A DNA stretch of 64,000 nt, taken from Naegleria gruberi (lineage: Eukaryota). Below, one piece after another: positions 1 through 64,000 of this stretch. Where the stretch lies: assembly GCA_000004985.1 (NCBI GenBank), contig GG738887.1; one strand, 5' to 3'. Each line of letters opens with the position of its first letter. Position 1 is the stretch's first letter. The position numbers and the translations under genes were made by a program. The notes under the pieces were generated by a model. It made no database searches, was not told where the DNA came from, and saw only the letters and a list, made by a program, of their open reading frames with translations.

Positions 1-429
1 ACATTGTAAAAGTGAGAACTTTCAATTTACCTCAAAATTCTCGAAATCAAACATTGATTTTTAAGGAAGAACATTACGAAGTTGAAATCACCCTGCCAAA
101 TGACAAGATTCATTCAACAAGTTCTTGCATTAATTTGATTAATTGTGGAATTCATTACTGGAATCAATTTATTGATAAGTAACAGTTTTATTCTGTTGTC
201 AAATCATACGACGGTTCTATATTCATAATGTATTGTTTAGATGGGTAATCGTTTCTGAAATCTTGATGATCTTTTTGATTTTTAGCCAATTGCTTGATTG
301 ACTATGATGAAAGAATACTATTGTTAAGTATCAAGAATAATGTTCTCTTTAAAATCTAATGTGCTACAAGGTAAAAGTAAATAACCATTAGCAGATATCT
401 TTCATTCTGATGATGTTTGGAATTGAATC

Positions 430-951
430 TTAATTTTGTAAAAATATTGTAGGATTTGTTATTTGGTCTAAAAGTTTGATTTTGATATCTGATAATGGAA
501 ATAAAGATAAAAAGATATCCTTATTTTCTACAATAAATGTATAATGATCGAATTTTTCTCCATCTGGTAGCACCTCAATAACAATCACTGACTTGGTTGA
601 TCTATCGACATTCTTTAGAGCTCTTGAAATTCCAGAACAAATTCTTGTAAAGTACACGTACTTTTGTGGAGTATAATCTTCGCCATTGCAAGTGTCTTTC
701 TCATCTGGCCATCGAATATTATCCACAGTTCTGTTGAAGAAAGTTTTTTGAATGTATGAGGATAATATTGGAATAATAGGAAACATTGAAATACTAATCA
801 ATTCCAAGACTTGGAAGAAATTAGATGAATAATCTTGCTTGAGTCTTCTCTTGAGTTTGGTTATCCTCTTCAGAGTAAGGAGAATATTACGAAAATCTTT
901 CAGTATTTGATGGTAACCTTGGTTTTCATAATTTTTCTTAGAGCTTTCCAT
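430..951 (-). CDS. Hypothetical protein (173 aa). It lies in the same reading frame as the upstream 602-aa ORF, separated by one TGA and 13 codons, so it may be the C-terminal part of that gene.
   Basis: The six-frame ORF track gives an uninterrupted 173-codon ORF. I recognise no domain. Frame continuity with 994..2802 was checked by translating the minus strand across 952..993. Confidence 0.3.
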   Translation of the reverse strand: MESSKKNYENQGYHQILKDFRNILLTLKRITKLKRRLKQDYSSNFFQVLELISISMFPIIPILSSYIQKTFFNRTVDNIRWPDEKDTCNGEDYTPQKYVYFTRICSGISRALKNVDRSTKSVIVIEVLPDGEKFDHYTFIVENKDIFLSLFPLSDIKIKLLDQITNPTIFLQN

Positions 952-993
952 AAATTGATAGATTTGAATCTCAAATATTGATCCAATATATTT

Positions 994-2802
994 TCATGAA
1001 TTGGAAAGTGATCCTATTTTCTTACTCTTCCTCAGAATTTCTCCTAAAAGTGAATTAAGCATCATTCTATCATATTCCTTATCGTAGTTACGAATATTGG
1101 AAAAATTAAACATGTTGATAAAGTCTGGAAAACCAATATCATAATGAATCATTGATTTTGGAAATGACATAGACCTTCTTCTTGGATTATCTAAAGAAGG
1201 GAAATTATAATAAAGGAATCTATATGGTTGCTTTCTAAAATATGAAGAAAAACTTGCTAAAAAAAGGCCCTCTTTTTGATAGTTTAGGATGTGAATATTA
1301 GTGTGATGTAAAACTCTCTGTTGCAGAGTGTGGAAAATTGTTCCATTATGTGATTGACAGACAGGGTTTAGAATATACTCCCATATCTCATCAGTCAATT
1401 CGTCCAATCCAATGTGATTCTCCTTAAAGAAAATGAAACACAATATAAATGCGCTTGATATCAAATAATTGTACAAACGTTCTTTTGGTGTAAACTCTGC
1501 ATTTCTGGAAATAATAATCTTTTTCTTTCTTCTTATCAAGTTCTTAATTTTCATATCAGTGATTTGGTTATCAGGTAACCATTCTCTAATGCCATCGAGC
1601 ATTAAACACCACCTATTTTCTAATGATACTGTATTTTTTGTTGAATACGTTTCTCCAACAAATCCATAATCAAAGCCCAAATCTCTTTCAATTAGTATTG
1701 ATCTTACTCTTTCTGCAATTTCAAATTCATTACCTGGTTTCTTTTCTACTATTTTGGATCTCAACATCTTGCTGGAAATGTTTACATCAAGGTGAATTGT
1801 CACTGGTAAATCCAAGTTATGAATATTGAACACTTCTCTCTCATATTGTTTGCCAGCAAATGTTGTTTCAATATAATAATTAACTTCATCCATGGATTCG
1901 AACTTTCTAGAGTTGAACTGTAAGATTTCACGTTCTGATTGGTTTGGACAATACTTATCCAAGAGAGAATACCAGTAATTCGAATAGCAAGTGTTTAGCT
2001 TGTGAGTATAGTAGTTATTCAGAACAATGAAAAGATCATGTGGAATAATACTACAATTAACTCTAGCTTCACTAAAACAAATTGGACTCAATATCATAAG
2101 ACAACTTCCTATCCTTTGATTTTGAAGTGCTAAATTATCTGCAAAGTTTCTATTACACAATATTAATTCATTTCCATTTGTTTCGTACAGTCTCAACTCA
2201 TTGTACACTATTTCACAAACAACACAAGAAAACAAGTTTTGCAATCCACCATTACACACCACAGGAATATAAATAGGATAATCATTATATGATTCCAATT
2301 CCATTGGGTATGGCTTTTGTAAATACATTTTAACTATTGTTTTCTGTAAAACTTGCATTTGATAATTAGAATCAAATGTTGGTACTTTTTGAATTAATTT
2401 CCTCTTCCTCATTGCTCTGTGAACAAAATCTCCAAAACTCTGTAAGTAAGATTCAATTTCATCAAAGTAAATTCTAATATTCCTAGAAAAGTGTTGAAAA
2501 CAATGCAAAACAGATTGCTTGTACGAATCTGGGAGTTCCTCTCCATTACAACGTCTAATAATGATGATCGGAGTGCAACTTTCACCCTTCAATTTCTTTA
2601 ATTTATATTGAATATCGACTAATTGTGCCTGTCTATATTGATGAATAGTAAGATTGTGAACATCTTTATCCTCCACAATAATTGTGGTCGAGATGATCAT
2701 CATTGATTGAAGTGTATTATTATTGGGTATTAATTCTTCCTGTTCTTCTTCGTGATGACAATATTCTTTACCCTGCAAAATGTGTTCCATTTGTGATGAC
2801 AT
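994..2802 (-). CDS. Hypothetical 602-aa protein with no recognisable domain.
   Basis: A long uninterrupted ORF in AT-rich DNA, which is unlikely by chance. Its codon usage matches neighbouring confident genes. Confidence 0.45.
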   Translation of the reverse strand: MSSQMEHILQGKEYCHHEEEQEELIPNNNTLQSMMIISTTIIVEDKDVHNLTIHQYRQAQLVDIQYKLKKLKGESCTPIIIIRRCNGEELPDSYKQSVLHCFQHFSRNIRIYFDEIESYLQSFGDFVHRAMRKRKLIQKVPTFDSNYQMQVLQKTIVKMYLQKPYPMELESYNDYPIYIPVVCNGGLQNLFSCVVCEIVYNELRLYETNGNELILCNRNFADNLALQNQRIGSCLMILSPICFSEARVNCSIIPHDLFIVLNNYYTHKLNTCYSNYWYSLLDKYCPNQSEREILQFNSRKFESMDEVNYYIETTFAGKQYEREVFNIHNLDLPVTIHLDVNISSKMLRSKIVEKKPGNEFEIAERVRSILIERDLGFDYGFVGETYSTKNTVSLENRWCLMLDGIREWLPDNQITDMKIKNLIRRKKKIIISRNAEFTPKERLYNYLISSAFILCFIFFKENHIGLDELTDEIWEYILNPVCQSHNGTIFHTLQQRVLHHTNIHILNYQKEGLFLASFSSYFRKQPYRFLYYNFPSLDNPRRRSMSFPKSMIHYDIGFPDFINMFNFSNIRNYDKEYDRMMLNSLLGEILRKSKKIGSLSNS

Positions 2803-2839
2803 TTTTTTTCTGATTGAGATGGTTGGAGGGAAATTGGTT

Positions 2840-2924
2840 NNNNNNNNNNNNNNNNNNNNNNNNNNNNNNNNNNNNNNNNNNNNNNNNNNNNNNNNNNNNN
2901 NNNNNNNNNNNNNNNNNNNNNNNN
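2840..2924. other. Assembly gap (85 N).
   Basis: An N-run is present in the sequence. Confidence 0.95.
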
Positions 2925-3317
2925 TGCCAGATTGTTTAATCGTTTTTTGAAATTGCCAACAATTACAAGATCAGTTATTTAGCAGATGCAAATATTAAAT
3001 CCAACAACACAGAAAGTACTGATTCTGTGTGTATCTATAATGCTGAGATAGAGATTGGGATGTTACTTTCAAGACATTCCTCCAATAATTTGTGTTGAAT
3101 AGTCAAGGACTAATTTTTGATCTCCATTTACTCTAGTGTAGTGTTGCTAAACAATTCCAATTCCAATATCCGAGTGTATCCGATTTAATAATCCTCTGAA
3201 ATGAATAAAAATTACCAAAATGACGAGAAATTCATATTCTTGTTGGTATTTTTTTTTATTTTGAAAATAAAAATTACAAAAAAATGGATTTAACGGAAGA
3301 GGAACATTTTTCTACCT

Positions 3318-4802
3318 TTGCCAAACTTTCCCACTTTCTCATCACCTATGAAACATGTTTTAATATTCGGAGGAGGCAACAAGTCAAATTTTGAGGAAAA
3401 ACTTGTTGATTTCTTCATATTCAATCATTTTGAAACAACCATTCCGGAGGAGTGGAGAAGTGATTTGATGAATATGAGTACGAGAGAATTAATGGACATG
3501 TCTCAATTCTCCAATATTGAAAATATTAAAAATCAAAAATTGAAGGAATTTGTGGAGGCTTGTAGAGATTTGTTTGTTTCGGAAAAGATTACTTCTCCAA
3601 CGGGTCAACAAGATAATAAAAAGAAGAAGAAATTAAAGAGTTTGGAAAAGGGATTAAATCCTAAAAAGAAATATGAAATTGAAAGGCTGAGTAAATGTAT
3701 TAGAGATTTGTCCAAGACAAGTAATTGTAATAGTATTTGTGATATTGGAGGAGGACAAGGTTATTTGAGTCAGAAAATATTGATTGACCAATCAGTGGAA
3801 AATGATTCTAATATTTCTTATATTTATAATATTGATTGTAATGGTTATTTGACAGAGAATGCAATGAATAGAATTAAGATGGTTAATTCTGTATTGGATA
3901 AATATCATCAGGATGAAAAGATGCATCAATGTTCATATAATGCCATTACCTCACATTTATCCTTCTCATTGAATGATGAGGAATTTTCACAGATTGTAAA
4001 TGAATTGGAAGGACTCGTTGCTACAAATGACGATTTGCGAATGCTCATGATTGGACTTCACACATGTGGACCTTTGGCTAGTTCTATTATCAAGCTCTTC
4101 TTGCAATCGAATATGTGTCATTCATTAGTGAATGTTGGTTGCTGCTATCATAAATTAAAGGAAGGATCAAGCTTTCCACTTTCTTCCCACTACAAGAACA
4201 ATAACAAGATTTACATGTCCAATCTTGGTAAATCTATGGCATGTATTAATCCATTCAATTGGTCTCACTCCAATATGAAGGAGTGTAATGAACAATTCAG
4301 ACTTAAGAGTTACAGATATGCTTTCCAGTACTTGCTCAATTCATTACTTGGGTATGAAAATTCAACGGACCTAATCGTGAGACAAGCATCTAAAACCAAC
4401 AGTACAACATTTGGCACTTTTGCTTATCATACACTCCAGAATTTATTCAAAGATTATCCAACCATTTCTGAAAATCTTCCTTTAGAATTGACTTCAGCAA
4501 GTGTAGATTCATTTACACAAAAGTACAATGAGTATTACCAGTCGGAATTTAATCCTAATGAACATGATGTAGTGAAACAGGTGGAGGCATGTTGGTTTTT
4601 CAGAAGTCTTATTGGACCAGTTATTGAACACTACATTCTTTTGGATCGTTTATTATTCATCCATGAACACAGCAACACTATGATCAAGAAGGTTTATTTA
4701 GAAAGAATTTTCACACCATCAATTTCACCAAGAGGTGTTGTACTAGTTGCCATCAAGAAGGAAATTGATGAAGTTGATGAAATTTCGACTTCTAGCATTT
4801 AA
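3318..4802 (+). CDS. Class I SAM-dependent methyltransferase, METTL25 / Methyltransf_32-like.
   Basis: Motifs CDIGGGQGYLSQ (glycine-rich SAM loop), MIGLHTCGPLAS and NVGCCYHKL. Their spacing matches the METTL25/C12orf26 family fold. The identification rests on motif recall, not on a search. Confidence 0.55.
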   Translation: MPNFPTFSSPMKHVLIFGGGNKSNFEEKLVDFFIFNHFETTIPEEWRSDLMNMSTRELMDMSQFSNIENIKNQKLKEFVEACRDLFVSEKITSPTGQQDNKKKKKLKSLEKGLNPKKKYEIERLSKCIRDLSKTSNCNSICDIGGGQGYLSQKILIDQSVENDSNISYIYNIDCNGYLTENAMNRIKMVNSVLDKYHQDEKMHQCSYNAITSHLSFSLNDEEFSQIVNELEGLVATNDDLRMLMIGLHTCGPLASSIIKLFLQSNMCHSLVNVGCCYHKLKEGSSFPLSSHYKNNNKIYMSNLGKSMACINPFNWSHSNMKECNEQFRLKSYRYAFQYLLNSLLGYENSTDLIVRQASKTNSTTFGTFAYHTLQNLFKDYPTISENLPLELTSASVDSFTQKYNEYYQSEFNPNEHDVVKQVEACWFFRSLIGPVIEHYILLDRLLFIHEHSNTMIKKVYLERIFTPSISPRGVVLVAIKKEIDEVDEISTSSI

Positions 4803-4844
4803 TCGAACTGTCATTGATACTTTTGAATACTATTTAAATTTAAT

Positions 4845-5600
4845 ATGTTGAACTTTTTCACAATCAAAAAAAAAATGAATCAAAAACAACTTGAAGAAAA
4901 GGCCCTCTCACTCATCACTGCACCTGATCACTATGATTTGTTTTTAGAAATTGTCAAGGAAGGACGAATGAAAAGAAAACCAGTTTGGAAGGGATTAAAA
5001 ACTGGCGTTCCACACGATTGTCTCTCTGATAAATGTCTCAGAAAGTGGTCTCCACCACCATATCAGGTTATTGTAAATGATGATTACTATTGTCCATCAT
5101 GTGTATTGCACCATCGGAATAATATGAATAGATTTAAGGAGGGTCATCTGGTATGGTCTTCACATGTACCAAATACTTTTTATTTATTCCAAATTACAGA
5201 TCCACAAACAAATAAGAAACTATTCAAATTTGGAAGAACACAACACCTTGATTCTCTGAAAAGGTATTCTACAGCAGAATTGAAAGGTTATGACATGAAA
5301 TTATTATTGCAATTGAGAGGTAGATTAGAAACCATGACACAAATAGAGAATTGGTGGAAAGAACAAGCAGAGTTAATGGATTTGTTTTCTCGATTTTCTG
5401 ATGAATCTTTTCATGGACTTACTGAATGTTTAGAAATGGATGAAACATCATTGGAGGATTTTATGGCCTATAGTAATGCGATTGAGAAGTCTGATAGGTC
5501 AAAGTTTGAGGAGTGGAATCGTCAATACTGTGAAAGGTTGCAACAATTTATAGATAAAAGAGTTTCGTCAACAATTGGAGAACAATCCAATGTTGAATAA
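4845..5600 (+). CDS. Hypothetical 251-aa protein, possibly a GIY-YIG / T5orf172-like domain protein.
   Basis: Uninterrupted ORF. The segment YLFQITDPQTNKKLFKFGRTQHLDSLKRY resembles the GIY..YIG-like core of T5orf172/MUG113 domains. This is a weak motif-level call. Confidence 0.35.
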   Translation: MLNFFTIKKKMNQKQLEEKALSLITAPDHYDLFLEIVKEGRMKRKPVWKGLKTGVPHDCLSDKCLRKWSPPPYQVIVNDDYYCPSCVLHHRNNMNRFKEGHLVWSSHVPNTFYLFQITDPQTNKKLFKFGRTQHLDSLKRYSTAELKGYDMKLLLQLRGRLETMTQIENWWKEQAELMDLFSRFSDESFHGLTECLEMDETSLEDFMAYSNAIEKSDRSKFEEWNRQYCERLQQFIDKRVSSTIGEQSNVE

Positions 5601-5727
5601 ATGGAATTGATCAATACACTGAATGTTGACGAAACTCTTTCGTACGAATATTAGCATAATCACAGCTGAGAATAAATGTTAATAGTTTCATTAATCCACC
5701 AAAAAGAAGAAAATTCGGTTCTAATTT

Positions 5728-6471
5728 GTGATAGATATAGAAGGTGGTCTCACAGATGGTTACAAAAACGACAAAAAAAACAAATCAACAATGAATTTTC
5801 TCTTTGGAATAGGTTCTGATAACCCAAACTCTTTCAGCTTGTCAAATTTTGGGGCTTCTTTAGGATTAAATGTAAATGATCATCACTCAAGTGCCAGTGT
5901 TAACATGAATCTGCCTAATCTACCTCCTACTCCTTATCATCATCCTCCTAATATGATCATACCAAGTCAACCACAATATTACCATCACCATTATTATCAT
6001 GAAATGCCACCAATGGGTATGAACATGAGTATGCCAGGTTTTGGAATTTCACTTCAAACCAACATGTGTCAAGTGCCACCACCAATGGGAAATGCTCTCG
6101 CTCAACAAATTATTGCAGCTCTTAGAAATTCCTCATTCAAAGGAGAAATGTACAATGCTGTACAAACCTATTCTTCATCTCTTCATTGTCCAGTGAGTGG
6201 ATCAGATTTGTGTACAATTTTGGGTTTCTTTGATTTTGACAATGACAAGTTCAATACTATTATTCAATTGAAACAAACAAATAATATTGCACAAATGAGC
6301 GCCTATGAAGCAAGCAATATTATGAGATTGTTTGATTTTGATAATTCTAGATTGAATGCTTTGCAATTGCTCGTCACTTTTATTTATGACAGAAGAGTGG
6401 CAGCTGAGACAGTTGCTGGTACATTTGATTTTGATCCAACAAGAGCCAGAAACATTCTCCTGACTCAATAA
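5728..6471 (+). CDS. Pro/His/Tyr-rich protein with a C-terminal triple FDFD(N/P)-x5-(A/I)LQL repeat (DUF4476-like?).
   Basis: Three copies of the F-D-F-D-N/P ... L motif at the C-terminus (FFDFDNDKFNTIIQL, LFDFDNSRLNALQLL, TFDFDPTRARNIL). The N-terminal half is low-complexity (PPTPYHHPP, HHHYYH). The likely true start is the internal Met at about nt 5791. Confidence 0.45.
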   Translation: MIDIEGGLTDGYKNDKKNKSTMNFLFGIGSDNPNSFSLSNFGASLGLNVNDHHSSASVNMNLPNLPPTPYHHPPNMIIPSQPQYYHHHYYHEMPPMGMNMSMPGFGISLQTNMCQVPPPMGNALAQQIIAALRNSSFKGEMYNAVQTYSSSLHCPVSGSDLCTILGFFDFDNDKFNTIIQLKQTNNIAQMSAYEASNIMRLFDFDNSRLNALQLLVTFIYDRRVAAETVAGTFDFDPTRARNILLTQ

Positions 6472-6526
6472 GGCCATATTTTTAGTAGTTGGTACATCAA
6501 ATAGATATGAAATAAATTCATCAAAA

Positions 6527-7309
6527 CTATATTTGCAGGAAATCATTTAAAATTTCCAAACAATGCTTTTTGTCTAGGTTGTAAATTTTGTTGATAATTG
6601 TTTCTTGATTCTCTTGTCGTGCCTTTTCATTTGAAGTGAATGTAAAGGCATTATTCAACTCTAGACTCAAATAATCATAGACGCGAATAACATCCATACT
6701 ACTTTCAAACCACAATCTACACTTGTAGATTATATTAAGCAACAGTAATGGTCTGGATGGATGAGATAATGAGTTTTTTGACACTTTTCTCGCTGCATAT
6801 ATTCTCATATAAAGGCATTCATCAAATAATAGATGTGGTAGTGATTTTTCAGGACAACCAATACCAAATGCAAATGTTGAATGACATCTTGAGCTCTTTG
6901 GTGGATTTTTAATAGTAAAAGAGTATACAAGAAAGTTGTCTGTGTTGTAATTTCTAATGTCCAACAAGTGATGTTTCACTGGGTCAGATATATTAAGGGA
7001 AATGTCTTTGGAAACTTCCTTACACCATGGCTTTAAAGGTGGTTGTTCTTCTTTTATGGGAGTTTTAAAGAGCTGCATAATGGACTCCTTAAAACCTTTT
7101 GATGTTTCCGATAGTTGGCTTCTCTCACCCGAAAGTAATTGATTTGGCTCAACAGTGGAACATAAAATTTCCCATGTATCAGAATTTCCGTAATTGTTTG
7201 CTATTGATATAAGGACTGAGTCGCTCTGGTATAAAATGTCGAGCCCTTTGTTGTGGCCTGCAATTATCGACAAAAAGGAAAAATCAAAGAATGCCATTTT
7301 TTTAAGCAA
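6527..7309 (-). CDS. Hypothetical 260-aa protein.
   Basis: Uninterrupted ORF with no confident domain. AGHNKG is weakly reminiscent of a metallophosphoesterase GNH motif, but the other motifs are absent. Confidence 0.4.
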   Translation of the reverse strand: MLKKMAFFDFSFLSIIAGHNKGLDILYQSDSVLISIANNYGNSDTWEILCSTVEPNQLLSGERSQLSETSKGFKESIMQLFKTPIKEEQPPLKPWCKEVSKDISLNISDPVKHHLLDIRNYNTDNFLVYSFTIKNPPKSSRCHSTFAFGIGCPEKSLPHLLFDECLYMRIYAARKVSKNSLSHPSRPLLLLNIIYKCRLWFESSMDVIRVYDYLSLELNNAFTFTSNEKARQENQETIINKIYNLDKKHCLEILNDFLQI

Positions 7310-8166
7310 TTCTTAATTCATTCATATTGGAAAATTCACCATTAGTGAATTTTATTGATGATCACTAAGATTTTTTTCCTTAATGATCGGAATGACGATA
7401 TTGCTGATAAAATAAATGATAAAGTGAAAGTTCCAGAACTCAAATTAAGTGGAAAATTTCCAATCACCATTACACAAGATGAGAACTTGAAGATTATGAT
7501 GAAGACAACAACAACTAGTGGTGAATGTTTCAACAATACACCTTACTGATAAGGAACCAACAACAATGGAAAAACAATTAGACACAACAATTAACAATTG
7601 AAGTAATTAGAGGCTTAACATTCTCATCCACTGAAAAATCAAATGAAACAATATCCAGTGCCACCAATTCACTTTGGAAAGGAAAAATCCAGGACAACAT
7701 TTGCACGATAAGAATGAGATAGCTCAATTTTTATTGATCTACTTGTTCAGTTAGCAAATCTGATAAAACTGCAACCTTATTCACAACGATATCAACCCCA
7801 AAATATGATAGATACTACTTGTTTATCGATTATGATTCTAATAAATTCTAGGACTGTAGATTGATACAACAACAGAAGAAACAAACAAATTAATCAACAA
7901 ATTAGGAAGATATTTGTAAAGTTTGGAAATCTAATTGGTTACTCCCTCCCACAATTTATCCGAAATGGTTAACTATCATAACCATCACTTAGCGTGATAA
8001 GGAAACAAAAGAAAATGTTCGACAATCATCGAGTCTTTTACCCACTCCAGAGCAGGCTCTTTCGAATCCTCTTCCTTCTCCTTCCACTTTTATTTTACTG
8101 TTCATGTGAAATTATGAAAATCACAAGTGAATTGACTAGATCAAATACTCAACAAATGATGAATAG

Positions 8167-8391
8167 NNNNNNNNNNNNNNNNNNNNNNNNNNNNNNNNNN
8201 NNNNNNNNNNNNNNNNNNNNNNNNNNNNNNNNNNNNNNNNNNNNNNNNNNNNNNNNNNNNNNNNNNNNNNNNNNNNNNNNNNNNNNNNNNNNNNNNNNNN
8301 NNNNNNNNNNNNNNNNNNNNNNNNNNNNNNNNNNNNNNNNNNNNNNNNNNNNNNNNNNNNNNNNNNNNNNNNNNNNNNNNNNNNNNNNNNN
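8167..8391. other. Assembly gap (225 N).
   Basis: N-run in the sequence. Confidence 0.95.
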
Positions 8392-8879
8392 TTTATATCA
8401 TCTCTCAATAATGGTACTGTTAAAACAATTGGAATAACTTTTGTAATAATGGCATCTGACAATAATTTTTGTGATTTCCACATGACAACACTGTATGATT
8501 CATTGATTAATTATGAATTATTCTTTGTAAAACATCAGGCTGTGGCAAATGTGGTTTTGTCCTGTCAAAAGACAAATGGAACTAATTTATTTGAGGAGAG
8601 AGCTGACATTTCACATTTATACTTTCAAAAGTTGGTATTCTATATGATTGTAATGAAGAGTTGCTCACCCATGTCCTTATCATTGATTCAAAGTCAATGG
8701 TCATCTGTAGGATTTTTTATTCAGTCATTTACAGAAAAGTCCAGTTGTTTAAACGAAACTCAACCTTCTATATTTGGAAATGTACTAATTGACAGCTCCC
8801 ACATTTCAAATTCTGTAATATTTTTCAAATACTCTAATCTGATTAGGTTGAATTATGTTTCCATCATGGAGATTGTGCA

Positions 8880-11682
8880 TTGTCTTTTAGTTTCTCTGAA
8901 AAATTACTCGCCACAAATATCCTATTCGATTCCACAGGAATGTTCTTCACTGAGAGAGTGAAACAACTACATTTCTCCAATTACCAAAGTATTGGTAGGA
9001 CCTCAAGAACATACTTGACAGCATTTGGTAGAATTGTGATGAAAAACTCCATTTTCAGAGATTATGTCTATAACTTTCCATCACTCATTATTGAGAATGG
9101 AAATGTTGCTCAATTGAGTGAAATAGTTGCTTTATCCAATACTATTTGGGCTTCTTTTAGATATATTGATAATTTTTCTTTAAAGAATGTCAAAGTGACT
9201 GGAAATCAAATTGTGAATGTCAAAATGACATCTGATAGTCCAATAACAATTACTAATTGCAATCAGATTACAATTGCTGACTCTTTCTTCAACAAGAACG
9301 TTGGATACATTGGAGGGAGTATCCTAATTAATGAATATATCAATATTGACCTGTTTAACAACACCTTTACAAATTGTAAATCTTTTAAAAAAGGAGGAGC
9401 CCTCAATATTGAAAACTATCAACAATCATCACTCATTACTCAAAGTACTATCAATATCATGAGCAATACCTTTGAAAATAATTGGAGCTCAACTGTTGGA
9501 GGTGCCATTTCAATTTTAACAGCCAATCAACTCTATGTGAAAAATAACATTTTCAAAAGAAATGCTGCAAACTCTGCAGGTGGAGCATTTGCCATCACGA
9601 CACATGTCATTAAAGGAGAGTTGGAATCGTACTTTGAAGATAACAGTGTCACTGGCTCATTTCATTCCTTGAATAATTCACAATACTCCTCTGATTCGAA
9701 TCTTTATTTGATGGGAGCTGGTGGAGCTTGTTTGATTCTAAATATGCCGCAGTTTAGTTTTGTCATATCTAGATCTGTATTTGTGGGAAATGAGGCTGAG
9801 AAAGGAGGAGCTGTTGCATGTGGAGCTGACTCGTTGAAAACATCTAAACAGTTAGTTCAAGAATGCAAATTTAGTGAAAATAGAGCTTCCAAAATAGGAA
9901 ATGCTATTTATTTTATTAGACCACAAAGTGTAAACGTAATTGATCAGGAAGTGAGTGGAGATCAAGAGTTATTCTCCTCAACTCCTACAGTTTTTGAAAT
10001 TTTAGAAATGCAACCAAATATAGTATTCCCTGGACAATCAATTTCCTTAACAGTATATTTGGAGAATGTTTTTGGAAATGTTGTGAATGTCACTACTCAA
10101 AATATAATGTTCAGTGCTCAGGATGTTTTTGAAACTTTCCTTAGATATTCACCAAACAGTAATTCCTCATTATTATTTACTCCCTATGCCAAAACAAGTA
10201 ATGTCAAAGATTCTGTTCAGAATTTAACACTTTACTCTGAAGATGGTCGATTGAGTAGAGTTTTATCCTTCACACTAACTGATTGTCCTTCGGGGTTTAT
10301 CATGGAAAAGACAGTTTTCAACTCATTGTTGGTATACGAATGTAAAATTGACACTCGACTGAATGTCAAGTTACTAATTGGTCTCATTGTTCCTCTTGGA
10401 CTCATTGTCTTGGTGATTGGTATCATAATCGGCTTGCTGACCTTCTTAATTATCAGATTTGTCTTTGCACAATTGAAAATGTTAAGAGAAAAACAAAAAG
10501 CAGAAAAAAGTTTGGAAATGCGAATAATTGACAAGAAGGTCATTTTCAATTCTTTTGAAAATACATCACATAATGATTTATCAATTCCATTAATTGATGA
10601 TTCAGCTGAAAAGGAAAAGAAACCATCTTTTATTATTCCAATAGAAAGTATTGAAATTATTCGAAAGCTGGCTGAAGGTGGTTTGGGAATTATTTATCTT
10701 GGTAAATTGTGGAAGAAAATTAACATTGCCATCAAATTATTGAAATCAGACGAGCAAGATGATGAATTTGAACAGGAAGTTTCACTTCTGAGCTCTTTAA
10801 GACATGACAATATTGTGACATTTTATGGAATTTGTGTCACTGATCAAGGAAAGTACATGATAACAGAGTTTGTGGAGAAGGGATCGCTCGATAGGACTCT
10901 ATACAAGGCAAGAATAGGTGAAATTGATTTGTCTCTCCATCAAAAGATTTCCATTCTCATAGCTACAGCCAAGGGAATCGAATATCTTCATTCATTAACC
11001 CCAGTAGTTGTGCATCGTGATTTGGTAAGTTTCTTAATTACAGTGGAATAATTAGTAATTGTCAACAGAAACCTGGAAATATCCTACTAGACGATAAGAA
11101 TATTGCCAAGATTTGTGATTTTGGCTTGTCAAGAGTTGTGTCAACCACAACAATGCAAAGTGTCATGACTACCAATTTGGGAACTTTATTCTATTGTCCA
11201 AGGTATGTTGTTTTTTGTTAACATTTGTTGACATTTTTGAAAGTGAGGTGATTGAGGGACCAACTGAAACAAATTTGGCCTCTAAACAAACAGCTACAAA
11301 GATAGATGTCTATAGTTTTGCAATTATCATGTGGGAAGTTTTTTTCGAGCTGGTTCCTTACTCTACAAATGTCGAAAAATTGATTCCACAATTTGAAATT
11401 TCCAAGCAAGAGGAAGAAGCTCTCAAAATTAATGGTTTCAACATTCCATATTATGTAGTGAAGGGTGTGAGACCATTTATTCCTTTCAAAACTGATGAGC
11501 AAATACGAAAGTGGCTGGAACTCTACATGCCAAACGAATTGAAAAATTCAGAAATTATTCTAATTGTTAAGACTTATTTCACAATAATGAAACAAGCATG
11601 GTCTCACAATGCCACAAAAAGACCTACCATCGATTCAGTTCGATCAGAATTGGAACAATTGGAAGAATTGTTAAGAATCTAA
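8880..11682 (+). CDS. Receptor-like Ser/Thr protein kinase. The ectodomain has right-handed beta-helix (PMP/pectin-lyase-like) repeats, followed by a single TM and a cytoplasmic kinase. There are three exons, with introns at 11025..11068 and 11203..11243.
   Basis: The ectodomain carries repeated GGAL/GGAI/GGAF/GGAV/GGAC motifs typical of parallel beta-helix (polymorphic-membrane-protein-like) repeats. The TM is LLIGLIVPLGLIVLVIGIIIGLLTFLII. Kinase motifs are AEGGLGIIYLG, AIKLLK and HRDL|KPGNILLD, where the intron splits HRDL from KPGN (donor gtaagt, acceptor caacag). Then DFGLSR, and a second intron (gtatgt..gaaag) before EVIEGP...DVYSFAIIMWE. The 5' end is uncertain because upstream ORFs and the gap may contribute exons. 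Confidence 0.7.
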
Positions 11683-12087
11683 TTTCAGAAAATTATTAAA
11701 TTAATGTAAATTCAGACAATGGAGGGAATATTTAACTTGGTTGCCTTTTATAAAAAGCGAGCCTCTCTTGAAATAAACTCTCCTCTGAAATATCAGAATT
11801 ATTCAGATCAAAAACATTCATTTTGTCCATTCCACATTGTTTGAAATACACTCGAAATTCCACTTCCAATTTTTCTTACTAGATTATTCATACCAATCTG
11901 ATCGAGTGAAATATAGAGTGATTCATCGACATGGCTTACAGAAGGATCTGTCAATTTGGTTGAGTCAATTTCTAATAGTTTTTCACTCAATCCCTCAAAA
12001 TATCATTCCACTCGAACAGTGGTTGGAGAAGGGTTTTTCAATATTATGGTGGATAATTTCCATATTAGATGAATTGAGGTCTATGTT

Positions 12088-14340
12088 TTATAATTTCATT
12101 TCAAAAGGAGAGGTTGTTGGATAGGCTACTCCAATATTATTAGGAGTGGTTCTCGAGTTGTATAATAAAATATTCATTTCTTCCCTGCTTGAGAGAAGAA
12201 GTGACTTGATTTCTTCCAGCTCTTGCCTGATAAAGCCAGATTGTCTTTGGTGTTCCTCATTTATGTGTGCAGAGGCTGTTGCAGCAGAACCTTTGTATTT
12301 GGAGGAGAACGTCTCTTTGAATCGCTGGTATTTTTGATTGGATTGATAATTTTTTTCATCAAGATATCTAGTATCAGGAATGTAAGGTTTAAAGTTGATT
12401 TTTTCCTTGATGCTTGGCCTTTCAGTTTCGGTTGACTTTGCGATGAACAATGGTTTGGAAGATGCCTCTGTTTGTGTTTTTGATGAATAACTGGTAGTAG
12501 AGTTGGAGGAAGTTGGGGGTGTTCTTGAAATATTGGATGGTGGTGGAATGTTTGATCTTGGAAATGATGAAAAGGAAGAAAGAGGTCGTTGAGGAAAAGC
12601 TTGAGCATATGGATTTCTAAAGTACGCAAGAGGTGGTGGATAATAAGGAACAAAGTTGGGAGAGTAAAAGTTACAATTACAATGATCACAACACAAGTTG
12701 CTGTGAGCTTGTGGAGGAATATTTCCATTATTGGTGCCCTGATAATTGGTGTTGAAAACTTGGGAATGGTAAGCTGTTTGAGTTGCATATGTTCTCGAAT
12801 CTTTTGTGAGATCATCAGTCCCAATAGATATACTCTGGACATCCTTTGGCAGAGGAGGTTTTTCTCTCTCAATAGTAATTATTCTATTCGATTCCCTATT
12901 ATCTTTGGAAGGAAGATCCAATTCAGTTTCGTGAACAATTTCTATTTTTCTTTCTGTTCTAATTGGAATCTCGATAACTCTTTCCATATTTCGTTCAACT
13001 ATTGGTTCCGATATCATCTGCTCTGCTTTCTTAATGATAGGTTTTGGCTCTTTTTCAGGAATTATTGTCTCTTTCGAGATCTCTTTTTGTTTAGGCAATG
13101 GCTCTTCCTCAACTTGTTTTGAGCTTGTTGTTGGAGATGGTGTTCTTGAAGCAGGTATAACAGTCTCTGCGTTTTGTGGCTTTTGCAAAGATACGACTTT
13201 AACTGGTTCCTTTTCCACTTGCTTTTGAACTGCAACTTGTTCTGATTTCTTCGGTTCTGGCTTTTTAATTGGTTTTTCTGGTTCAGGTTTCTTAATAGGC
13301 TCTGCGGCTGGTTTTGGTTTTGAGGTAGTTGGAATGGTTATTGGTTTTTGTGGTTCCTTCTTTGGAGGAGGCTTCACCTCCTCTTCTTCATCATCAAAGT
13401 CATCGAAACTGTCATTGCTGTTATCTAAAAAGTTATCTTCAAACGATTCATTATCATCAAAATCACTGAATTCATCCTCGTCCTTCTTGTGTGTATGGGA
13501 GGGTTTGTGGTGATGATCCTCATCGTCCTCAATCTCCTCTTCAAAATCATCAAATGAACTTTCCTGTGTAGAGTTGTGACCATTATCGTTTTCTTCAATT
13601 ATTTCCTCATCTCCAAAATCTGAAAAGTCATCCTCACTAAAATTTTCTTCCTCACTCATTACAAAATCCTCTTGAACAACTCGAGCAGGTTCTCTGTAGA
13701 GTGGTTTTGGTTTTACTGGCTCTGGTTTTTTAATTGGTTGTTGAGCTACAGCTGGTGACTTAGCATGTGTGCCAACGGGATTTGGAGAGGGTGTCTTCTT
13801 GGGCTGTTCTTTGACTGGTGGTTGCTTTTTCACCACAACTACAGAAGGGGAAGGATCTTCTCCTCCCTCCTCATCTGAAAAATCAGAAAACTCATCAAGT
13901 GTCTTTACATTAAACGAATCATTCTCACTGGATGAAGCATACTCGGTCTCTATAACTTGTTTCTTATTTACATTTGTTGGCTTAGTGTTTTTTTGATGAT
14001 TATTATTTGAAATTGTCGGTTTGTTAGTAACAACTGGTTTCGGAAGTTCGTCCTCATCCTCATCATAATTTAATTTTACAGATTTTTGTGATCGTTGAGA
14101 GCTAGAAAGAGTTGGTGAAGGATTGGTTGGAGTAGGTGTTCGTGAAGCAATTCCAAACATTGAATTTACTTTCTGAAACATGTTTCCGAAGTTTGATGTT
14201 GAAGAGCCGTGAGAGGCATGCGATCCATTCGAAGACGAAGAATGTGATCGTCTCATCATTGCATACGGATCATTTCCAATAATCGAACCAGATGAGTAGG
14301 CATCAAATGAGGCTGCAACTGGTTGAGGCTTTTTTTTCAT
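12088..14340 (-). CDS. Acidic, Pro/Lys/Glu-rich low-complexity protein (750 aa).
   Basis: Long ORF with KPEPxKP and PIKKPEP repeats, D/E/S-rich acidic blocks (DDFDDEEEE) and a Cys-rich C-terminus (CCDHCNCN). Antisense ORFs in the same region are composition artefacts. Confidence 0.45.
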   Translation of the reverse strand: MKKKPQPVAASFDAYSSGSIIGNDPYAMMRRSHSSSSNGSHASHGSSTSNFGNMFQKVNSMFGIASRTPTPTNPSPTLSSSQRSQKSVKLNYDEDEDELPKPVVTNKPTISNNNHQKNTKPTNVNKKQVIETEYASSSENDSFNVKTLDEFSDFSDEEGGEDPSPSVVVVKKQPPVKEQPKKTPSPNPVGTHAKSPAVAQQPIKKPEPVKPKPLYREPARVVQEDFVMSEEENFSEDDFSDFGDEEIIEENDNGHNSTQESSFDDFEEEIEDDEDHHHKPSHTHKKDEDEFSDFDDNESFEDNFLDNSNDSFDDFDDEEEEVKPPPKKEPQKPITIPTTSKPKPAAEPIKKPEPEKPIKKPEPKKSEQVAVQKQVEKEPVKVVSLQKPQNAETVIPASRTPSPTTSSKQVEEEPLPKQKEISKETIIPEKEPKPIIKKAEQMISEPIVERNMERVIEIPIRTERKIEIVHETELDLPSKDNRESNRIITIEREKPPLPKDVQSISIGTDDLTKDSRTYATQTAYHSQVFNTNYQGTNNGNIPPQAHSNLCCDHCNCNFYSPNFVPYYPPPLAYFRNPYAQAFPQRPLSSFSSFPRSNIPPPSNISRTPPTSSNSTTSYSSKTQTEASSKPLFIAKSTETERPSIKEKINFKPYIPDTRYLDEKNYQSNQKYQRFKETFSSKYKGSAATASAHINEEHQRQSGFIRQELEEIKSLLLSSREEMNILLYNSRTTPNNIGVAYPTTSPFEMKL

Positions 14341-14404
14341 TTTTTTTTGGCGCCAAACACCTTACATTTCGATAACTTTTATAACTGTTTTATTGAGAGG
14401 GAAA

Positions 14405-15934
14405 TTATTTCTTATGTTTTCCAATGGAAAATACAGTGATAGATACAATAACAATGAGACATCCAATAATACTGACCAAGTTATCAATCCACTCACCAAG
14501 TATAACACTTGACAATAAGAGACCAATAACAATACGAATTGGAAATAGAATTCCATAACTGCCTCCACCAATTTCCTTTGCACAAATGACCTCACCTACT
14601 GCAGCAACCAATCGATTCATTACAATGAACCAAACAAAAAATACCCATCTGACCCAATCCCAATTTGCAAAAATATTCCAATCCTCCAAAATAAACATTG
14701 GGATAATTGGCCATAAAACCAAAAGATACTTTTGAATATAGAAAAGATCTTCTGGTGAAACTTCTGGAGGGACATACTCTTCCTGTTTGGCAGTAGTTGC
14801 TTCTGAACCTTGAAGGAGAGGTGTCTCAATGGAACCGTGTTCATATGATTCGTTTGAATGATTTGAGATATTGTCTCTATCATCGATTGGTTGAGTTTCT
14901 GGTTCCTCTTCATTATCGAAAATTCCACTATTAAGGGCAGCACTGGATTGAGTTTCAGCAATCATAATATGCTCACGTGCATTTGATTCTTCAGGTGAAA
15001 CAAATTGTCTTTCATCATTTTCATCGCCCTCCTTTTTCTCATTTGATAATCTGGTTGGGGACAATCTATTAACAGTATTCATCTTCATAGAGAAGAAGAA
15101 ACTAGAAATAAGGGCAATAATCATTCCGATAAAATCATTTGGCCAATTGAATCCAGAACCAATCTTTGACAAGTCTGGAAACCATTTCCAACTATATTGA
15201 ATTGGATTTCCATTTTCATCCTCAGTTGCTCTTGTTGTTGAAGCCAAAATAATAATTACAGCACCAGTTACAGTAAAAATACAAGATATTAAATCTAACC
15301 AAGAGAATTTCTCAGTCTGATATTGCATGTGTAAGAATTAACAAATTGCATGACAAATTCAAAAACATACCTTGAATATAAAAATACCCATAAAATAGAT
15401 AATGAAAGGAGAACTCAACAAAATCAATTGGGTATAAGTAGATGTGGTATAATAGGTGGCAATTTCTCTCAAACTCGAACCAGCAACAATTGATAATTGA
15501 TACAAACACATCATGGCAATGAATGATTTGTGCTTCCACAATAATCTGAAAAAACCACCTCCCTCATGTATAACTGTTCTTGCCCTACGAAAAACACTTG
15601 GCCTAGCATACTTGTACATCATTCTCGGAGTGTACAAAATCAAAGCACCAAGATTTGATAAACACAACAAGGTAAAAGGAGTAATTGAAAACTTTTTACC
15701 TCCATAGTGTTGTAAATATCTCGAAATCACTTGATTAGTTGCCATGATCAAGTGAACTAAAAGTGCCAATAGCCAAAAAAATAAAAACCAAAACGAATAT
15801 GTTCTGGTTGACCACCATGTTCCGGTCGGTGCTACTGCCTGCTTCTTCTCATCTAGAACATCATCGTGTGGCACAACAGTATGATGATCATCGTTAATTT
15901 GCTGATAATCTGTGGCAGCAGAGGTTCCTGTCAT
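14405..15934 (-). CDS. Drug/metabolite-transporter (DMT) superfamily membrane protein, SLC35F/EamA-like. Two exons, with the intron at 15317..15370.
   Basis: Exon 1 (15371..15934) and exon 2 (14405..15316) join in frame through a gtatgt...atatcag intron (…IFIFK|TEKFSWLDL…). About 10 hydrophobic helices sit in two halves separated by an acidic hydrophilic loop, which is the DMT duplicated topology. Family assignment is by topology and motif recall. Confidence 0.55.
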
Positions 15935-16167
15935 TTTCTTTTAATGTAATGTCTGACAATGTGCTGTTTTTGTTATGGCATTTGAAATGAAACAAAATAT
16001 TGGAAATTCCAAGACGGGAATTTTAAAGCGGGAATTTCCAAGTCTTATTTTCTGAAATTCCAGGAGTTCACGATAGTGGACAAGAAAGAAATAGGTATTA
16101 AGTGATTCGACATAAAATGATTGCAATAATGTCGTCCTACTATGTCTATTGAACAGATGAGGATGGA

Positions 16168-17517
16168 TTATTCACAAGGGCAAAGTCGTGCTTGCATAAA
16201 TTTCGAAGCATTACAATCGAATCGACTTCTTCTTGTTGAGATGAAACAGAATCCTTGGAAGGTATGTGGAGCTCTCGAAAGAATATACTTTTCTCTCTCA
16301 CATTTACATTTAGGATTATACTTGGCTAGCTCTCTACAATTATTGATGAATGGGAAATATTCAGCAGCACACCTTCTTCCATTTCTTGAGCAACAAGTGG
16401 TACAACTTTCACCTTGCTTACAATGAATAGCTTTGAAAGAGTGTAAGGCAGAGAGGGAAATGTTTGATGATGCTGGTGCGAAATGTTCCTCAATTATATC
16501 AAGTGCTGGTTCCGTCTTCATTTGTCTAACCTCATTTTCACATGGGCTAAACATGGAATGTGGACATTTATCCATCTCAAATGAAAACATGAGCTTGGAA
16601 TGAATTTGAGCTTCAAAACATTGGGGAAAGTCCAAATCGTTTTGAGTTCCAGGTCTGGTATTTCCAACTGAGGAAACTACTCCAATATGTTTCATTAATT
16701 GTAAACGATAGGTAAAGAATTTTCTCTCCTTGTAATAATTCTCTCCCATTTGATCGTGTTGATTCCAAAATTCCTCCAATAACCAATCAATAGGAGTAGC
16801 TCTTCCTGAATGTCTCTTTAAAAACTCAGTTGTGGCCAATAAATCTCTTCCTTTCAATATGACTCCATTCAAACCAAATGAAACTCTCACTCCAGCCCAT
16901 TTTCTCTTTTCCATTTCTGTCAAAATGTAGGAAAGGTGATAGGCAGAATTGGGACAAAACACAAAATCATCCTCCATCAACATGACATAATCATTCAAAT
17001 ATTTCATCTTGACAAGATTAATAATTGAGTAAAAATCATTCAAATGTTGTTTCTTTTTCTGTGGTAGTAAAACACTTGTGAATACAGACTCAGTTTCCAT
17101 TTGATCGACAATTTCAATCCTACTCCTTCCATTCCTCAAACTTTCCAAACTTGGTCTATTATTCACACCCTTCACATTCAACAGTACAATACATGGCTTG
17201 AAAAACTCTCCCTCCAAATCCAAAATACTATCCAATGTCTGTTTCAAATAGAGAAATGGACTTTTCAAGCTGGCTCTAGGAGCAGTCATGATGAGAAATC
17301 GCATCGAGCATTCATTCGTATTGGTTGATGAATGTTGTTGATTATTAATTGGTAGTGATGATGATGGTTGTGAAGTGGCAGATTTATTGCCACGAAAGGA
17401 GAAAAAGATGAGCAAGATGATGATTATTGCACAGACAATTAAAATAATTTTTCCTCTCATGGTTCGATAGAAACCTCCGAACTGTGACATGAATTGTGTT
17501 AATTGTTTGTTTAACAT
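16168..17517 (-). CDS. Type II membrane (Golgi-type) glycosyltransferase-like protein, possibly GT54 / MGAT4-like.
   Basis: Short cytoplasmic tail plus signal-anchor (IILIVCAIIIILLIFFSF) followed by a lumenal domain. RFLIMTAPRAS...YLKQTLDSIL and LMEDDFVFCPN resemble MGAT4 (GlcNAc-T IV) landmarks. The Cys-rich C-terminus is consistent with a lumenal protein. Family assignment is tentative. Confidence 0.4.
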   Translation of the reverse strand: MLNKQLTQFMSQFGGFYRTMRGKIILIVCAIIIILLIFFSFRGNKSATSQPSSSLPINNQQHSSTNTNECSMRFLIMTAPRASLKSPFLYLKQTLDSILDLEGEFFKPCIVLLNVKGVNNRPSLESLRNGRSRIEIVDQMETESVFTSVLLPQKKKQHLNDFYSIINLVKMKYLNDYVMLMEDDFVFCPNSAYHLSYILTEMEKRKWAGVRVSFGLNGVILKGRDLLATTEFLKRHSGRATPIDWLLEEFWNQHDQMGENYYKERKFFTYRLQLMKHIGVVSSVGNTRPGTQNDLDFPQCFEAQIHSKLMFSFEMDKCPHSMFSPCENEVRQMKTEPALDIIEEHFAPASSNISLSALHSFKAIHCKQGESCTTCCSRNGRRCAAEYFPFINNCRELAKYNPKCKCEREKYILSRAPHTFQGFCFISTRRSRFDCNASKFMQARLCPCE

Positions 17518-17764
17518 TTTTTTTAATTGTTGAATAAAAATAAATTTAATATTTTAATATTGAGTGTAATTTCAAAATATCTTTGGATAGAACGAATTCT
17601 AGAATGTCGATAGTAGAAAACAAACGAATGCTAATTCATGGATGCAATACTTGATATCCAATTTAATACATGAAATCAATTTTGTAAACTTTCAAAAGAG
17701 GTAATCATGTTAATCAGTAAACATTCTACATTTGAATCAGACCAAAAAAACTTTTTAAAAAACA

Positions 17765-18508
17765 ATGAATAGTCTTGGCACCACACCCTACATTTCCACA
17801 ACAGAGAGGGAAAACAAGGATGTTAACTATCAAAATCTCGAAACCAGTCAACCACAATCTATCGATTCAAGTCTTTACAATAGAGGAGATCAGGATGTAT
17901 TCTCATTGAGTCAGTTGAAACATGTTGCTCCTTCCTCAAACATTTCTGGAATGGCAGAACCAAGTCCCCTCACTAACAGTAGTCAATCAAGTGGTTTTTT
18001 CAATGGAGAAGAAACTAAACCACTGTTGTCTGACTATACCAAACCAGAGGCCGAACAAAAACCATTCCAATCTTCCACATTTGAATCTCCAACATCATTC
18101 AAGAGTGATCCTCCAGAAATCAAAGATGATAAAGGTGAAAGCACATCCAATTACTTGTCATCAAATCCTACCTTTGATAAGGTTGACATCACTCCACCCA
18201 AAATTTCTGAAGATACTGTTATTAGTTCTACCAATGACAAGAACAAGGACTATGGCACTAATATAGCCTCCTCATCTATTGCTTACAAACCAAGTACAAC
18301 ACCAAGCAAGGACACCTCACAAGTTGTTGCCACAGGAGAAGGAGCCACCAAAACTTTAAAGCAAGTAGGCCACATTATTCAAAGCCAAGCACAAACAATG
18401 GCTACTTCTATCAGAAACAATGTAAATAGTGATAATATTCTCAACATTCTTATTAATAGCTTCCTTGTAATTGTAATTGCTGTCTTGTTGTACTTTGGAA
18501 TATGGTGA
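17765..18508 (+). CDS. Ser/Thr-rich protein with a C-terminal transmembrane tail-anchor.
   Basis: 247-aa ORF with S/T/P-rich low complexity and a C-terminal hydrophobic segment ILINSFLVIVIAVLLYFGIW. Confidence 0.4.
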   Translation: MNSLGTTPYISTTERENKDVNYQNLETSQPQSIDSSLYNRGDQDVFSLSQLKHVAPSSNISGMAEPSPLTNSSQSSGFFNGEETKPLLSDYTKPEAEQKPFQSSTFESPTSFKSDPPEIKDDKGESTSNYLSSNPTFDKVDITPPKISEDTVISSTNDKNKDYGTNIASSSIAYKPSTTPSKDTSQVVATGEGATKTLKQVGHIIQSQAQTMATSIRNNVNSDNILNILINSFLVIVIAVLLYFGIW

Positions 18509-18530
18509 ATAAATATATTGTAATGATTAT

Positions 18531-18956
18531 TCAACATTCCAAATAATTGGTGGCAAGTATTAGTTCGATAACAATTTGTCTATGCTCTTCGTTTTCTGGA
18601 TTTAATTCCTTGAGTGGATTGAACTTGCCCATGAATTCTCCCTTGATCGATTTTTGTACCCTGTCGATAATAATATTATGATTATTTAAATAATTGTTTT
18701 AGTGATATAATAATTATTATTATTTAGTGATGAACAATACCTACAAGAATTGACAAATAATTTCCAAAACATCTGTAGAAATATCACTCAATCTAATACT
18801 ATTCGATGTCATGTAATCTCCCGATAAATATTGAAGTAAATATTTAGATTGGCTTGCAGCCTTCTTGGAAATTTTAAACTCGAAATTTTCAGCGCTGACC
18901 AGAGTGATGTACTCCTTGTCGGAGAAGTTATTGACTGAAGTTTCTTCTGCTTGCAT
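18531..18956 (-). CDS. ELOC: Elongin C (SKP1/BTB-fold, ELOC homologue). Two exons, with the intron at 18661..18744.
   Basis: Exon 1 gives …YITLVSAENFEFKISKKAASQSKYLLQYLSG…SIRLSDISTDVLEIICQF. After a gtaggt...cgacag intron, exon 2 gives LVQKSIKGEFMGKFNPLKELNPENEEHRQIVIELILATNYLEC*. Together these align position by position with the Elongin C pattern (ISSDGHEFIV…VLSKVCMYFTYKVRY…EIALELLMAANFLDC). Exon 2 is absent from the ORF track. Confidence 0.7.
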
Positions 18957-19135
18957 TTTAATTGAAATTTAATTTTTTAATTAATATTAATGTAATTTTT
19001 TCAGCTGCTAAAGAATAATATGAAGCCAACATTCTCAACCAATGATGTCTTCTCCAATAAATCAGTACTTTCATGGAGGTTGATTTGAACTAATATTAAT
19101 ATTCTCAAAATTAATATCACCATTAAGCTGATCAA

Positions 19136-22100
19136 GTGACCACTGTGATGACGAAGAATAAATATTTATTATTGTCTTACAAAAAAATGTACTCGCAAGG
19201 CTTTGGAGGAGGTGAGTTGAGAGAAAGGCAAAATATTGCTTCATCTTCATCAGGTATTGCTCCTCATCTTCAAAATAGTGGATTTGATGATGTAAATTTA
19301 TTTGATCATCGTACCAATGCCGGATCTAATTATTCAGCAACTTATCAACAAGATTATCAACAACAACAACAATATACTCAACAACAACAAATTCACACCT
19401 TTATGAATGAAAAGTTTCAAAACGGATCTTTCCTCTACAATAAGAGAATTGTTCCAATCTTGTTTTTAAGTATGATCCCTGTTTTTGCTTTGGCTGGTAA
19501 ATACAGTCTTTTCATTCTTACAATGGGCTTGATCGCCATGTATACCTTGGATTTCCTTGAACAAAAGGCTTATGCTTTCTTGATTTTCTGGGTTTCAATG
19601 TGTTTATTCTGGGCTAGTATTTATACCACAAGCATCTCTTTGCTTTTTGTATCTGTTTTCAACATATTTATATTACTTAATGGAAGTTTATTTGTTCTAG
19701 TTCTTGGTTTTTGGGCATCACTTCAATCGGAATGGTTCAAGACATTCTCCCATGATTTAGTTTTCCTTGCTGAAAGACTTGTCTTTGCTGGATTACCAAT
19801 TATTAGTATTCCTTTGGTTATTTCAATGGTGGTTGGTCTTGTTGGTATTGGTAATGCACCATTCTATTTGGTTGGCGTTTTGTGTGTCTATGTACACTTG
19901 TTTGGAAAGAGAGAAGTTTCATCTTTCTGCAAGACTAGATATATTCAAAATCCACTTGAATCAAGAATTTTGATTGCTTTACTTTTCCTTCTTCCTCCAA
20001 TTTTCCACGGTGTAGTCTATCATAATGTTATCTTTGATGATTTCTTAACAAGCACTTACTCTATGAACGCCTATGTTGCTCTTTCTGTGCTTTTTATTTC
20101 ATCTGATCCAGCTGCTTATTTATGGGCTTTCACTGATGCCTCTAATGAAATTTCTGTTACTCAAACAAAGAAGGGAATCAACTTGAAGACTGAAAGCCAA
20201 AACAGCTTTAGATATATTGTTCAACTCGTTTCAATTGTTTTGCTTAACATTTGGGTTGAATTTAAAGTTGTTTTACCTAGATATCACCACCTTATTCCAC
20301 TTTCCAGCCCATGGGACACTATCTTTGTTTTCCTTGTTTTGAACGGTTTGGCTAACTTTATTCTTTTATTGATCTATAACCAAAATTTTGTTGGTGGAAA
20401 TAATAATAGTAGTGTATCAAGAACAGCCCTTTCCCTTTTCATGATTGGATCTTCATTCTTTGGTGGTATTATTATTGGACTTCCATTTTATTTGATTCCT
20501 TTACCAGTTATTGGATTGTACTTTGCTGCTGGTTACTTGTTTACCAGAAAGTTGTACCAATATTTCATTTTCGTTGGATCAGTCTTTATTTGTGCTGTTT
20601 GGTTTGTTGTGCACCACTTCTGGTTCTTGAACTTTGAATTTATTTGTTCATTCTTGCCATTCGATTGGTCACTTAGAATGAGCCATGCTACTGTCTTGAT
20701 GGTTTTATTTGGAGCAGCATCCTTGCTTACAGTTCCATTCATTCTTCCAGACAAGTCTGATTCCAAGAATATTGGTTCAGGTACTAACAAGGTTGATTAC
20801 TCACTTTCTCGTAACATTGCCCTCGTTGTCCAAGTTTTATTGTTGGCTTTACTTGAACAATTACTCTATGAACAACCTGAAGGTTTCTACTCACCAACTC
20901 TTATCATGTTGACAACAGGTATTGGTATTGTTTTCTCAAAGAGACTTTATGAACTCAAACTTATTTCCATTGATGTGGTTTCATTCTTGGTTGCCCTTTA
21001 CATTTCAAAGATGGCCATCATGCTTACTCAAGATGGTGTTCATGGTACTTTCATCTCTGCATTCTTTACTACTGTTGCTATGACCAGAATTTACTTTGCC
21101 TCATTGACTGGTGATAGTGAAAAGATGTTTAAGGAATCTGCTGTTTGCAAATTCTACATTTTGGCTTGTGGTATCACATTGTATCTCACTCGTCACGTCT
21201 TGCTTAGAACCCTTGTTACAAGCTTTATTGATAGTAGATTCTATGATATGAATGAGGCTCACTTGTTTGGCTTCTTCTGTTTGGCTTGGGGTGTTGCTAT
21301 TTTGCCACTTTCTATTAACTTTATGAGACATAGCTCATTTGTTAAGCGTTTCACCGTTTTCCTCATCCTTATTGGTTTGGTTATTTCTATCCTCCAACCA
21401 AGTGTTGCTTTCTTCTCATTCAGTGACATTTCTAGTACATCTTTGACTGGAACTGCTGGTATTGCTGGTGACTTTGCTTCTCTTGGAAGTATCTCTGAGT
21501 CCATTTCCGATTATGTTCCATGGGTTGTTATCATTACTGTCATTATTTTGTTCAGTTTAGATATTATTTCACTTGGAGAAAAATCTAATCCAATGGTTAG
21601 AATTATTTTCTTTGCTTTGGTTGCTATTGGATTTTCTATTAGTTACTCTGGACTCTATCTCTATTATACTAGAATTTGGACACATGTCTTTGTTCTTATT
21701 ACATTGGTAATTGCATCCTTGGTAATTTATTCTACACATTTCCCAATCAATCACTCATACAAGGCATCATTGACTCTCTTTGCCATGTTTATTATTTCAC
21801 TCCCAATTACCTACTTGGCTATCACTATTGACGAAGAATCATTGAAGCAAAAGAACTCTTTCCTCAGTAAGGAAGGTCTTCATCCAAGCACATACACCTT
21901 TGTTATCAGTGAGCTCACAAAGAGCGCTAGAATTGCTGTTTTAGGTCTTCATTGTGCTTTGAGTGCTCTCATTGCTATTTTGATCAAATTCAAGCTTATT
22001 GGATATCCACTCATTAGAGTTAGAAAGTCCAACAAGGTATTGAATGTTGTCACTGAAGGTAATAACGAATTTGCTACTCAAACCATTGATCCATATCTTT

Positions 22101-22681
22101 CTGTTCCTGGTTCTGATGAATTATCAGTTGTTAACAATGGTGCTGCTGTAACCTGTTTTGTTTTGTGCATTACCCTCACAACTTGGTTGAACCCAGATAG
22201 ATATGAAGCTTACTTGCTCTTCTGTTGTATCTTCTTATTATTGAATAGAGATAGTTTATACTTGTCTGAATTCAAGGATAGTTTCAGATTCATCTTTGTC
22301 TTGTTGGCTATGGAAGTGTGTATGGCCATGTTCTTCATGATTGATACCATTCTCTTCTTTAGTACTTCTGCCACCTCAAGCACTATTACATTTGATACAA
22401 TGATTTCACAATACTCTCTCAAGTTCCTCCTTTTGATTCTTACTTTACCAAGTCACACCCTCTTTGTGAGATTCTTATTGAGATTGAACAAGCCAAACTT
22501 GAAGCCAATTTTGATTTCCCTTCCTTTCAGTATCTTGTCAGCTGTTTTGACAGTCATGTTTTCATTGTATTTGGATAGCTTCTATAGTTTAATTTATATT
22601 ACTATCAGTGCTGTTGGTGCCTCAATACTGCAAGCCATGATTTCAGCTCAATATGTCAGAGAACAAATTATCCTTCTTTAA
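19136..22681 (+). CDS. Large polytopic membrane protein (1181 aa, more than 20 predicted TM helices) with an N-terminal Q-rich cytosolic region.
   Basis: Single long ORF. Many hydrophobic 20-aa segments run throughout. I cannot place it in a family. Confidence 0.5.
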   Translation: MTTVMTKNKYLLLSYKKMYSQGFGGGELRERQNIASSSSGIAPHLQNSGFDDVNLFDHRTNAGSNYSATYQQDYQQQQQYTQQQQIHTFMNEKFQNGSFLYNKRIVPILFLSMIPVFALAGKYSLFILTMGLIAMYTLDFLEQKAYAFLIFWVSMCLFWASIYTTSISLLFVSVFNIFILLNGSLFVLVLGFWASLQSEWFKTFSHDLVFLAERLVFAGLPIISIPLVISMVVGLVGIGNAPFYLVGVLCVYVHLFGKREVSSFCKTRYIQNPLESRILIALLFLLPPIFHGVVYHNVIFDDFLTSTYSMNAYVALSVLFISSDPAAYLWAFTDASNEISVTQTKKGINLKTESQNSFRYIVQLVSIVLLNIWVEFKVVLPRYHHLIPLSSPWDTIFVFLVLNGLANFILLLIYNQNFVGGNNNSSVSRTALSLFMIGSSFFGGIIIGLPFYLIPLPVIGLYFAAGYLFTRKLYQYFIFVGSVFICAVWFVVHHFWFLNFEFICSFLPFDWSLRMSHATVLMVLFGAASLLTVPFILPDKSDSKNIGSGTNKVDYSLSRNIALVVQVLLLALLEQLLYEQPEGFYSPTLIMLTTGIGIVFSKRLYELKLISIDVVSFLVALYISKMAIMLTQDGVHGTFISAFFTTVAMTRIYFASLTGDSEKMFKESAVCKFYILACGITLYLTRHVLLRTLVTSFIDSRFYDMNEAHLFGFFCLAWGVAILPLSINFMRHSSFVKRFTVFLILIGLVISILQPSVAFFSFSDISSTSLTGTAGIAGDFASLGSISESISDYVPWVVIITVIILFSLDIISLGEKSNPMVRIIFFALVAIGFSISYSGLYLYYTRIWTHVFVLITLVIASLVIYSTHFPINHSYKASLTLFAMFIISLPITYLAITIDEESLKQKNSFLSKEGLHPSTYTFVISELTKSARIAVLGLHCALSALIAILIKFKLIGYPLIRVRKSNKVLNVVTEGNNEFATQTIDPYLSVPGSDELSVVNNGAAVTCFVLCITLTTWLNPDRYEAYLLFCCIFLLLNRDSLYLSEFKDSFRFIFVLLAMEVCMAMFFMIDTILFFSTSATSSTITFDTMISQYSLKFLLLILTLPSHTLFVRFLLRLNKPNLKPILISLPFSILSAVLTVMFSLYLDSFYSLIYITISAVGASILQAMISAQYVREQIILL

Positions 22682-22791
22682 TTGTATTTCAATATAAAAA
22701 ATTATTATTAAATTATTTCAATCAAAATCTTCTTCTTATCAACTTGATATTTCCAAATTGATTAATTTGACTGAAAATCAAATATTAAAAA

Positions 22792-23729
22792 ATGCTTGAA
22801 GAAACATTTAAAAATCTCGTACTTTGGAAGAATTACATTTCGCAACAAGTAGTATCAAGCCAACCAGCTACTTTTATGAATAACAAAATTTATAAACCTT
22901 ACATTCAACCACTTTATACTGAACACATTGAAAAGAAAATATCACCCGAATTAATACACAATGCAAAAATTGCAGCTTGTACTTTATTACTTTACGGAAT
23001 CGGAAGAAGAATTTACAAATCAGGAGTATGTTTTAATTAACAATATTTGGAGTAAATTGGAATTTTAAATAGTTTATGAGGATTAAATCTAATGCCAAGC
23101 TAACGGAAAGGGATTTTTCAATTCAAAGAAAACTAATTGGAAGAGTACCACATGTTGGTGATAGTGATAATTTCAGAATTATTCATTTTCCACCATTTTT
23201 GAGTCCAATATATTCTCTTTTACCAATGCAGAAAAAGATGAAGCTTAGTGAGGAAACTATCCATGTGAGAATTGCTGGTATTGATGCTCCTGAATGTGCT
23301 CATTTTGGAATGCCAGGTTAGTAGTATTGGTATATTTTGAGATAATTTAATCCTTCTTCAGGTCAACCTTATGGAGAACATGTGAAAAAGTGGCTCACTG
23401 AATTTTTAAAGAATGAAAAAGTCAATGTCTACTTGTTGAGAAATGATCAGTATGGAAGAGCTGTTTGTTCTGTCTATGTCAGAAAATGGTGGTACTATTT
23501 ATGGTTGAAGAGATTGAATTTAAGTGAATACATGTTAAAGAAGGGATATGCAGTTTGTTACGAGGGTGAAGGTGAAGTTTATGTGGAAGGATCCAAAAAT
23601 AAGAACAAATCTTACAAAAATTATTACAAATCATTGGAAGAGAAGGCCAGGAAAGCTAAAAAGGGAATGTGGGCCAAAGCAAGTACAAGTGAATCACCAA
23701 GAGATTACAAGAGGAGAATGAAATCTTAA
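22792..23729 (+). CDS. Staphylococcal-nuclease-like (SNase/thermonuclease, LCL3-type) endonuclease with an N-terminal TM. Three exons, with introns at 23026..23072 and 23317..23361.
   Basis: Exon 1 has a TM (IAACTLLLYGIG). Exon 2 has VRIAGIDAPE, the SNase catalytic motif. Exon 3 has DQYGRAVCSVYV…YMLKKGYAV…EEKARKAKKGMWA, the SNase C-terminal half. Introns are gtatgt..aaatag and gttagt..ttcttcag and join in frame. The architecture matches the fungal LCL3 mitochondrial endonuclease. Confidence 0.7.
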
Positions 23730-23804
23730 TTTTATAATACAATATGTTTCAAAGAGTGTTGAGAACCATTTTCCATAGTTTTCTGTATATTCTATTTGAA
23801 TGAG

Positions 23805-24581
23805 TTATTTGAAAGCTTCATCAGGAATTAAAAAGTCTTTTGAACTCATCATTTCATACTTTTTGAGGAATCTTTGGAATCGTTCAGCCAAATGAGTCTT
23901 CTTTTCAAAGGCAGCAAATTGTTCTTGATGTACATAGTACGAGAATGCAAATATTCTGTAAATTCTTCTACATAAAATCCTAATTTCCTTCATTGACTTT
24001 TTGGAAATATCATTTCTTGATGGAAATAATTTTGTATCATTTAGCACTCCAGTAGATTGTGTATGAATATGGACCATATAGTCAATAGCAGGAACATTTT
24101 CCGGAGGAGTAAAAACTGGACACAAATACATTAATTCCTCACTCTCGTTAACATTGAGCATATTTGATGAAATTTTCATTTCTGGTTGTGTTTCTTTTGT
24201 ACAAACATCCTTGTGAGCAAGAATAAACAAATTGATCTCCAACAAAAATTGTCTCATATGTTCATATATCCAAACGTTTTTATCAATGGAAGCTGATGAT
24301 TGTTCTGATGATCCATTTTCATCTCCGTTTCCTTCATCATCAACCTTTCCGAATTTTGGAATGGAAATTAATCTTTTTACTTTTTTACAGCTTTTTCTAA
24401 TTTGTTTTTGTATAATTTCTTGAACAATAAACGGATTATCAAAATCCTCTTGCATTGTTGTATCGTCAGCGGATGATGATGATGATTTAGATTCCCAGCC
24501 AAAGAGTTCCTTCTTTTTAGTGCCGGGACGATTACGTCTACCACTAACAGCAGTTGTGATTCCGTTATTGTTGTTGCTCAT
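23805..24581 (-). CDS. MOB: MOB kinase activator (Mob1/phocein family).
   Basis: WIYEHMRQFLLEINLF…YLCPVFTPPENVPAIDYM…KLFPSRNDISKKSMKEIRILCRRIYRIFAFSYYVHQEQF…HLAERFQRFLKKYE is the canonical Mob1/phocein core. Conserved Cys/His zinc ligands are present. Confidence 0.85.
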   Translation of the reverse strand: MSNNNNGITTAVSGRRNRPGTKKKELFGWESKSSSSSADDTTMQEDFDNPFIVQEIIQKQIRKSCKKVKRLISIPKFGKVDDEGNGDENGSSEQSSASIDKNVWIYEHMRQFLLEINLFILAHKDVCTKETQPEMKISSNMLNVNESEELMYLCPVFTPPENVPAIDYMVHIHTQSTGVLNDTKLFPSRNDISKKSMKEIRILCRRIYRIFAFSYYVHQEQFAAFEKKTHLAERFQRFLKKYEMMSSKDFLIPDEAFK

Positions 24582-24752
24582 ATTTTTTGTTGTGATTGAT
24601 GAAATTCAAGTACGTCCTCATTATCATTAAGAATTAAAAAATCGCGCCAACCAATTTTTTCATCTCTCAAGCCTTAGCGTTTTACAGCTTGAGATAGAAA
24701 CTGAAAAAGAATTTTACGAAAGAAATGGACCTGATTTATTTAGATACTCAGG

Positions 24753-25448
24753 CTAGTATTCTTCAAAATCAAAACTTTCTTCTGGATAATCTCCCACATT
24801 GATATGATCTGGTCTAATAAAGATGCCGTGCTTTTGAGGGCAAGTGAAATATTTCTTCTTATTGACAGAACCATCATTGGTGCCGAGTGGTTCATCCAAT
24901 TGAACTCCCACCCAATAACCTTTATCAAATTGTACCTTTCCAACAAATTTAACTGTTCCTCTCATTTTCGATTCTTTCAATTCACATCTATTTTCCTTTT
25001 CAATTCCTTCTATTATTGAGGGCGAGCTATATTTTTCTTCTTCAGCAGAGAGTGGCTTTGTAGTTTTGGAAACAAATGGATCAATATTCTTTTTCTTCCA
25101 CTTTCTGAATGTATCATCTCTTTTATCATAATCTTCCTCACTAATCACATATTTTTCAACTTCCTCATCCTCATATGAAATCTTATTATTAGGATCAGTA
25201 TCAATGACGTGAATTCTCATTCTATCCCTCTGAATACCATATTCAAACAATGTCTTTCCGTCACTCAAACTGGATACTGTTGGTACTGTGTCTTCTTCCT
25301 TTGAAAATAATTGTAAATTCATAAATTGAGGTTCTGTTCCGACAATCGGATACAACTTTTTCTTCAACTCTTCCACTGTAATACCCTCATCAAATTGCTT
25401 TTCTGTTCTCAACTCCATTGTTGAGTGAGTGATAATTAACCAAACCAT
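24753..25448 (-). CDS. TBCB: Tubulin-folding cofactor B (ubiquitin-like domain plus CAP-Gly domain).
   Basis: The C-terminus has the CAP-Gly signature GTVKFVGKVQFDKGYWVGVQLDEPLGTNDGSVNKKKYFTCPQKHGIFIRP and an acidic …DFEEY tail. The N-terminal half is Ubl-like (…RMRIHVIDTDP). The true N-terminus may lie upstream. Confidence 0.8.
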   Translation of the reverse strand: MVWLIITHSTMELRTEKQFDEGITVEELKKKLYPIVGTEPQFMNLQLFSKEEDTVPTVSSLSDGKTLFEYGIQRDRMRIHVIDTDPNNKISYEDEEVEKYVISEEDYDKRDDTFRKWKKKNIDPFVSKTTKPLSAEEEKYSSPSIIEGIEKENRCELKESKMRGTVKFVGKVQFDKGYWVGVQLDEPLGTNDGSVNKKKYFTCPQKHGIFIRPDHINVGDYPEESFDFEEY

Positions 25449-25763
25449 TTTTCTTTTGTTGTATTTCTTAAAGAATTGTGTTACCTAGATTGGGTGGTGT
25501 TATTTTTTTTAATCTTATTTTAAAATTAGATTTTTTAGAACAATGGCTGAATACAATATATTAAGAAAATTGGCGGGAACAAGATGTTCCTTACATACAA
25601 ATTTGAAAGCCATTTCGGTAATTCTTCTACCGAGGTGCTTACAATAAAAAAGTTTTCAAAATTAGTAACTTGTGAAATTACTCCTTGCCACAGTAAACTT
25701 AGCAATCATTGTCAATTTAAAATATCAGTTGAAGCTTTTTTCAGTTTGTTTACAAAATCAAAA

Positions 25764-26942
25764 AAAATGTCTCAACAACTAATCTCGCTCCCAGCCAGTC
25801 AAACAAAATTCTCTTCCGATCTCTTTGGTGAATTGCTAACAACATTATCCGGTAACAATCTTGTATTTTCTCCCTTGTCTATTTTTATGGCTCTTTTAAT
25901 GACACTCGGAGGAGCTGATGGAGAAACGTTGACTGTGATGAAGAAGGCTCTTCATATTGCAATCAATAATACTGATATAAAGAGATGGAGAGAAAATACA
26001 ATGAAGGGATATGTGAAAGATACAATGTCTCTTGTCAAGAATAATCCTGATATGATTTCAATGGCTAATAGAATTTTCTTGGAACAATCGTCTATGATAT
26101 TGGAAGATTATAAGAGCTGGGTCGAAAATACTTTTGAAGTTTCTGTTCAATTGAGTAATTTTGTTGGAAATTCGAATGAAGAAAGGTTGAAAATCAATGA
26201 GTGGGTTGAAAAACAAACTAACAATCTGGTCAAAAACTTGTTGTCTAGTTCTAGTATTGATTCATCAACTGTGATTGTGTTGGTGAATTGTATATATTTC
26301 CTTGGAAAATGGAAAACCACTTTCAATGTGTCTGAAACTCTTTCAAATCAAGTTTTTAGAACAGTTAATGGAGACACTAATTCAGCAACATTAATGAATA
26401 TGCGAAATAAGCAAATATTATATGGAGAGAATTCACAAGTTAAATATGTTAATCTTCCTTATGAAAATCCTGGATATTCCATGTACTTTGTCATGTCCTC
26501 TGATGATGCTACCATTTCAGATAGCACGGAAAAAGAAACTGAGAAATGGCTGTCAGAACAATTGAAAAACAATTCCCTAAAACAAGTTCTTCCTACACTC
26601 GAGAAAAAACTCAATCATCTTACAATTCCAAAATTTGAAATTGAATATGACATCTCACTGAAAGATATCTTATCGAAACAACCATTTGATATGAGTGTTG
26701 CTTTTTCAGCACATTGTGATTTGAGTAACATGATTGGAAATTCTATTCAAATATCAGATGTAATTCACAAGTCAGTAATAAGAGTATCAGAGCAAGGAAC
26801 AGAAGCTGCAGCAGCCACTGCTGTTATTGGTACAAGGAAAAGCAAACCAAGAATTTACAACTTTGTGGCAGATAGACCATTTATTTTTGTGATAGCTCAC
26901 GAAGATACAATACTATTCATGGGAAAGGTCAATAAATTGTAA
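25764..26942 (+). CDS. Serpin (serine protease inhibitor), inhibitory type.
   Basis: N-terminal LVFSPLSIFMALLMTLGGADGET. The C-terminal hinge and reactive-centre loop is EQGTEAAAATAVIGTRKS followed by DRPFIFVI…GKV, which are diagnostic serpin motifs. The track ORF starts at 25584, but the Met at about 25764 (MSQQLISLPASQ) fits serpin length better. Confidence 0.85.
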   Translation, partial: KMSQQLISLPASQTKFSSDLFGELLTTLSGNNLVFSPLSIFMALLMTLGGADGETLTVMKKALHIAINNTDIKRWRENTMKGYVKDTMSLVKNNPDMISMANRIFLEQSSMILEDYKSWVENTFEVSVQLSNFVGNSNEERLKINEWVEKQTNNLVKNLLSSSSIDSSTVIVLVNCIYFLGKWKTTFNVSETLSNQVFRTVNGDTNSATLMNMRNKQILYGENSQVKYVNLPYENPGYSMYFVMSSDDATISDSTEKETEKWLSEQLKNNSLKQVLPTLEKKLNHLTIPKFEIEYDISLKDILSKQPFDMSVAFSAHCDLSNMIGNSIQISDVIHKSVIRVSEQGTEAAAATAVIGTRKSKPRIYNFVADRPFIFVIAHEDTILFMGKVNKL

Positions 26943-27052
26943 TGCTTCTACATTTAATAGTCATAAAAGTAAGCTTTTGATTTACATTTCACAAAAATAT
27001 TTACACAAATTTATTATTTTCAGATTTGATTCAATTTGATTCACACTGCTGC

Positions 27053-30000
27053 TTAATCAATTACAGTTCTTCTTTCAGCTGATCCAATTACAGTTTTTTG
27101 AACTGGCTTTGTAGTTGTGCTAACAGGAACATGAGTGGTTGATGTTGGAGTTGAGTGAAGAAGAGAGGATGAGCCACGGGAATATTCGCCTCCTTCTTGT
27201 GGCCAATCACCAATTTGTCCTTCAGTTGTTCCAGCAGTGTTAATTCCCATTCTACCAATAATTCCAGTCAACATTCCACCTTGCTCTCCTTGACCAGCCA
27301 TTACATTACCTTGAATGATAGTTTGTTCAATCAAGTCATTCAATCTTTCGATCAATTCTCTAATGTTGGTATTCAAGGCAGTTTCAAGATTGTCATGAAT
27401 CTTTCTTCTGACACGACTTTGAATGATTGGTGAAAGCATCTTGAGCATGAGTTTGTGCTTTTCAGCTTGCTTGAATTTGATATGGAGAGTGTCAACACCA
27501 ACTACAATTCCCTTAACATAGAATGGACGATTCTGACTTAATCTGGCCTTAAGCTTGAGTTTGATGTTAATACCACCTCTATCGAAATCAATATCCATTA
27601 AACCACGATCAGAAATTGATGGGAATGAACGACGATCGAATAAGAAACCAACATCCTTCAAGTGAGCAGTCATACCAAACAAGTGAGCTCCAATGAGGGT
27701 TGCACTTTCAGCCAATCTGTCAGTTGGTTTCAATTCTTCATATTTCATGGAGGTTCTATTCTTGACCTTGAATTTAACATCATCTGGGAGAATATCATTG
27801 GCCTTCAATGTAATATTGGAAATCTTAAAGTATTGACTTCCATCATCACCTTCAACCTCAATGGCATTCCAATTATTGATGGCTTCTTGAATGGCAACAA
27901 AGAGGATGGTTCTGATTTGTTCCAATGCAGATGGCTTCAATTGGAATTTACCTTGTTCATCAAGGAAGAGACGTGAAATTAACTTTTGACTTCTGTCACG
28001 AATTTCAGTATTCAATTCATCATTACGCATACTGGTTAATAATTCACGACCATAGGTAAGCATGTCATTAGTCAAGTCCATGTTCTTCTTCTCTTCAAGA
28101 ACAGTTCTACATTGCCACAATCTTTGTCTCAATTGTTCCTTTTCTTGATGAGATTCTAATAAAGTTGGTTGATTACCATATCTTCTGAAATCATTCATGA
28201 TATCTCTGAGAACTCCCTTCATTCTTTCATCAGTTCTCAAGTGAATAAAGAAAGCATTAGTAGTATCAAGCCACTTATCAAACATTTCCTTATTAGAGAA
28301 TTCATAAAGAATCAACTTGGCATAATTGAGTAAGCTCTTGAAATCATCATCTTCTCTCAATCTTTCAACTGTCTTGGTCTTTTCACCTCCTTGAGTGGCA
28401 GTATCACCAAACAAGCTCTTAACTTGATTAAACAAGTTGAACAATCCATAGAGAGCTCTTTGATAGTTTGGATCCTTGGAGAAACGTTTGTTCAATTGGA
28501 CATAACGATCAATGAGGGAATCTTCAATTTCTCTTCTGTTCTTATCATGGCTGACTGGTTCTTCTTGAGTGGATTGAGAACCAGAAATATTGGAAAGTCC
28601 AGATTTGATTGTAGGTTGTTGTTGACCAACCATTGATTGTTGAGGAACTTGTGGAATATTGGATTGGTATGGTTGACTAATTCCACTTTGGAAACCTTGT
28701 TGGGAGACATCAGATGGTTGCCATTGTTGTTGACCAAATTGTTGTTGTTCAGAAACTGGTCTAAATTGTTGAGCTTGGACATTGGATTGGAGAGATGGTT
28801 CTCTATATTGATCATCAACAATATTCTTATCAGAGAAATGACCAACTTGTCCAATTGACTGTTGGAAAGGAGCAATTCCTTGATGGGAGGTACCATAAAG
28901 TGAAGTTGGTTTCAACTCTTGACTAATACCAGAACTCAAAGGTTGTTGTTGACTGCTACCAATTCCAGAGTATCCAGAACTCAAAGGTTGTTGTTGAGAG
29001 AATTCTGGTTGTTGATAAGAAGGTTGACCAACCATTGATTGTTGAGGAATTTGTGGAATATTGGATTGTTGACCCATTCTTTGTTGACTAAGGTTTGGAT
29101 CAGTAACTCCAAATCCAGAATATTTTTCTTGAGATGGAACATTTCCAACACTTCCCATACCACTACCACTTGCGAAAGATGAGGAAGGTTGTTGCCATTG
29201 CTGACCTACCATTCCAGGTTGTTGACTAACCATTCCAGATTGACCAAATTGTTGACCATATTCTTGCTGTTGTTGCATTCTGGAGAATTCACCTGGTTCA
29301 CTAAGCTGTCCTTGATTTCTCTTCAATTCTTCTTCAGAGTGAACTTTTGAAGGGAGCAATGATTCTTCTTGCTTGTGTTGGAGATTGAGTGTTGCACCAC
29401 TGACAGAGGAAACTACTTCAGAGGTGGTTTCATGAACTGGTTCAGTCTTGCTACTCTCATCAGAAACACCCATTGATTTGATGCCACTTGCCAATTTGGA
29501 AATAATATTACCAGAGCCCTTCTCATCAATGTTGACTTCACCTGCAAGAATTTGCAAATATTGGAAGAATTCACCAATGGCCTCTCTGAAATCAGCACTT
29601 CTAATAAGTTGGAAGACAAAATCACGAAGACCAACAATGGATTGATAGACATCCCTGGTAGCTCCCTTCTGAGAAGTTTCGTATCCACCTTTTTTAAAAA
29701 ACATCATCCAACCATCTTGTTTTCAATGAACAAAATCATGAAAATACTTACGTTTCACACCATATCTGATATCTTCTCCAAATTCTGGAGCATACTTTTG
29801 AGAGAGATTTCTGAAACAAACGAGAAATTGTTGCATCTTCTCATCAGAGTTTCTATCTTCAATGATCAATCTGATCAGATCCAAGAGAATTAAGGTGTCT
29901 CTCTGGATTGTCTTACCTTCCCTTGTGAGGAGTGATTGACTGGAGAGAATGGATTGCTTGGCTTGTTCAATACCTACAAGAACAGCTTCATTGGATGGTG

Positions 30001-30163
30001 GAACTCCTTCACGAATTCCAGTTAATCCTTGGAATGCTGTTTCAGTTTGAGGATTTTGGAAGTGTACTTTGGTTTGACCAGGTAGAACAGGTTGAGTTTC
30101 AGTTGGAACGACACCTGGTTGACCAACAACGGTCGGTTGAGTAACTGGTTTATGTTCGACCAT
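27053..30163 (-). CDS. About 1030-aa protein with a conserved N-terminal region, a central Q/P/S-rich low-complexity region and a structured alpha-helical C-terminal domain. Two exons, with a 36-nt intron at 29716..29751. Function unknown.
   Basis: ORFs 29752..30163 and 27053..29715 join through a gtaagt…aacaag intron (…DIRYGVK|HGWMMFFKKGGYETSQ…). The centre has repeated SQQQPLSSG and NIPQ(I/V)PQQSMVGQ units. I recognise no domain. Confidence 0.5.
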
Positions 30164-30503
30164 TTTTGAATGATGGATTAGTTTTCACACAGTATGCTTT
30201 TAGTATTGCTTGGTATGTACAAAAGTTGTTGAAAATAGCACTACGCTGAAGACACTATGAGAATTTTTGTTTTAATCTTTAAAAAATGCAAGATCTTTGA
30301 AGATTTTAAACTAATCGAACGAATTGACTATTAAGGAATCTGGAAACAGAAAAGGATTTAGCACGTATTTGGATAATTGGCAAAGTAGACAGTGTATTAA
30401 ACTGTATACTCCTCTAACATAATGTAAATGGTAATTGCTTTTACTAGGAAATGATTTAAAAGTACAATAAGTGATAGTATTACAGTGATTGAATCTTCAC
30501 ATA

Positions 30504-31682
30504 TTAGAAATAATCTACATTGATTTGTTGTAATGCCTTTACGTTTTGACCAACATTGGTAACGTTACTATTCATGAAATGAGATTCATCCTTGATAGCA
30601 TCCAAACGTTGCTTTTTCAGTGTCTTTCTAGGTGCTGCATAAAAGGTGTTGTAAAATTTATCCAAATTTCTGTTCACTTCCAAAATTGCTGCAACATTTC
30701 CACATCTATTACAATAATTAGGAGCTGACCAAATGGTTGACAATTTATCGTCCCATAAAACCTGATATCCATCCATACATAATTGATGTGAACGAACAAT
30801 GTGACTAATCTTATTGGTAGCACAAAATTCATTGGCAAATTTCTTTGAATAGACAAATCCAATACCACGTAAATTTAATTTGAAATCTCCAACATTTCCA
30901 TCTCTTTTATCTTCATCATCTTGACTTGGATCAGACCATAAAAGATCTGAAATTGGTCCCTCAGATGGAACATCTTTAAATCTTTCAAGAACTCTGATTT
31001 GATCAAGTGTTGCAATAGAAGGACTCAATCCTCCATGAACACAGAAAATTGAATCATCAATTAATGCACAAATTGTCAAATAATCAAACATGTCAGTGAA
31101 ATATTTCCAAACATTGGCATTACCATATTTTAGAATACATTCTTGATAAAATCCGTAAACTTGTGTAATTGGTCTTGATTCGTGATTTCCTAAATTTTTG
31201 TTATATTTTTCATCATTAAATTCGAAAGTAAATATTCGAAACCAAGCAAATCACATCACGATCATCATGAAATATATTTAAAATAATATTATTAACCATC
31301 ACATCACCATTTAACAAAACAACAACAAATACCACTACTACTAACCTCTCAACAATGTAATCCTCTCCGGATACCTCAATTTATAACAAGTCAATAGAGA
31401 AATAGTTTCCACCGATTGTGTTCCTCTATTCACATAATCACCCAGGAATAAATAATTGGTATCTGGAATTTTACCTCCCACTCTAAACATTTCCTTCAGA
31501 TCCAAGAATTGTCCATGAATATTACCAACAACACTGACCGGAGATTTCACTCGTTGAACGTTGGCTTCATCGATGAGAATTTCCTTGACTTTTTCACAGA
31601 TGAATTTTACTTCAAATTCTGATAAAAGACGACCTGCTTCGAGCTTTTCGATACATCTATTAACGTCCACAACTGATGACAT
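30504..31682 (-). CDS. PPP-family Ser/Thr phosphatase catalytic-subunit paralogue (PP2A/PP4/PP6-like, closest to PP6/Sit4). Catalytic residues are substituted, so it is a candidate pseudophosphatase. Two exons, with the intron at 31190..31345.
   Basis: Exon 1 ends LLRG and exon 2 begins [32 protein letters not shown] after a 156-nt gttagt…tttag intron. The motifs are GNIHGQF (canonical GDIHG), GDYVNRG (canonical GDYVDRG), GNHE, CVHGG, LRGIG, RSHQL and SAPNYC. The protein ends …DYF* instead of …DYFL. Confidence 0.75.
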
Positions 31683-32322
31683 TTTTTTTAATTAAATATT
31701 AAATAAATTTGATGACAGATGACTTATGTTACAAGTAAAAAAAGTTGAATTGTTAAATTATTGATCTAGATCAGGTTTGGTTCCTTCAAATTATTAAGAA
31801 AAGTTCCAACAGAACAGAAAAATTCACATATTAATTGGTCAAGAATCGAAAAGACGACCCCAACTCGGAATTTAAAAAAAAATACAATGCAAAGCCTTCT
31901 TCTTAGTAGTTTCACTTGTTTCGCCTCACCGCTCAAACGACAATGAGCACCCGAAGAAGCACACTTCGGGAAGGTTCCACAATCAAATAATATAAAAATA
32001 TAATTTAAAGAAGCAAAGGAAAATATATTTTTGAATTTTGTGATAAATTGTTGATGAAGTGATAAATTGTGCTACTGATTGGAATTGTAAAATATCAAAT
32101 CCACAAAAAACCTAGCTATCCATGTACTTTCAAAGATGAGTTAAAGATGAGTTAAAGCATGATGCGAAAATGAATCTGATATTCGTAGATGCTTTTGATA
32201 ATCAGCGAGGAGAAAAACGCAGATTCAGAACAAACAACGTACTCAAAATGCTAAAATTTCTAATTTGACATACACATAGAGATGACATCTGTCACGTTGT
32301 AAGTAACTATCAACACAAAAAA

Positions 32323-35300
32323 ATGAAAGTGGTACTACTTGCTATTTTGTTGTGTATTGTTATGTCTGCCAAGTTCATTGACACACAAAGTCTTCTTCTC
32401 TACAATATCACAACAATAGCAGGAGGTGGTTCTGTTGTGGGCGATGGTTTACTTGCTACTAATGCTCAATTAGCAATCCCTGCAGGCGTTGCAATTAGCT
32501 CTATTGGTGAAATAATAATTGCTGACTCCAATAATAATAGAATTCGTAAAATAAGTACAAATGGCTACATTTCAACGATAGCAGGAACAGGAAGTGCATC
32601 ATTTGGTGGTGATGGTGGACTGGCCATTAATGCACAATTAAATAGTCCTTCTGCTGTTTCTATTAGCTCAAATGGTGATATGTATATTTCGGATACGGGC
32701 AATCAAAGAATTAGAAAAATCAGTACCAATGGATATATCTCAACAATTGCAGGAAGTGGAACTGGAGGATACAGTGGAGATGGCGGATTGGCCACAAGTG
32801 CTCAATTATATTATCCCAAGGGAGTAGCTATCAGTCCAAGCAATGAAATTTATATAGCTGATACCTATAACCATAGAATTCGTAAAGTAAACACAAATGG
32901 ATATATCTCAACTGTAGCAGGAAGTGGAACTGGAGGCTACGGTGGAGATGGTGGATTGGCCACAAGTGCTCAGGTAAACTATCCATTTAGCGTGTCAATT
33001 AGTTCTACTGGTGAAATTTATATTGCTGATTATTACAATCAAAGAATTCGAAAAGTTACAACATATGGTTTTATCTCGACTGTGGCAGGAAGTGGAACTG
33101 CTGGATACAGTGGAGATGGTGGATTGGCCACAAGTGCTCAATTATATTATCCGCTTGGTGTGTCAATTAGTTCTGCTGGTGAAATTTATATTGCTGATTA
33201 TTACAATCATAGAATTCGAAAAGTTACGACATCTGGGTACATTTCTACAATTGCAGGAACTACCTATGGTTTCAGTGGAGATGGTGGATTGGCCACAAGT
33301 GCTCAGTTGTACTATCCCAATGGCGTTTCAACAGGCTCCAATGGTGAAATATTTATAGCTGACACATACAATTATAGAATTCGTAAAATTAATACCTCTG
33401 GTTACATTTCTACAATTGCAGGAACATCAAGCTTTGGAAACAACATACCTGCTACCGGCGCCAACATAGCACCAACTGGCTCCCCTACTCTTAACAATGG
33501 TAAAATTGTATTTGCAGACACCTCTGGCCAAGTGAGGCAAGTTGACCTTACTACTAATATTATTTCTACCCTAGGTGGAACTGTTGGATCTACAACAATA
33601 GTACAGGCATTCTATAATCCAACATGCGCAAAGTATTACAAGACAGATTTATATATTCTCTACTCTAACTACTATTTAGACAAGGTCACCTCAGTTGCCA
33701 GTAAGGTTGCAGGTACTGGTACTTTAAATGGATACGGTGGAGATGGTAACCTTGCAACAAGTGCAAGATTGAATTATCCTTATGGTACTGCATTTAGCTC
33801 AAATGGAGATATGTATATTGCAGATACAAACAATAATCGAATTCGTAAAGTTACAACATCTGGATATATCTCAACTGTAGCAGGAAGTGGAACTGGGGGA
33901 TACAGTGGAGATGGTGGATTGGCCACAAGTGCACAATTAAATTATCCAAGATCAGTTGCAATTAGCTCAAGTGGAGAGATTTATATTGCTGATTTCAATA
34001 ACCACAGAATTCGTAAAATTAACATCTCTGGATATATCTCAACAATAGCAGGTACTGGAAGTGTAGGATACAGTGGAGATGGTGGATTGGCCACAAATGC
34101 ACAATTATATTATCCCCAAACAGTTGCAGTCAGCTCAAGTGGTGAAATTTATATTGCTGATGCCTATAACCATAGAATTCGTAAAATTAACACCTCTGGA
34201 TATATCTCAACAATAGCAGGTACTGGAAGTGTAGGATACAGTGGAGATGGCGGATTGGCCACAAGTGCTCAATTATATTATCCATTTAGTGTGGCAATTA
34301 GTTCAGTGGGTGAAATTTATATCGCTGATACCTATAACCATAGAATTCGTAAAATTAATACCTCTGGTTACATTTCCACAATTTCAGGAACTGGAAGTGG
34401 AGGATATAGTGGAGATGGCGGATTGGCCACAAGTGCACAATTAAATTATCCATTTAGTGTGGCAGTTAGTTCAGTTGGTGAAATTTATATAGTTGACACC
34501 AATAACTATAGAATTCGTAAAATTAATACCTCTGGTTACATTTCCACAATTGCAGGAACTGGAACTGGAGGATATAATGGAGATAGTATTTTGGCCACAA
34601 GTGCACAATTAAATTATCCTTATGGACTCACAATAAGTTCAACTAGTGAAATTATTGTTGCTGATTATTACAATCACAGAATTCGTAAAATTAACACCTC
34701 TGGTTACATTTCAACAATTGCTGGCGGTTTTGGTGATGGAGATATGGCCACCACAAGTTTCATTTCAGCTTATTCATTCGAGTTCACTTTAAATGGAGAA
34801 ATTATTATAGCTGATTCAAATAATCACAGAATTCGTAAAATTACAACATTAGGATATATTTCCACAATTTCAGGAACTGGAACTGCTGGATATAATGGAG
34901 ATGAAATTTTGGCAACAAACTCTCAATTGAATAATCCTAACGGAATTGCACTAAGTTCCAATAGTGAAATTTATATAGCTGATACCAATAACCATAGAAT
35001 TCGTAAAGTCAATGCATCTGGTTACATTTCAACAATTGCAGGAACTGGAACTGGAGGATATAATGGAGATGGTGTTTTGGCCACAAGTGCACAATTAAAT
35101 TATCCTAATGGAATTGCAATTCAAGAAAATGGTGAAATACTAATTGCTGACAATAATAATCATAGAATTCGTAAAATACGCACAAATGGCTATATTTCCA
35201 CAATTGCTGGAAGTGGAATTGGTGGATTTACTGATAATACTGTAGCAACAAGTGCTCAATTAGAAAATCCCTTGGGGGTTGCAATCGGTTCAAACAAAGA

Positions 35301-38300
35301 GATTTTTCTTACTGATTCGACCAATAAGAGAATTAGAAAACTTATCCCTTGGTGCTCAGAAAATGGCATTCTAATTAATGGAACTTGTGAATATCAATGT
35401 TTTGGAGAAACTAATAAGAACTCAACTGTTTGCTCTGGAAGAGGAAACTGTATTGGGAATGATCAGTGTAATTGCACCACTCCTCAATACTTCGGTTCAA
35501 AATGCAACCAATTTTATTGTTATGGACTATTGAACGCAATGTCAAATGTTTGTTCGTCCCAAGGTAGCTGTAATTCTCCTAATAATTGTACATGCTTTAA
35601 AGGGCATTATGGAGAAACTTGTCAATATTTTTACTGTAACTCTATTCCATTCAATTCCAGTGCTGCTTGTTTAGGTAGAGGTTCTTGTATCTCATATAAT
35701 AATTGCACATGTCAACAAGATTATGCAGGCAATGATTGTCAATATTTTTATTGTGGTAATCGTCTGAATAATGATGGTACAGTGTGCTCTGCACATGGAA
35801 ACTGTATATCTCCTCATAATTGCTCTTGCGACAGTGGTTTTTATGGAAGCAATTGTGAACAATTCGATTGTTATGGCATTAATAATTTGAATGCATCAGT
35901 TTGTTCCAGAAATGGTTATTGCTCCTCTCCAAATAATTGCAAATGTGATCTTGGTTATTATGGAAATAGCTGTGAAATGTATAACTGTTATGATATTCCA
36001 AAAACTGACCCAAGTGTTTGTTCAGGTCAAGGCCTTTGTTCTTCATATAATAACTGCACTTGTCAACAAAATTATTCAGGAGTTAATTGCGAAAATTTCC
36101 ATTGTTATGGAATATCAAAAATAGAGTCTACAGTGTGCTCATCACATGGAACATGCTTAGCGTTGAATAATTGTTCTTGCATTGATGAATATTTTGGAAA
36201 TAATTGTGACCAATTTAAGTGTTATGGTGTTAACTTTATGAACAATTCAGTTTGTTCAGGAAGAGGCCAATGTATTTCGCCAAACTATTGTAAATGTGAT
36301 CTTGGTTATTATGGAAATAATTGTGAAATGTATGATTGTTATGGGTTGTCAAAAAATAATACCAATGTATGCTCAGGTCACGGTACGTGTATTTCATTGA
36401 ATAACTGTACTTGCAGAGATGGATATTATGATTCCAAATGTGGTTCATTTAACTGTGCTGGAGAAAAATTTATAGGCCAAAACCTTTGCCAAAATAATGG
36501 CTCTTGCACTGGTCCTGGTAACTGTGAATGCCCTATTCAGTATGGAGGTGCTAGATGTGAATATTTCAAATGTTATTCATTTACATCCAATGATCCTCAA
36601 GTATGTGGAGGTCATGGAACTTGTTATAATTATAACCATTGTACTTGCTCTCAAAATTGGTTTGGAAAAGATTGTTCAGTCACCACTTGTTTTAGTACAC
36701 CTTCTAACTCTAGCTCTGTATGTGGTGGAAGAGGTAATTGTACTGATTATAACCAATGCAGTTGCAACATTGGATATAGAGGTAATGAATGTGAACATAC
36801 TGTTTGTTATGATAAGATTGAAAGTGATAGTTCTGTATGCTCTGGAAAAGGTTTATGTCTATCACCAAATAATTGCACCTGTGAAACAGGTTTTGTTGGA
36901 AGTGAGTGTCAATACCATGAAGTATATTTAAATACGTCATCCGCCATTATTTTTTCTTTCCATAACAGTCTAATGAAGTTATTACCAAATGAGAGTGAAC
37001 AATTTTCGTGTTCTGACATTTTTGAAGAATCAGAAATCGACAAATTTGGAGAAAGTTCCTCTTTCATCTGCCAATGGAGAAGAAAATCATTACAAATTCA
37101 TCTTGGTTTTGATTATGCTATTGGTCATAACTCTATCATTCAAACTAAGTTTAACTTTTCATTGAGAGTTTATACTTTATCCAATGAAGCTTCATCTCCA
37201 ACTTGTTCTTTTGGATATTCATTAACTGAAACTTCTCCCTTATTAGATATAGTGATACGTTTGAATTGTGATGACAATTTTCATGGCTTCAAGAAATTGA
37301 GAACTGATTGGTCGTGTGATCAATGCACAAACAGCGTTTCATCATTATTGAACAACTATTCAAATAGATCATCCATTTATATCCCTATTTCATATATGAA
37401 TAGTTTGACTCCTATTCAAGGTTATAAGATTATTAACTTACAAACTTCTTTTTCATCAGAGATTTATTCTACAAAATCCATCAACAAGGAAGTTAAGGTT
37501 CAATCCTATGCAAAATCATTACCTCCAAGTTATTACTGGCTAAGTGATAATTATGCTGGAAAGACATATTCATGTATTGCTCATAATTGCATTTTAGAAA
37601 CTTCTTTAAATAGTTTAAACTCTTCTATTTCTTATTCATTCTCTGGATTTTTCAGTTTATTGAATAATGACCTAAACTCTAAACAAATGGTGAGGATGAT
37701 TAATGATTATTCTGGTGGAGTTTTAGATAGCGAATTTAATTCAAATATGCAAGTATTTGGTGTTCAGCTAAAAACATATGTTTACTTACCATTAAGCATT
37801 GACTCTTTTAAATATTCAACATTTACGAACTTGGATTTTGTTATGGCAGGTGTCAATAGAACATATTCGATCAACTCAGATAGTCTGGTGACAGTTACAT
37901 TGGTAACTGATGATCCATACATCTCAAAATATACTCTAAGCGATTATTTGGAATACACTTGGAAATGCTACATGGTTTCTTCTTCAAATAGATCTCTTCT
38001 TTTGACAGATAATTTATGTTCTTCAATTGAAAACACTAGATCTTATCTTATGTTAGACATTACGAAAATGTCTTTAAAAGAAGGTTCATATGTAATATCT
38101 GCTTCGATTTCCTCTACAAAATACTTTGTCACAACCGTTTACAACTATGCAGGTTTTATTGAATTGTTGGATATTTCCAACGAATCCCCTAAAATAACCA
38201 CAGACTACTTGCCTGCAATCACACCTTCTCATAATAATATTTATTTAAGAAGTGTGGTAAACTCTTCCTCAGAGGTTTCGTTTGCTTGGAACCTCAAACA

Positions 38301-41021
38301 TGGTTATTTGAATGTTGATGAAAACATAGAAGATTTTCTCCAAAGAAACACAATTTACACAAACATCATTGACAATAACGTTGAAATCATTTTGAACGTT
38401 GATAACAAGTACATCATTCCAGGAGAATCGTATGAATTCGAATTATCAACTAAAAATTCAAAAGGTTATGCTAATGTCTCCATTTCAACAAGAGTTGACT
38501 TCTCCCCACGATTGTCATGCGATGTCGAGAATTTGAAGAATGATGCTAATATTACCAGTTTTGAATCATTGATATCCATTACTTGTGTAAAATTACCATA
38601 CGAAAGTATTTCGAGTTTTGTGATGGAATTTTATTCACAAAATGAAAGATTGGGAGTAATATCTAATACTCCAAAGAAATCCTTAGTTACTAGAGTTCCT
38701 TATTATGCACAAGATGGAATAATTACTTTGGTTGTAAAACTTCAAAACTTGTATGGATCTATTGGAGTATTTAGAAAGAATATCAAGATTGGATTACCTA
38801 ATTATTTGTCAAATGACAATACGATTATTTCCCGAGTTACTTACTCCCTAAACCAATTCCAAAATATTAAGAATTCTCAACCAGTCAAGATGGAAGTTTC
38901 AAATGAAATCAATACTTTACTTTCTCTATTAATTCAAAATGAAACTCTCTCGAAATTCTCTGAGAATGTTGTAAAGCAATTGAATTCAGCTCAATTAACT
39001 TCATTCAATACCATGCTAAGAGAAATGATCATATTAACGAAGAGTTTACAAGATATTACATACAGGGTTGATGAAAGAGTCATTCAATTGACTTTGCCCG
39101 TTGTCAGCAAGATTTGTAATATTTTAAAAATAACTCTGGACACTTCATCATTATCTTCATTCGCTCTTGATGTAGAAAAATGGTTGGATTGGATTTATTC
39201 TGGAATGGACAAAGCGCTTAATTATTATCAAACCAATATTTACAAAGACTTACTTGATAACTATCATTTGCAAGAAATAGAGTCATTACAAAACATTCTT
39301 TCAACTATTTATCAAAGTAATTTCGAGCAGCAATACAAGTTCTATAAGTATAATTTACAATACATCAAGCTGACTGGAAGCAATACTGATAATTCAAGCC
39401 TGGTGGAAAATATTGAATATTCTAATTTATTGAATGCCAAGGCTATCTCTCTCTCAATTTCCAACTTTAAGGTGGACATGAAATTACCTAATGATTTTAC
39501 GAACCAAATTTCTTTGCAATCTAAATCTAAACTATTCTATTCTATCAGATCATTTAGTAACACTGGAGCTACAAATCTTTTACAAGAAAAACCAGTGGTT
39601 GATCTATCTCTGTATGACGCCTCTTACAATATTATTAACGTCAAAAATATCAATCCACCAATTGTCTTCAAATTCCAAGGATTAATTACCAATAATAAGA
39701 CTGGCATCAATACTACTTGTATATATTATGACACAACTCTTTCAAAATGGTCTACTATTGGGTTGGAAACATACACCACAATAACTAAAAGAACAGACGA
39801 TTTTATTTACTTCGATATGGAATGTCGTTCCAGTCACTTATCAGTCTTTTCAGTTCAAGAAGTTGATTATAACTCTCCTATCACACCTATTACCGCTATA
39901 TCATCTAATAGATCTAGTAGAGATGAATCATCAACCATTTTAACAATTATATTATCAACAGTTTTACCGATTAGCCTTTTAATACTTGTTTTTATCATTA
40001 TTTTGGTTGTTTTCATGATCCTTTTATTTAGAAATAAGCAAAAGAAAGCAAATGAACTAGCAAATACAACCAATATTGAACTATCAATATCAGACTTCCC
40101 ATCTGAAGGAAGTATGTTTATTCAACCACTTACAAGCATTTCTTCCAATGGAACTGCTTCTGAATCCTTCAATCCTCTCTCTAGATATTCTAATCTGGTA
40201 AGAATTGGACAAGGATCTTTTGGATCTGTGTTTAAAGCATTTGATAACAAGTCCGATTCAGTCAAGGCAATTAAGGTTATTCGATATAATTCAATGGAAG
40301 AATTGAACAATTTTATGAAAGAAGGAACTCAATTAATGAATGTTAAACATCCTTACATTTTGAGAGTTAATGAATTCTTTGTGAGTAAGGATCAATTACT
40401 TTGTATAGATATGGACTTTTATGAACTAGGAGATTTGGTCCGATTGACCAATGTTGATTTTGACTGCTCTGAAAAATTAATTAAGCAAATAATTTTCCAA
40501 ATGTGTCAAGCTCTTGATTACATTCATAGCAATATGAAAATAATTCACAGAGACATCAAACCATCAAATATATTTGTAAAAAGTTTGGAAAATGATAACA
40601 TTCATATCATTGTTGCAGATTTTGGGTTAGCTAAAGCAAATACTACATCTACAAACAATTCTTATGCAGGTACTCCTATTTTTATGGTAAGTTTCTTTAA
40701 TTCTTCATTAATTATTAACAAGTTTAGTCTCCTGAACTTGGCTTAGGTGGAAAATATTATTATAACACGGATATTTATAGTTTAGGTGTTACAATTTATC
40801 AAATAATGACAAAAGACACATTTACATCAATAAGTCAACTTTACTTGGGCAAAGATCAAAATGAAGTATCCAAAATATTAAACAAAAAGTTATAAGAGGA
40901 TCAATACTCCCAAAGACTTACTGATTTAGTGTTATCAATGCTAACAAGAGATAATTCATCTAGACCTCAAGCTCAAGATATTTTGCAAGATTCTTATTTT
41001 GATGATTTAAGAATGAAACGA
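32323..41021 (+). CDS. Giant receptor Ser/Thr kinase of roughly 2,900 aa. Order: signal peptide, about 16 NHL-type beta-propeller blades, 13 EGF-like modules, about 1000 aa of unassigned ectodomain, a single TM, and a C-terminal protein kinase. There is an intron at 40687..40727. The 3' end has an in-frame TAA at 40893, which may be bridged by a 27-nt intron at 40889..40915.
   Basis: Signal peptide MKVVLLAILLCIVMSA. A 56-aa unit …GYISTIAGTG…GYSGDGGLATSAQLNYP…GEIYIADxxNHRIRKINTS… repeats about 16 times. 13 modules follow the pattern C-x-G-x-G-x-C-x4-5-C-x-C-x2-G-Y-x-G-x2-C-E-x-F-x-C-Y-G. The TM is ILTIILSTVLPISLLILVFIIILVVFMILLF. Kinase motifs are IGQGSFGSV, AIKVI, HRDIKPSNIFV, ADFGLAK, then GTPIFM|SPELG across a 41-nt gtaagt…tttag intron, and a C-terminal …DLVLSMLTRDNSSRPQAQDIL. 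Confidence 0.8.
32420..35340 (+). repeat. Tandem coding repeats of period 168 nt (56 aa, NHL-like blades) inside the giant receptor gene. Several copies are more than 90% identical at nucleotide level.
   Basis: Visible in the sequence: for example 33990..34150 and 34160..34320 are nearly identical (catagaattcgtaaaattaacacctctggatatatctcaacaatagcaggtactggaagtgtaggatacagtggagatgg…). Alternate-frame ORFs in the track (33011..33358, 34241..34444) are by-products of this repetition. Confidence 0.8.
35350..36920 (+). repeat. Array of 13 EGF-like (tenascin/integrin-beta-type) modules of about 32–40 aa within the giant receptor.
   Basis: CSGRGNCIGNDQCNC, CSSQGSCNSPNNCTC, CLGRGSCISYNNCTC and similar. 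Each is followed by GYYGxxCExYxCYG linkers. Confidence 0.75.
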
Positions 41022-41198
41022 TAACCAAAAACTGAATTACTTTTTATATTCAACCAGGTGTGGATGTGTAACATTTCAAATTAATACTACTGAAAACAAG
41101 TACTAATATTAATGAGTGGAAAAGCTCAGGATCATGAAATTTTTGACTTTAAACATCTTTTGGCTTGTGGTAAATGAAATTTATTTAATTTATATCAT

Positions 41199-43475
41199 TT
41201 ACTCAAACTCAACCTCTTCTTCATTCAAGCTGATGTGAGCTTGGCGGTTTTCCCACAATAAACTAACTTCAATGTCTGAAAATTTACCATTTCTAGACTC
41301 TGAGTGCACTTGGAATGTATGCAGACCTTTTGGAATTTTTCTTCTTGTGCCAGTAAATACATAAAGTCCACTACTCTTGATATCCAGTTCATCACAAACC
41401 AATTCTAAATATGAATTGTACTTGAGCATATCATTGTGAATCATTCTTAATGCTATGAGGGTTTCACATTTTCTATCAACAGTGAGATTGAATTGTTGAG
41501 TGAGAGTTTTACATCCTGAGTCATCCTCATTGACGAAATCTTTATCATCGTGTTTGAGAATTTGTTTAAAGATTGGGAACGATGAAGATTTGTGAATGGA
41601 TCTCAAAATGGTTTGATCGAATCTAAATCCGAATGCATTATCTTCCTTAAATAAATGATCAATATTTACAATATGTCCAATAGCCATAGTACCAAAGTGA
41701 TTGATAACATCACCTAGTTCCATCCAGAAAACACCATCATCTTGCTCCTCTTTTTCTTTTTGTTTTCTTGATTTCCTATCACTGGCTGTATCATTGACAG
41801 GCAAAAGTCCTGTATTTCTACATAATTGTTGAATCAGATTTGCTTGTTCAGTAACTCTTTCATTGAGGTCTCTTTTGGTTTGGGCTATCATTTCCTTGGA
41901 TACGTCAGACCAAGCTCCTGTCCATTCAGTATTTCCCCCTATAAATTTGGATAAATAATTGAAAATCAAAAAACTATACTTACATGGATTTCTCAATCTA
42001 ACTAATCTATTACCCTTGTACTCTAAGCAATCCAAAAGTGCATAATAGTGACCTCCAACAATGCCATCCTCGTTAGTAAACTCATCTCCTAAACCAGAGT
42101 TATCATCAGACCCAAAACCAATAGCATTCCCATTATTGAATCCGTTTACAATACAACACCAAATCTCATCAAAAGACAAACCTCCACCAACAATACCCTC
42201 TTCAACTACCTCTTCTTCTTGATCTTCTTCGTCTTGTTCGTCATCCTCGTAGCCTTCTTCTTCATATTCTTCTCCTTCCTCCTCATGCTCTTCAATGCAA
42301 GAAACATGATTTCTCAAATCTTCAAATTGTGGGAGGCAGCCAGTAAAAAGATAAATACCCAAAGTACCATCTCCACCCTCTACCTTGGCATAATTTCCAA
42401 ATAATTTGGCGATTGCCTTTTCAACAATCGTAGGCCACAATTCATTTTTGTCTTTAGAATGAACAACCATAATATCACCATCTGTTGTGATTGGTACAAA
42501 ATCGTCAACAGTAACATATTTCCATTCATTTCTCCAAAAGAATCTCAATGTATATTGTCCCATTGCAACATTGGCCTTGACAAATAGATGGGCTATTAAA
42601 TGTGGAAATCTTGCAATGGCTGCCAATGAACTCAATAACCAACAATCTCCAAGACTTCCTTGTCTTATATCTCTGGCATCGATGCCATCAATAATAAGTT
42701 GTGGAATTTCACATAGCTCTGAAGCTCTCTTGAACCCTCCATAATTATTTTCCTTAATTTTCTTTTTACTGAATCCAAGAGAGGTTTCATTTGGTGGGAA
42801 ATCAGGATCAACAAATGGTTCAAGTAAAGGTTGTTGTGTCTTTTGTTGAGCATAGAATTGTTCATAATTTTGGAGATATAAATATTGTGATTGATCAATG
42901 ACTTGTGAAGCTTGTGGAAAACATCCATAAGATTGTTGTTGATTACAGACAGGAGGTTGAACATGGCTGGCGTATGGTTGTTGGACCTGTGGTTGAGATT
43001 GACTTGGTACTCCATAACTTTGTGTTGGTTGACTATTTTGATATGGTTGTTGAGGTTGTGGAGGATAGGATGGTTGACTATGTTGATATGGTTGTTGTGG
43101 CACATTTCCGTATGGTTGTCCATAAGAAGGAGAGTATTGATTAGCATTGTTTTGATATATTCCTTGTGTCATGACTGGTTGTTGCTGTTGTTGATTTGGA
43201 TAATATGATCCAGCAACTTGATTAGAAGAAGGATAAGCATATGAATTCATGTGAGTTTGATGTTGTTGATTTCCTCCTCCATACGGATCGTACATGGATT
43301 GTTGAGGATTGATCACTGGTTGCTGTGGTTGTTGATGTTGAATATTAGCATTGCCATAATATTGTGGTTGTTGATTTTGATATTGGTTTGATTGATAATT
43401 GTTTGATTGTTGTTGCTGTTGTTGATTGTAATACTCGTTATTATTGGCAGGAGAATAGTTGTAAGGATTGTACAT
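41199..43475 (-). CDS. Calpain-like cysteine protease with a Q/N/Y/P-rich (prion-like) N-terminal region and an acidic insert. It contains a 45-nt in-frame intron at 41939..41983 that the ORF track reads through.
   Basis: Catalytic-triad landmarks are QGSLGDCWLLSSLAAIA (Cys), GGHYYALLD (His) and RNPW|G NTEWTGAWSD (Asn). The last motif is restored exactly when gtaagtatag…atttatag (45 nt) is spliced out. N-terminal 190 aa: QQQQQQSNNYQSNQYQNQQPQYY…. Acidic insert EEHEEEGEEYEEEGYEDDEQDEEDQEEE. Confidence 0.8.
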   Translation of the reverse strand: MYNPYNYSPANNNEYYNQQQQQQSNNYQSNQYQNQQPQYYGNANIQHQQPQQPVINPQQSMYDPYGGGNQQHQTHMNSYAYPSSNQVAGSYYPNQQQQQPVMTQGIYQNNANQYSPSYGQPYGNVPQQPYQHSQPSYPPQPQQPYQNSQPTQSYGVPSQSQPQVQQPYASHVQPPVCNQQQSYGCFPQASQVIDQSQYLYLQNYEQFYAQQKTQQPLLEPFVDPDFPPNETSLGFSKKKIKENNYGGFKRASELCEIPQLIIDGIDARDIRQGSLGDCWLLSSLAAIARFPHLIAHLFVKANVAMGQYTLRFFWRNEWKYVTVDDFVPITTDGDIMVVHSKDKNELWPTIVEKAIAKLFGNYAKVEGGDGTLGIYLFTGCLPQFEDLRNHVSCIEEHEEEGEEYEEEGYEDDEQDEEDQEEEVVEEGIVGGGLSFDEIWCCIVNGFNNGNAIGFGSDDNSGLGDEFTNEDGIVGGHYYALLDCLEYKGNRLVRLRNPCKYSFLIFNYLSKFIGGNTEWTGAWSDVSKEMIAQTKRDLNERVTEQANLIQQLCRNTGLLPVNDTASDRKSRKQKEKEEQDDGVFWMELGDVINHFGTMAIGHIVNIDHLFKEDNAFGFRFDQTILRSIHKSSSFPIFKQILKHDDKDFVNEDDSGCKTLTQQFNLTVDRKCETLIALRMIHNDMLKYNSYLELVCDELDIKSSGLYVFTGTRRKIPKGLHTFQVHSESRNGKFSDIEVSLLWENRQAHISLNEEEVEFE

Positions 43476-44557
43476 TTTTTTGATTATTATTTAGTTTTAA
43501 AAACTTTCTCATGTACACACAACCAATTATTTAACCCTTTTTTCATCATGACTTGTGATTTCTCATTCATGGATAACTTGTTTTTTTCTTTTTTTTTAAA
43601 AATTAAAATTATCAAATAAGGCGCCAAACACTTTCTTAATCAAAAATCAGCCTTTATTGTTGGCTTTGCAAGAAGACAGAATGGTTTTGATACAACACAT
43701 ACATTGAGGATTTTTCTTTGAGGTCAACTCTTCGCAATTTTTCATTCTCCCTTCACCTGTCAATGGTAGCAAATTGATTTTTTCAATCCAACCTATCAAT
43801 CAAACCGGCACAACTTTGGGTAAGAAAAGTGAAAAAAACAACACAAAAAAATCGAGATTAAATTGTTGGATTTTCTTGCATTCGATATTGACCACTGTGA
43901 GTCACGTTTCCAGCTGTGCCAACAATTTTCCATCTCTCTTGAGGAAAGCAACAATCAAAAACTTTGTTTTCCAACACTTTGTACTTGTACTGCTATTACT
44001 ACTTTCTAGTTCGTTGAGTATTTCCTCAAATAGTACTGTTGCCAATAGACATTGCTCTTTCAAATTCTATAAGAAGCAACATTGTAGGTTTTATCTTGTT
44101 TTTTATAAGAAGAAAATTAAGAATTCCCACAAACTAACAACAACAATACTGCAATCATATTATATTGCAAATTCCCTAATTCTTGTTGATATTTACTTCC
44201 CTCTCCAAACAAACAAAATTTCTCCCGAATAACACACCCATTCGACTAATTTGTCCAACTCTACAAACTCACAACATTGAACACAATTTGGTAATATTTG
44301 TGTGTGTGCTGTTTCTCATCCTCGTCGTCTCCTCACTCCACACGAAAAAAAACAATACTTTTCGGGTGATATTTCTCCTCTGATTTTAATTATTTAATTG
44401 CAATTATTTATATATATTCAACTTGTGTTATCCAATCTACCTAATCTAATACTAACACTGCCACTGCTATACTACTACTTTGTATCATCCTATTTATTTT
44501 CTTCATCTTCATTACTCAATTTATTTATTTAAAAACATCACAAATCTTCATTTGAAA

Positions 44558-47287
44558 ATGTCTGCCAAAATACAAGAACGTCTGGCTTTCTTCCAGAGCA
44601 ATATTAATAGTAATAACAACAATACAACGGCTCCATTTAAGAGTTCGGTAACATCTGTTGGAAGTATTAAGCAACAACAACAGCAAGCATCTTCATTGAG
44701 TGTACAGCCAAAGCCTAGAAGTCAAACATTATTTGTCAAGCCTACTAGCACTACTTTAAATACTTCCTCTACTACTAATACGAGTGCAACAAGCAATTCT
44801 CTTAGTAAGAATAATATTACTTCCAATCCTACTATTGTTGTAAAACCTCCAACCAAGACTGTAACAATCTCCTCGACTCCTTCTGTTGTCACTACTAACA
44901 ATACTAGCACAAGGGTAAACACAGCATTATCATCCACCAATAATTCAAATAGTGATTCATCGACAAAACCAATGAGTGCAACACCTTCCGAGAAGAAACC
45001 ATCTGGAATTGCAGCAAAGTTAGCTCTCTTCAGCAATGGTAATAACAGTAATAGTAGCAATACCACACAACCAACAGTTTCTCCAAGAGCATCACCAAGA
45101 CTTTCCATTCATCTTTCCAGCTCACCATTCTTGAATGGAAGTTTGAATAATAATACGACAGCAACAACAAGTAATACTGCATCTTCCAATGCAGTACAGG
45201 CCTCTCCAAGAGCTTCACCAAGATTGTCAATTGCATTATCATCTTCACCATTTTTCAACATGGAAAAGGAAAATTCGACCAATCCTTCACCATCTACAAC
45301 ATCTTCGACCACAACAACTCCACCAACCACAAGTTCTACCACTCCAAACACAACAACAACAACTACATCGACAGCAAGTGGTAGCACCAGTACTAGTTCT
45401 TTGAAGGATAGAAAGAATTTATTCGAGCAACAACCACCGACAACTCAACCACCTGTATTTAAAACTAGAAGTGCAACTGTTATGCCATCTTCTAGACCTT
45501 CAACCACACCTTCCTTAGTCACTAGTGGAACAGGTAGTGGTGTTAAAACATCACCAGTTAGTCCTACCACAACTGCTCCGATCACTTCATCCAATGTGAC
45601 TGCAGTTCCAAATACCACCTCTTCAACAACCTCAACAACTCCGTCCACCTCTTCAATAAGTACTCCTTCGACAACAGGAAATAGTATTAAGGATAGGTTC
45701 TCAATGTTTGAGAAGAAAACAGAGGAAAAGCCACCTGTTGTTGGTTCTGGAGCAAAGTGGACAAAACCAAAGACTCAAGAAACATCGACTCCAACAACTA
45801 TTGGTGCAAATAAGAGTGTTTCTCCTCAAACTAAACCAGTTGAAGAAAAGGTGACAATTCCTCCTAAGGAAGAAAATAAGACTGAACCATCAGCTGAACC
45901 ACCAAAAGTAGCAGTGCAAGAAACTACAGTTAAAACAAAGGCTCCTGAAACAATTAAGGAAAATCCAAAAGATGATATTAAGCCAAAATCTCCAACATCT
46001 GAATTGAAACCTGAGGTCACTAAACCAGTTACTTCTCCAAGAGCAACAGAAAAAGCTGTTGAACAAAAACCTGAGCCAAAGACTGTCTCATCAACAACCG
46101 CTACTGCTTCAACTGAAAAGAAGGTAGATGTCAAACCAACTGAACCAGTTTCAAAACCAACACCAGCTACTACATCAGCTTCAGGATCCACTTCTACAAC
46201 AGGAGGTTCTCTTAAATCAAGGTTTGCCATGTTTGAAAAGAAGGAAGAACCACAACCGGTTGTTACTGCCACCAAACCAAAAGTTTCACTCTTCAAGAAG
46301 GAAACCGAAACTAGTGCTCCAACAACTGAACAAAAGGCTGAAGTTGCCAAACCTGTTGTTTCACCAACCACTGAAAAGAAGGTTGAAATTAAGGTTGTAC
46401 CAAAGCCAACAGAAGCTAATGAAGAAAAGAAGGTTGAAGTGGAAGTTGAACCAAAGTCAACTGAAACAACATCTGCTCCACCAACCACTGCTTCAACTGA
46501 AAAGAAGGTTGAGTTGAAACCAACTGAACCTGTTTCAAAACCTTCCACAACTCCAAGCACTGCCACATCAGGATCCGCTTCTACAACAGGAGGTCTTAAA
46601 TCCAAGTTTGCCATGTTTGAAAAGAAGGAACCAGCAACTCCTACTCCAAAGAAGGAAGAACCAACAACTGGCTCAAATTCTGTGAAAAACAAATTTGCCA
46701 TGTTTGAAAAGAAGGATGAACCAACTCCAGAACAACCAAAACCTAAATCAGCAGCAGGATCTGTTGCTGACAGATTCAAACCTAAAGAATCTAGTCCAGA
46801 GGTTATTACAACTCCACCTCCTTCAGAAACTAAATCCTCAAGCGTCCAAGACAGGCTAGTCAAGTTTAAGCAACCTACTGCTTCAGAAACATCTCCAACC
46901 TCTGCTGAAGCATCAGGTACTCCTAAACCATTGACCATTCAAGAAAAATTGGCCAAACTGAAACAAAATTCTGCTGGAACTCCACCACCATTCGGTTTTA
47001 TGGGTGGTCCACCTCCATCTTTTAAGAGTTCACCAAGCTCTGGTGGTGGTAATGACACTCCTTTAATTAATGTCTTTTCACCAACACCTTCCACACCAAA
47101 GGAAAATGTTCCAGATGCAGCCTCTCATGAGAGACAACACCATGGTACCTTATCTTCAGATACTGCCCTTAATAGAGTGAAAAAGGTACCTACCAACAGA
47201 AAGAAGACAGTCATTAAACACAATATTGACAAGGTAGAAAGTACCAGAAAGAGTATTGTTGCTCTCGATGTCGAGGAAGATGAATAA
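44558..47287 (+). CDS. Long intrinsically disordered S/T/P-rich protein (about 910 aa) with repeated (K/R)x(R/K)FAMFEKK(E/D)EP motifs. No signal peptide.
   Basis: It starts MSAKIQERLAFFQSN. Six motif copies: KDRKNLFEQQ, KDRFSMFEKKTEEKP, KSRFAMFEKKEEP, KSKFAMFEKKEPA, KNKFAMFEKKDEP and QEKLAKLKQNS. Between them are runs of TTTTPP, SSTT and KP(T/V)E. Minus-strand ORFs (44722..46938) are composition artefacts. Confidence 0.5.
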   Translation: MSAKIQERLAFFQSNINSNNNNTTAPFKSSVTSVGSIKQQQQQASSLSVQPKPRSQTLFVKPTSTTLNTSSTTNTSATSNSLSKNNITSNPTIVVKPPTKTVTISSTPSVVTTNNTSTRVNTALSSTNNSNSDSSTKPMSATPSEKKPSGIAAKLALFSNGNNSNSSNTTQPTVSPRASPRLSIHLSSSPFLNGSLNNNTTATTSNTASSNAVQASPRASPRLSIALSSSPFFNMEKENSTNPSPSTTSSTTTTPPTTSSTTPNTTTTTTSTASGSTSTSSLKDRKNLFEQQPPTTQPPVFKTRSATVMPSSRPSTTPSLVTSGTGSGVKTSPVSPTTTAPITSSNVTAVPNTTSSTTSTTPSTSSISTPSTTGNSIKDRFSMFEKKTEEKPPVVGSGAKWTKPKTQETSTPTTIGANKSVSPQTKPVEEKVTIPPKEENKTEPSAEPPKVAVQETTVKTKAPETIKENPKDDIKPKSPTSELKPEVTKPVTSPRATEKAVEQKPEPKTVSSTTATASTEKKVDVKPTEPVSKPTPATTSASGSTSTTGGSLKSRFAMFEKKEEPQPVVTATKPKVSLFKKETETSAPTTEQKAEVAKPVVSPTTEKKVEIKVVPKPTEANEEKKVEVEVEPKSTETTSAPPTTASTEKKVELKPTEPVSKPSTTPSTATSGSASTTGGLKSKFAMFEKKEPATPTPKKEEPTTGSNSVKNKFAMFEKKDEPTPEQPKPKSAAGSVADRFKPKESSPEVITTPPPSETKSSSVQDRLVKFKQPTASETSPTSAEASGTPKPLTIQEKLAKLKQNSAGTPPPFGFMGGPPPSFKSSPSSGGGNDTPLINVFSPTPSTPKENVPDAASHERQHHGTLSSDTALNRVKKVPTNRKKTVIKHNIDKVESTRKSIVALDVEEDE

Positions 47288-47325
47288 TTAACAAATAACA
47301 ATTATTAGGACAATTTTGAAAATGT

Positions 47326-47739
47326 TTATTCTTCTTCGTCTTCCCATTCGTCAACATCTTCTCCACCTTCTTCGTCATAATACTCATCATCTTCACCACC
47401 TTCCCATTCATCCTCATCTTCGTTTTCTTCTTCTTTTGGAGGTACTATTGAAACTGTTTTCGTTCCATTGACTTGATCAAGTATTTGGGCATCATGATTA
47501 ATCAGATCCTTATTGAGCAGACCATCTTGATCATTCACATAAACCTTTGATTCGTCTCCAATGGTACCATAATTGTATTTTCCACCTCCACTCTTCTTAT
47601 CATTTCTCAAAATACGTCCACTCTTAATGAATTTTCCACATGAACGATCACGTCCATTGACAGCAATAATGTGATGCCTCTTATTTTGCTTTCCTAATTC
47701 CTTTGGTACTGGTAATTTTTCGTCCATTTTCTCAGTCAA
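47326..47739 (-). CDS. Small hypothetical protein (137 aa) with a strongly acidic, W/E/D-rich C-terminal tail.
   Basis: ORF plus positional context: it diverges from the PP2C gene across a 348-nt promoter region. The tail is EENEDEDEWEGGEDDEYYDEEGGEDVDEWEDEEE. Confidence 0.35.
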   Translation of the reverse strand: MTEKMDEKLPVPKELGKQNKRHHIIAVNGRDRSCGKFIKSGRILRNDKKSGGGKYNYGTIGDESKVYVNDQDGLLNKDLINHDAQILDQVNGTKTVSIVPPKEEENEDEDEWEGGEDDEYYDEEGGEDVDEWEDEEE

Positions 47740-48087
47740 CTAATTGGTTTGTCTCTTTGCTTTCTGGATATCTTTTTGAGTTTTATTTCGATACTAGCAA
47801 CCAAGTTTACTGCCTCTAAAATAGAAATCGAATAGTTTTGGTTTTTTTATTTTAATGTGAGTTTACCAAACGTGTAAACTTTCCTTAATGGAAATCACCC
47901 AAAATAATGGTATCTTTTGAATTGGTTCATTACGATCTGTATACTGAGTTCATACGAAATTAACCATTATCAAATTTAAATACAAAACAATGTATTACAT
48001 TGCACAAGCAAAATTTACGGTTACGAACTTTGGGCGCCAAAAATAAAAATTCAGAGACAAATAAAATACCTTTAGAAGCTAAACAAT

Positions 48088-49270
48088 ATGGGACAAATTT
48101 TGGATAAACCAGTCACTGATAAGACCACTCACGTGGGGAAGAATGGATATGCAATGTTCGGATGTAGTAGTATGCAAGGATTTCGTTTATCTATGGAAGA
48201 TCGACACAACTATTTTACAGAATTGCCTCGAGTTGCTCCTCCGAAAGTACAACAAGCAATTGAGAGGGAAGATGTACATGTTTCATTCTTTGCAGTGTTT
48301 GATGGTCACTCAGGTTTGTATTAATATCATGATTGTGATGATGAGTTAACTTTGGAATCAAAATAATAATTAAGGTGATACATGTGCCGAGTTTTTGTCA
48401 AAGAATTTATTTAAACAAGTTTTACTTGAGGAAGTTGAGAATAATCAAAACATGACTGCTTGGAGTTTATTGAATAATGATCAAAATATTGAACAAGGAT
48501 TTTTAAAAACCGACACAGAATTTGATAAATCATGTGCTGGAGTTGATGACAGTGGTTCAACAGCTACCACACTTACTGTAAAAAGAATTGGAAAAGATAA
48601 ATTGGAAGTCATTTGTGCAAATGCTGGTGATTCCAGAACTGTATTACATTATAAGGGAAAGACAGAGCCAATGAGCTATGACCACAAACCCCAAGTCAAC
48701 AGTGAAAAGGCCAGAATTTCAAAGGCAAAATCGTATGTGGAATTTGGTAGAGTAAACGGTACTTTGGCTGTTTCAAGAGGTTTTGGAGATTTGAGTTATA
48801 AGAAATACGACAAGTTGCCACAGGAAGAACAAGCTGTCATTCCACTTCCTGAAGTTAAGAGAGTTGTTGTTGATTTGAATGATAATAGTGAATATAACTT
48901 TGCTGTTTTGGCATGTGACGGTGTCTGGGATGTCATGTCAAATGCTGATGCAACAAACTTCGTCTTGCAACGATTGATTGAACAAAAGAATGGCACATAC
49001 AAACGTTTAACCTACCCAGGTGACCCACCTCAACAACCATCTTCTGCTCATGGATCTGAACATTCTGGATTTGATGCACCAGAAAATCAATCACCAACAC
49101 CTGGAAAATTTGATTTAGGATCAATTTGTGAGGATGTACTAGATCATTGTGTTAGGGGACTTGACAGCAAAGACAATGTTTCTGTAATTATAGTACTTTT
49201 CCAAAGAGATGATGACTACGTTCCTCCTCAAGCAATCAATCTACCACCAAACCATTTTGCAAATAAATAA
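48088..49270 (+). CDS. PP2C (PPM-family) Ser/Thr phosphatase, PPM1A/B-like, with an N-terminal MGxxLDKP motif. Two exons, with a 61-nt intron at 48314..48374.
   Basis: MGQILDKPVTDK…GCSSMQGFRLSMEDRH…FFAVFDGHSG|GDTCAEF (gtttgt…attaag intron) …DDSGSTA…ICANAGDSR…YDHKP…VNGTLAVSRGFGD…LACDGVWDVMSN are the canonical PP2C motifs. The N-terminus parallels mammalian PPM1A/B (MGAFLDKPK). Confidence 0.85.
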
Positions 49271-49443
49271 AACTATTCCACAAGCATGCTTGAAGTCAAC
49301 CAGTAAAGCATCAAGCTCATTGAGAATCTTTGAATCAAGGAGATCAATTTCCTTTCAATACCTCCTCTGAAAGGAGTAATAGTTATTCAAACTTTAATTA
49401 CAAGAATGCAGTGCGCTCATTTTCATAATCAACTCTGAAAAAA

Positions 49444-50727
49444 ATGCAAAAATCAACTCTTCACCATCAAATTGAAGTTGAAGAAGTAGAGAGGACTCAT
49501 TCATCATCATCACTTCCGAAAATAGTGCATTCGGAACAACAACCATCTACTACCAACGTTATAGTATCGAGTGCTTTGGCTGGATGTGCAGCCCGATTGG
49601 CTCTACATCCGATCGATACCATAAAAGCAAGAATGTAAGTATCTTCATATGAATAATAGTTTAAAACAGGATCGGAAATTATAGGCAGGTACAAATTACC
49701 AATCCAGAGCTTACATCAAAATTATCAACTGCTATTTTTGAAGGAGGAGCAAATACGAATGGTGGAAATCAAATTTATAGAAATACGTTTCATGCAATTA
49801 CAAGCATGACAAAATATGAAGGTGCTAGAAGTTTTTATAAAGGATTGGGTGCATCATTGATATTTACTGGACCTGCAATTACATTGTACTTGACTTCATA
49901 TGAATATTGTAAGAAAAAATTGTATATACTTGGAAATTATTTAAAGGAAAAGAATGGTGATAATTTTCTTTCGAGGAATTTGATGGGAGAAACAGCACTT
50001 GTCCATTTAGCAAGTGGTTTAGCAGCTGAGAGTGTTAGTTGTGTATTTTGGGTTCCACATGATGTTCTCAAAGAAAGGTTACAAGGTTTGTTTATATAGA
50101 ACTTTTGAATTTACGAAATAATTACATGAACAATAGTTCAACGAGGAAATGAAATCAATCTTACTCAACTCATGAAAATTGTTAGAAAGGATGGATTTTT
50201 ACAACTTTACAAGGGATATTGGATTACATTGGCATCATTTGGTCCATTCAGTGCCATTTACTTTTTAACTTATGAAAGAATGAAGGAACTGTTTCAAAAA
50301 CAAACCTCACAACAAACTCTTCCATTTTCAACAACCTTACTTTGTGGAGCTATTGGAGCTGGATTTGGATCGTTTTGTACCCTTCCATTGGATGTAATTG
50401 TAAGTATTGAGATAATATTTTTCAATGAATTATTGATTTTTTTCTAAATAATTAGAAAACACGATTCCAAGTTCAAAGAAGAATGAAGATGCAAAATATT
50501 GCCATGGAGGAGGATGTAATGTACTACAAGAATTTTGGTGATGCAGTACGAAAGATTATCAAATATGAAGGTCCAACTGCCTTTTGGAAAGGTTTCACAT
50601 CAAGAATGGTTTATGCAGCTCCAAACTCTGCTTTGATTATGGCTCTGTGTAAGTAATTTAAATGTTTCGATTAAATTATTAATAATGGAATAGTTGAGCT
50701 GTTTAAACAAAAGTTTGAATTTATATA
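49444..50727 (+). CDS. Mitochondrial carrier family (SLC25) protein, at least 6 exons.
   Basis: Exon fragments carry carrier signatures: ALAGCAARLALHPIDTIKARM, YKGLGASLIFTGPAITLYLTSYEY, LASGLAAESVSCVFWVPHDVLKERLQ, LYKGYWITLASFGPFSAIYFLTYE, GAIGAGFGSFCTLPLDVI|KTRFQVQ and WKGFTSRMVYAAPNSALIMAL|FELFKQKFEFI*. Introns start gtaagt or gtatct. Exact exon boundaries of the middle exons are not fully resolved. Confidence 0.65.
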
Positions 50728-50912
50728 AAACATGATTTCTTTATTCAATTCTCAAATCTGTTTTGGTTTTTTACGTCAAGCAGGGTTGATAAATGTAATT
50801 AGATGAAATTTTAATGTTTAGGTCGTAAATTGCCTTTTATTATTTCTCGTCAAAAAGAAAAAAGATAAAACCATGTGGCCCATTTAACTTTAAAAGAGAA
50901 ATGATTTATTTA

Positions 50913-51397
50913 GAAAGCATTAATCAACTTTTTAACTTCATTATCAGCAGCTGGACCTCTAGATTCATTACCAACATTTGCAATGAGTGAGACATTACAA
51001 TCCAAAGTAACAATCAAATCAGTACCATCAACCTTGTTAGTATAACCAAGGAAACCAGATGATTCCTTACTGTCAGCATTGTGAACAACTCTGAAAATTC
51101 CAATCCCAAGAATGCTTCCTTACAATCAGGATCCTTAATGAAAACCTTGGCAATTTCAGCCAAATTACTCAATCTAGCACTTTCAGTCAAGAATTTAATG
51201 CTATTATTCAACAAGGTATCTTCTTCAGCACGAGTTTCGTACTTGTACTTGATAATAATTGTTGGCAATGCACCGAAAGCTTGCCAATCCAATAAGATGA
51301 TCATCTTTGGGTTAACTTGTTGAAGATTCTTGGTAGCACCAACAATACGCTTGTTGAAGAATTCGAACAGTCTTTTTGAGAGCGAGGCCACTTCCAC
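50913..51397 (-). CDS. Hypothetical protein of about 150 aa. Two exons, with a 38-nt intron at 51033..51070 that has a TACTAAC branch box.
   Basis: Exon 1 …EFSELFTMLT | intron gtaaggaatcatctggtttccttggttatactaacaag | exon 2 VDGTDLIVTLDCNVSLIANVGNESRGPAADNEVKKLINAF*. The splice model removes a stop and extends the ORF. No domain assigned. Confidence 0.4.
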
Positions 51398-51979
51398 ACA
51401 TGTTTTGAGTGAATAATTCTTCGTGAGTGAGTTGAGTCATTTAGTTTAGTTTGTGAGGAAAATGTGATTTCAATATAACCTCTGAAACAAACGTGAAATT
51501 CGTCTTGTATTACTGTACTTAACAGCTCAAATTATTGATATAAATCCATCCAAACAAACAAACAATTATAACATATTCTATTGGGGTTCAACCCATGCTC
51601 GGGTCGTAAACAAAAAATTGGAATACAATTAAAGTAGTGTTACATTTCATTGATATAATACAAAGTTAATCCATTTCTGTAGTATTGATTTGAACATCTG
51701 ATAAAGTTCCATTATGTAAGGATCTAAGCAATTTAGTCTTAATAAGTTTTACATTTTTGAAAAGAAGAGGATATCTAAATACTTGCAATCTTTGTGGCTT
51801 TTGATTGTTTTTTCATCGAATGACTTGGCAGCAACATGTTGCATGATTTTATACTATTCAAGAAATTATTCTTTTCATGATTATAACATGGTTACAATGT
51901 GGAGTTTGGTAAAGTTCAATTGAAAAGCTCAACGTATTTTTTAATGAACATGTTCAATATTTTAAGCTAGGCTAGCAGC

Positions 51980-53524
51980 TTATTTTCTTAGTGATGTCAA
52001 ATGTTTCATTTCACTAATGTATTTGGCTCCTTCACCACCAATTCGATTGTAAGACATATCAAGTGATGTCAATTGTTTCATTTCACTTATTGATTTGGCT
52101 CCTTCATCATTAATTTGATTGAAAGAAATATTAAGTGATGTCAATTGTTTCATTTCACTTATGTGACTAATTTCATTGTAAGAAATATCAAGTGATGTTA
52201 AGTGTTTCATTTCACTGATGTATTTGGCTCCTTCATCACTAATTAGATTGTTAAAAATATCAAGTGATGTTAATTGTTTCATTTCACTTATATATTTGGC
52301 TCTTTCATCACTAATTTGATTGTTAGAAATATTAAGTGATGTTAATTGTTTCATTTCACTCATGAACTTGGCTTCTTTACCACTAATTTGATTGTTAGAA
52401 ACATTTAGTGATATCAATTGTTTCATTTCGCTTAAAAATTTAGCTCCTTCATCACTAATTTGATTGTTAGAAATATCAAGTGATGTTAATTGTTTCATTT
52501 CACCAATGTATTTGGCTCCTTTACCACTAATTTGATTGTCAGAAATATTAAGTGATGTTAATTGTTTCATTTCACTTATATATTTGGCTCCTTTACCGCT
52601 AATTTGATTGTTGGAGACATTAAGTGATGTTAATTGTTTCATTTCACTTATTGGTTTGGCTCCTTCACTAATGTCATTGTAAGAAATATTAAGTGATGTT
52701 AATTGTTTCATTTCACTGATGTATTTGGCTCCTTCATCACTAATTTCATTGTAAGAAATATTAAGTGATGTTAATTGTTTCATTTCGCTTATGAACTTGG
52801 CTCCTTCTGCACCAATTTGATTGTAAGAAATATCAAGTGATATCAATTGTTTCATTTCACTTATATATTTGGCTCCTTCATCACTAATCCGATTGTTAAA
52901 AATATTAAGTGATGTTAATTGTTTCATTTCACTTATATATTTGGCTCCTTTACCACCAATTCGATTGTTAGAAATATTAAGTGATGTCAATTGTTTCATT
53001 TCACTTATATATTTGGCTCCTTTACCGCTAATTTGATTGTTGGAGACATTAAGTGATGTTAATTGTTTCATTTCACTTATTGGTTTGGCTCCTTCACTAA
53101 TGTCATTGNNNNNNNNNNNNNNNNNNNNNNNNNNNNNNNNNNNNNNNNNNNNNNNNNNNNNNNNNNNNNNNNNNNNNNNNNNNNNNNNNNNNNNNNNNNN
53201 NNNNNNNNNNNNNNNNNNNNNNNNNNNNNNNNNNNNNNNNNNNNNNNNNNNNNNNNNNNNNNNNNNNNNNNNNNNNNNNNNNNNNNNNNNNNNNNNNNNN
53301 NNNNNNNNNNNNNNNNNNNNNNNNNNNNNNNNNNNNNNNNNNNNNNNNNNNNNNNNNNNNNNAAACCACGAATCATCAATCATGGAAATTATCTCAAAAC
53401 AAATATCATCTGAAAATATTTCTTGTTGCAGTTTCACAACTTTTTTTGATTTTTCTTCCATATTGTTTTTCATATTGTTGTTGTTAGTGAATATTTCCTC
53501 CGAATTAATTGACTCGATTTTCAA
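51980..53524 (-). CDS. Leucine-rich-repeat protein (RNI-like 24-aa repeats, at least 20 copies) interrupted by an assembly gap.
   Basis: 24-aa unit GAKYISEMKQLTSL(N/D)ISNNQISDE repeats in tandem. The 72-nt units are highly similar at DNA level. The N-run 53109..53362 lies inside the array. Confidence 0.6.
   Translation of the reverse strand: MKIESINSEEIFTNNNNMKNNMEEKSKKVVKLQQEIFSDDICFEIISMIDDSWFXXXXXXXXXXXXXXXXXXXXXXXXXXXXXXXXXXXXXXXXXXXXXXXXXXXXXXXXXXXXXXXXXXXXXXXXXXXXXXXXXXXXXNDISEGAKPISEMKQLTSLNVSNNQISGKGAKYISEMKQLTSLNISNNRIGGKGAKYISEMKQLTSLNIFNNRISDEGAKYISEMKQLISLDISYNQIGAEGAKFISEMKQLTSLNISYNEISDEGAKYISEMKQLTSLNISYNDISEGAKPISEMKQLTSLNVSNNQISGKGAKYISEMKQLTSLNISDNQISGKGAKYIGEMKQLTSLDISNNQISDEGAKFLSEMKQLISLNVSNNQISGKEAKFMSEMKQLTSLNISNNQISDERAKYISEMKQLTSLDIFNNLISDEGAKYISEMKHLTSLDISYNEISHISEMKQLTSLNISFNQINDEGAKSISEMKQLTSLDMSYNRIGGEGAKYISEMKHLTSLRK
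53109..53362. other. Assembly gap (254 N) inside the LRR repeat array.
   Basis: N-run in the sequence. Confidence 0.95.
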
Positions 53525-53743
53525 AATCTCTTTTTTGTTTCCTAATTTTTTTTAATTTGGATATAAACCAATCTTCAACTATCGATAAGGTATTCTCACA
53601 CGTCCACAATGTATTGTTTTCTTATTCAATTTTCATGTAATCGGCCATATCACGACGAAGGCAGTCCAATTGCTTAGCCTATTCGGTAACTTGGGACCTA
53701 TGTTCCTCAGAGTTCATACCAAATCAGTCCGGTACAAAAAAAA

Positions 53744-55355
53744 ATGCCAAAAATTCGAAGAGGTACACCCTTGGGCAATCTTCTTTTAAATTATTCGGAA
53801 GGTGATTTATTGTCTTTTCATGTATTGCCTTTTATTGATTTTAGGATAATTCGTGAATCTATTTATTTGGTTTCCAAGCAAGTTGCTACACTTGTTCAAA
53901 ATGCTTCCTGTTGTGATTTCATATTGTGTTTGAACTCGGAGATGACCAGGAAGGTTTCATTAGAGCCTCCAGTTAGTAAAATAACTAGGGAGGAATTATT
54001 TCCATCCTTGTTGTGGTTTGCGAGTGGAGTGGAAATTTACAGTAGCACTAACTTGGATTTAAGTCACAAGAATCTGTTAATTGCCAGAAAGATTTATGAA
54101 AAGGCTTTTCAGAGGAGGAGAAAATTGAAAATTTATTTTAGTTCTCTGCAGGGATATAAGCAGTATATGGAATTTTTGGAAAATTACATGATGGAGAAAA
54201 TAAGAATAGAATTTACAATATATGAAATGGAATTACTGAGATCAGCAATAAGAACCATAGAAAATACACGGAAAAAACTTGGGCATTTAATATTAACTCA
54301 AAGAGGAATTACTATGAATGCACTCGCCAGCATCACTACTCTATTTGGATATTTAAAGGATAAGAAAGTATTCGATCTCTTTGAGAAGGTGGAAATGAAA
54401 ATTGGTGATGAAATATTGAATTTTATTTTAAATGAAAACAATTGCTCTATATTATCACATTTACATGAATCACTTCAATTTAAATGTTTAAAAATTGTAA
54501 TTGATGATTCTTCAAATGATATCAATGCCAAACCTTTTGACTCTATCCGTCAAGGAATGTATCATTAAGATAAAGGAAGAAAAAGATGATTCGACAAGGA
54601 TGTTGGAAATGTTCAAAACTCCAAGCCTATCAGTACTTACCATTGAGAAAATGAAACTGAAAAATATTCCTCTGGTCAAATGTACGCTTAAAACACTGAA
54701 ATTAGATAACAATAACATTACTGGTGACTTGACAGATTTTGAGAGGTTGAGAGTTCATAATTTAGAGCTTCTTTCACTTTCTAACAATATGATTGAAAAA
54801 TATCAAACGTACGCCAGCCTTACCAAACTTTCACAGCAAGTAATAGCTTTAGGAAATGTTTTTGATGTCATTTCAATGGATGGAGAAATTAAGGAATTTA
54901 CTGGAGAAGAATATCATGTAGAGAGATCTAAATACTTTCATAGACCAATCAATTGGGTACCTACTCAGAATATTTTGAGATTTATTAGGAGTCACACTTC
55001 TCAACTCGTGGTTTCTCAGAAAATGCACTTTAAAGATCTGATAACAATTAAGCAATTGTCTGGAGAAGATCCTAATCTATTATTTTGGAATTTACTCTAT
55101 TCAAGTCCATCAGTCAACAAGAAGAACATTACAATAATGTCTGGTTTTATTCAAATGGGAATTAAATTGAATAGTCAATGTTCCAAACAAATAGGTATGA
55201 ATTGGATCTTTATTGGATTATTTTTGAGATCCGCTAATTCAGTACGATGTACTTTATTAGACAGCAAAGGATTTGAACCTTCCCTAAATTATATAATTGA
55301 AAATTGGTCAACCATTTCAAGTCAACACGAGCACATCAACAAATTGAGAAAATAA
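53744..55355 (+). CDS. F-box-like/LRR protein split into two overlapping ORFs by a +1/-1 frame change near 54500..54570 (sequencing error, unresolved small intron, or pseudogene).
   Basis: ORFs 53744..54568 and 54501..55355 overlap by 68 nt in different frames. The second has LRR-like segments (LKTLKLDNNNITGDL…LELLSLSNNMIEK). The first has an N-terminal F-box-like hydrophobic pattern. Confidence 0.4.
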
Positions 55356-55498
55356 AAAGTTGTGAAAAACTGTAGTTGAATAAGATTCGCTTATGTTTCG
55401 ACCGTTGTGATGTCAACCCCATTTTTGTTCATTTGAAAGAGCGCTTTCTTTTTAGTGAGAGCGAGCCAAAATCAAAAAAATAACACCAACACCACAGC

Positions 55499-56556
55499 AT
55501 GCCAATTCTTCAATCAGATATTATTGAGATTCGTATAATCAAAGCAACTAATCTCATACCTGCCGATGTGAATGGACTCTCAGATCCTGTAAGTTTTCGT
55601 ATACGATAATAACAATTATTAAAATCATTTAGTATGTGATTGTTTCTTCGGCATTGAATTTTTATGATCAAATCAAAACTGCCATCATCCACAATAATTT
55701 AAATCCAGTGTGGGCCAATGATGAAGTTTATTCTTTCAAAAGTCCTAAAGAAGTATCATCGGGATGGAATGTTAAATTCCTAGTTTTTGATTATGATCGT
55801 ATGAAGAAGGATGATTATTTGGGTGAATATGAATTGAATATTAATGATGACAGATTTAAACCGAATGGAAACGAGGAGATTGTGAATATGACTTTGGAAA
55901 AGGTAAAACATGGTGTGTTAACAGTTGGAATTAAAGTAAAGAGAGTAAATGATGAGTTGACTAGTCCATCTCCTCGATCAAGTCATCAAAAAGATTTGGA
56001 ACATTACAAAGTTGATCATTTTCCACATCTTTGTTTCAAAGTTCCAAAAAGATTTAAATTTGACATGATGGATAAGAAGAAGACTTCAATTTCATGTCAT
56101 TATCAATATGATAATGGAGATTATGATCACATTACTGTTTCTTACTTGCCAAACATTTTACAAGAAATGACTTTTGAAAAGGCTAAATTTTACAATATTC
56201 TTAGTTTGAGAAAAACTCATAAGGAATATTCCAAACTCTCTGGAAATCAACTCATTGATGTAGAAGATGATGTTGCACAAACTCTTTTCACTTCACAATT
56301 TGCTCAAGTGTTTCGTTGGCAATGGATTTTTGTGGATTATCCTGAACAGCGTCCAACCAGAGTCTTCTTCTACATGATTAAATCTCAAACTGCCTCAAAG
56401 AGTCTTCACACAATTGTTTATAAGACAACTAGAGGATGTATTAAGAATGAAGACTCTCCATTCGATCATACTAAAGTAGATTCCAAATTGCTGAGCTCTA
56501 TTGAATTGGAAATTACAGATCTGATTAAGAGTTGTGAAAAGGTTGATAATAATTAA
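55499..56556 (+). CDS. C2-domain protein. Two exons, with a 44-nt intron at 55589..55632.
   Basis: Exon 1 MPILQSDIIEIRIIKATNLIPADVNGLSDP | gtaagt…tttag | exon 2 YVIVSSALNFYDQIKTAIIHNNLNPVWANDEVYSF…FLVFDYDRMKKDDYLGEYELNI is a canonical C2 (Ca/lipid-binding) beta-sandwich signature. Confidence 0.7.
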
Positions 56557-57257
56557 GGAGTTTCAATATTTGGAATTTAATTCATTTTGTTAATAATTTG
56601 GAAAATAAGTAGAACATCAAAAGTAAATTTCAACATTTATATGAAATTAATATTGTGTTCGTTCAGTAAGACAAATAGATTTGTATTTTGGAATCCAAGT
56701 TATTAAGAGAGAGTTGCCACTCTCTAATTGATTTCAATTTCATGGCCATCTAAGGACACTCTAATAATGATAAGCAAACAACTCAACCAATTAATTACTA
56801 CTACAGCCAAGGTCACCACCACAATCGTAACTGTAAATCAAAATCTATTGTAATCGCATTGAAATTTTCCAAAACAAGCCACCCAGTCTGTTTTGTGCGG
56901 AGCCCGTTTTGGATGAGAATTAGATTTCCAAGCCCAAAAAAAAGTCCCTCGCACTTGCCACTTGGTCCTTGTTGTTCTTGTACTTGAGACTTTGGAAAAA
57001 CTTCCAACAACTTCCGCCCCACATCCATCTCATCATCCTCAACATAACAAAAAAACCACACAACGATAGTGACCCGAATGCAACAAGTTGTTGTTGTCGA
57101 TACAAAATATCATCACCAATTGCTCAGCCTCACCTTGCAACCAATAATAGTATTAAAACCACTTGGTTTATTAGTAGTGTATTAGAGAGAAAGTTGTCTA
57201 ACTATATCTAATATAATATTCCATCCAATCTAGCCTTTTTTAAAAGAACTCAAAAGT

Positions 57258-59546
57258 ATGGGTGTCGATGCATCAAAATTGTATAGCCCGAGCACAATGC
57301 TCAATACGGCTCTAGGAAGAAATAGTTTAGAAGAAACATATCCAGAGGATTTGGAACATTTCGATCCGTTTGATAAGAATTCCAAACATTCAAATGCCAA
57401 TAATGCATTTGTAAAGAGGAAATTGCCAAAGGAAATGTGGTTACATATTGCCAGTTTCATGCCAATCAAGACTTTATGTTTGTTGGTTGGTGCCAATAAG
57501 TTTTTCTTTAAATTGTTGGTGAAACCTGACCTTGGATCTTCAACCGTATCCAAAGGAGAAGAACGAAGTAGCTTGGATATTGTGAGTCAATATTCGAGAA
57601 TTGGTTTCAATTATATTTTGGAACGATTATTGTTTAATGCATTCCCTGATTATGGAATTTTCATAACTGAAAAGAGAGAAGGATTAGAAGCAAGAAAGAG
57701 TAAAAGCTCTAGTAATGTAAAGAATTTGAAACAAGTCAAGAATGAATTATTCTATTCCAATACCTATGACAAGATGAAGGAAATTGTGACGAACCTGGAA
57801 ACTTACAGAGACTTTTCTGTGTGTTGGAAGAGATTGGATATTGAACATGCTGAACTTAATATGAAGCCTACATCCCTTTGTCTGATTGATATAACAATCT
57901 CAAAGAAGAATATTCAATATTTAATGTCTAGAAGAGGTTTGGAATATTTAGATGAAGACGAGGATCATAACAGCTATGGATTTGCAGAAGATATTTATGA
58001 TCAACCACCAGTTAATACTTGGTCAATATTCGTTAATCATGTATTCTCCCCTAAATTGAAATATTTAACAATCAATGATTGCCACTTTTCATTAGATATT
58101 CATTTTGATTGGTACAATATGAACTTGGTTCATCACTGTCCAAATCTCAAGAGAATTGAGATTAAACTTTATGAGAAATACCATGACTGGTTGTTGGACA
58201 CTATTCGTTCCTTGAAGAGTCTGGAAACAGTTACATTCCTCCCTGGTAGTGAATTGTCTTCCACTTTCTATCAAGCAGTCACAAAATCAGCAGATAACAT
58301 TTCACACATTAAGGAGTTGAACTTTTTAGATGAGTTTACCTTTGATCAACCTCTTGATTTTTTGCAAACTTTTTACAAATTAGAGAGATTGACAATTCAA
58401 CTCAGATCCTACAAGGATGTTAAATATATTCCAACAAATATTCGCTCGCTGACCATCAGTTTAGGAGGTAAATCATCCACTGAGGTTCCTAACATCAAAT
58501 TTGATTGTCTTAAACAATTAGCAGTCAAAGGTGGGGTTTTATCTCACGAACAATGGGACTCATTCCTCAAGAATACCAGTCAAAATGTTGAGCAATTTAC
58601 TATTGCTCCTGCTGAGGAGTTTAACTTTTCCAAATCATTAACATATTTTACCAAGCTGAAGACCGTTTCTATTTCTAACATTTATTTTGCTTCCTCTGAT
58701 CATTCCTCAGTGGTCTCAAAGTTTTTCACCAACAATAAGAATCTAGTATCTTTAGATATGAGTGGAAGTGTCATTAACTATACCAAATCTATTGTTAATG
58801 CATTACCAAAATCGTTGAGAGAAATTAATCTGGAAGGAACGATTGCCCAACTTCCAACTCATATCAAACTCGATAAGCTTACCTTTACTATCAATGGTAA
58901 ACAAGATGAGATTGTTCAATCGCTCGATTATAGCGTATGGAAAGAAAGTCTCAAAGAATTGTGTATATATGGATCAGAAGTTCATGGATTATTATCTGTA
59001 AATATTTGTAAATTGCAAAACTTGGAAAAGCTCGTACTTGTTGGTATTGGATTTGAAAAGATTCCAAAGGATTTCTATTCAATGAAATCTCTTAAACATA
59101 TTGACCTTTCTTCCAATCAAATAAGGGAGGTATCAAAGAAGATTGCCTATATGCAAAACCTTGAATATATTGACATTTCCAATAACAGTATTGAAAAGTT
59201 CGATGCTTCAGTATTCAAATTAATGAAAAAATTGGATCAAGTCCATTTTACAAGAAACCCATTCTACAATGGCTATGAATCCTCGCTGACTTATCAAAAA
59301 TGGTTGCACTACCCAACCTATAATACCATAGCAGCCGTATGTAAGAATAGATTTTTGGAAAAGAAGAAGAATTTATATGAAGTTTCCAATACTAGAATTC
59401 AATGGTTTGTTGAACTCTACAAACACGTCAGATTTACTGTACAGATTGAATATTTCAATATTAAACGTCAAGCTACACAAAGAAAAGCATTCAGATGTGC
59501 TATGGATAAGAGGAAATGCAATTTATTCGAATGGGATCTGATATAG
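57258..59546 (+). CDS. F-box/LRR-repeat protein with an N-terminal myristoylation consensus (MGVDAS).
   Basis: F-box-like LPKEMWLHIASFMPIKTLCLLVGANKFF. C-terminal LRRs LQNLEKLVLVGIGFEKIPKDFYSMKSLKHIDLSSNQIREVSKKIAYMQNLEYIDISNNSIEKF. MGxxxS at the N-terminus. Confidence 0.55.
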   Translation: MGVDASKLYSPSTMLNTALGRNSLEETYPEDLEHFDPFDKNSKHSNANNAFVKRKLPKEMWLHIASFMPIKTLCLLVGANKFFFKLLVKPDLGSSTVSKGEERSSLDIVSQYSRIGFNYILERLLFNAFPDYGIFITEKREGLEARKSKSSSNVKNLKQVKNELFYSNTYDKMKEIVTNLETYRDFSVCWKRLDIEHAELNMKPTSLCLIDITISKKNIQYLMSRRGLEYLDEDEDHNSYGFAEDIYDQPPVNTWSIFVNHVFSPKLKYLTINDCHFSLDIHFDWYNMNLVHHCPNLKRIEIKLYEKYHDWLLDTIRSLKSLETVTFLPGSELSSTFYQAVTKSADNISHIKELNFLDEFTFDQPLDFLQTFYKLERLTIQLRSYKDVKYIPTNIRSLTISLGGKSSTEVPNIKFDCLKQLAVKGGVLSHEQWDSFLKNTSQNVEQFTIAPAEEFNFSKSLTYFTKLKTVSISNIYFASSDHSSVVSKFFTNNKNLVSLDMSGSVINYTKSIVNALPKSLREINLEGTIAQLPTHIKLDKLTFTINGKQDEIVQSLDYSVWKESLKELCIYGSEVHGLLSVNICKLQNLEKLVLVGIGFEKIPKDFYSMKSLKHIDLSSNQIREVSKKIAYMQNLEYIDISNNSIEKFDASVFKLMKKLDQVHFTRNPFYNGYESSLTYQKWLHYPTYNTIAAVCKNRFLEKKKNLYEVSNTRIQWFVELYKHVRFTVQIEYFNIKRQATQRKAFRCAMDKRKCNLFEWDLI

Positions 59547-59699
59547 CCCGTCTGAAAATAACTCAGTTTCATTCCCAATGTAAATATTAATACCATTGTT
59601 AAATAAAATTACTAATTTATTAATTTTTGAATATTTTACAAAATTCATTGTCTATTTTTACCGCCAAACAAAAATTCTTCCAAAAACAGAACAAAAAAA

Positions 59700-62502
59700 A
59701 TGAAAAGAAAGTTTGTCACACCCTTCAAGAATCCACCCCCACCAAAGGCTGAAGACAAATCGAGTGCAACACCAACAACAACCGATGTAGCTAAATCTTC
59801 ACAATCAAATGCTAGTCAAGATGTTCCGAAGGCTAATTCAACAACTACAACAACAGCAAAGAAAAAGTTTGTCCCACCAACAAGAACAAAGCCTTCAGAA
59901 CCTACCTCTACCTCCAATGCTAACAATAATAATAATAATAGTTCAAATAATGATGAAGAGGAGGGAGAAGTGTGGATGGTCATGCATACAAAGAATTCAA
60001 ATAAGAAACATAAAACATTTGATGATGGTTTCTTATTGATAAGGAACAAAAAGTACACATTGTTTGATTCACAGGGAAAACAATTGATTGCCAAGTCTGT
60101 TTCTAAAGTAGAGTATGTAATTTACCAATGATAATTAGATGAATTTAACATTTTCAAAGAACTTTCCGAGAAAATGATCAGCTCACCCTTGGAACTAAAC
60201 TAGTTGATTTTCAATCCAAGTTGAAAATGGAGGATTACATTAGTGGTAGAATATTCCTTCAATATCAATCCAATATCACAACACCTAAAGTTAATACAAT
60301 ATCATCAGCTGCCAAGACTGAATTCAAACGTCATACTACATCCAAGACTGCAGGTTTAGGCTACAATAACACAGAAGTTCAAGTTATCAAGGCACCTGAA
60401 GGAGCCTACATTTTGAATGAAAATCATCCTGAAAAGGATAAGAATGGAAAGAAATTATCTGATGTTTTTATTGATAATTTTCTTGGAGAAAATCTCAGAC
60501 CTCATCAAGTTGAAGGTGTGAAATTTATGTACGAATGTGCCATGGGATTGAAAGATTTTGTTGGAAAGGGTTGTTTGTTGGCAGACGAAATGGGTTTAGG
60601 TAAAACCCTTCAAACCATTACTTGTAAGTTTTTTAGAAATAACTAATTATTCCTTAATTCAATTTAGTAATCTATACATTACTCAGAAGAGGTCCATTTG
60701 GATCACCAATTATTAAAAAGGCCATTGTTGTAACCAATTCATCTCTCGTAAAGAATTGGACCAGTGAATTTGATAAATGGGTTGGAGAAGATAAAATCAA
60801 AGTATTGACAGTTACTACCAAAACAGCTAAACAATCTCCATCCGAAACTTTAAAGATTTTCAAAGCTGGCTACCATCAAGTATTAATCATTTCATATAAT
60901 CTCTGTACCAATTATGTGGAGGAATTGCAAGATTGTCAATGTGATATACTTATTTGTGATGAAGGTCACAAGTTGAAGAATGCTAATATTAAGATTTTCC
61001 AAACTCTGAAAAAGATTTCTACTCCAAGAAGAATAGTACTCAGTGGTACACCTTTGCAGAATGACTTGAATGAGTTCTTTACCATTTGTGACTTTATCAA
61101 TCCTGGTTTGTTGGGTGATGCAACATCTTTCAAGAATCTCTTCACTGAGCCAATTAAAAAGAGTCAAGAACCAAATGCTAAAAAACAAGACAAGGTTATT
61201 GGTGAAAATAGATCCAAAGAGTTGAATAAGATTGTTTCTCAATTTGTTTTGAGAAGAACCAACCTTTTATTGAGACAACATTTACCTCCAAAAAGTAAGT
61301 AAGCAATTCTATTACTGTCTTAACATGTATTTTTCAGTGGAAATTGTATTATTCTGTGGTATGACTGAATTACAAGAAAATCTTTACAAACATTTTGTAC
61401 TCTCCAAAGCTCTGAGAGGTGTTATTAATGGTACTTTGGATTCAAACAATGCATTGGCTTGTATTATGCACTTGAAGAAATTATTAGCACATCCAAATAT
61501 GATCTACCCACAGGAAAACAATGAAGAAAAAGAGGAAGAGGACAATGAATTATTCGATGATATTTGGACCCAATCAAAAAAGCACTTCCCATCTGACTAC
61601 AATCCAAACGACAAGAAAGAATATCATTCCCAGTATTCTGGAAAGCTACTTGTTCTTGATAATCTATTGAGGGAAATCAGGGAAGTTGGAGATAGAGTAG
61701 TAATTGTTTCTAACTTTAAATCTGTAAGTTGTTTTTAAATTTCCAAATCCAATCTCACAAACATATACAGATTCTGAATGAAATTGAAAAATTGTGTAAA
61801 ATAAGAGACTATCCTTTGAGTAGATTGGACGGATCAACTCAATCAGAAAAGAGAATGGTAATTGTAAATAGTTTCAACTCACCAAAATCAAATGACTTTA
61901 TATTCTTGCTTTCATCCAAAGCTGGTGGTTGTGGTCTCAATTTAATTGGTGCTAACAGACTTATTATGATAGATCCTGATTGGAATCCAAGTAATGACGA
62001 ACAGGCCATGGCTCGTGTTTGGAGAGATGGTCAAAAGAAGAGTGTTTTCATCTATAGAATGATTGGTTGTGGTACTATTGAAGAAAAGATTTTCCAAAGA
62101 CAAATTGTCAAGACAGGTCTGTCTAAATCTACCCTTGATGAAAAGTCTCTCAAATCTCAATTTTCGAGTGAAATGCTTAAAGAGCTGTTCAAATATGATA
62201 ATGATATGGATTGTAAAACATACCCTGCGGATAGTAACGACCTTGATGCAATTAAGGAAAAAGATGAAGTTTTAGCTAAGGTGTTAGACGAGGAGGATGT
62301 AAAGATTCCTTTTGTCAAGATTACATTGGATACTGAGGATTCCAAAAATCAATCAAACGAAACAACCGAAGAATCAAATGTGGAAGACGAAGAAGAATCC
62401 AGTGAAGAGGATTCACTTGAATCGGATACAAAGAAGAGAAAGATTGACATGGAAGAAGGTGAGGAAGAGTTTAAATTTATTGACGAAGATGAGGATGAAT
62501 AA
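59700..62502 (+). CDS. RAD54: DNA repair and recombination helicase RAD54 (SNF2 family), at least 6 exons.
   Basis: [15 protein letters not shown]…[15 protein letters not shown]|[10 protein letters not shown]…[13 protein letters not shown]…[12 protein letters not shown]…[14 protein letters not shown]…[12 protein letters not shown]…[65 protein letters not shown] matches RAD54 almost motif for motif. Introns are gtaagt…ag types between the ORF-track pieces. Confidence 0.85.
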
Positions 62503-62684
62503 ATCTTAATTTCTGGAATAGTCAAATAATTTACCTAATACTTTAAATGATGTCATATCTGAATTGAAAAAAATCTAGGATATTTCAAAACGTAACCAAT
62601 GGCTCTTTCCAATAATTCACAATTGATTTATTAAATATGAATATTAATAATAATTTAAAATTAATATTAAAATTGTAAAAAAAA

Positions 62685-63149
62685 ATGAGAGCAATTATTC
62701 AACGGGTTAATCATGCCAGTGTGACCGTAGCCAACAATCTCATCAGTCAAATTCAAAGAGGCATGATGGTATTAATCGGAATTGAAAAAACAGACACCAA
62801 AGAAGATATGGAATATATTGTTAAAAAGATAATTAATACACGTTTGTGGGATGATGATAATGGAAAGGCTTGGAATGCAAGTGTAAAGGAAAAGAATTAT
62901 GAAATTCTTCTTGTTTCCCAATTTACTCTCTATCATAAATTCAAGGGAAATAAATTGGATTTTCATTGTGCTATGAAAACGGAGGAAGCTAGGAATTTCT
63001 TTGCTGAAATTGTTGCTGAAGTAAAGAAGAATCACAATTCGGAAAGTTTGGTGAAGGAAGGAGCTTTTGGAGAATATATGGATTGTACATTGTCGAATGA
63101 TGGACCAGTGACAATTATTGTGGATAGTAGAAATAAAAACACAGTGTAG
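62685..63149 (+). CDS. DTD1: D-aminoacyl-tRNA deacylase (DTD).
   Basis: MRAIIQRVNHASVTV…MMVLIGIEKTDTKEDMEYIVKKIINTRLWDD…LVSQFTLY…NDGPVTIIVDS. The SQFTLY and NDGPVT (Gly-cisPro) motifs and the 150-aa length are diagnostic. Confidence 0.85.
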   Translation: MRAIIQRVNHASVTVANNLISQIQRGMMVLIGIEKTDTKEDMEYIVKKIINTRLWDDDNGKAWNASVKEKNYEILLVSQFTLYHKFKGNKLDFHCAMKTEEARNFFAEIVAEVKKNHNSESLVKEGAFGEYMDCTLSNDGPVTIIVDSRNKNTV

Positions 63150-64000
63150 TTATAGGAATTCACTGTTAATTATTATTACTACTAGTATTAATATGAATAA
63201 TATTTTAAATGGAATAGTTTGATAAGGTATTTTTTCATTGGAATGCATAGAACAATAGGAGAAACTGTCAGTTCATGATCCATTCCTTTTCAGATTAGTT
63301 TCCTTGTGATCTGTGACCATTGTTAGTGAATTGGGTTCTTTATCTAATTTCAGTCCATATTTTGATTTCGATCAAAACCTCCAAATGGAATCTAACTTAT
63401 TGAGAAGGACCAGTTTCTAACAACGATCATTCCTCTCTCGTAATCCAAATGCACCACCCTGCACTCAACAAATATATTGATGATTCTAACAATTAATAAT
63501 GGGAATACAATTGCTCCTTTTCCTACTACCACCACTTTACCGTAAAACACATCTTGTACAGGTTCTTAAGGAACATTGAAAAAGGAATTTTAATTCTCAA
63601 ATCAGCTAACGTTGACGTCCAATAACAAAGATAATCATGTTCACCACATGTGTTGTTTTCTTTGCATATGATGAGATAAAACAATAATACAGAGTTACCA
63701 TAAAGCCATCAAATCATTCGTGAAACTTAACGTTGTTGGTGAGTCATCAGGAAGAATGTCATTGGACGCCTTATTATATTTTTAAATTACCGCGCCAATT
63801 CAAGTGTGCGTATGTGGGCAAGGAGTTTTGAGCTTGGAACGTTGTTGTTCGCAAAGTGATGCTGATTTTTGTTGCCACCTTCCAACAAGCTTCAACAATT
63901 ACAAAAAATTTAAAATGAATCCAGAATAGTAGGTGTCCGTTACTTTGATTCGTTAACCTTCTTGCTTTTCGTGTTGTTATTTTCGTGGTCATAACGATTG

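Follow-up and report, generated by a model that had tools for sequence, protein, structure and literature searches.

The locus lies on contig GG738887.1 of Naegleria gruberi, in a stretch of 64,000 nucleotides that was analysed as a whole (the window) and in which no actin gene was found. Positions 44558 to 47287 form an intron-free plus-strand ORF (Table 1), with exactly the bounds given by an earlier sequence-only reading of the same DNA; it encodes 909 aa, and this is a real coding ORF. Given the local base composition, 909 open codons would arise by chance with a probability of 5e-24; the longest ORF in 300 shuffles reached 172 codons. The codon score was highest in the sense frame (0.48), GC3 (0.24) matched that of the neighbouring genes, no GTAAGT splice donor occurs within the ORF, and the frame is kept open in a genome of 33% GC. 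The possibility, raised by the earlier reading itself, that the region is non-coding low-complexity DNA whose ORF is merely a product of base composition is very improbable. Strand compositional bias is strong (GC skew -0.2 to -0.3), an antisense ORF of 370 codons is also present, and codon scoring is positive (0.275) in one antisense frame, but these observations stand against the length statistics, the sense-frame codon score and GC3, and against a pattern of synonymous and nonsynonymous differences among motif copies (described below) that suggests peptide-level selection. UniProt numbering also argues for a gene: accessions follow genomic position, and the series of the neighbouring genes skips one accession, D2VPM7, which was left unassigned exactly at the place of the ORF. 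That the flanking genes carry consecutive GenBank numbers does not show the ORF to be unannotated, because GenBank numbers run per strand.

The product is rich in Thr (16.7%), Ser (15.8%), Pro (11.5%) and Lys (10.4%) and is, by prediction, disordered over nearly its entire length. The single-sequence AlphaFold model of the whole protein had a mean pLDDT of 33.9 and showed helices at aa 4-14 and aa 884-897, and charge-hydropathy and composition proxies also pointed to disorder. When the nine paralogous sites described below were supplied as an alignment, AlphaFold placed a helix exactly on LKSRFAMFE (pLDDT 70-90); no helix was predicted on the strict motif copies when the alignment was withheld. 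Order is confined to short helix-prone peptides of the form [S/T]-Phi-[K/Q]-x-[R/K]-Phi-x-x-[F/L]-[E/Q/K]. No signal peptide, hydrophobic N-terminus or transmembrane-like segment was found in the 909-aa protein, whose maximum 19-aa Kyte-Doolittle mean was 0.64, and a cytosolic location is the best explanation. Disorder and the lack of a signal peptide had both been proposed from the sequence and were borne out, the latter now extended to transmembrane segments; the description "mucin-like", by comparison, holds for the T/S/P-rich composition and for nothing beyond it. A secreted or surface mucin-like glycoprotein, which the 43% Ser+Thr and 10% Pro of the first 375 residues might suggest, is scarcely credible, since hydrophobic segment and signal peptide are absent throughout, an in-frame stop lies 78 nt (26 codons) upstream of a start codon in A-rich context, the splice donor consensus is absent nearby, and Tandem Repeats Finder detected no tandem array.

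Table 1. Features of the 909-codon ORF, with positions numbered from the first nucleotide of the window
Feature	Position (nt)	Strand	Remarks
Intron-free ORF, 909 codons + stop	44558..47287	+	Product basic, pI 9.8, ~96 kDa
N-terminal variant IQERLAFFQ, aa 5-13	44570..44596	+	Gln at P9; SFM PSSM 9.1 bits; AlphaFold helix aa 4-14
Weak site IAAKLALFS, aa 151-159	45008..45034	+	SFM PSSM 3.9 bits, under published range
Duplicated SPRASPRLSI[HA]LSSSPF[LF]N, two copies	45080-45135, 45203-45258	+	Ser-Pro-rich, unrelated to motif
Site LKDRKNLFE, aa 282-290	45401..45427	+	Top SFM match, 12.9 bits
Strict copy 1 IKDRFSMFE(KK), aa 377-385	45686..45712	+	SFM PSSM 10.1 bits
K/P/E/V/T-rich spacer, aa 390-679	45725..46594	+	P+E+V+K 52%, 69% with T
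Segmental duplication, 384-nt period	46103..46630	+	Unit 46103-46246 recurs at 46487-46630
Strict copy 2 LKSRFAMFE(KK), aa 552-560	46211..46237	+	SFM PSSM 8.2 bits; AlphaFold helix pLDDT 70-90
Strict copy 3 LKSKFAMFE(KK), aa 680-688	46595..46621	+	SFM PSSM 7.1 bits
Strict copy 4 VKNKFAMFE(KK), aa 709-717	46682..46708	+	SFM PSSM 10.5 bits; 5/9 identity with ITPKB VNQKVGMFE
Site VQDRLVKFK, aa 763-771	46844..46870	+	Lys at P9; SFM PSSM 6.9 bits
Weak site IQEKLAKLK, aa 794-802	46937..46963	+	Leu at P8, Lys at P9; SFM PSSM 2.9 bits
Pro/Gly/Phe patch PPPFGFMGGPPPSF...	46982..47047	+	
Predicted helix aa 884-897 (IKHNIDKVESTRKS)	47207..47248	+	AlphaFold single-sequence; basic tail, then acidic end DVEEDE

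Nine sites in the protein align in register, four of them matching a strict motif, K-x-[RK]-F-[AS]-M-F-E-K-K (starts at nt 45689, 46214, 46598 and 46685), and five being looser relatives, which have hydrophobic-x-x-[RK]-hydrophobic-x-x-[FL]-[EQK] in common. The six FAMFEKK copies counted in the sequence-only reading are thus reduced to the four strict ones; the two it placed near 45420 (LKDRKNLFE) and 46940 (IQEKLAKLK) do exist, as degenerate relatives. It had correctly recognised a variant at the N-terminus and the irregular spacing (neighbouring sites are 29-175 aa apart), and it overlooked VQDRLVKFK (46844) and IAAKLALFS (45008). Recurrence of the nine sites is far above chance. The pattern [IVL][KQA]x[KR][FL][ASVK]x[FL][EKQS] has 8 matches in the protein, whereas 20,000 shuffles never gave more than one match and gave one in just 25 cases; a second, slightly broader pattern, [KRQ]x[KR][FLIM][ASVTKG]x[FLW][EQK], was found 7 times in this ORF against 2 times across all other long ORFs of the window in six frames. 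Ser or Thr occupies P0, with the sites numbered P1 to P9, in six of the nine.

The sequence between the sites is itself repetitive. EKKV[DE] repeats, together with strict copy 2, lie in the spacer at aa 390-679, and the 384-nt-period duplication (repeat identities 91% and 83%) has a unit that runs from EKKV-x-KPTEPVSKP through an S/T-rich stretch to STTGG(S)LKS[RK]FAMFEKKE. The lone Trp of the protein, at aa 398, is outside every motif site. PPPFGF matches the ALG-2 ABM-2 pattern once, which we regard as chance.

Comparison of the copies indicates that the motif core is an island of peptide-level conservation, as judged from internal paralogues only: core residues are 70-90% identical, flanking residues 5-40%. 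Between copy 1 and copies 2-4 there are 4 synonymous codon changes and 2-3 nonsynonymous ones, the latter at variable positions. Copies 2-4 have identical core codons (TTT GCC ATG TTT GAA AAG AAG), and copies 2 and 3 lie within the segmental duplication; these copies are therefore recent duplicates and do not count as independent evidence.

No homologue of the full protein was recovered by a word-index search and exhaustive phmmer against 1.84 billion representatives, in 5.8 billion clusters, or in metagenomic or viral contigs. This result is weak, because the collections that were searched contain both neighbouring proteins but lack a record of this one. A profile of the four strict copies gave 19 word-sharing candidates, none at E <= 10. 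On look-up, neither the 909-aa product nor the antisense ORFs nor any of eight alternative or Met-truncated ORFs had an exact match. Scanning metagenomes for F[AS]MFEKK gave 600 pattern matches, and for the last 110 residues 323, none of which was confirmed. Pfam gave no match at cut-off for the whole protein or ten segments; below threshold, only DUF5638 and DUF3519 (20.3 bits, where 27.5 would be needed) came up. When the PDB was searched by sequence, two motif profiles and the last 154 residues returned noise only, and a full-text literature search with peptide strings and inferred accessions found no match. In N. lovaniensis the calpain orthologue is adjoined by a histidine kinase instead, with no motif ORF within 10 kb.

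These results bear on a reading in which the ORF is young, lineage-restricted and repeat-expanded, with no specific docking function, and the motif copies are leftovers of the recent duplication, within the ORF, of a low-complexity unit. We consider it unlikely, though of some weight. The shared core codons of copies 2-4, the position of copies 2 and 3 in the 384-nt duplication, the lack of homologues and of Pfam and PDB matches, and the N. lovaniensis calpain locus without a counterpart are all as it would predict. Against it, the copy 1 peptide has been retained despite 4 synonymous changes and unalignable flanks, five diverged sites, one of them at the extreme N-terminus, hold the same register, and the 909-codon frame has been maintained in a 33% GC genome; the missing record further weakens the no-homologue result on which it draws.

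Several known short-motif classes were rejected by pattern tests: IQ, PIP box and APIM; the beta2-appendage motif, RVxF and the AGC hydrophobic motif; and NPF, DPF, FxDxF, clathrin box, CPI motif and FPPPP. A WH2 or WASP-type VCA assignment was likewise rejected, there being no Pfam WH2, no ELM-like pattern, only VKKV (aa 874) where that class has LKKV after an amphipathic helix, and an acidic end DVEEDE without the Trp of a VCA tail. The Sfi1-type centrin repeat [LF][LF]xxx[FL]xxW[KR] is absent, the sole Trp lying outside the sites. MIM1, which is usually C-terminal in ESCRT-III proteins, was set aside because the strict pattern is absent, the relaxed core occurs at two C-terminal sites only, and the protein has no Snf7/ESCRT-III domain.

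The class that the sites do resemble is the F-actin-binding SFM, defined in 2026 from human proteins and yeast Abp140 with the consensus V-x-x-L-x-x-x-F-E, in which P1 and P8 are essential for binding and P4 and P9 adjust affinity (PMC13364712). Single SFMs bind weakly (Kd 2-12 µM), Ser/Thr is overrepresented at P-2 to P0, and repeats within one protein are known from XIRP1/2, PLEKHG3, neurabin and SORBS1/2 (PMC13364712). Across the nine sites P1 is always aliphatic (I, L, L, V, L, I, V, I, I; published tally, n=124: V 86, I 15, L 12), and the aromatic or large hydrophobic anchor at P8 is F except in one site, which has L (published: F 81, L 14, Y 14, W 7). Glu, the published P9 residue, is found in the four strict copies and LKDRKNLFE; the other four sites have Q, K, K or S and are therefore weaker candidates. 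The expected short helix within disorder is also predicted, at aa 4-14 and on LKSRFAMFE in a chain of mean pLDDT 33.9. P4 departs from the class and counts against an SFM assignment, being R or K in all nine sites instead of Leu/Ile. Basic P4 is nevertheless tolerated in the family, because 22 of 122 published SFMs have R/K there, 13 of these with I/L/V/M/F at P5 (examples are VKSRILQYE, IRQRISSFE, VLTRVKMFE and VNQKVGMFE), and because wild-type SHROOM3, with Lys at P4, retains binding at a Kd of ~11 µM (PMC13364712). Phe at P5, as in the four strict copies, is absent among the 122.

Scores agree with this assignment. When the 122 unique published 9-mers, 93% of which reach 7 bits in leave-one-out scoring, are turned into a PSSM, six of the target sites score at least 7 bits on it, and LKDRKNLFE, at the 66th percentile of published SFMs, shares 6 of 9 residues with XIRP1 VKTFKNLFE. 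The 21 other ORFs of the window contain 9 matches of at least 7 bits in 12,856 aa, with a maximum of 2 per ORF; the target is thus enriched 8.9-fold (Poisson 5e-5), a level reached in none of 3000 shuffles. On the paper's first-round PSSM, which gave SHROOM3 its published scores, the target sites score 12.5, 12.5, 11.5, 10, 8.5, 6.5 and 6.5; scores of the published set go down to 4.5, with a median of 12.5.

A sequence match alone is a poor predictor, since few matches pass the published structural filter: 124 of 3,414 modelled sequences were accepted, and 59 of 539 in round 1 (3.6-11%), acceptance being set by AlphaFold-Multimer with actin at ipTM >= 0.6 and the ITPKA pose and polarity (PMC13364712). 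Published SFMs are themselves mostly predictions, truncation-tested in 26 of 103 proteins, and the phylogeny of the validated ones places their origins within animals, Abp140 excepted (PMC13364712). Several properties of the target also count against an actin partner. The Phi-x3-Phi-x2-Phi spacing is generic to amphipathic helices and loosely suits other helical motifs, the hydrophobic moment at the sites is moderate (0.28-0.41), with the strict copies not standing out when ranked by it, and the alignment-free AlphaFold model lacks helices on those copies.

Such properties leave a smaller yet appreciable chance that the protein is a helical docking array for a partner other than actin: an MIT-domain protein, a Ca2+ sensor of the EF-hand type such as calmodulin or centrin, or a folded protein specific to Naegleria. 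Many helical ligands typically show the same Phi1-x3-Phi5-x2-Phi8 arrangement with basic flanks, VQDRLVKFK and IQEKLAKLK fit the relaxed MIM1 core [LIV]xx[RK]Lxx[LF][KR], the low pass rate of SFM-like matches points the same way, and the caldesmon SFM overlaps a calmodulin-displaceable site (PMC13364712). Several observations stand against it: strict MIM1 ([DE]xxLxxRLxxL[KR]), the IQ motif and the Sfi1/centrin and W1-L4-L8 patterns are absent, with the single Trp away from the motifs; the local net charge of +1 to +2 is low for calmodulin targets; and the helix can span no more than about 13 residues, because a Pro follows ~5-6 residues after P9. The invariant F-E pair is explained by the SFM and by none of the alternatives.

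We therefore favour, as a tentative reading held at somewhat less than even confidence, a multivalent protein that binds F-actin along its sides or cross-links it, with PEVK-like spacers between its sites and a Xin-repeat-like architecture. Each peptide would fold upon binding into an amphipathic helix of ~9-13 residues and dock in the hydrophobic cleft of actin subdomains 1/3, contacting the D-loop of the next subunit, a mode modelled on Lifeact, F-tractin/ITPKA and other published SFMs. P1 (I/L/V) and P8 (F) would serve as anchors, the P9 Glu would contact actin, and the hydrophobic P5 (F/L) would replace the usual P4 Leu. With five to nine weak sites on one flexible chain, binding would gain avidity, and the protein could decorate, bundle or elastically tether actin filaments in the manner of multi-SFM Xin-repeat proteins. 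More speculatively, Ser/Thr at P0 and the Ser of copy 1 may permit phosphorylation control, and EF-hand proteins might compete for the sites as calmodulin does at the caldesmon SFM. The sequence-only reading had proposed a multivalent scaffold presenting docking motifs to an unnamed partner. The predicted disorder, the repeated peptide with its predicted helix and the core conserved over its flanks fit such a scaffold; the copy count and consensus of that reading were overstated, and the match to the published SFM now gives it a concrete, testable candidate partner.

It is possible, though we think it rather unlikely, that the protein represents a multi-copy SFM array that arose independently in Discoba, the first outside opisthokonts, with five to nine weak Lifeact-type helices strung on a PEVK-like elastic chain. 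If so, the actin cleft would recruit SFMs convergently over the whole eukaryotic tree, the range of the motif would extend to a very distant lineage (heterolobosean Naegleria), basic P4 with aromatic P5 would be a workable SFM register, and the protein would be a natural case of avidity from many weak sites along an elastic linker. Peptides of ~20 residues from the ORF would then be expected to decorate F-actin and to lose binding on P1/P8 mutation; should this prediction fail, the ORF would be another lineage-specific low-complexity protein. Naegleria is a fast-crawling amoeba with actin-dependent motility and phagocytosis and is genetically hard to manipulate, so candidate actin-binding proteins or probes would be useful there.

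Compared with known systems, the target resembles published SFMs in presenting a predicted nine-residue helix within disorder, with I/L/V at P1, F at P8, E at P9 and Ser/Thr at P0, and in site scores within the published range on two PSSMs; the basic P4 with hydrophobic P5 is shared with SORBS1/2, IL16, PDZD2, ZO-1, ITPKB and SHROOM3, the last three being validated SFMs. It differs in having no Leu at P4 and a Phe at P5 unprecedented among the 122, and in coming from a heterolobosean, whereas the published set is human plus the yeast Abp140. Caldesmon, LSP1 and EPLIN (LIMA1) offer a local likeness, since CALD1 VRNIKSMWE and LIMA1 LNRLKMMFE, both listed as SFMs (PMC13364712), are basic and end in M-aromatic-E, as does the target [RK]F[AS]MFE; the target, unlike these proteins, has no Caldesmon-family or LIM domain, and the similarity is confined to nine residues.

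Xin repeats are longer, with the consensus GDV..[RK]WLFET.P, and neither GDV nor RWLFE occurs in the target, for which Pfam gave nothing at E <= 10 with the whole protein or ten segments. XIRP1 and XIRP2, whose sites (9 and 5, respectively, in Supplementary Table 3, which gives only the RW[LI]FE core of the repeat) are called a repetitive actin-binding motif (PMC13364712), nevertheless resemble the target in carrying numerous SFM-type sites along a single chain that is largely disordered. Unlike theirs, the target sites are irregularly spaced (29-175 aa), with both S/T-rich and PEVK-like spacers, and there is no homology. In the titin PEVK region, finally, the likeness is compositional: the central 290 residues of the target are 52% P+E+V+K (69% with T) and carry short EKKVE/KPTEP repeats, but they are Thr-rich, without the 28-residue PPAK repeat, and not homologous. 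Such a composition fits an extended, elastic spacer.

The region at 44558-47287 (+) coincides exactly with one ORF of 909 codons, which opens with the ATG at 44558 and closes with a TAA ending at 47287. An open frame of this length has a chance probability of 5e-24 at the local base composition, and when the region was shuffled 300 times no ORF exceeded 172 codons. Codon usage scores highest in the sense frame (0.48), GC3 (0.24) is similar to that of adjacent genes, and no GTAAGT splice donor lies within the ORF. Identity of the neighbouring genes places the window in the nuclear DNA of N. gruberi strain NEG-M, at ~33% GC and with short introns. The ORF is real, and the non-coding low-complexity DNA that the sequence-only reading had named as a danger is, on chance length, codon score and GC3, highly improbable. 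One antisense frame opposite it does carry a positive codon score (0.275), and the 370-codon antisense ORF most likely arises as a by-product of low complexity on the sense strand. Because UniProt accessions follow position in the window and leave a gap here (D2VPM5, D2VPM6, gap, D2VPM8, later D2VPN5), and because the plus-strand gene count agrees with EFC41151, the ORF is probably annotated as D2VPM7 / EFC41151.1, "predicted protein".

Four copies of the strict motif K-x-[RK]-F-[AS]-M-F-E-K-K are present, numbered 1-4 along the ORF. Six FAMFEKK copies had been claimed; four stand, while those at ~45420 and ~46940 proved to be the degenerate relatives LKDRKNLFE and IQEKLAKLK. The claimed N-terminal variant, IQERLAFFQ, aligns in register with the other eight sites, giving nine in-register, helix-prone sites that share [S/T]-Phi-[K/Q]-x-[R/K]-Phi-x-x-[F/L]-[E/Q/K] (Phi, hydrophobic residue). 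When the protein was shuffled 20,000 times, the eight-site pattern turned up at most once per shuffle, and in 25 shuffles only; a slightly broader pattern matched 7 times in the ORF versus 2 times in the window's remaining long ORFs, all six frames considered.

Motif sites and other features of the window. Positions of copies 1-4 are starts of the strict motif; percentiles are ranks among leave-one-out scores of published SFMs (F-actin-binding helical motifs).
Feature	Position	Strand	Score (bits)	Percentile	Remark
IQERLAFFQ		+	9.1	23rd	N-terminal variant
IAAKLALFS	45008	+			degenerate; overlooked by the sequence-only reading
LKDRKNLFE	45401	+	12.9	66th	degenerate
IKDRFSMFE	45689	+	10.1	36th	copy 1
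LKSRFAMFE	46214	+	8.2	16th	copy 2
LKSKFAMFE	46598	+	7.1	7th	copy 3
VKNKFAMFE	46685	+	10.5	41st	copy 4
VQDRLVKFK	46844	+	6.9	7th	degenerate; overlooked by the sequence-only reading
IQEKLAKLK	46937	+			degenerate
Segmental duplication unit	46103-46246, 46487-46630	+			holds copies 2 and 3
SPRASPRLSI[HA]LSSSPF[LF]N	45080-45135, 45203-45258	+			duplicated; separate from motif sites; several Ser-Pro sites
DUF3519 (Pfam) match	~46874-46975	+			aa ~773-806
PPPFGFM	46982-47002	+			aa 809-815
Antisense ORF, 370 codons	45826-46938	-			G/V/S/F-rich
750-aa ORF	12088-14340	-
Receptor kinase (predicted), D2VPM5	32323-40746	+			2,807 aa; NHL repeats, teneurin-type EGF arrays, C-terminal protein kinase domain
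Calpain, EFC41234.1 / D2VPM6	41199-43475	-			758 aa; ORF 100% identical
Apparent calpain intron	41939-41983	-			45 nt, in frame
133-aa ORF, NAEGRDRAFT_70919 / D2VPM8	47326-47739	-			neighbour of the 909-codon ORF

A 384-nt segmental duplication contains copies 2 and 3, and the core codons of copies 2-4 are identical (TTT GCC ATG TTT GAA AAG AAG); these three copies are recent duplicates or homogenised and are not independent of one another. Copy 1, which is older, differs from the other strict copies by 4 synonymous and 2-3 nonsynonymous codon changes, the latter at variable positions, and its flanks are essentially unalignable (amino-acid identity 70-90% in the core vs 5-40% in the flanks). 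Among these internal copies, the codon changes of copy 1 and a core that was kept as the flanks diverged lend modest but real support to selection on the motif peptide. Weighing the recent duplication against this conserved core, we consider it unlikely that the ORF encodes a functionless young repeat protein. The Ser-Pro sites of the separate duplicated peptide may be targets of proline-directed kinases.

The encoded protein is predicted to be disordered and not secreted. Rich in T (16.7%), S (15.8%), P (11.5%) and K (10.4%), it lacks Cys and Tyr and has a single Trp and a pI of 9.8. Because the maximum 19-residue Kyte-Doolittle mean is only 0.64, it has no predicted membrane segment and, as the sequence-only reading had held, no signal peptide, and a secreted mucin, to which the Thr and Ser content might point, is scarcely credible. 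Single-sequence AlphaFold2 agreed with the claimed disorder (mean pLDDT 33.9) and gave only two helices, one over the N-terminal motif variant (aa 4-14) and one at aa 884-897; when the nine paralogous sites served as the alignment, a helix fell exactly on L-K-S-R-F-A-M-F-E (pLDDT 70-90). Spacers in the N-terminal 375 residues are rich in S/T/N. The peptide PPPFGFM, which includes FGF, matches the ALG-2 type-2 binding pattern ([P/Phi]-P-x-[P/Phi]-G-[F/W]-large residue), a single occurrence that may be due to chance.

We take the motif to be like those of Lifeact, F-tractin, caldesmon (KSMWEKG) and EPLIN (KMMFEKG). Lifeact and F-tractin are amphipathic helices bound by a hydrophobic pocket of two consecutive actin subunits, and their central Phe is indispensable (Shatskiy et al., PMC11809415). 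In the nine-residue SFM (V-x-x-L-x-x-x-F-E, P1-P9), which arises de novo and binds at 2-12 uM, binding requires P1 and P8, affinity is tuned by P4 and P9, and P-2 to P0 are enriched in Ser/Thr; wild-type SHROOM3, with Lys at P4, binds at ~11 uM (Paraschiakos et al., PMC13364712). Ser/Thr occupies P0 in six of the nine sites described here. When scored with a PSSM built from the 124 published SFM 9-mers (122 unique; Supplementary Table 3, Paraschiakos et al., PMC13364712), six sites reached at least 7 bits, a threshold attained by 93% of published SFMs and inside the published range; IAAKLALFS and IQEKLAKLK fell below that range. These 6 matches in 909 aa compare with 9 in 12,856 aa of 21 other window ORFs (maximum 2 per ORF), an 8.9-fold enrichment (Poisson 5e-5) attained in 0 of 3000 shuffles. 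The authors' first-round PSSM, rebuilt and checked on the SHROOM3 scores of 21 and 14.5, gave 6.5-12.5 for the sites (published minimum 4.5, median 12.5). A sequence match alone is a weak predictor; of 3,414 matches that were modelled 124 were accepted, and the first round passed 59 of 539 (Paraschiakos et al., PMC13364712). We tentatively propose the sites as candidate SFM-type F-actin-binding helices, in which case the protein would be an elastic, multivalent side-binder or cross-linker of actin. That the same helices bind another partner is rather doubtful: hydrophobic residues spaced i, i+4, i+7 are generic and a relaxed MIM1 core matches two C-terminal sites, but strict MIM1, Sfi1/centrin, WH2, IQ and further patterns do not fit.

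No homologues were found by word-index search or exhaustive phmmer, no relatives by a profile of the strict copies, by metagenome and viral scans or by PDB sequence searches, and no Pfam family above cut-off. A sub-threshold DUF3519 match spans IQEKLAKLK (20.3 bits, cut-off 27.5, E 7.7e-4). The sequence is itself missing from every protein collection searched, where both flanking genes are present, so the lack of a homologue is correspondingly weak evidence. Synteny with N. lovaniensis (L001 1-10000 vs window 43476-49300) is kept on the side of the calpain and the NHL-EGF kinase and ends exactly at the calpain upstream region. The N. lovaniensis calpain orthologue (65% identical) adjoins a histidine kinase, and the 10 kb around it contain no ORF with the motif; past the break stand genes for a hybrid histidine kinase, a 298-aa protein, an NAD-binding protein, a 697-aa membrane protein and a C2 protein, none of which is present in the window. 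The annotated N. gruberi calpain seems to retain an intron (GTAAGT...TATAG) that adds CKYSFLIFNYLSKFIG; the N. lovaniensis orthologue and an N. gruberi paralogue are without the insert and read NPWG, and splicing restores NPWGNTEW. Elsewhere, the 750-aa ORF, which looks disordered by composition and has spacers rich in KPEP/KKPEP, carries acidic Phe clusters (DFSDF, FDDFEEE, DEFSDFDD) reminiscent of endocytic adaptor-binding motifs; it gave neither a Pfam match nor an SFM-like match of at least 7 bits.

The sites differ from the SFM consensus in that P4 is basic and the next residue, P5, hydrophobic. R/K stands at P4 in 22 of the 122 published SFMs, 13 of which also have I/L/V/M/F at P5 (for example VKSRILQYE, VSSRITAFE, IRQRISSFE and the validated ZO-1 VLTRVKMFE and ITPKB VNQKVGMFE); judged from these sequences, the combination is a recognised SFM sub-pattern. 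Phe at P5, as in the four strict copies, occurs in 0 of 122. The centre of the protein (aa 390-679) resembles titin PEVK in its 52% P+E+V+K. Repeated SFMs occur in XIRP1 (9 sites), XIRP2 (5 sites), PLEKHG3, neurabin and SORBS1/2 (Paraschiakos et al., PMC13364712). The protein would probably be a new, unverified SFM-array member in a lineage without described SFM arrays, its architecture analogous, with no homology, to that of the Xin-repeat proteins XIRP1 and XIRP2.
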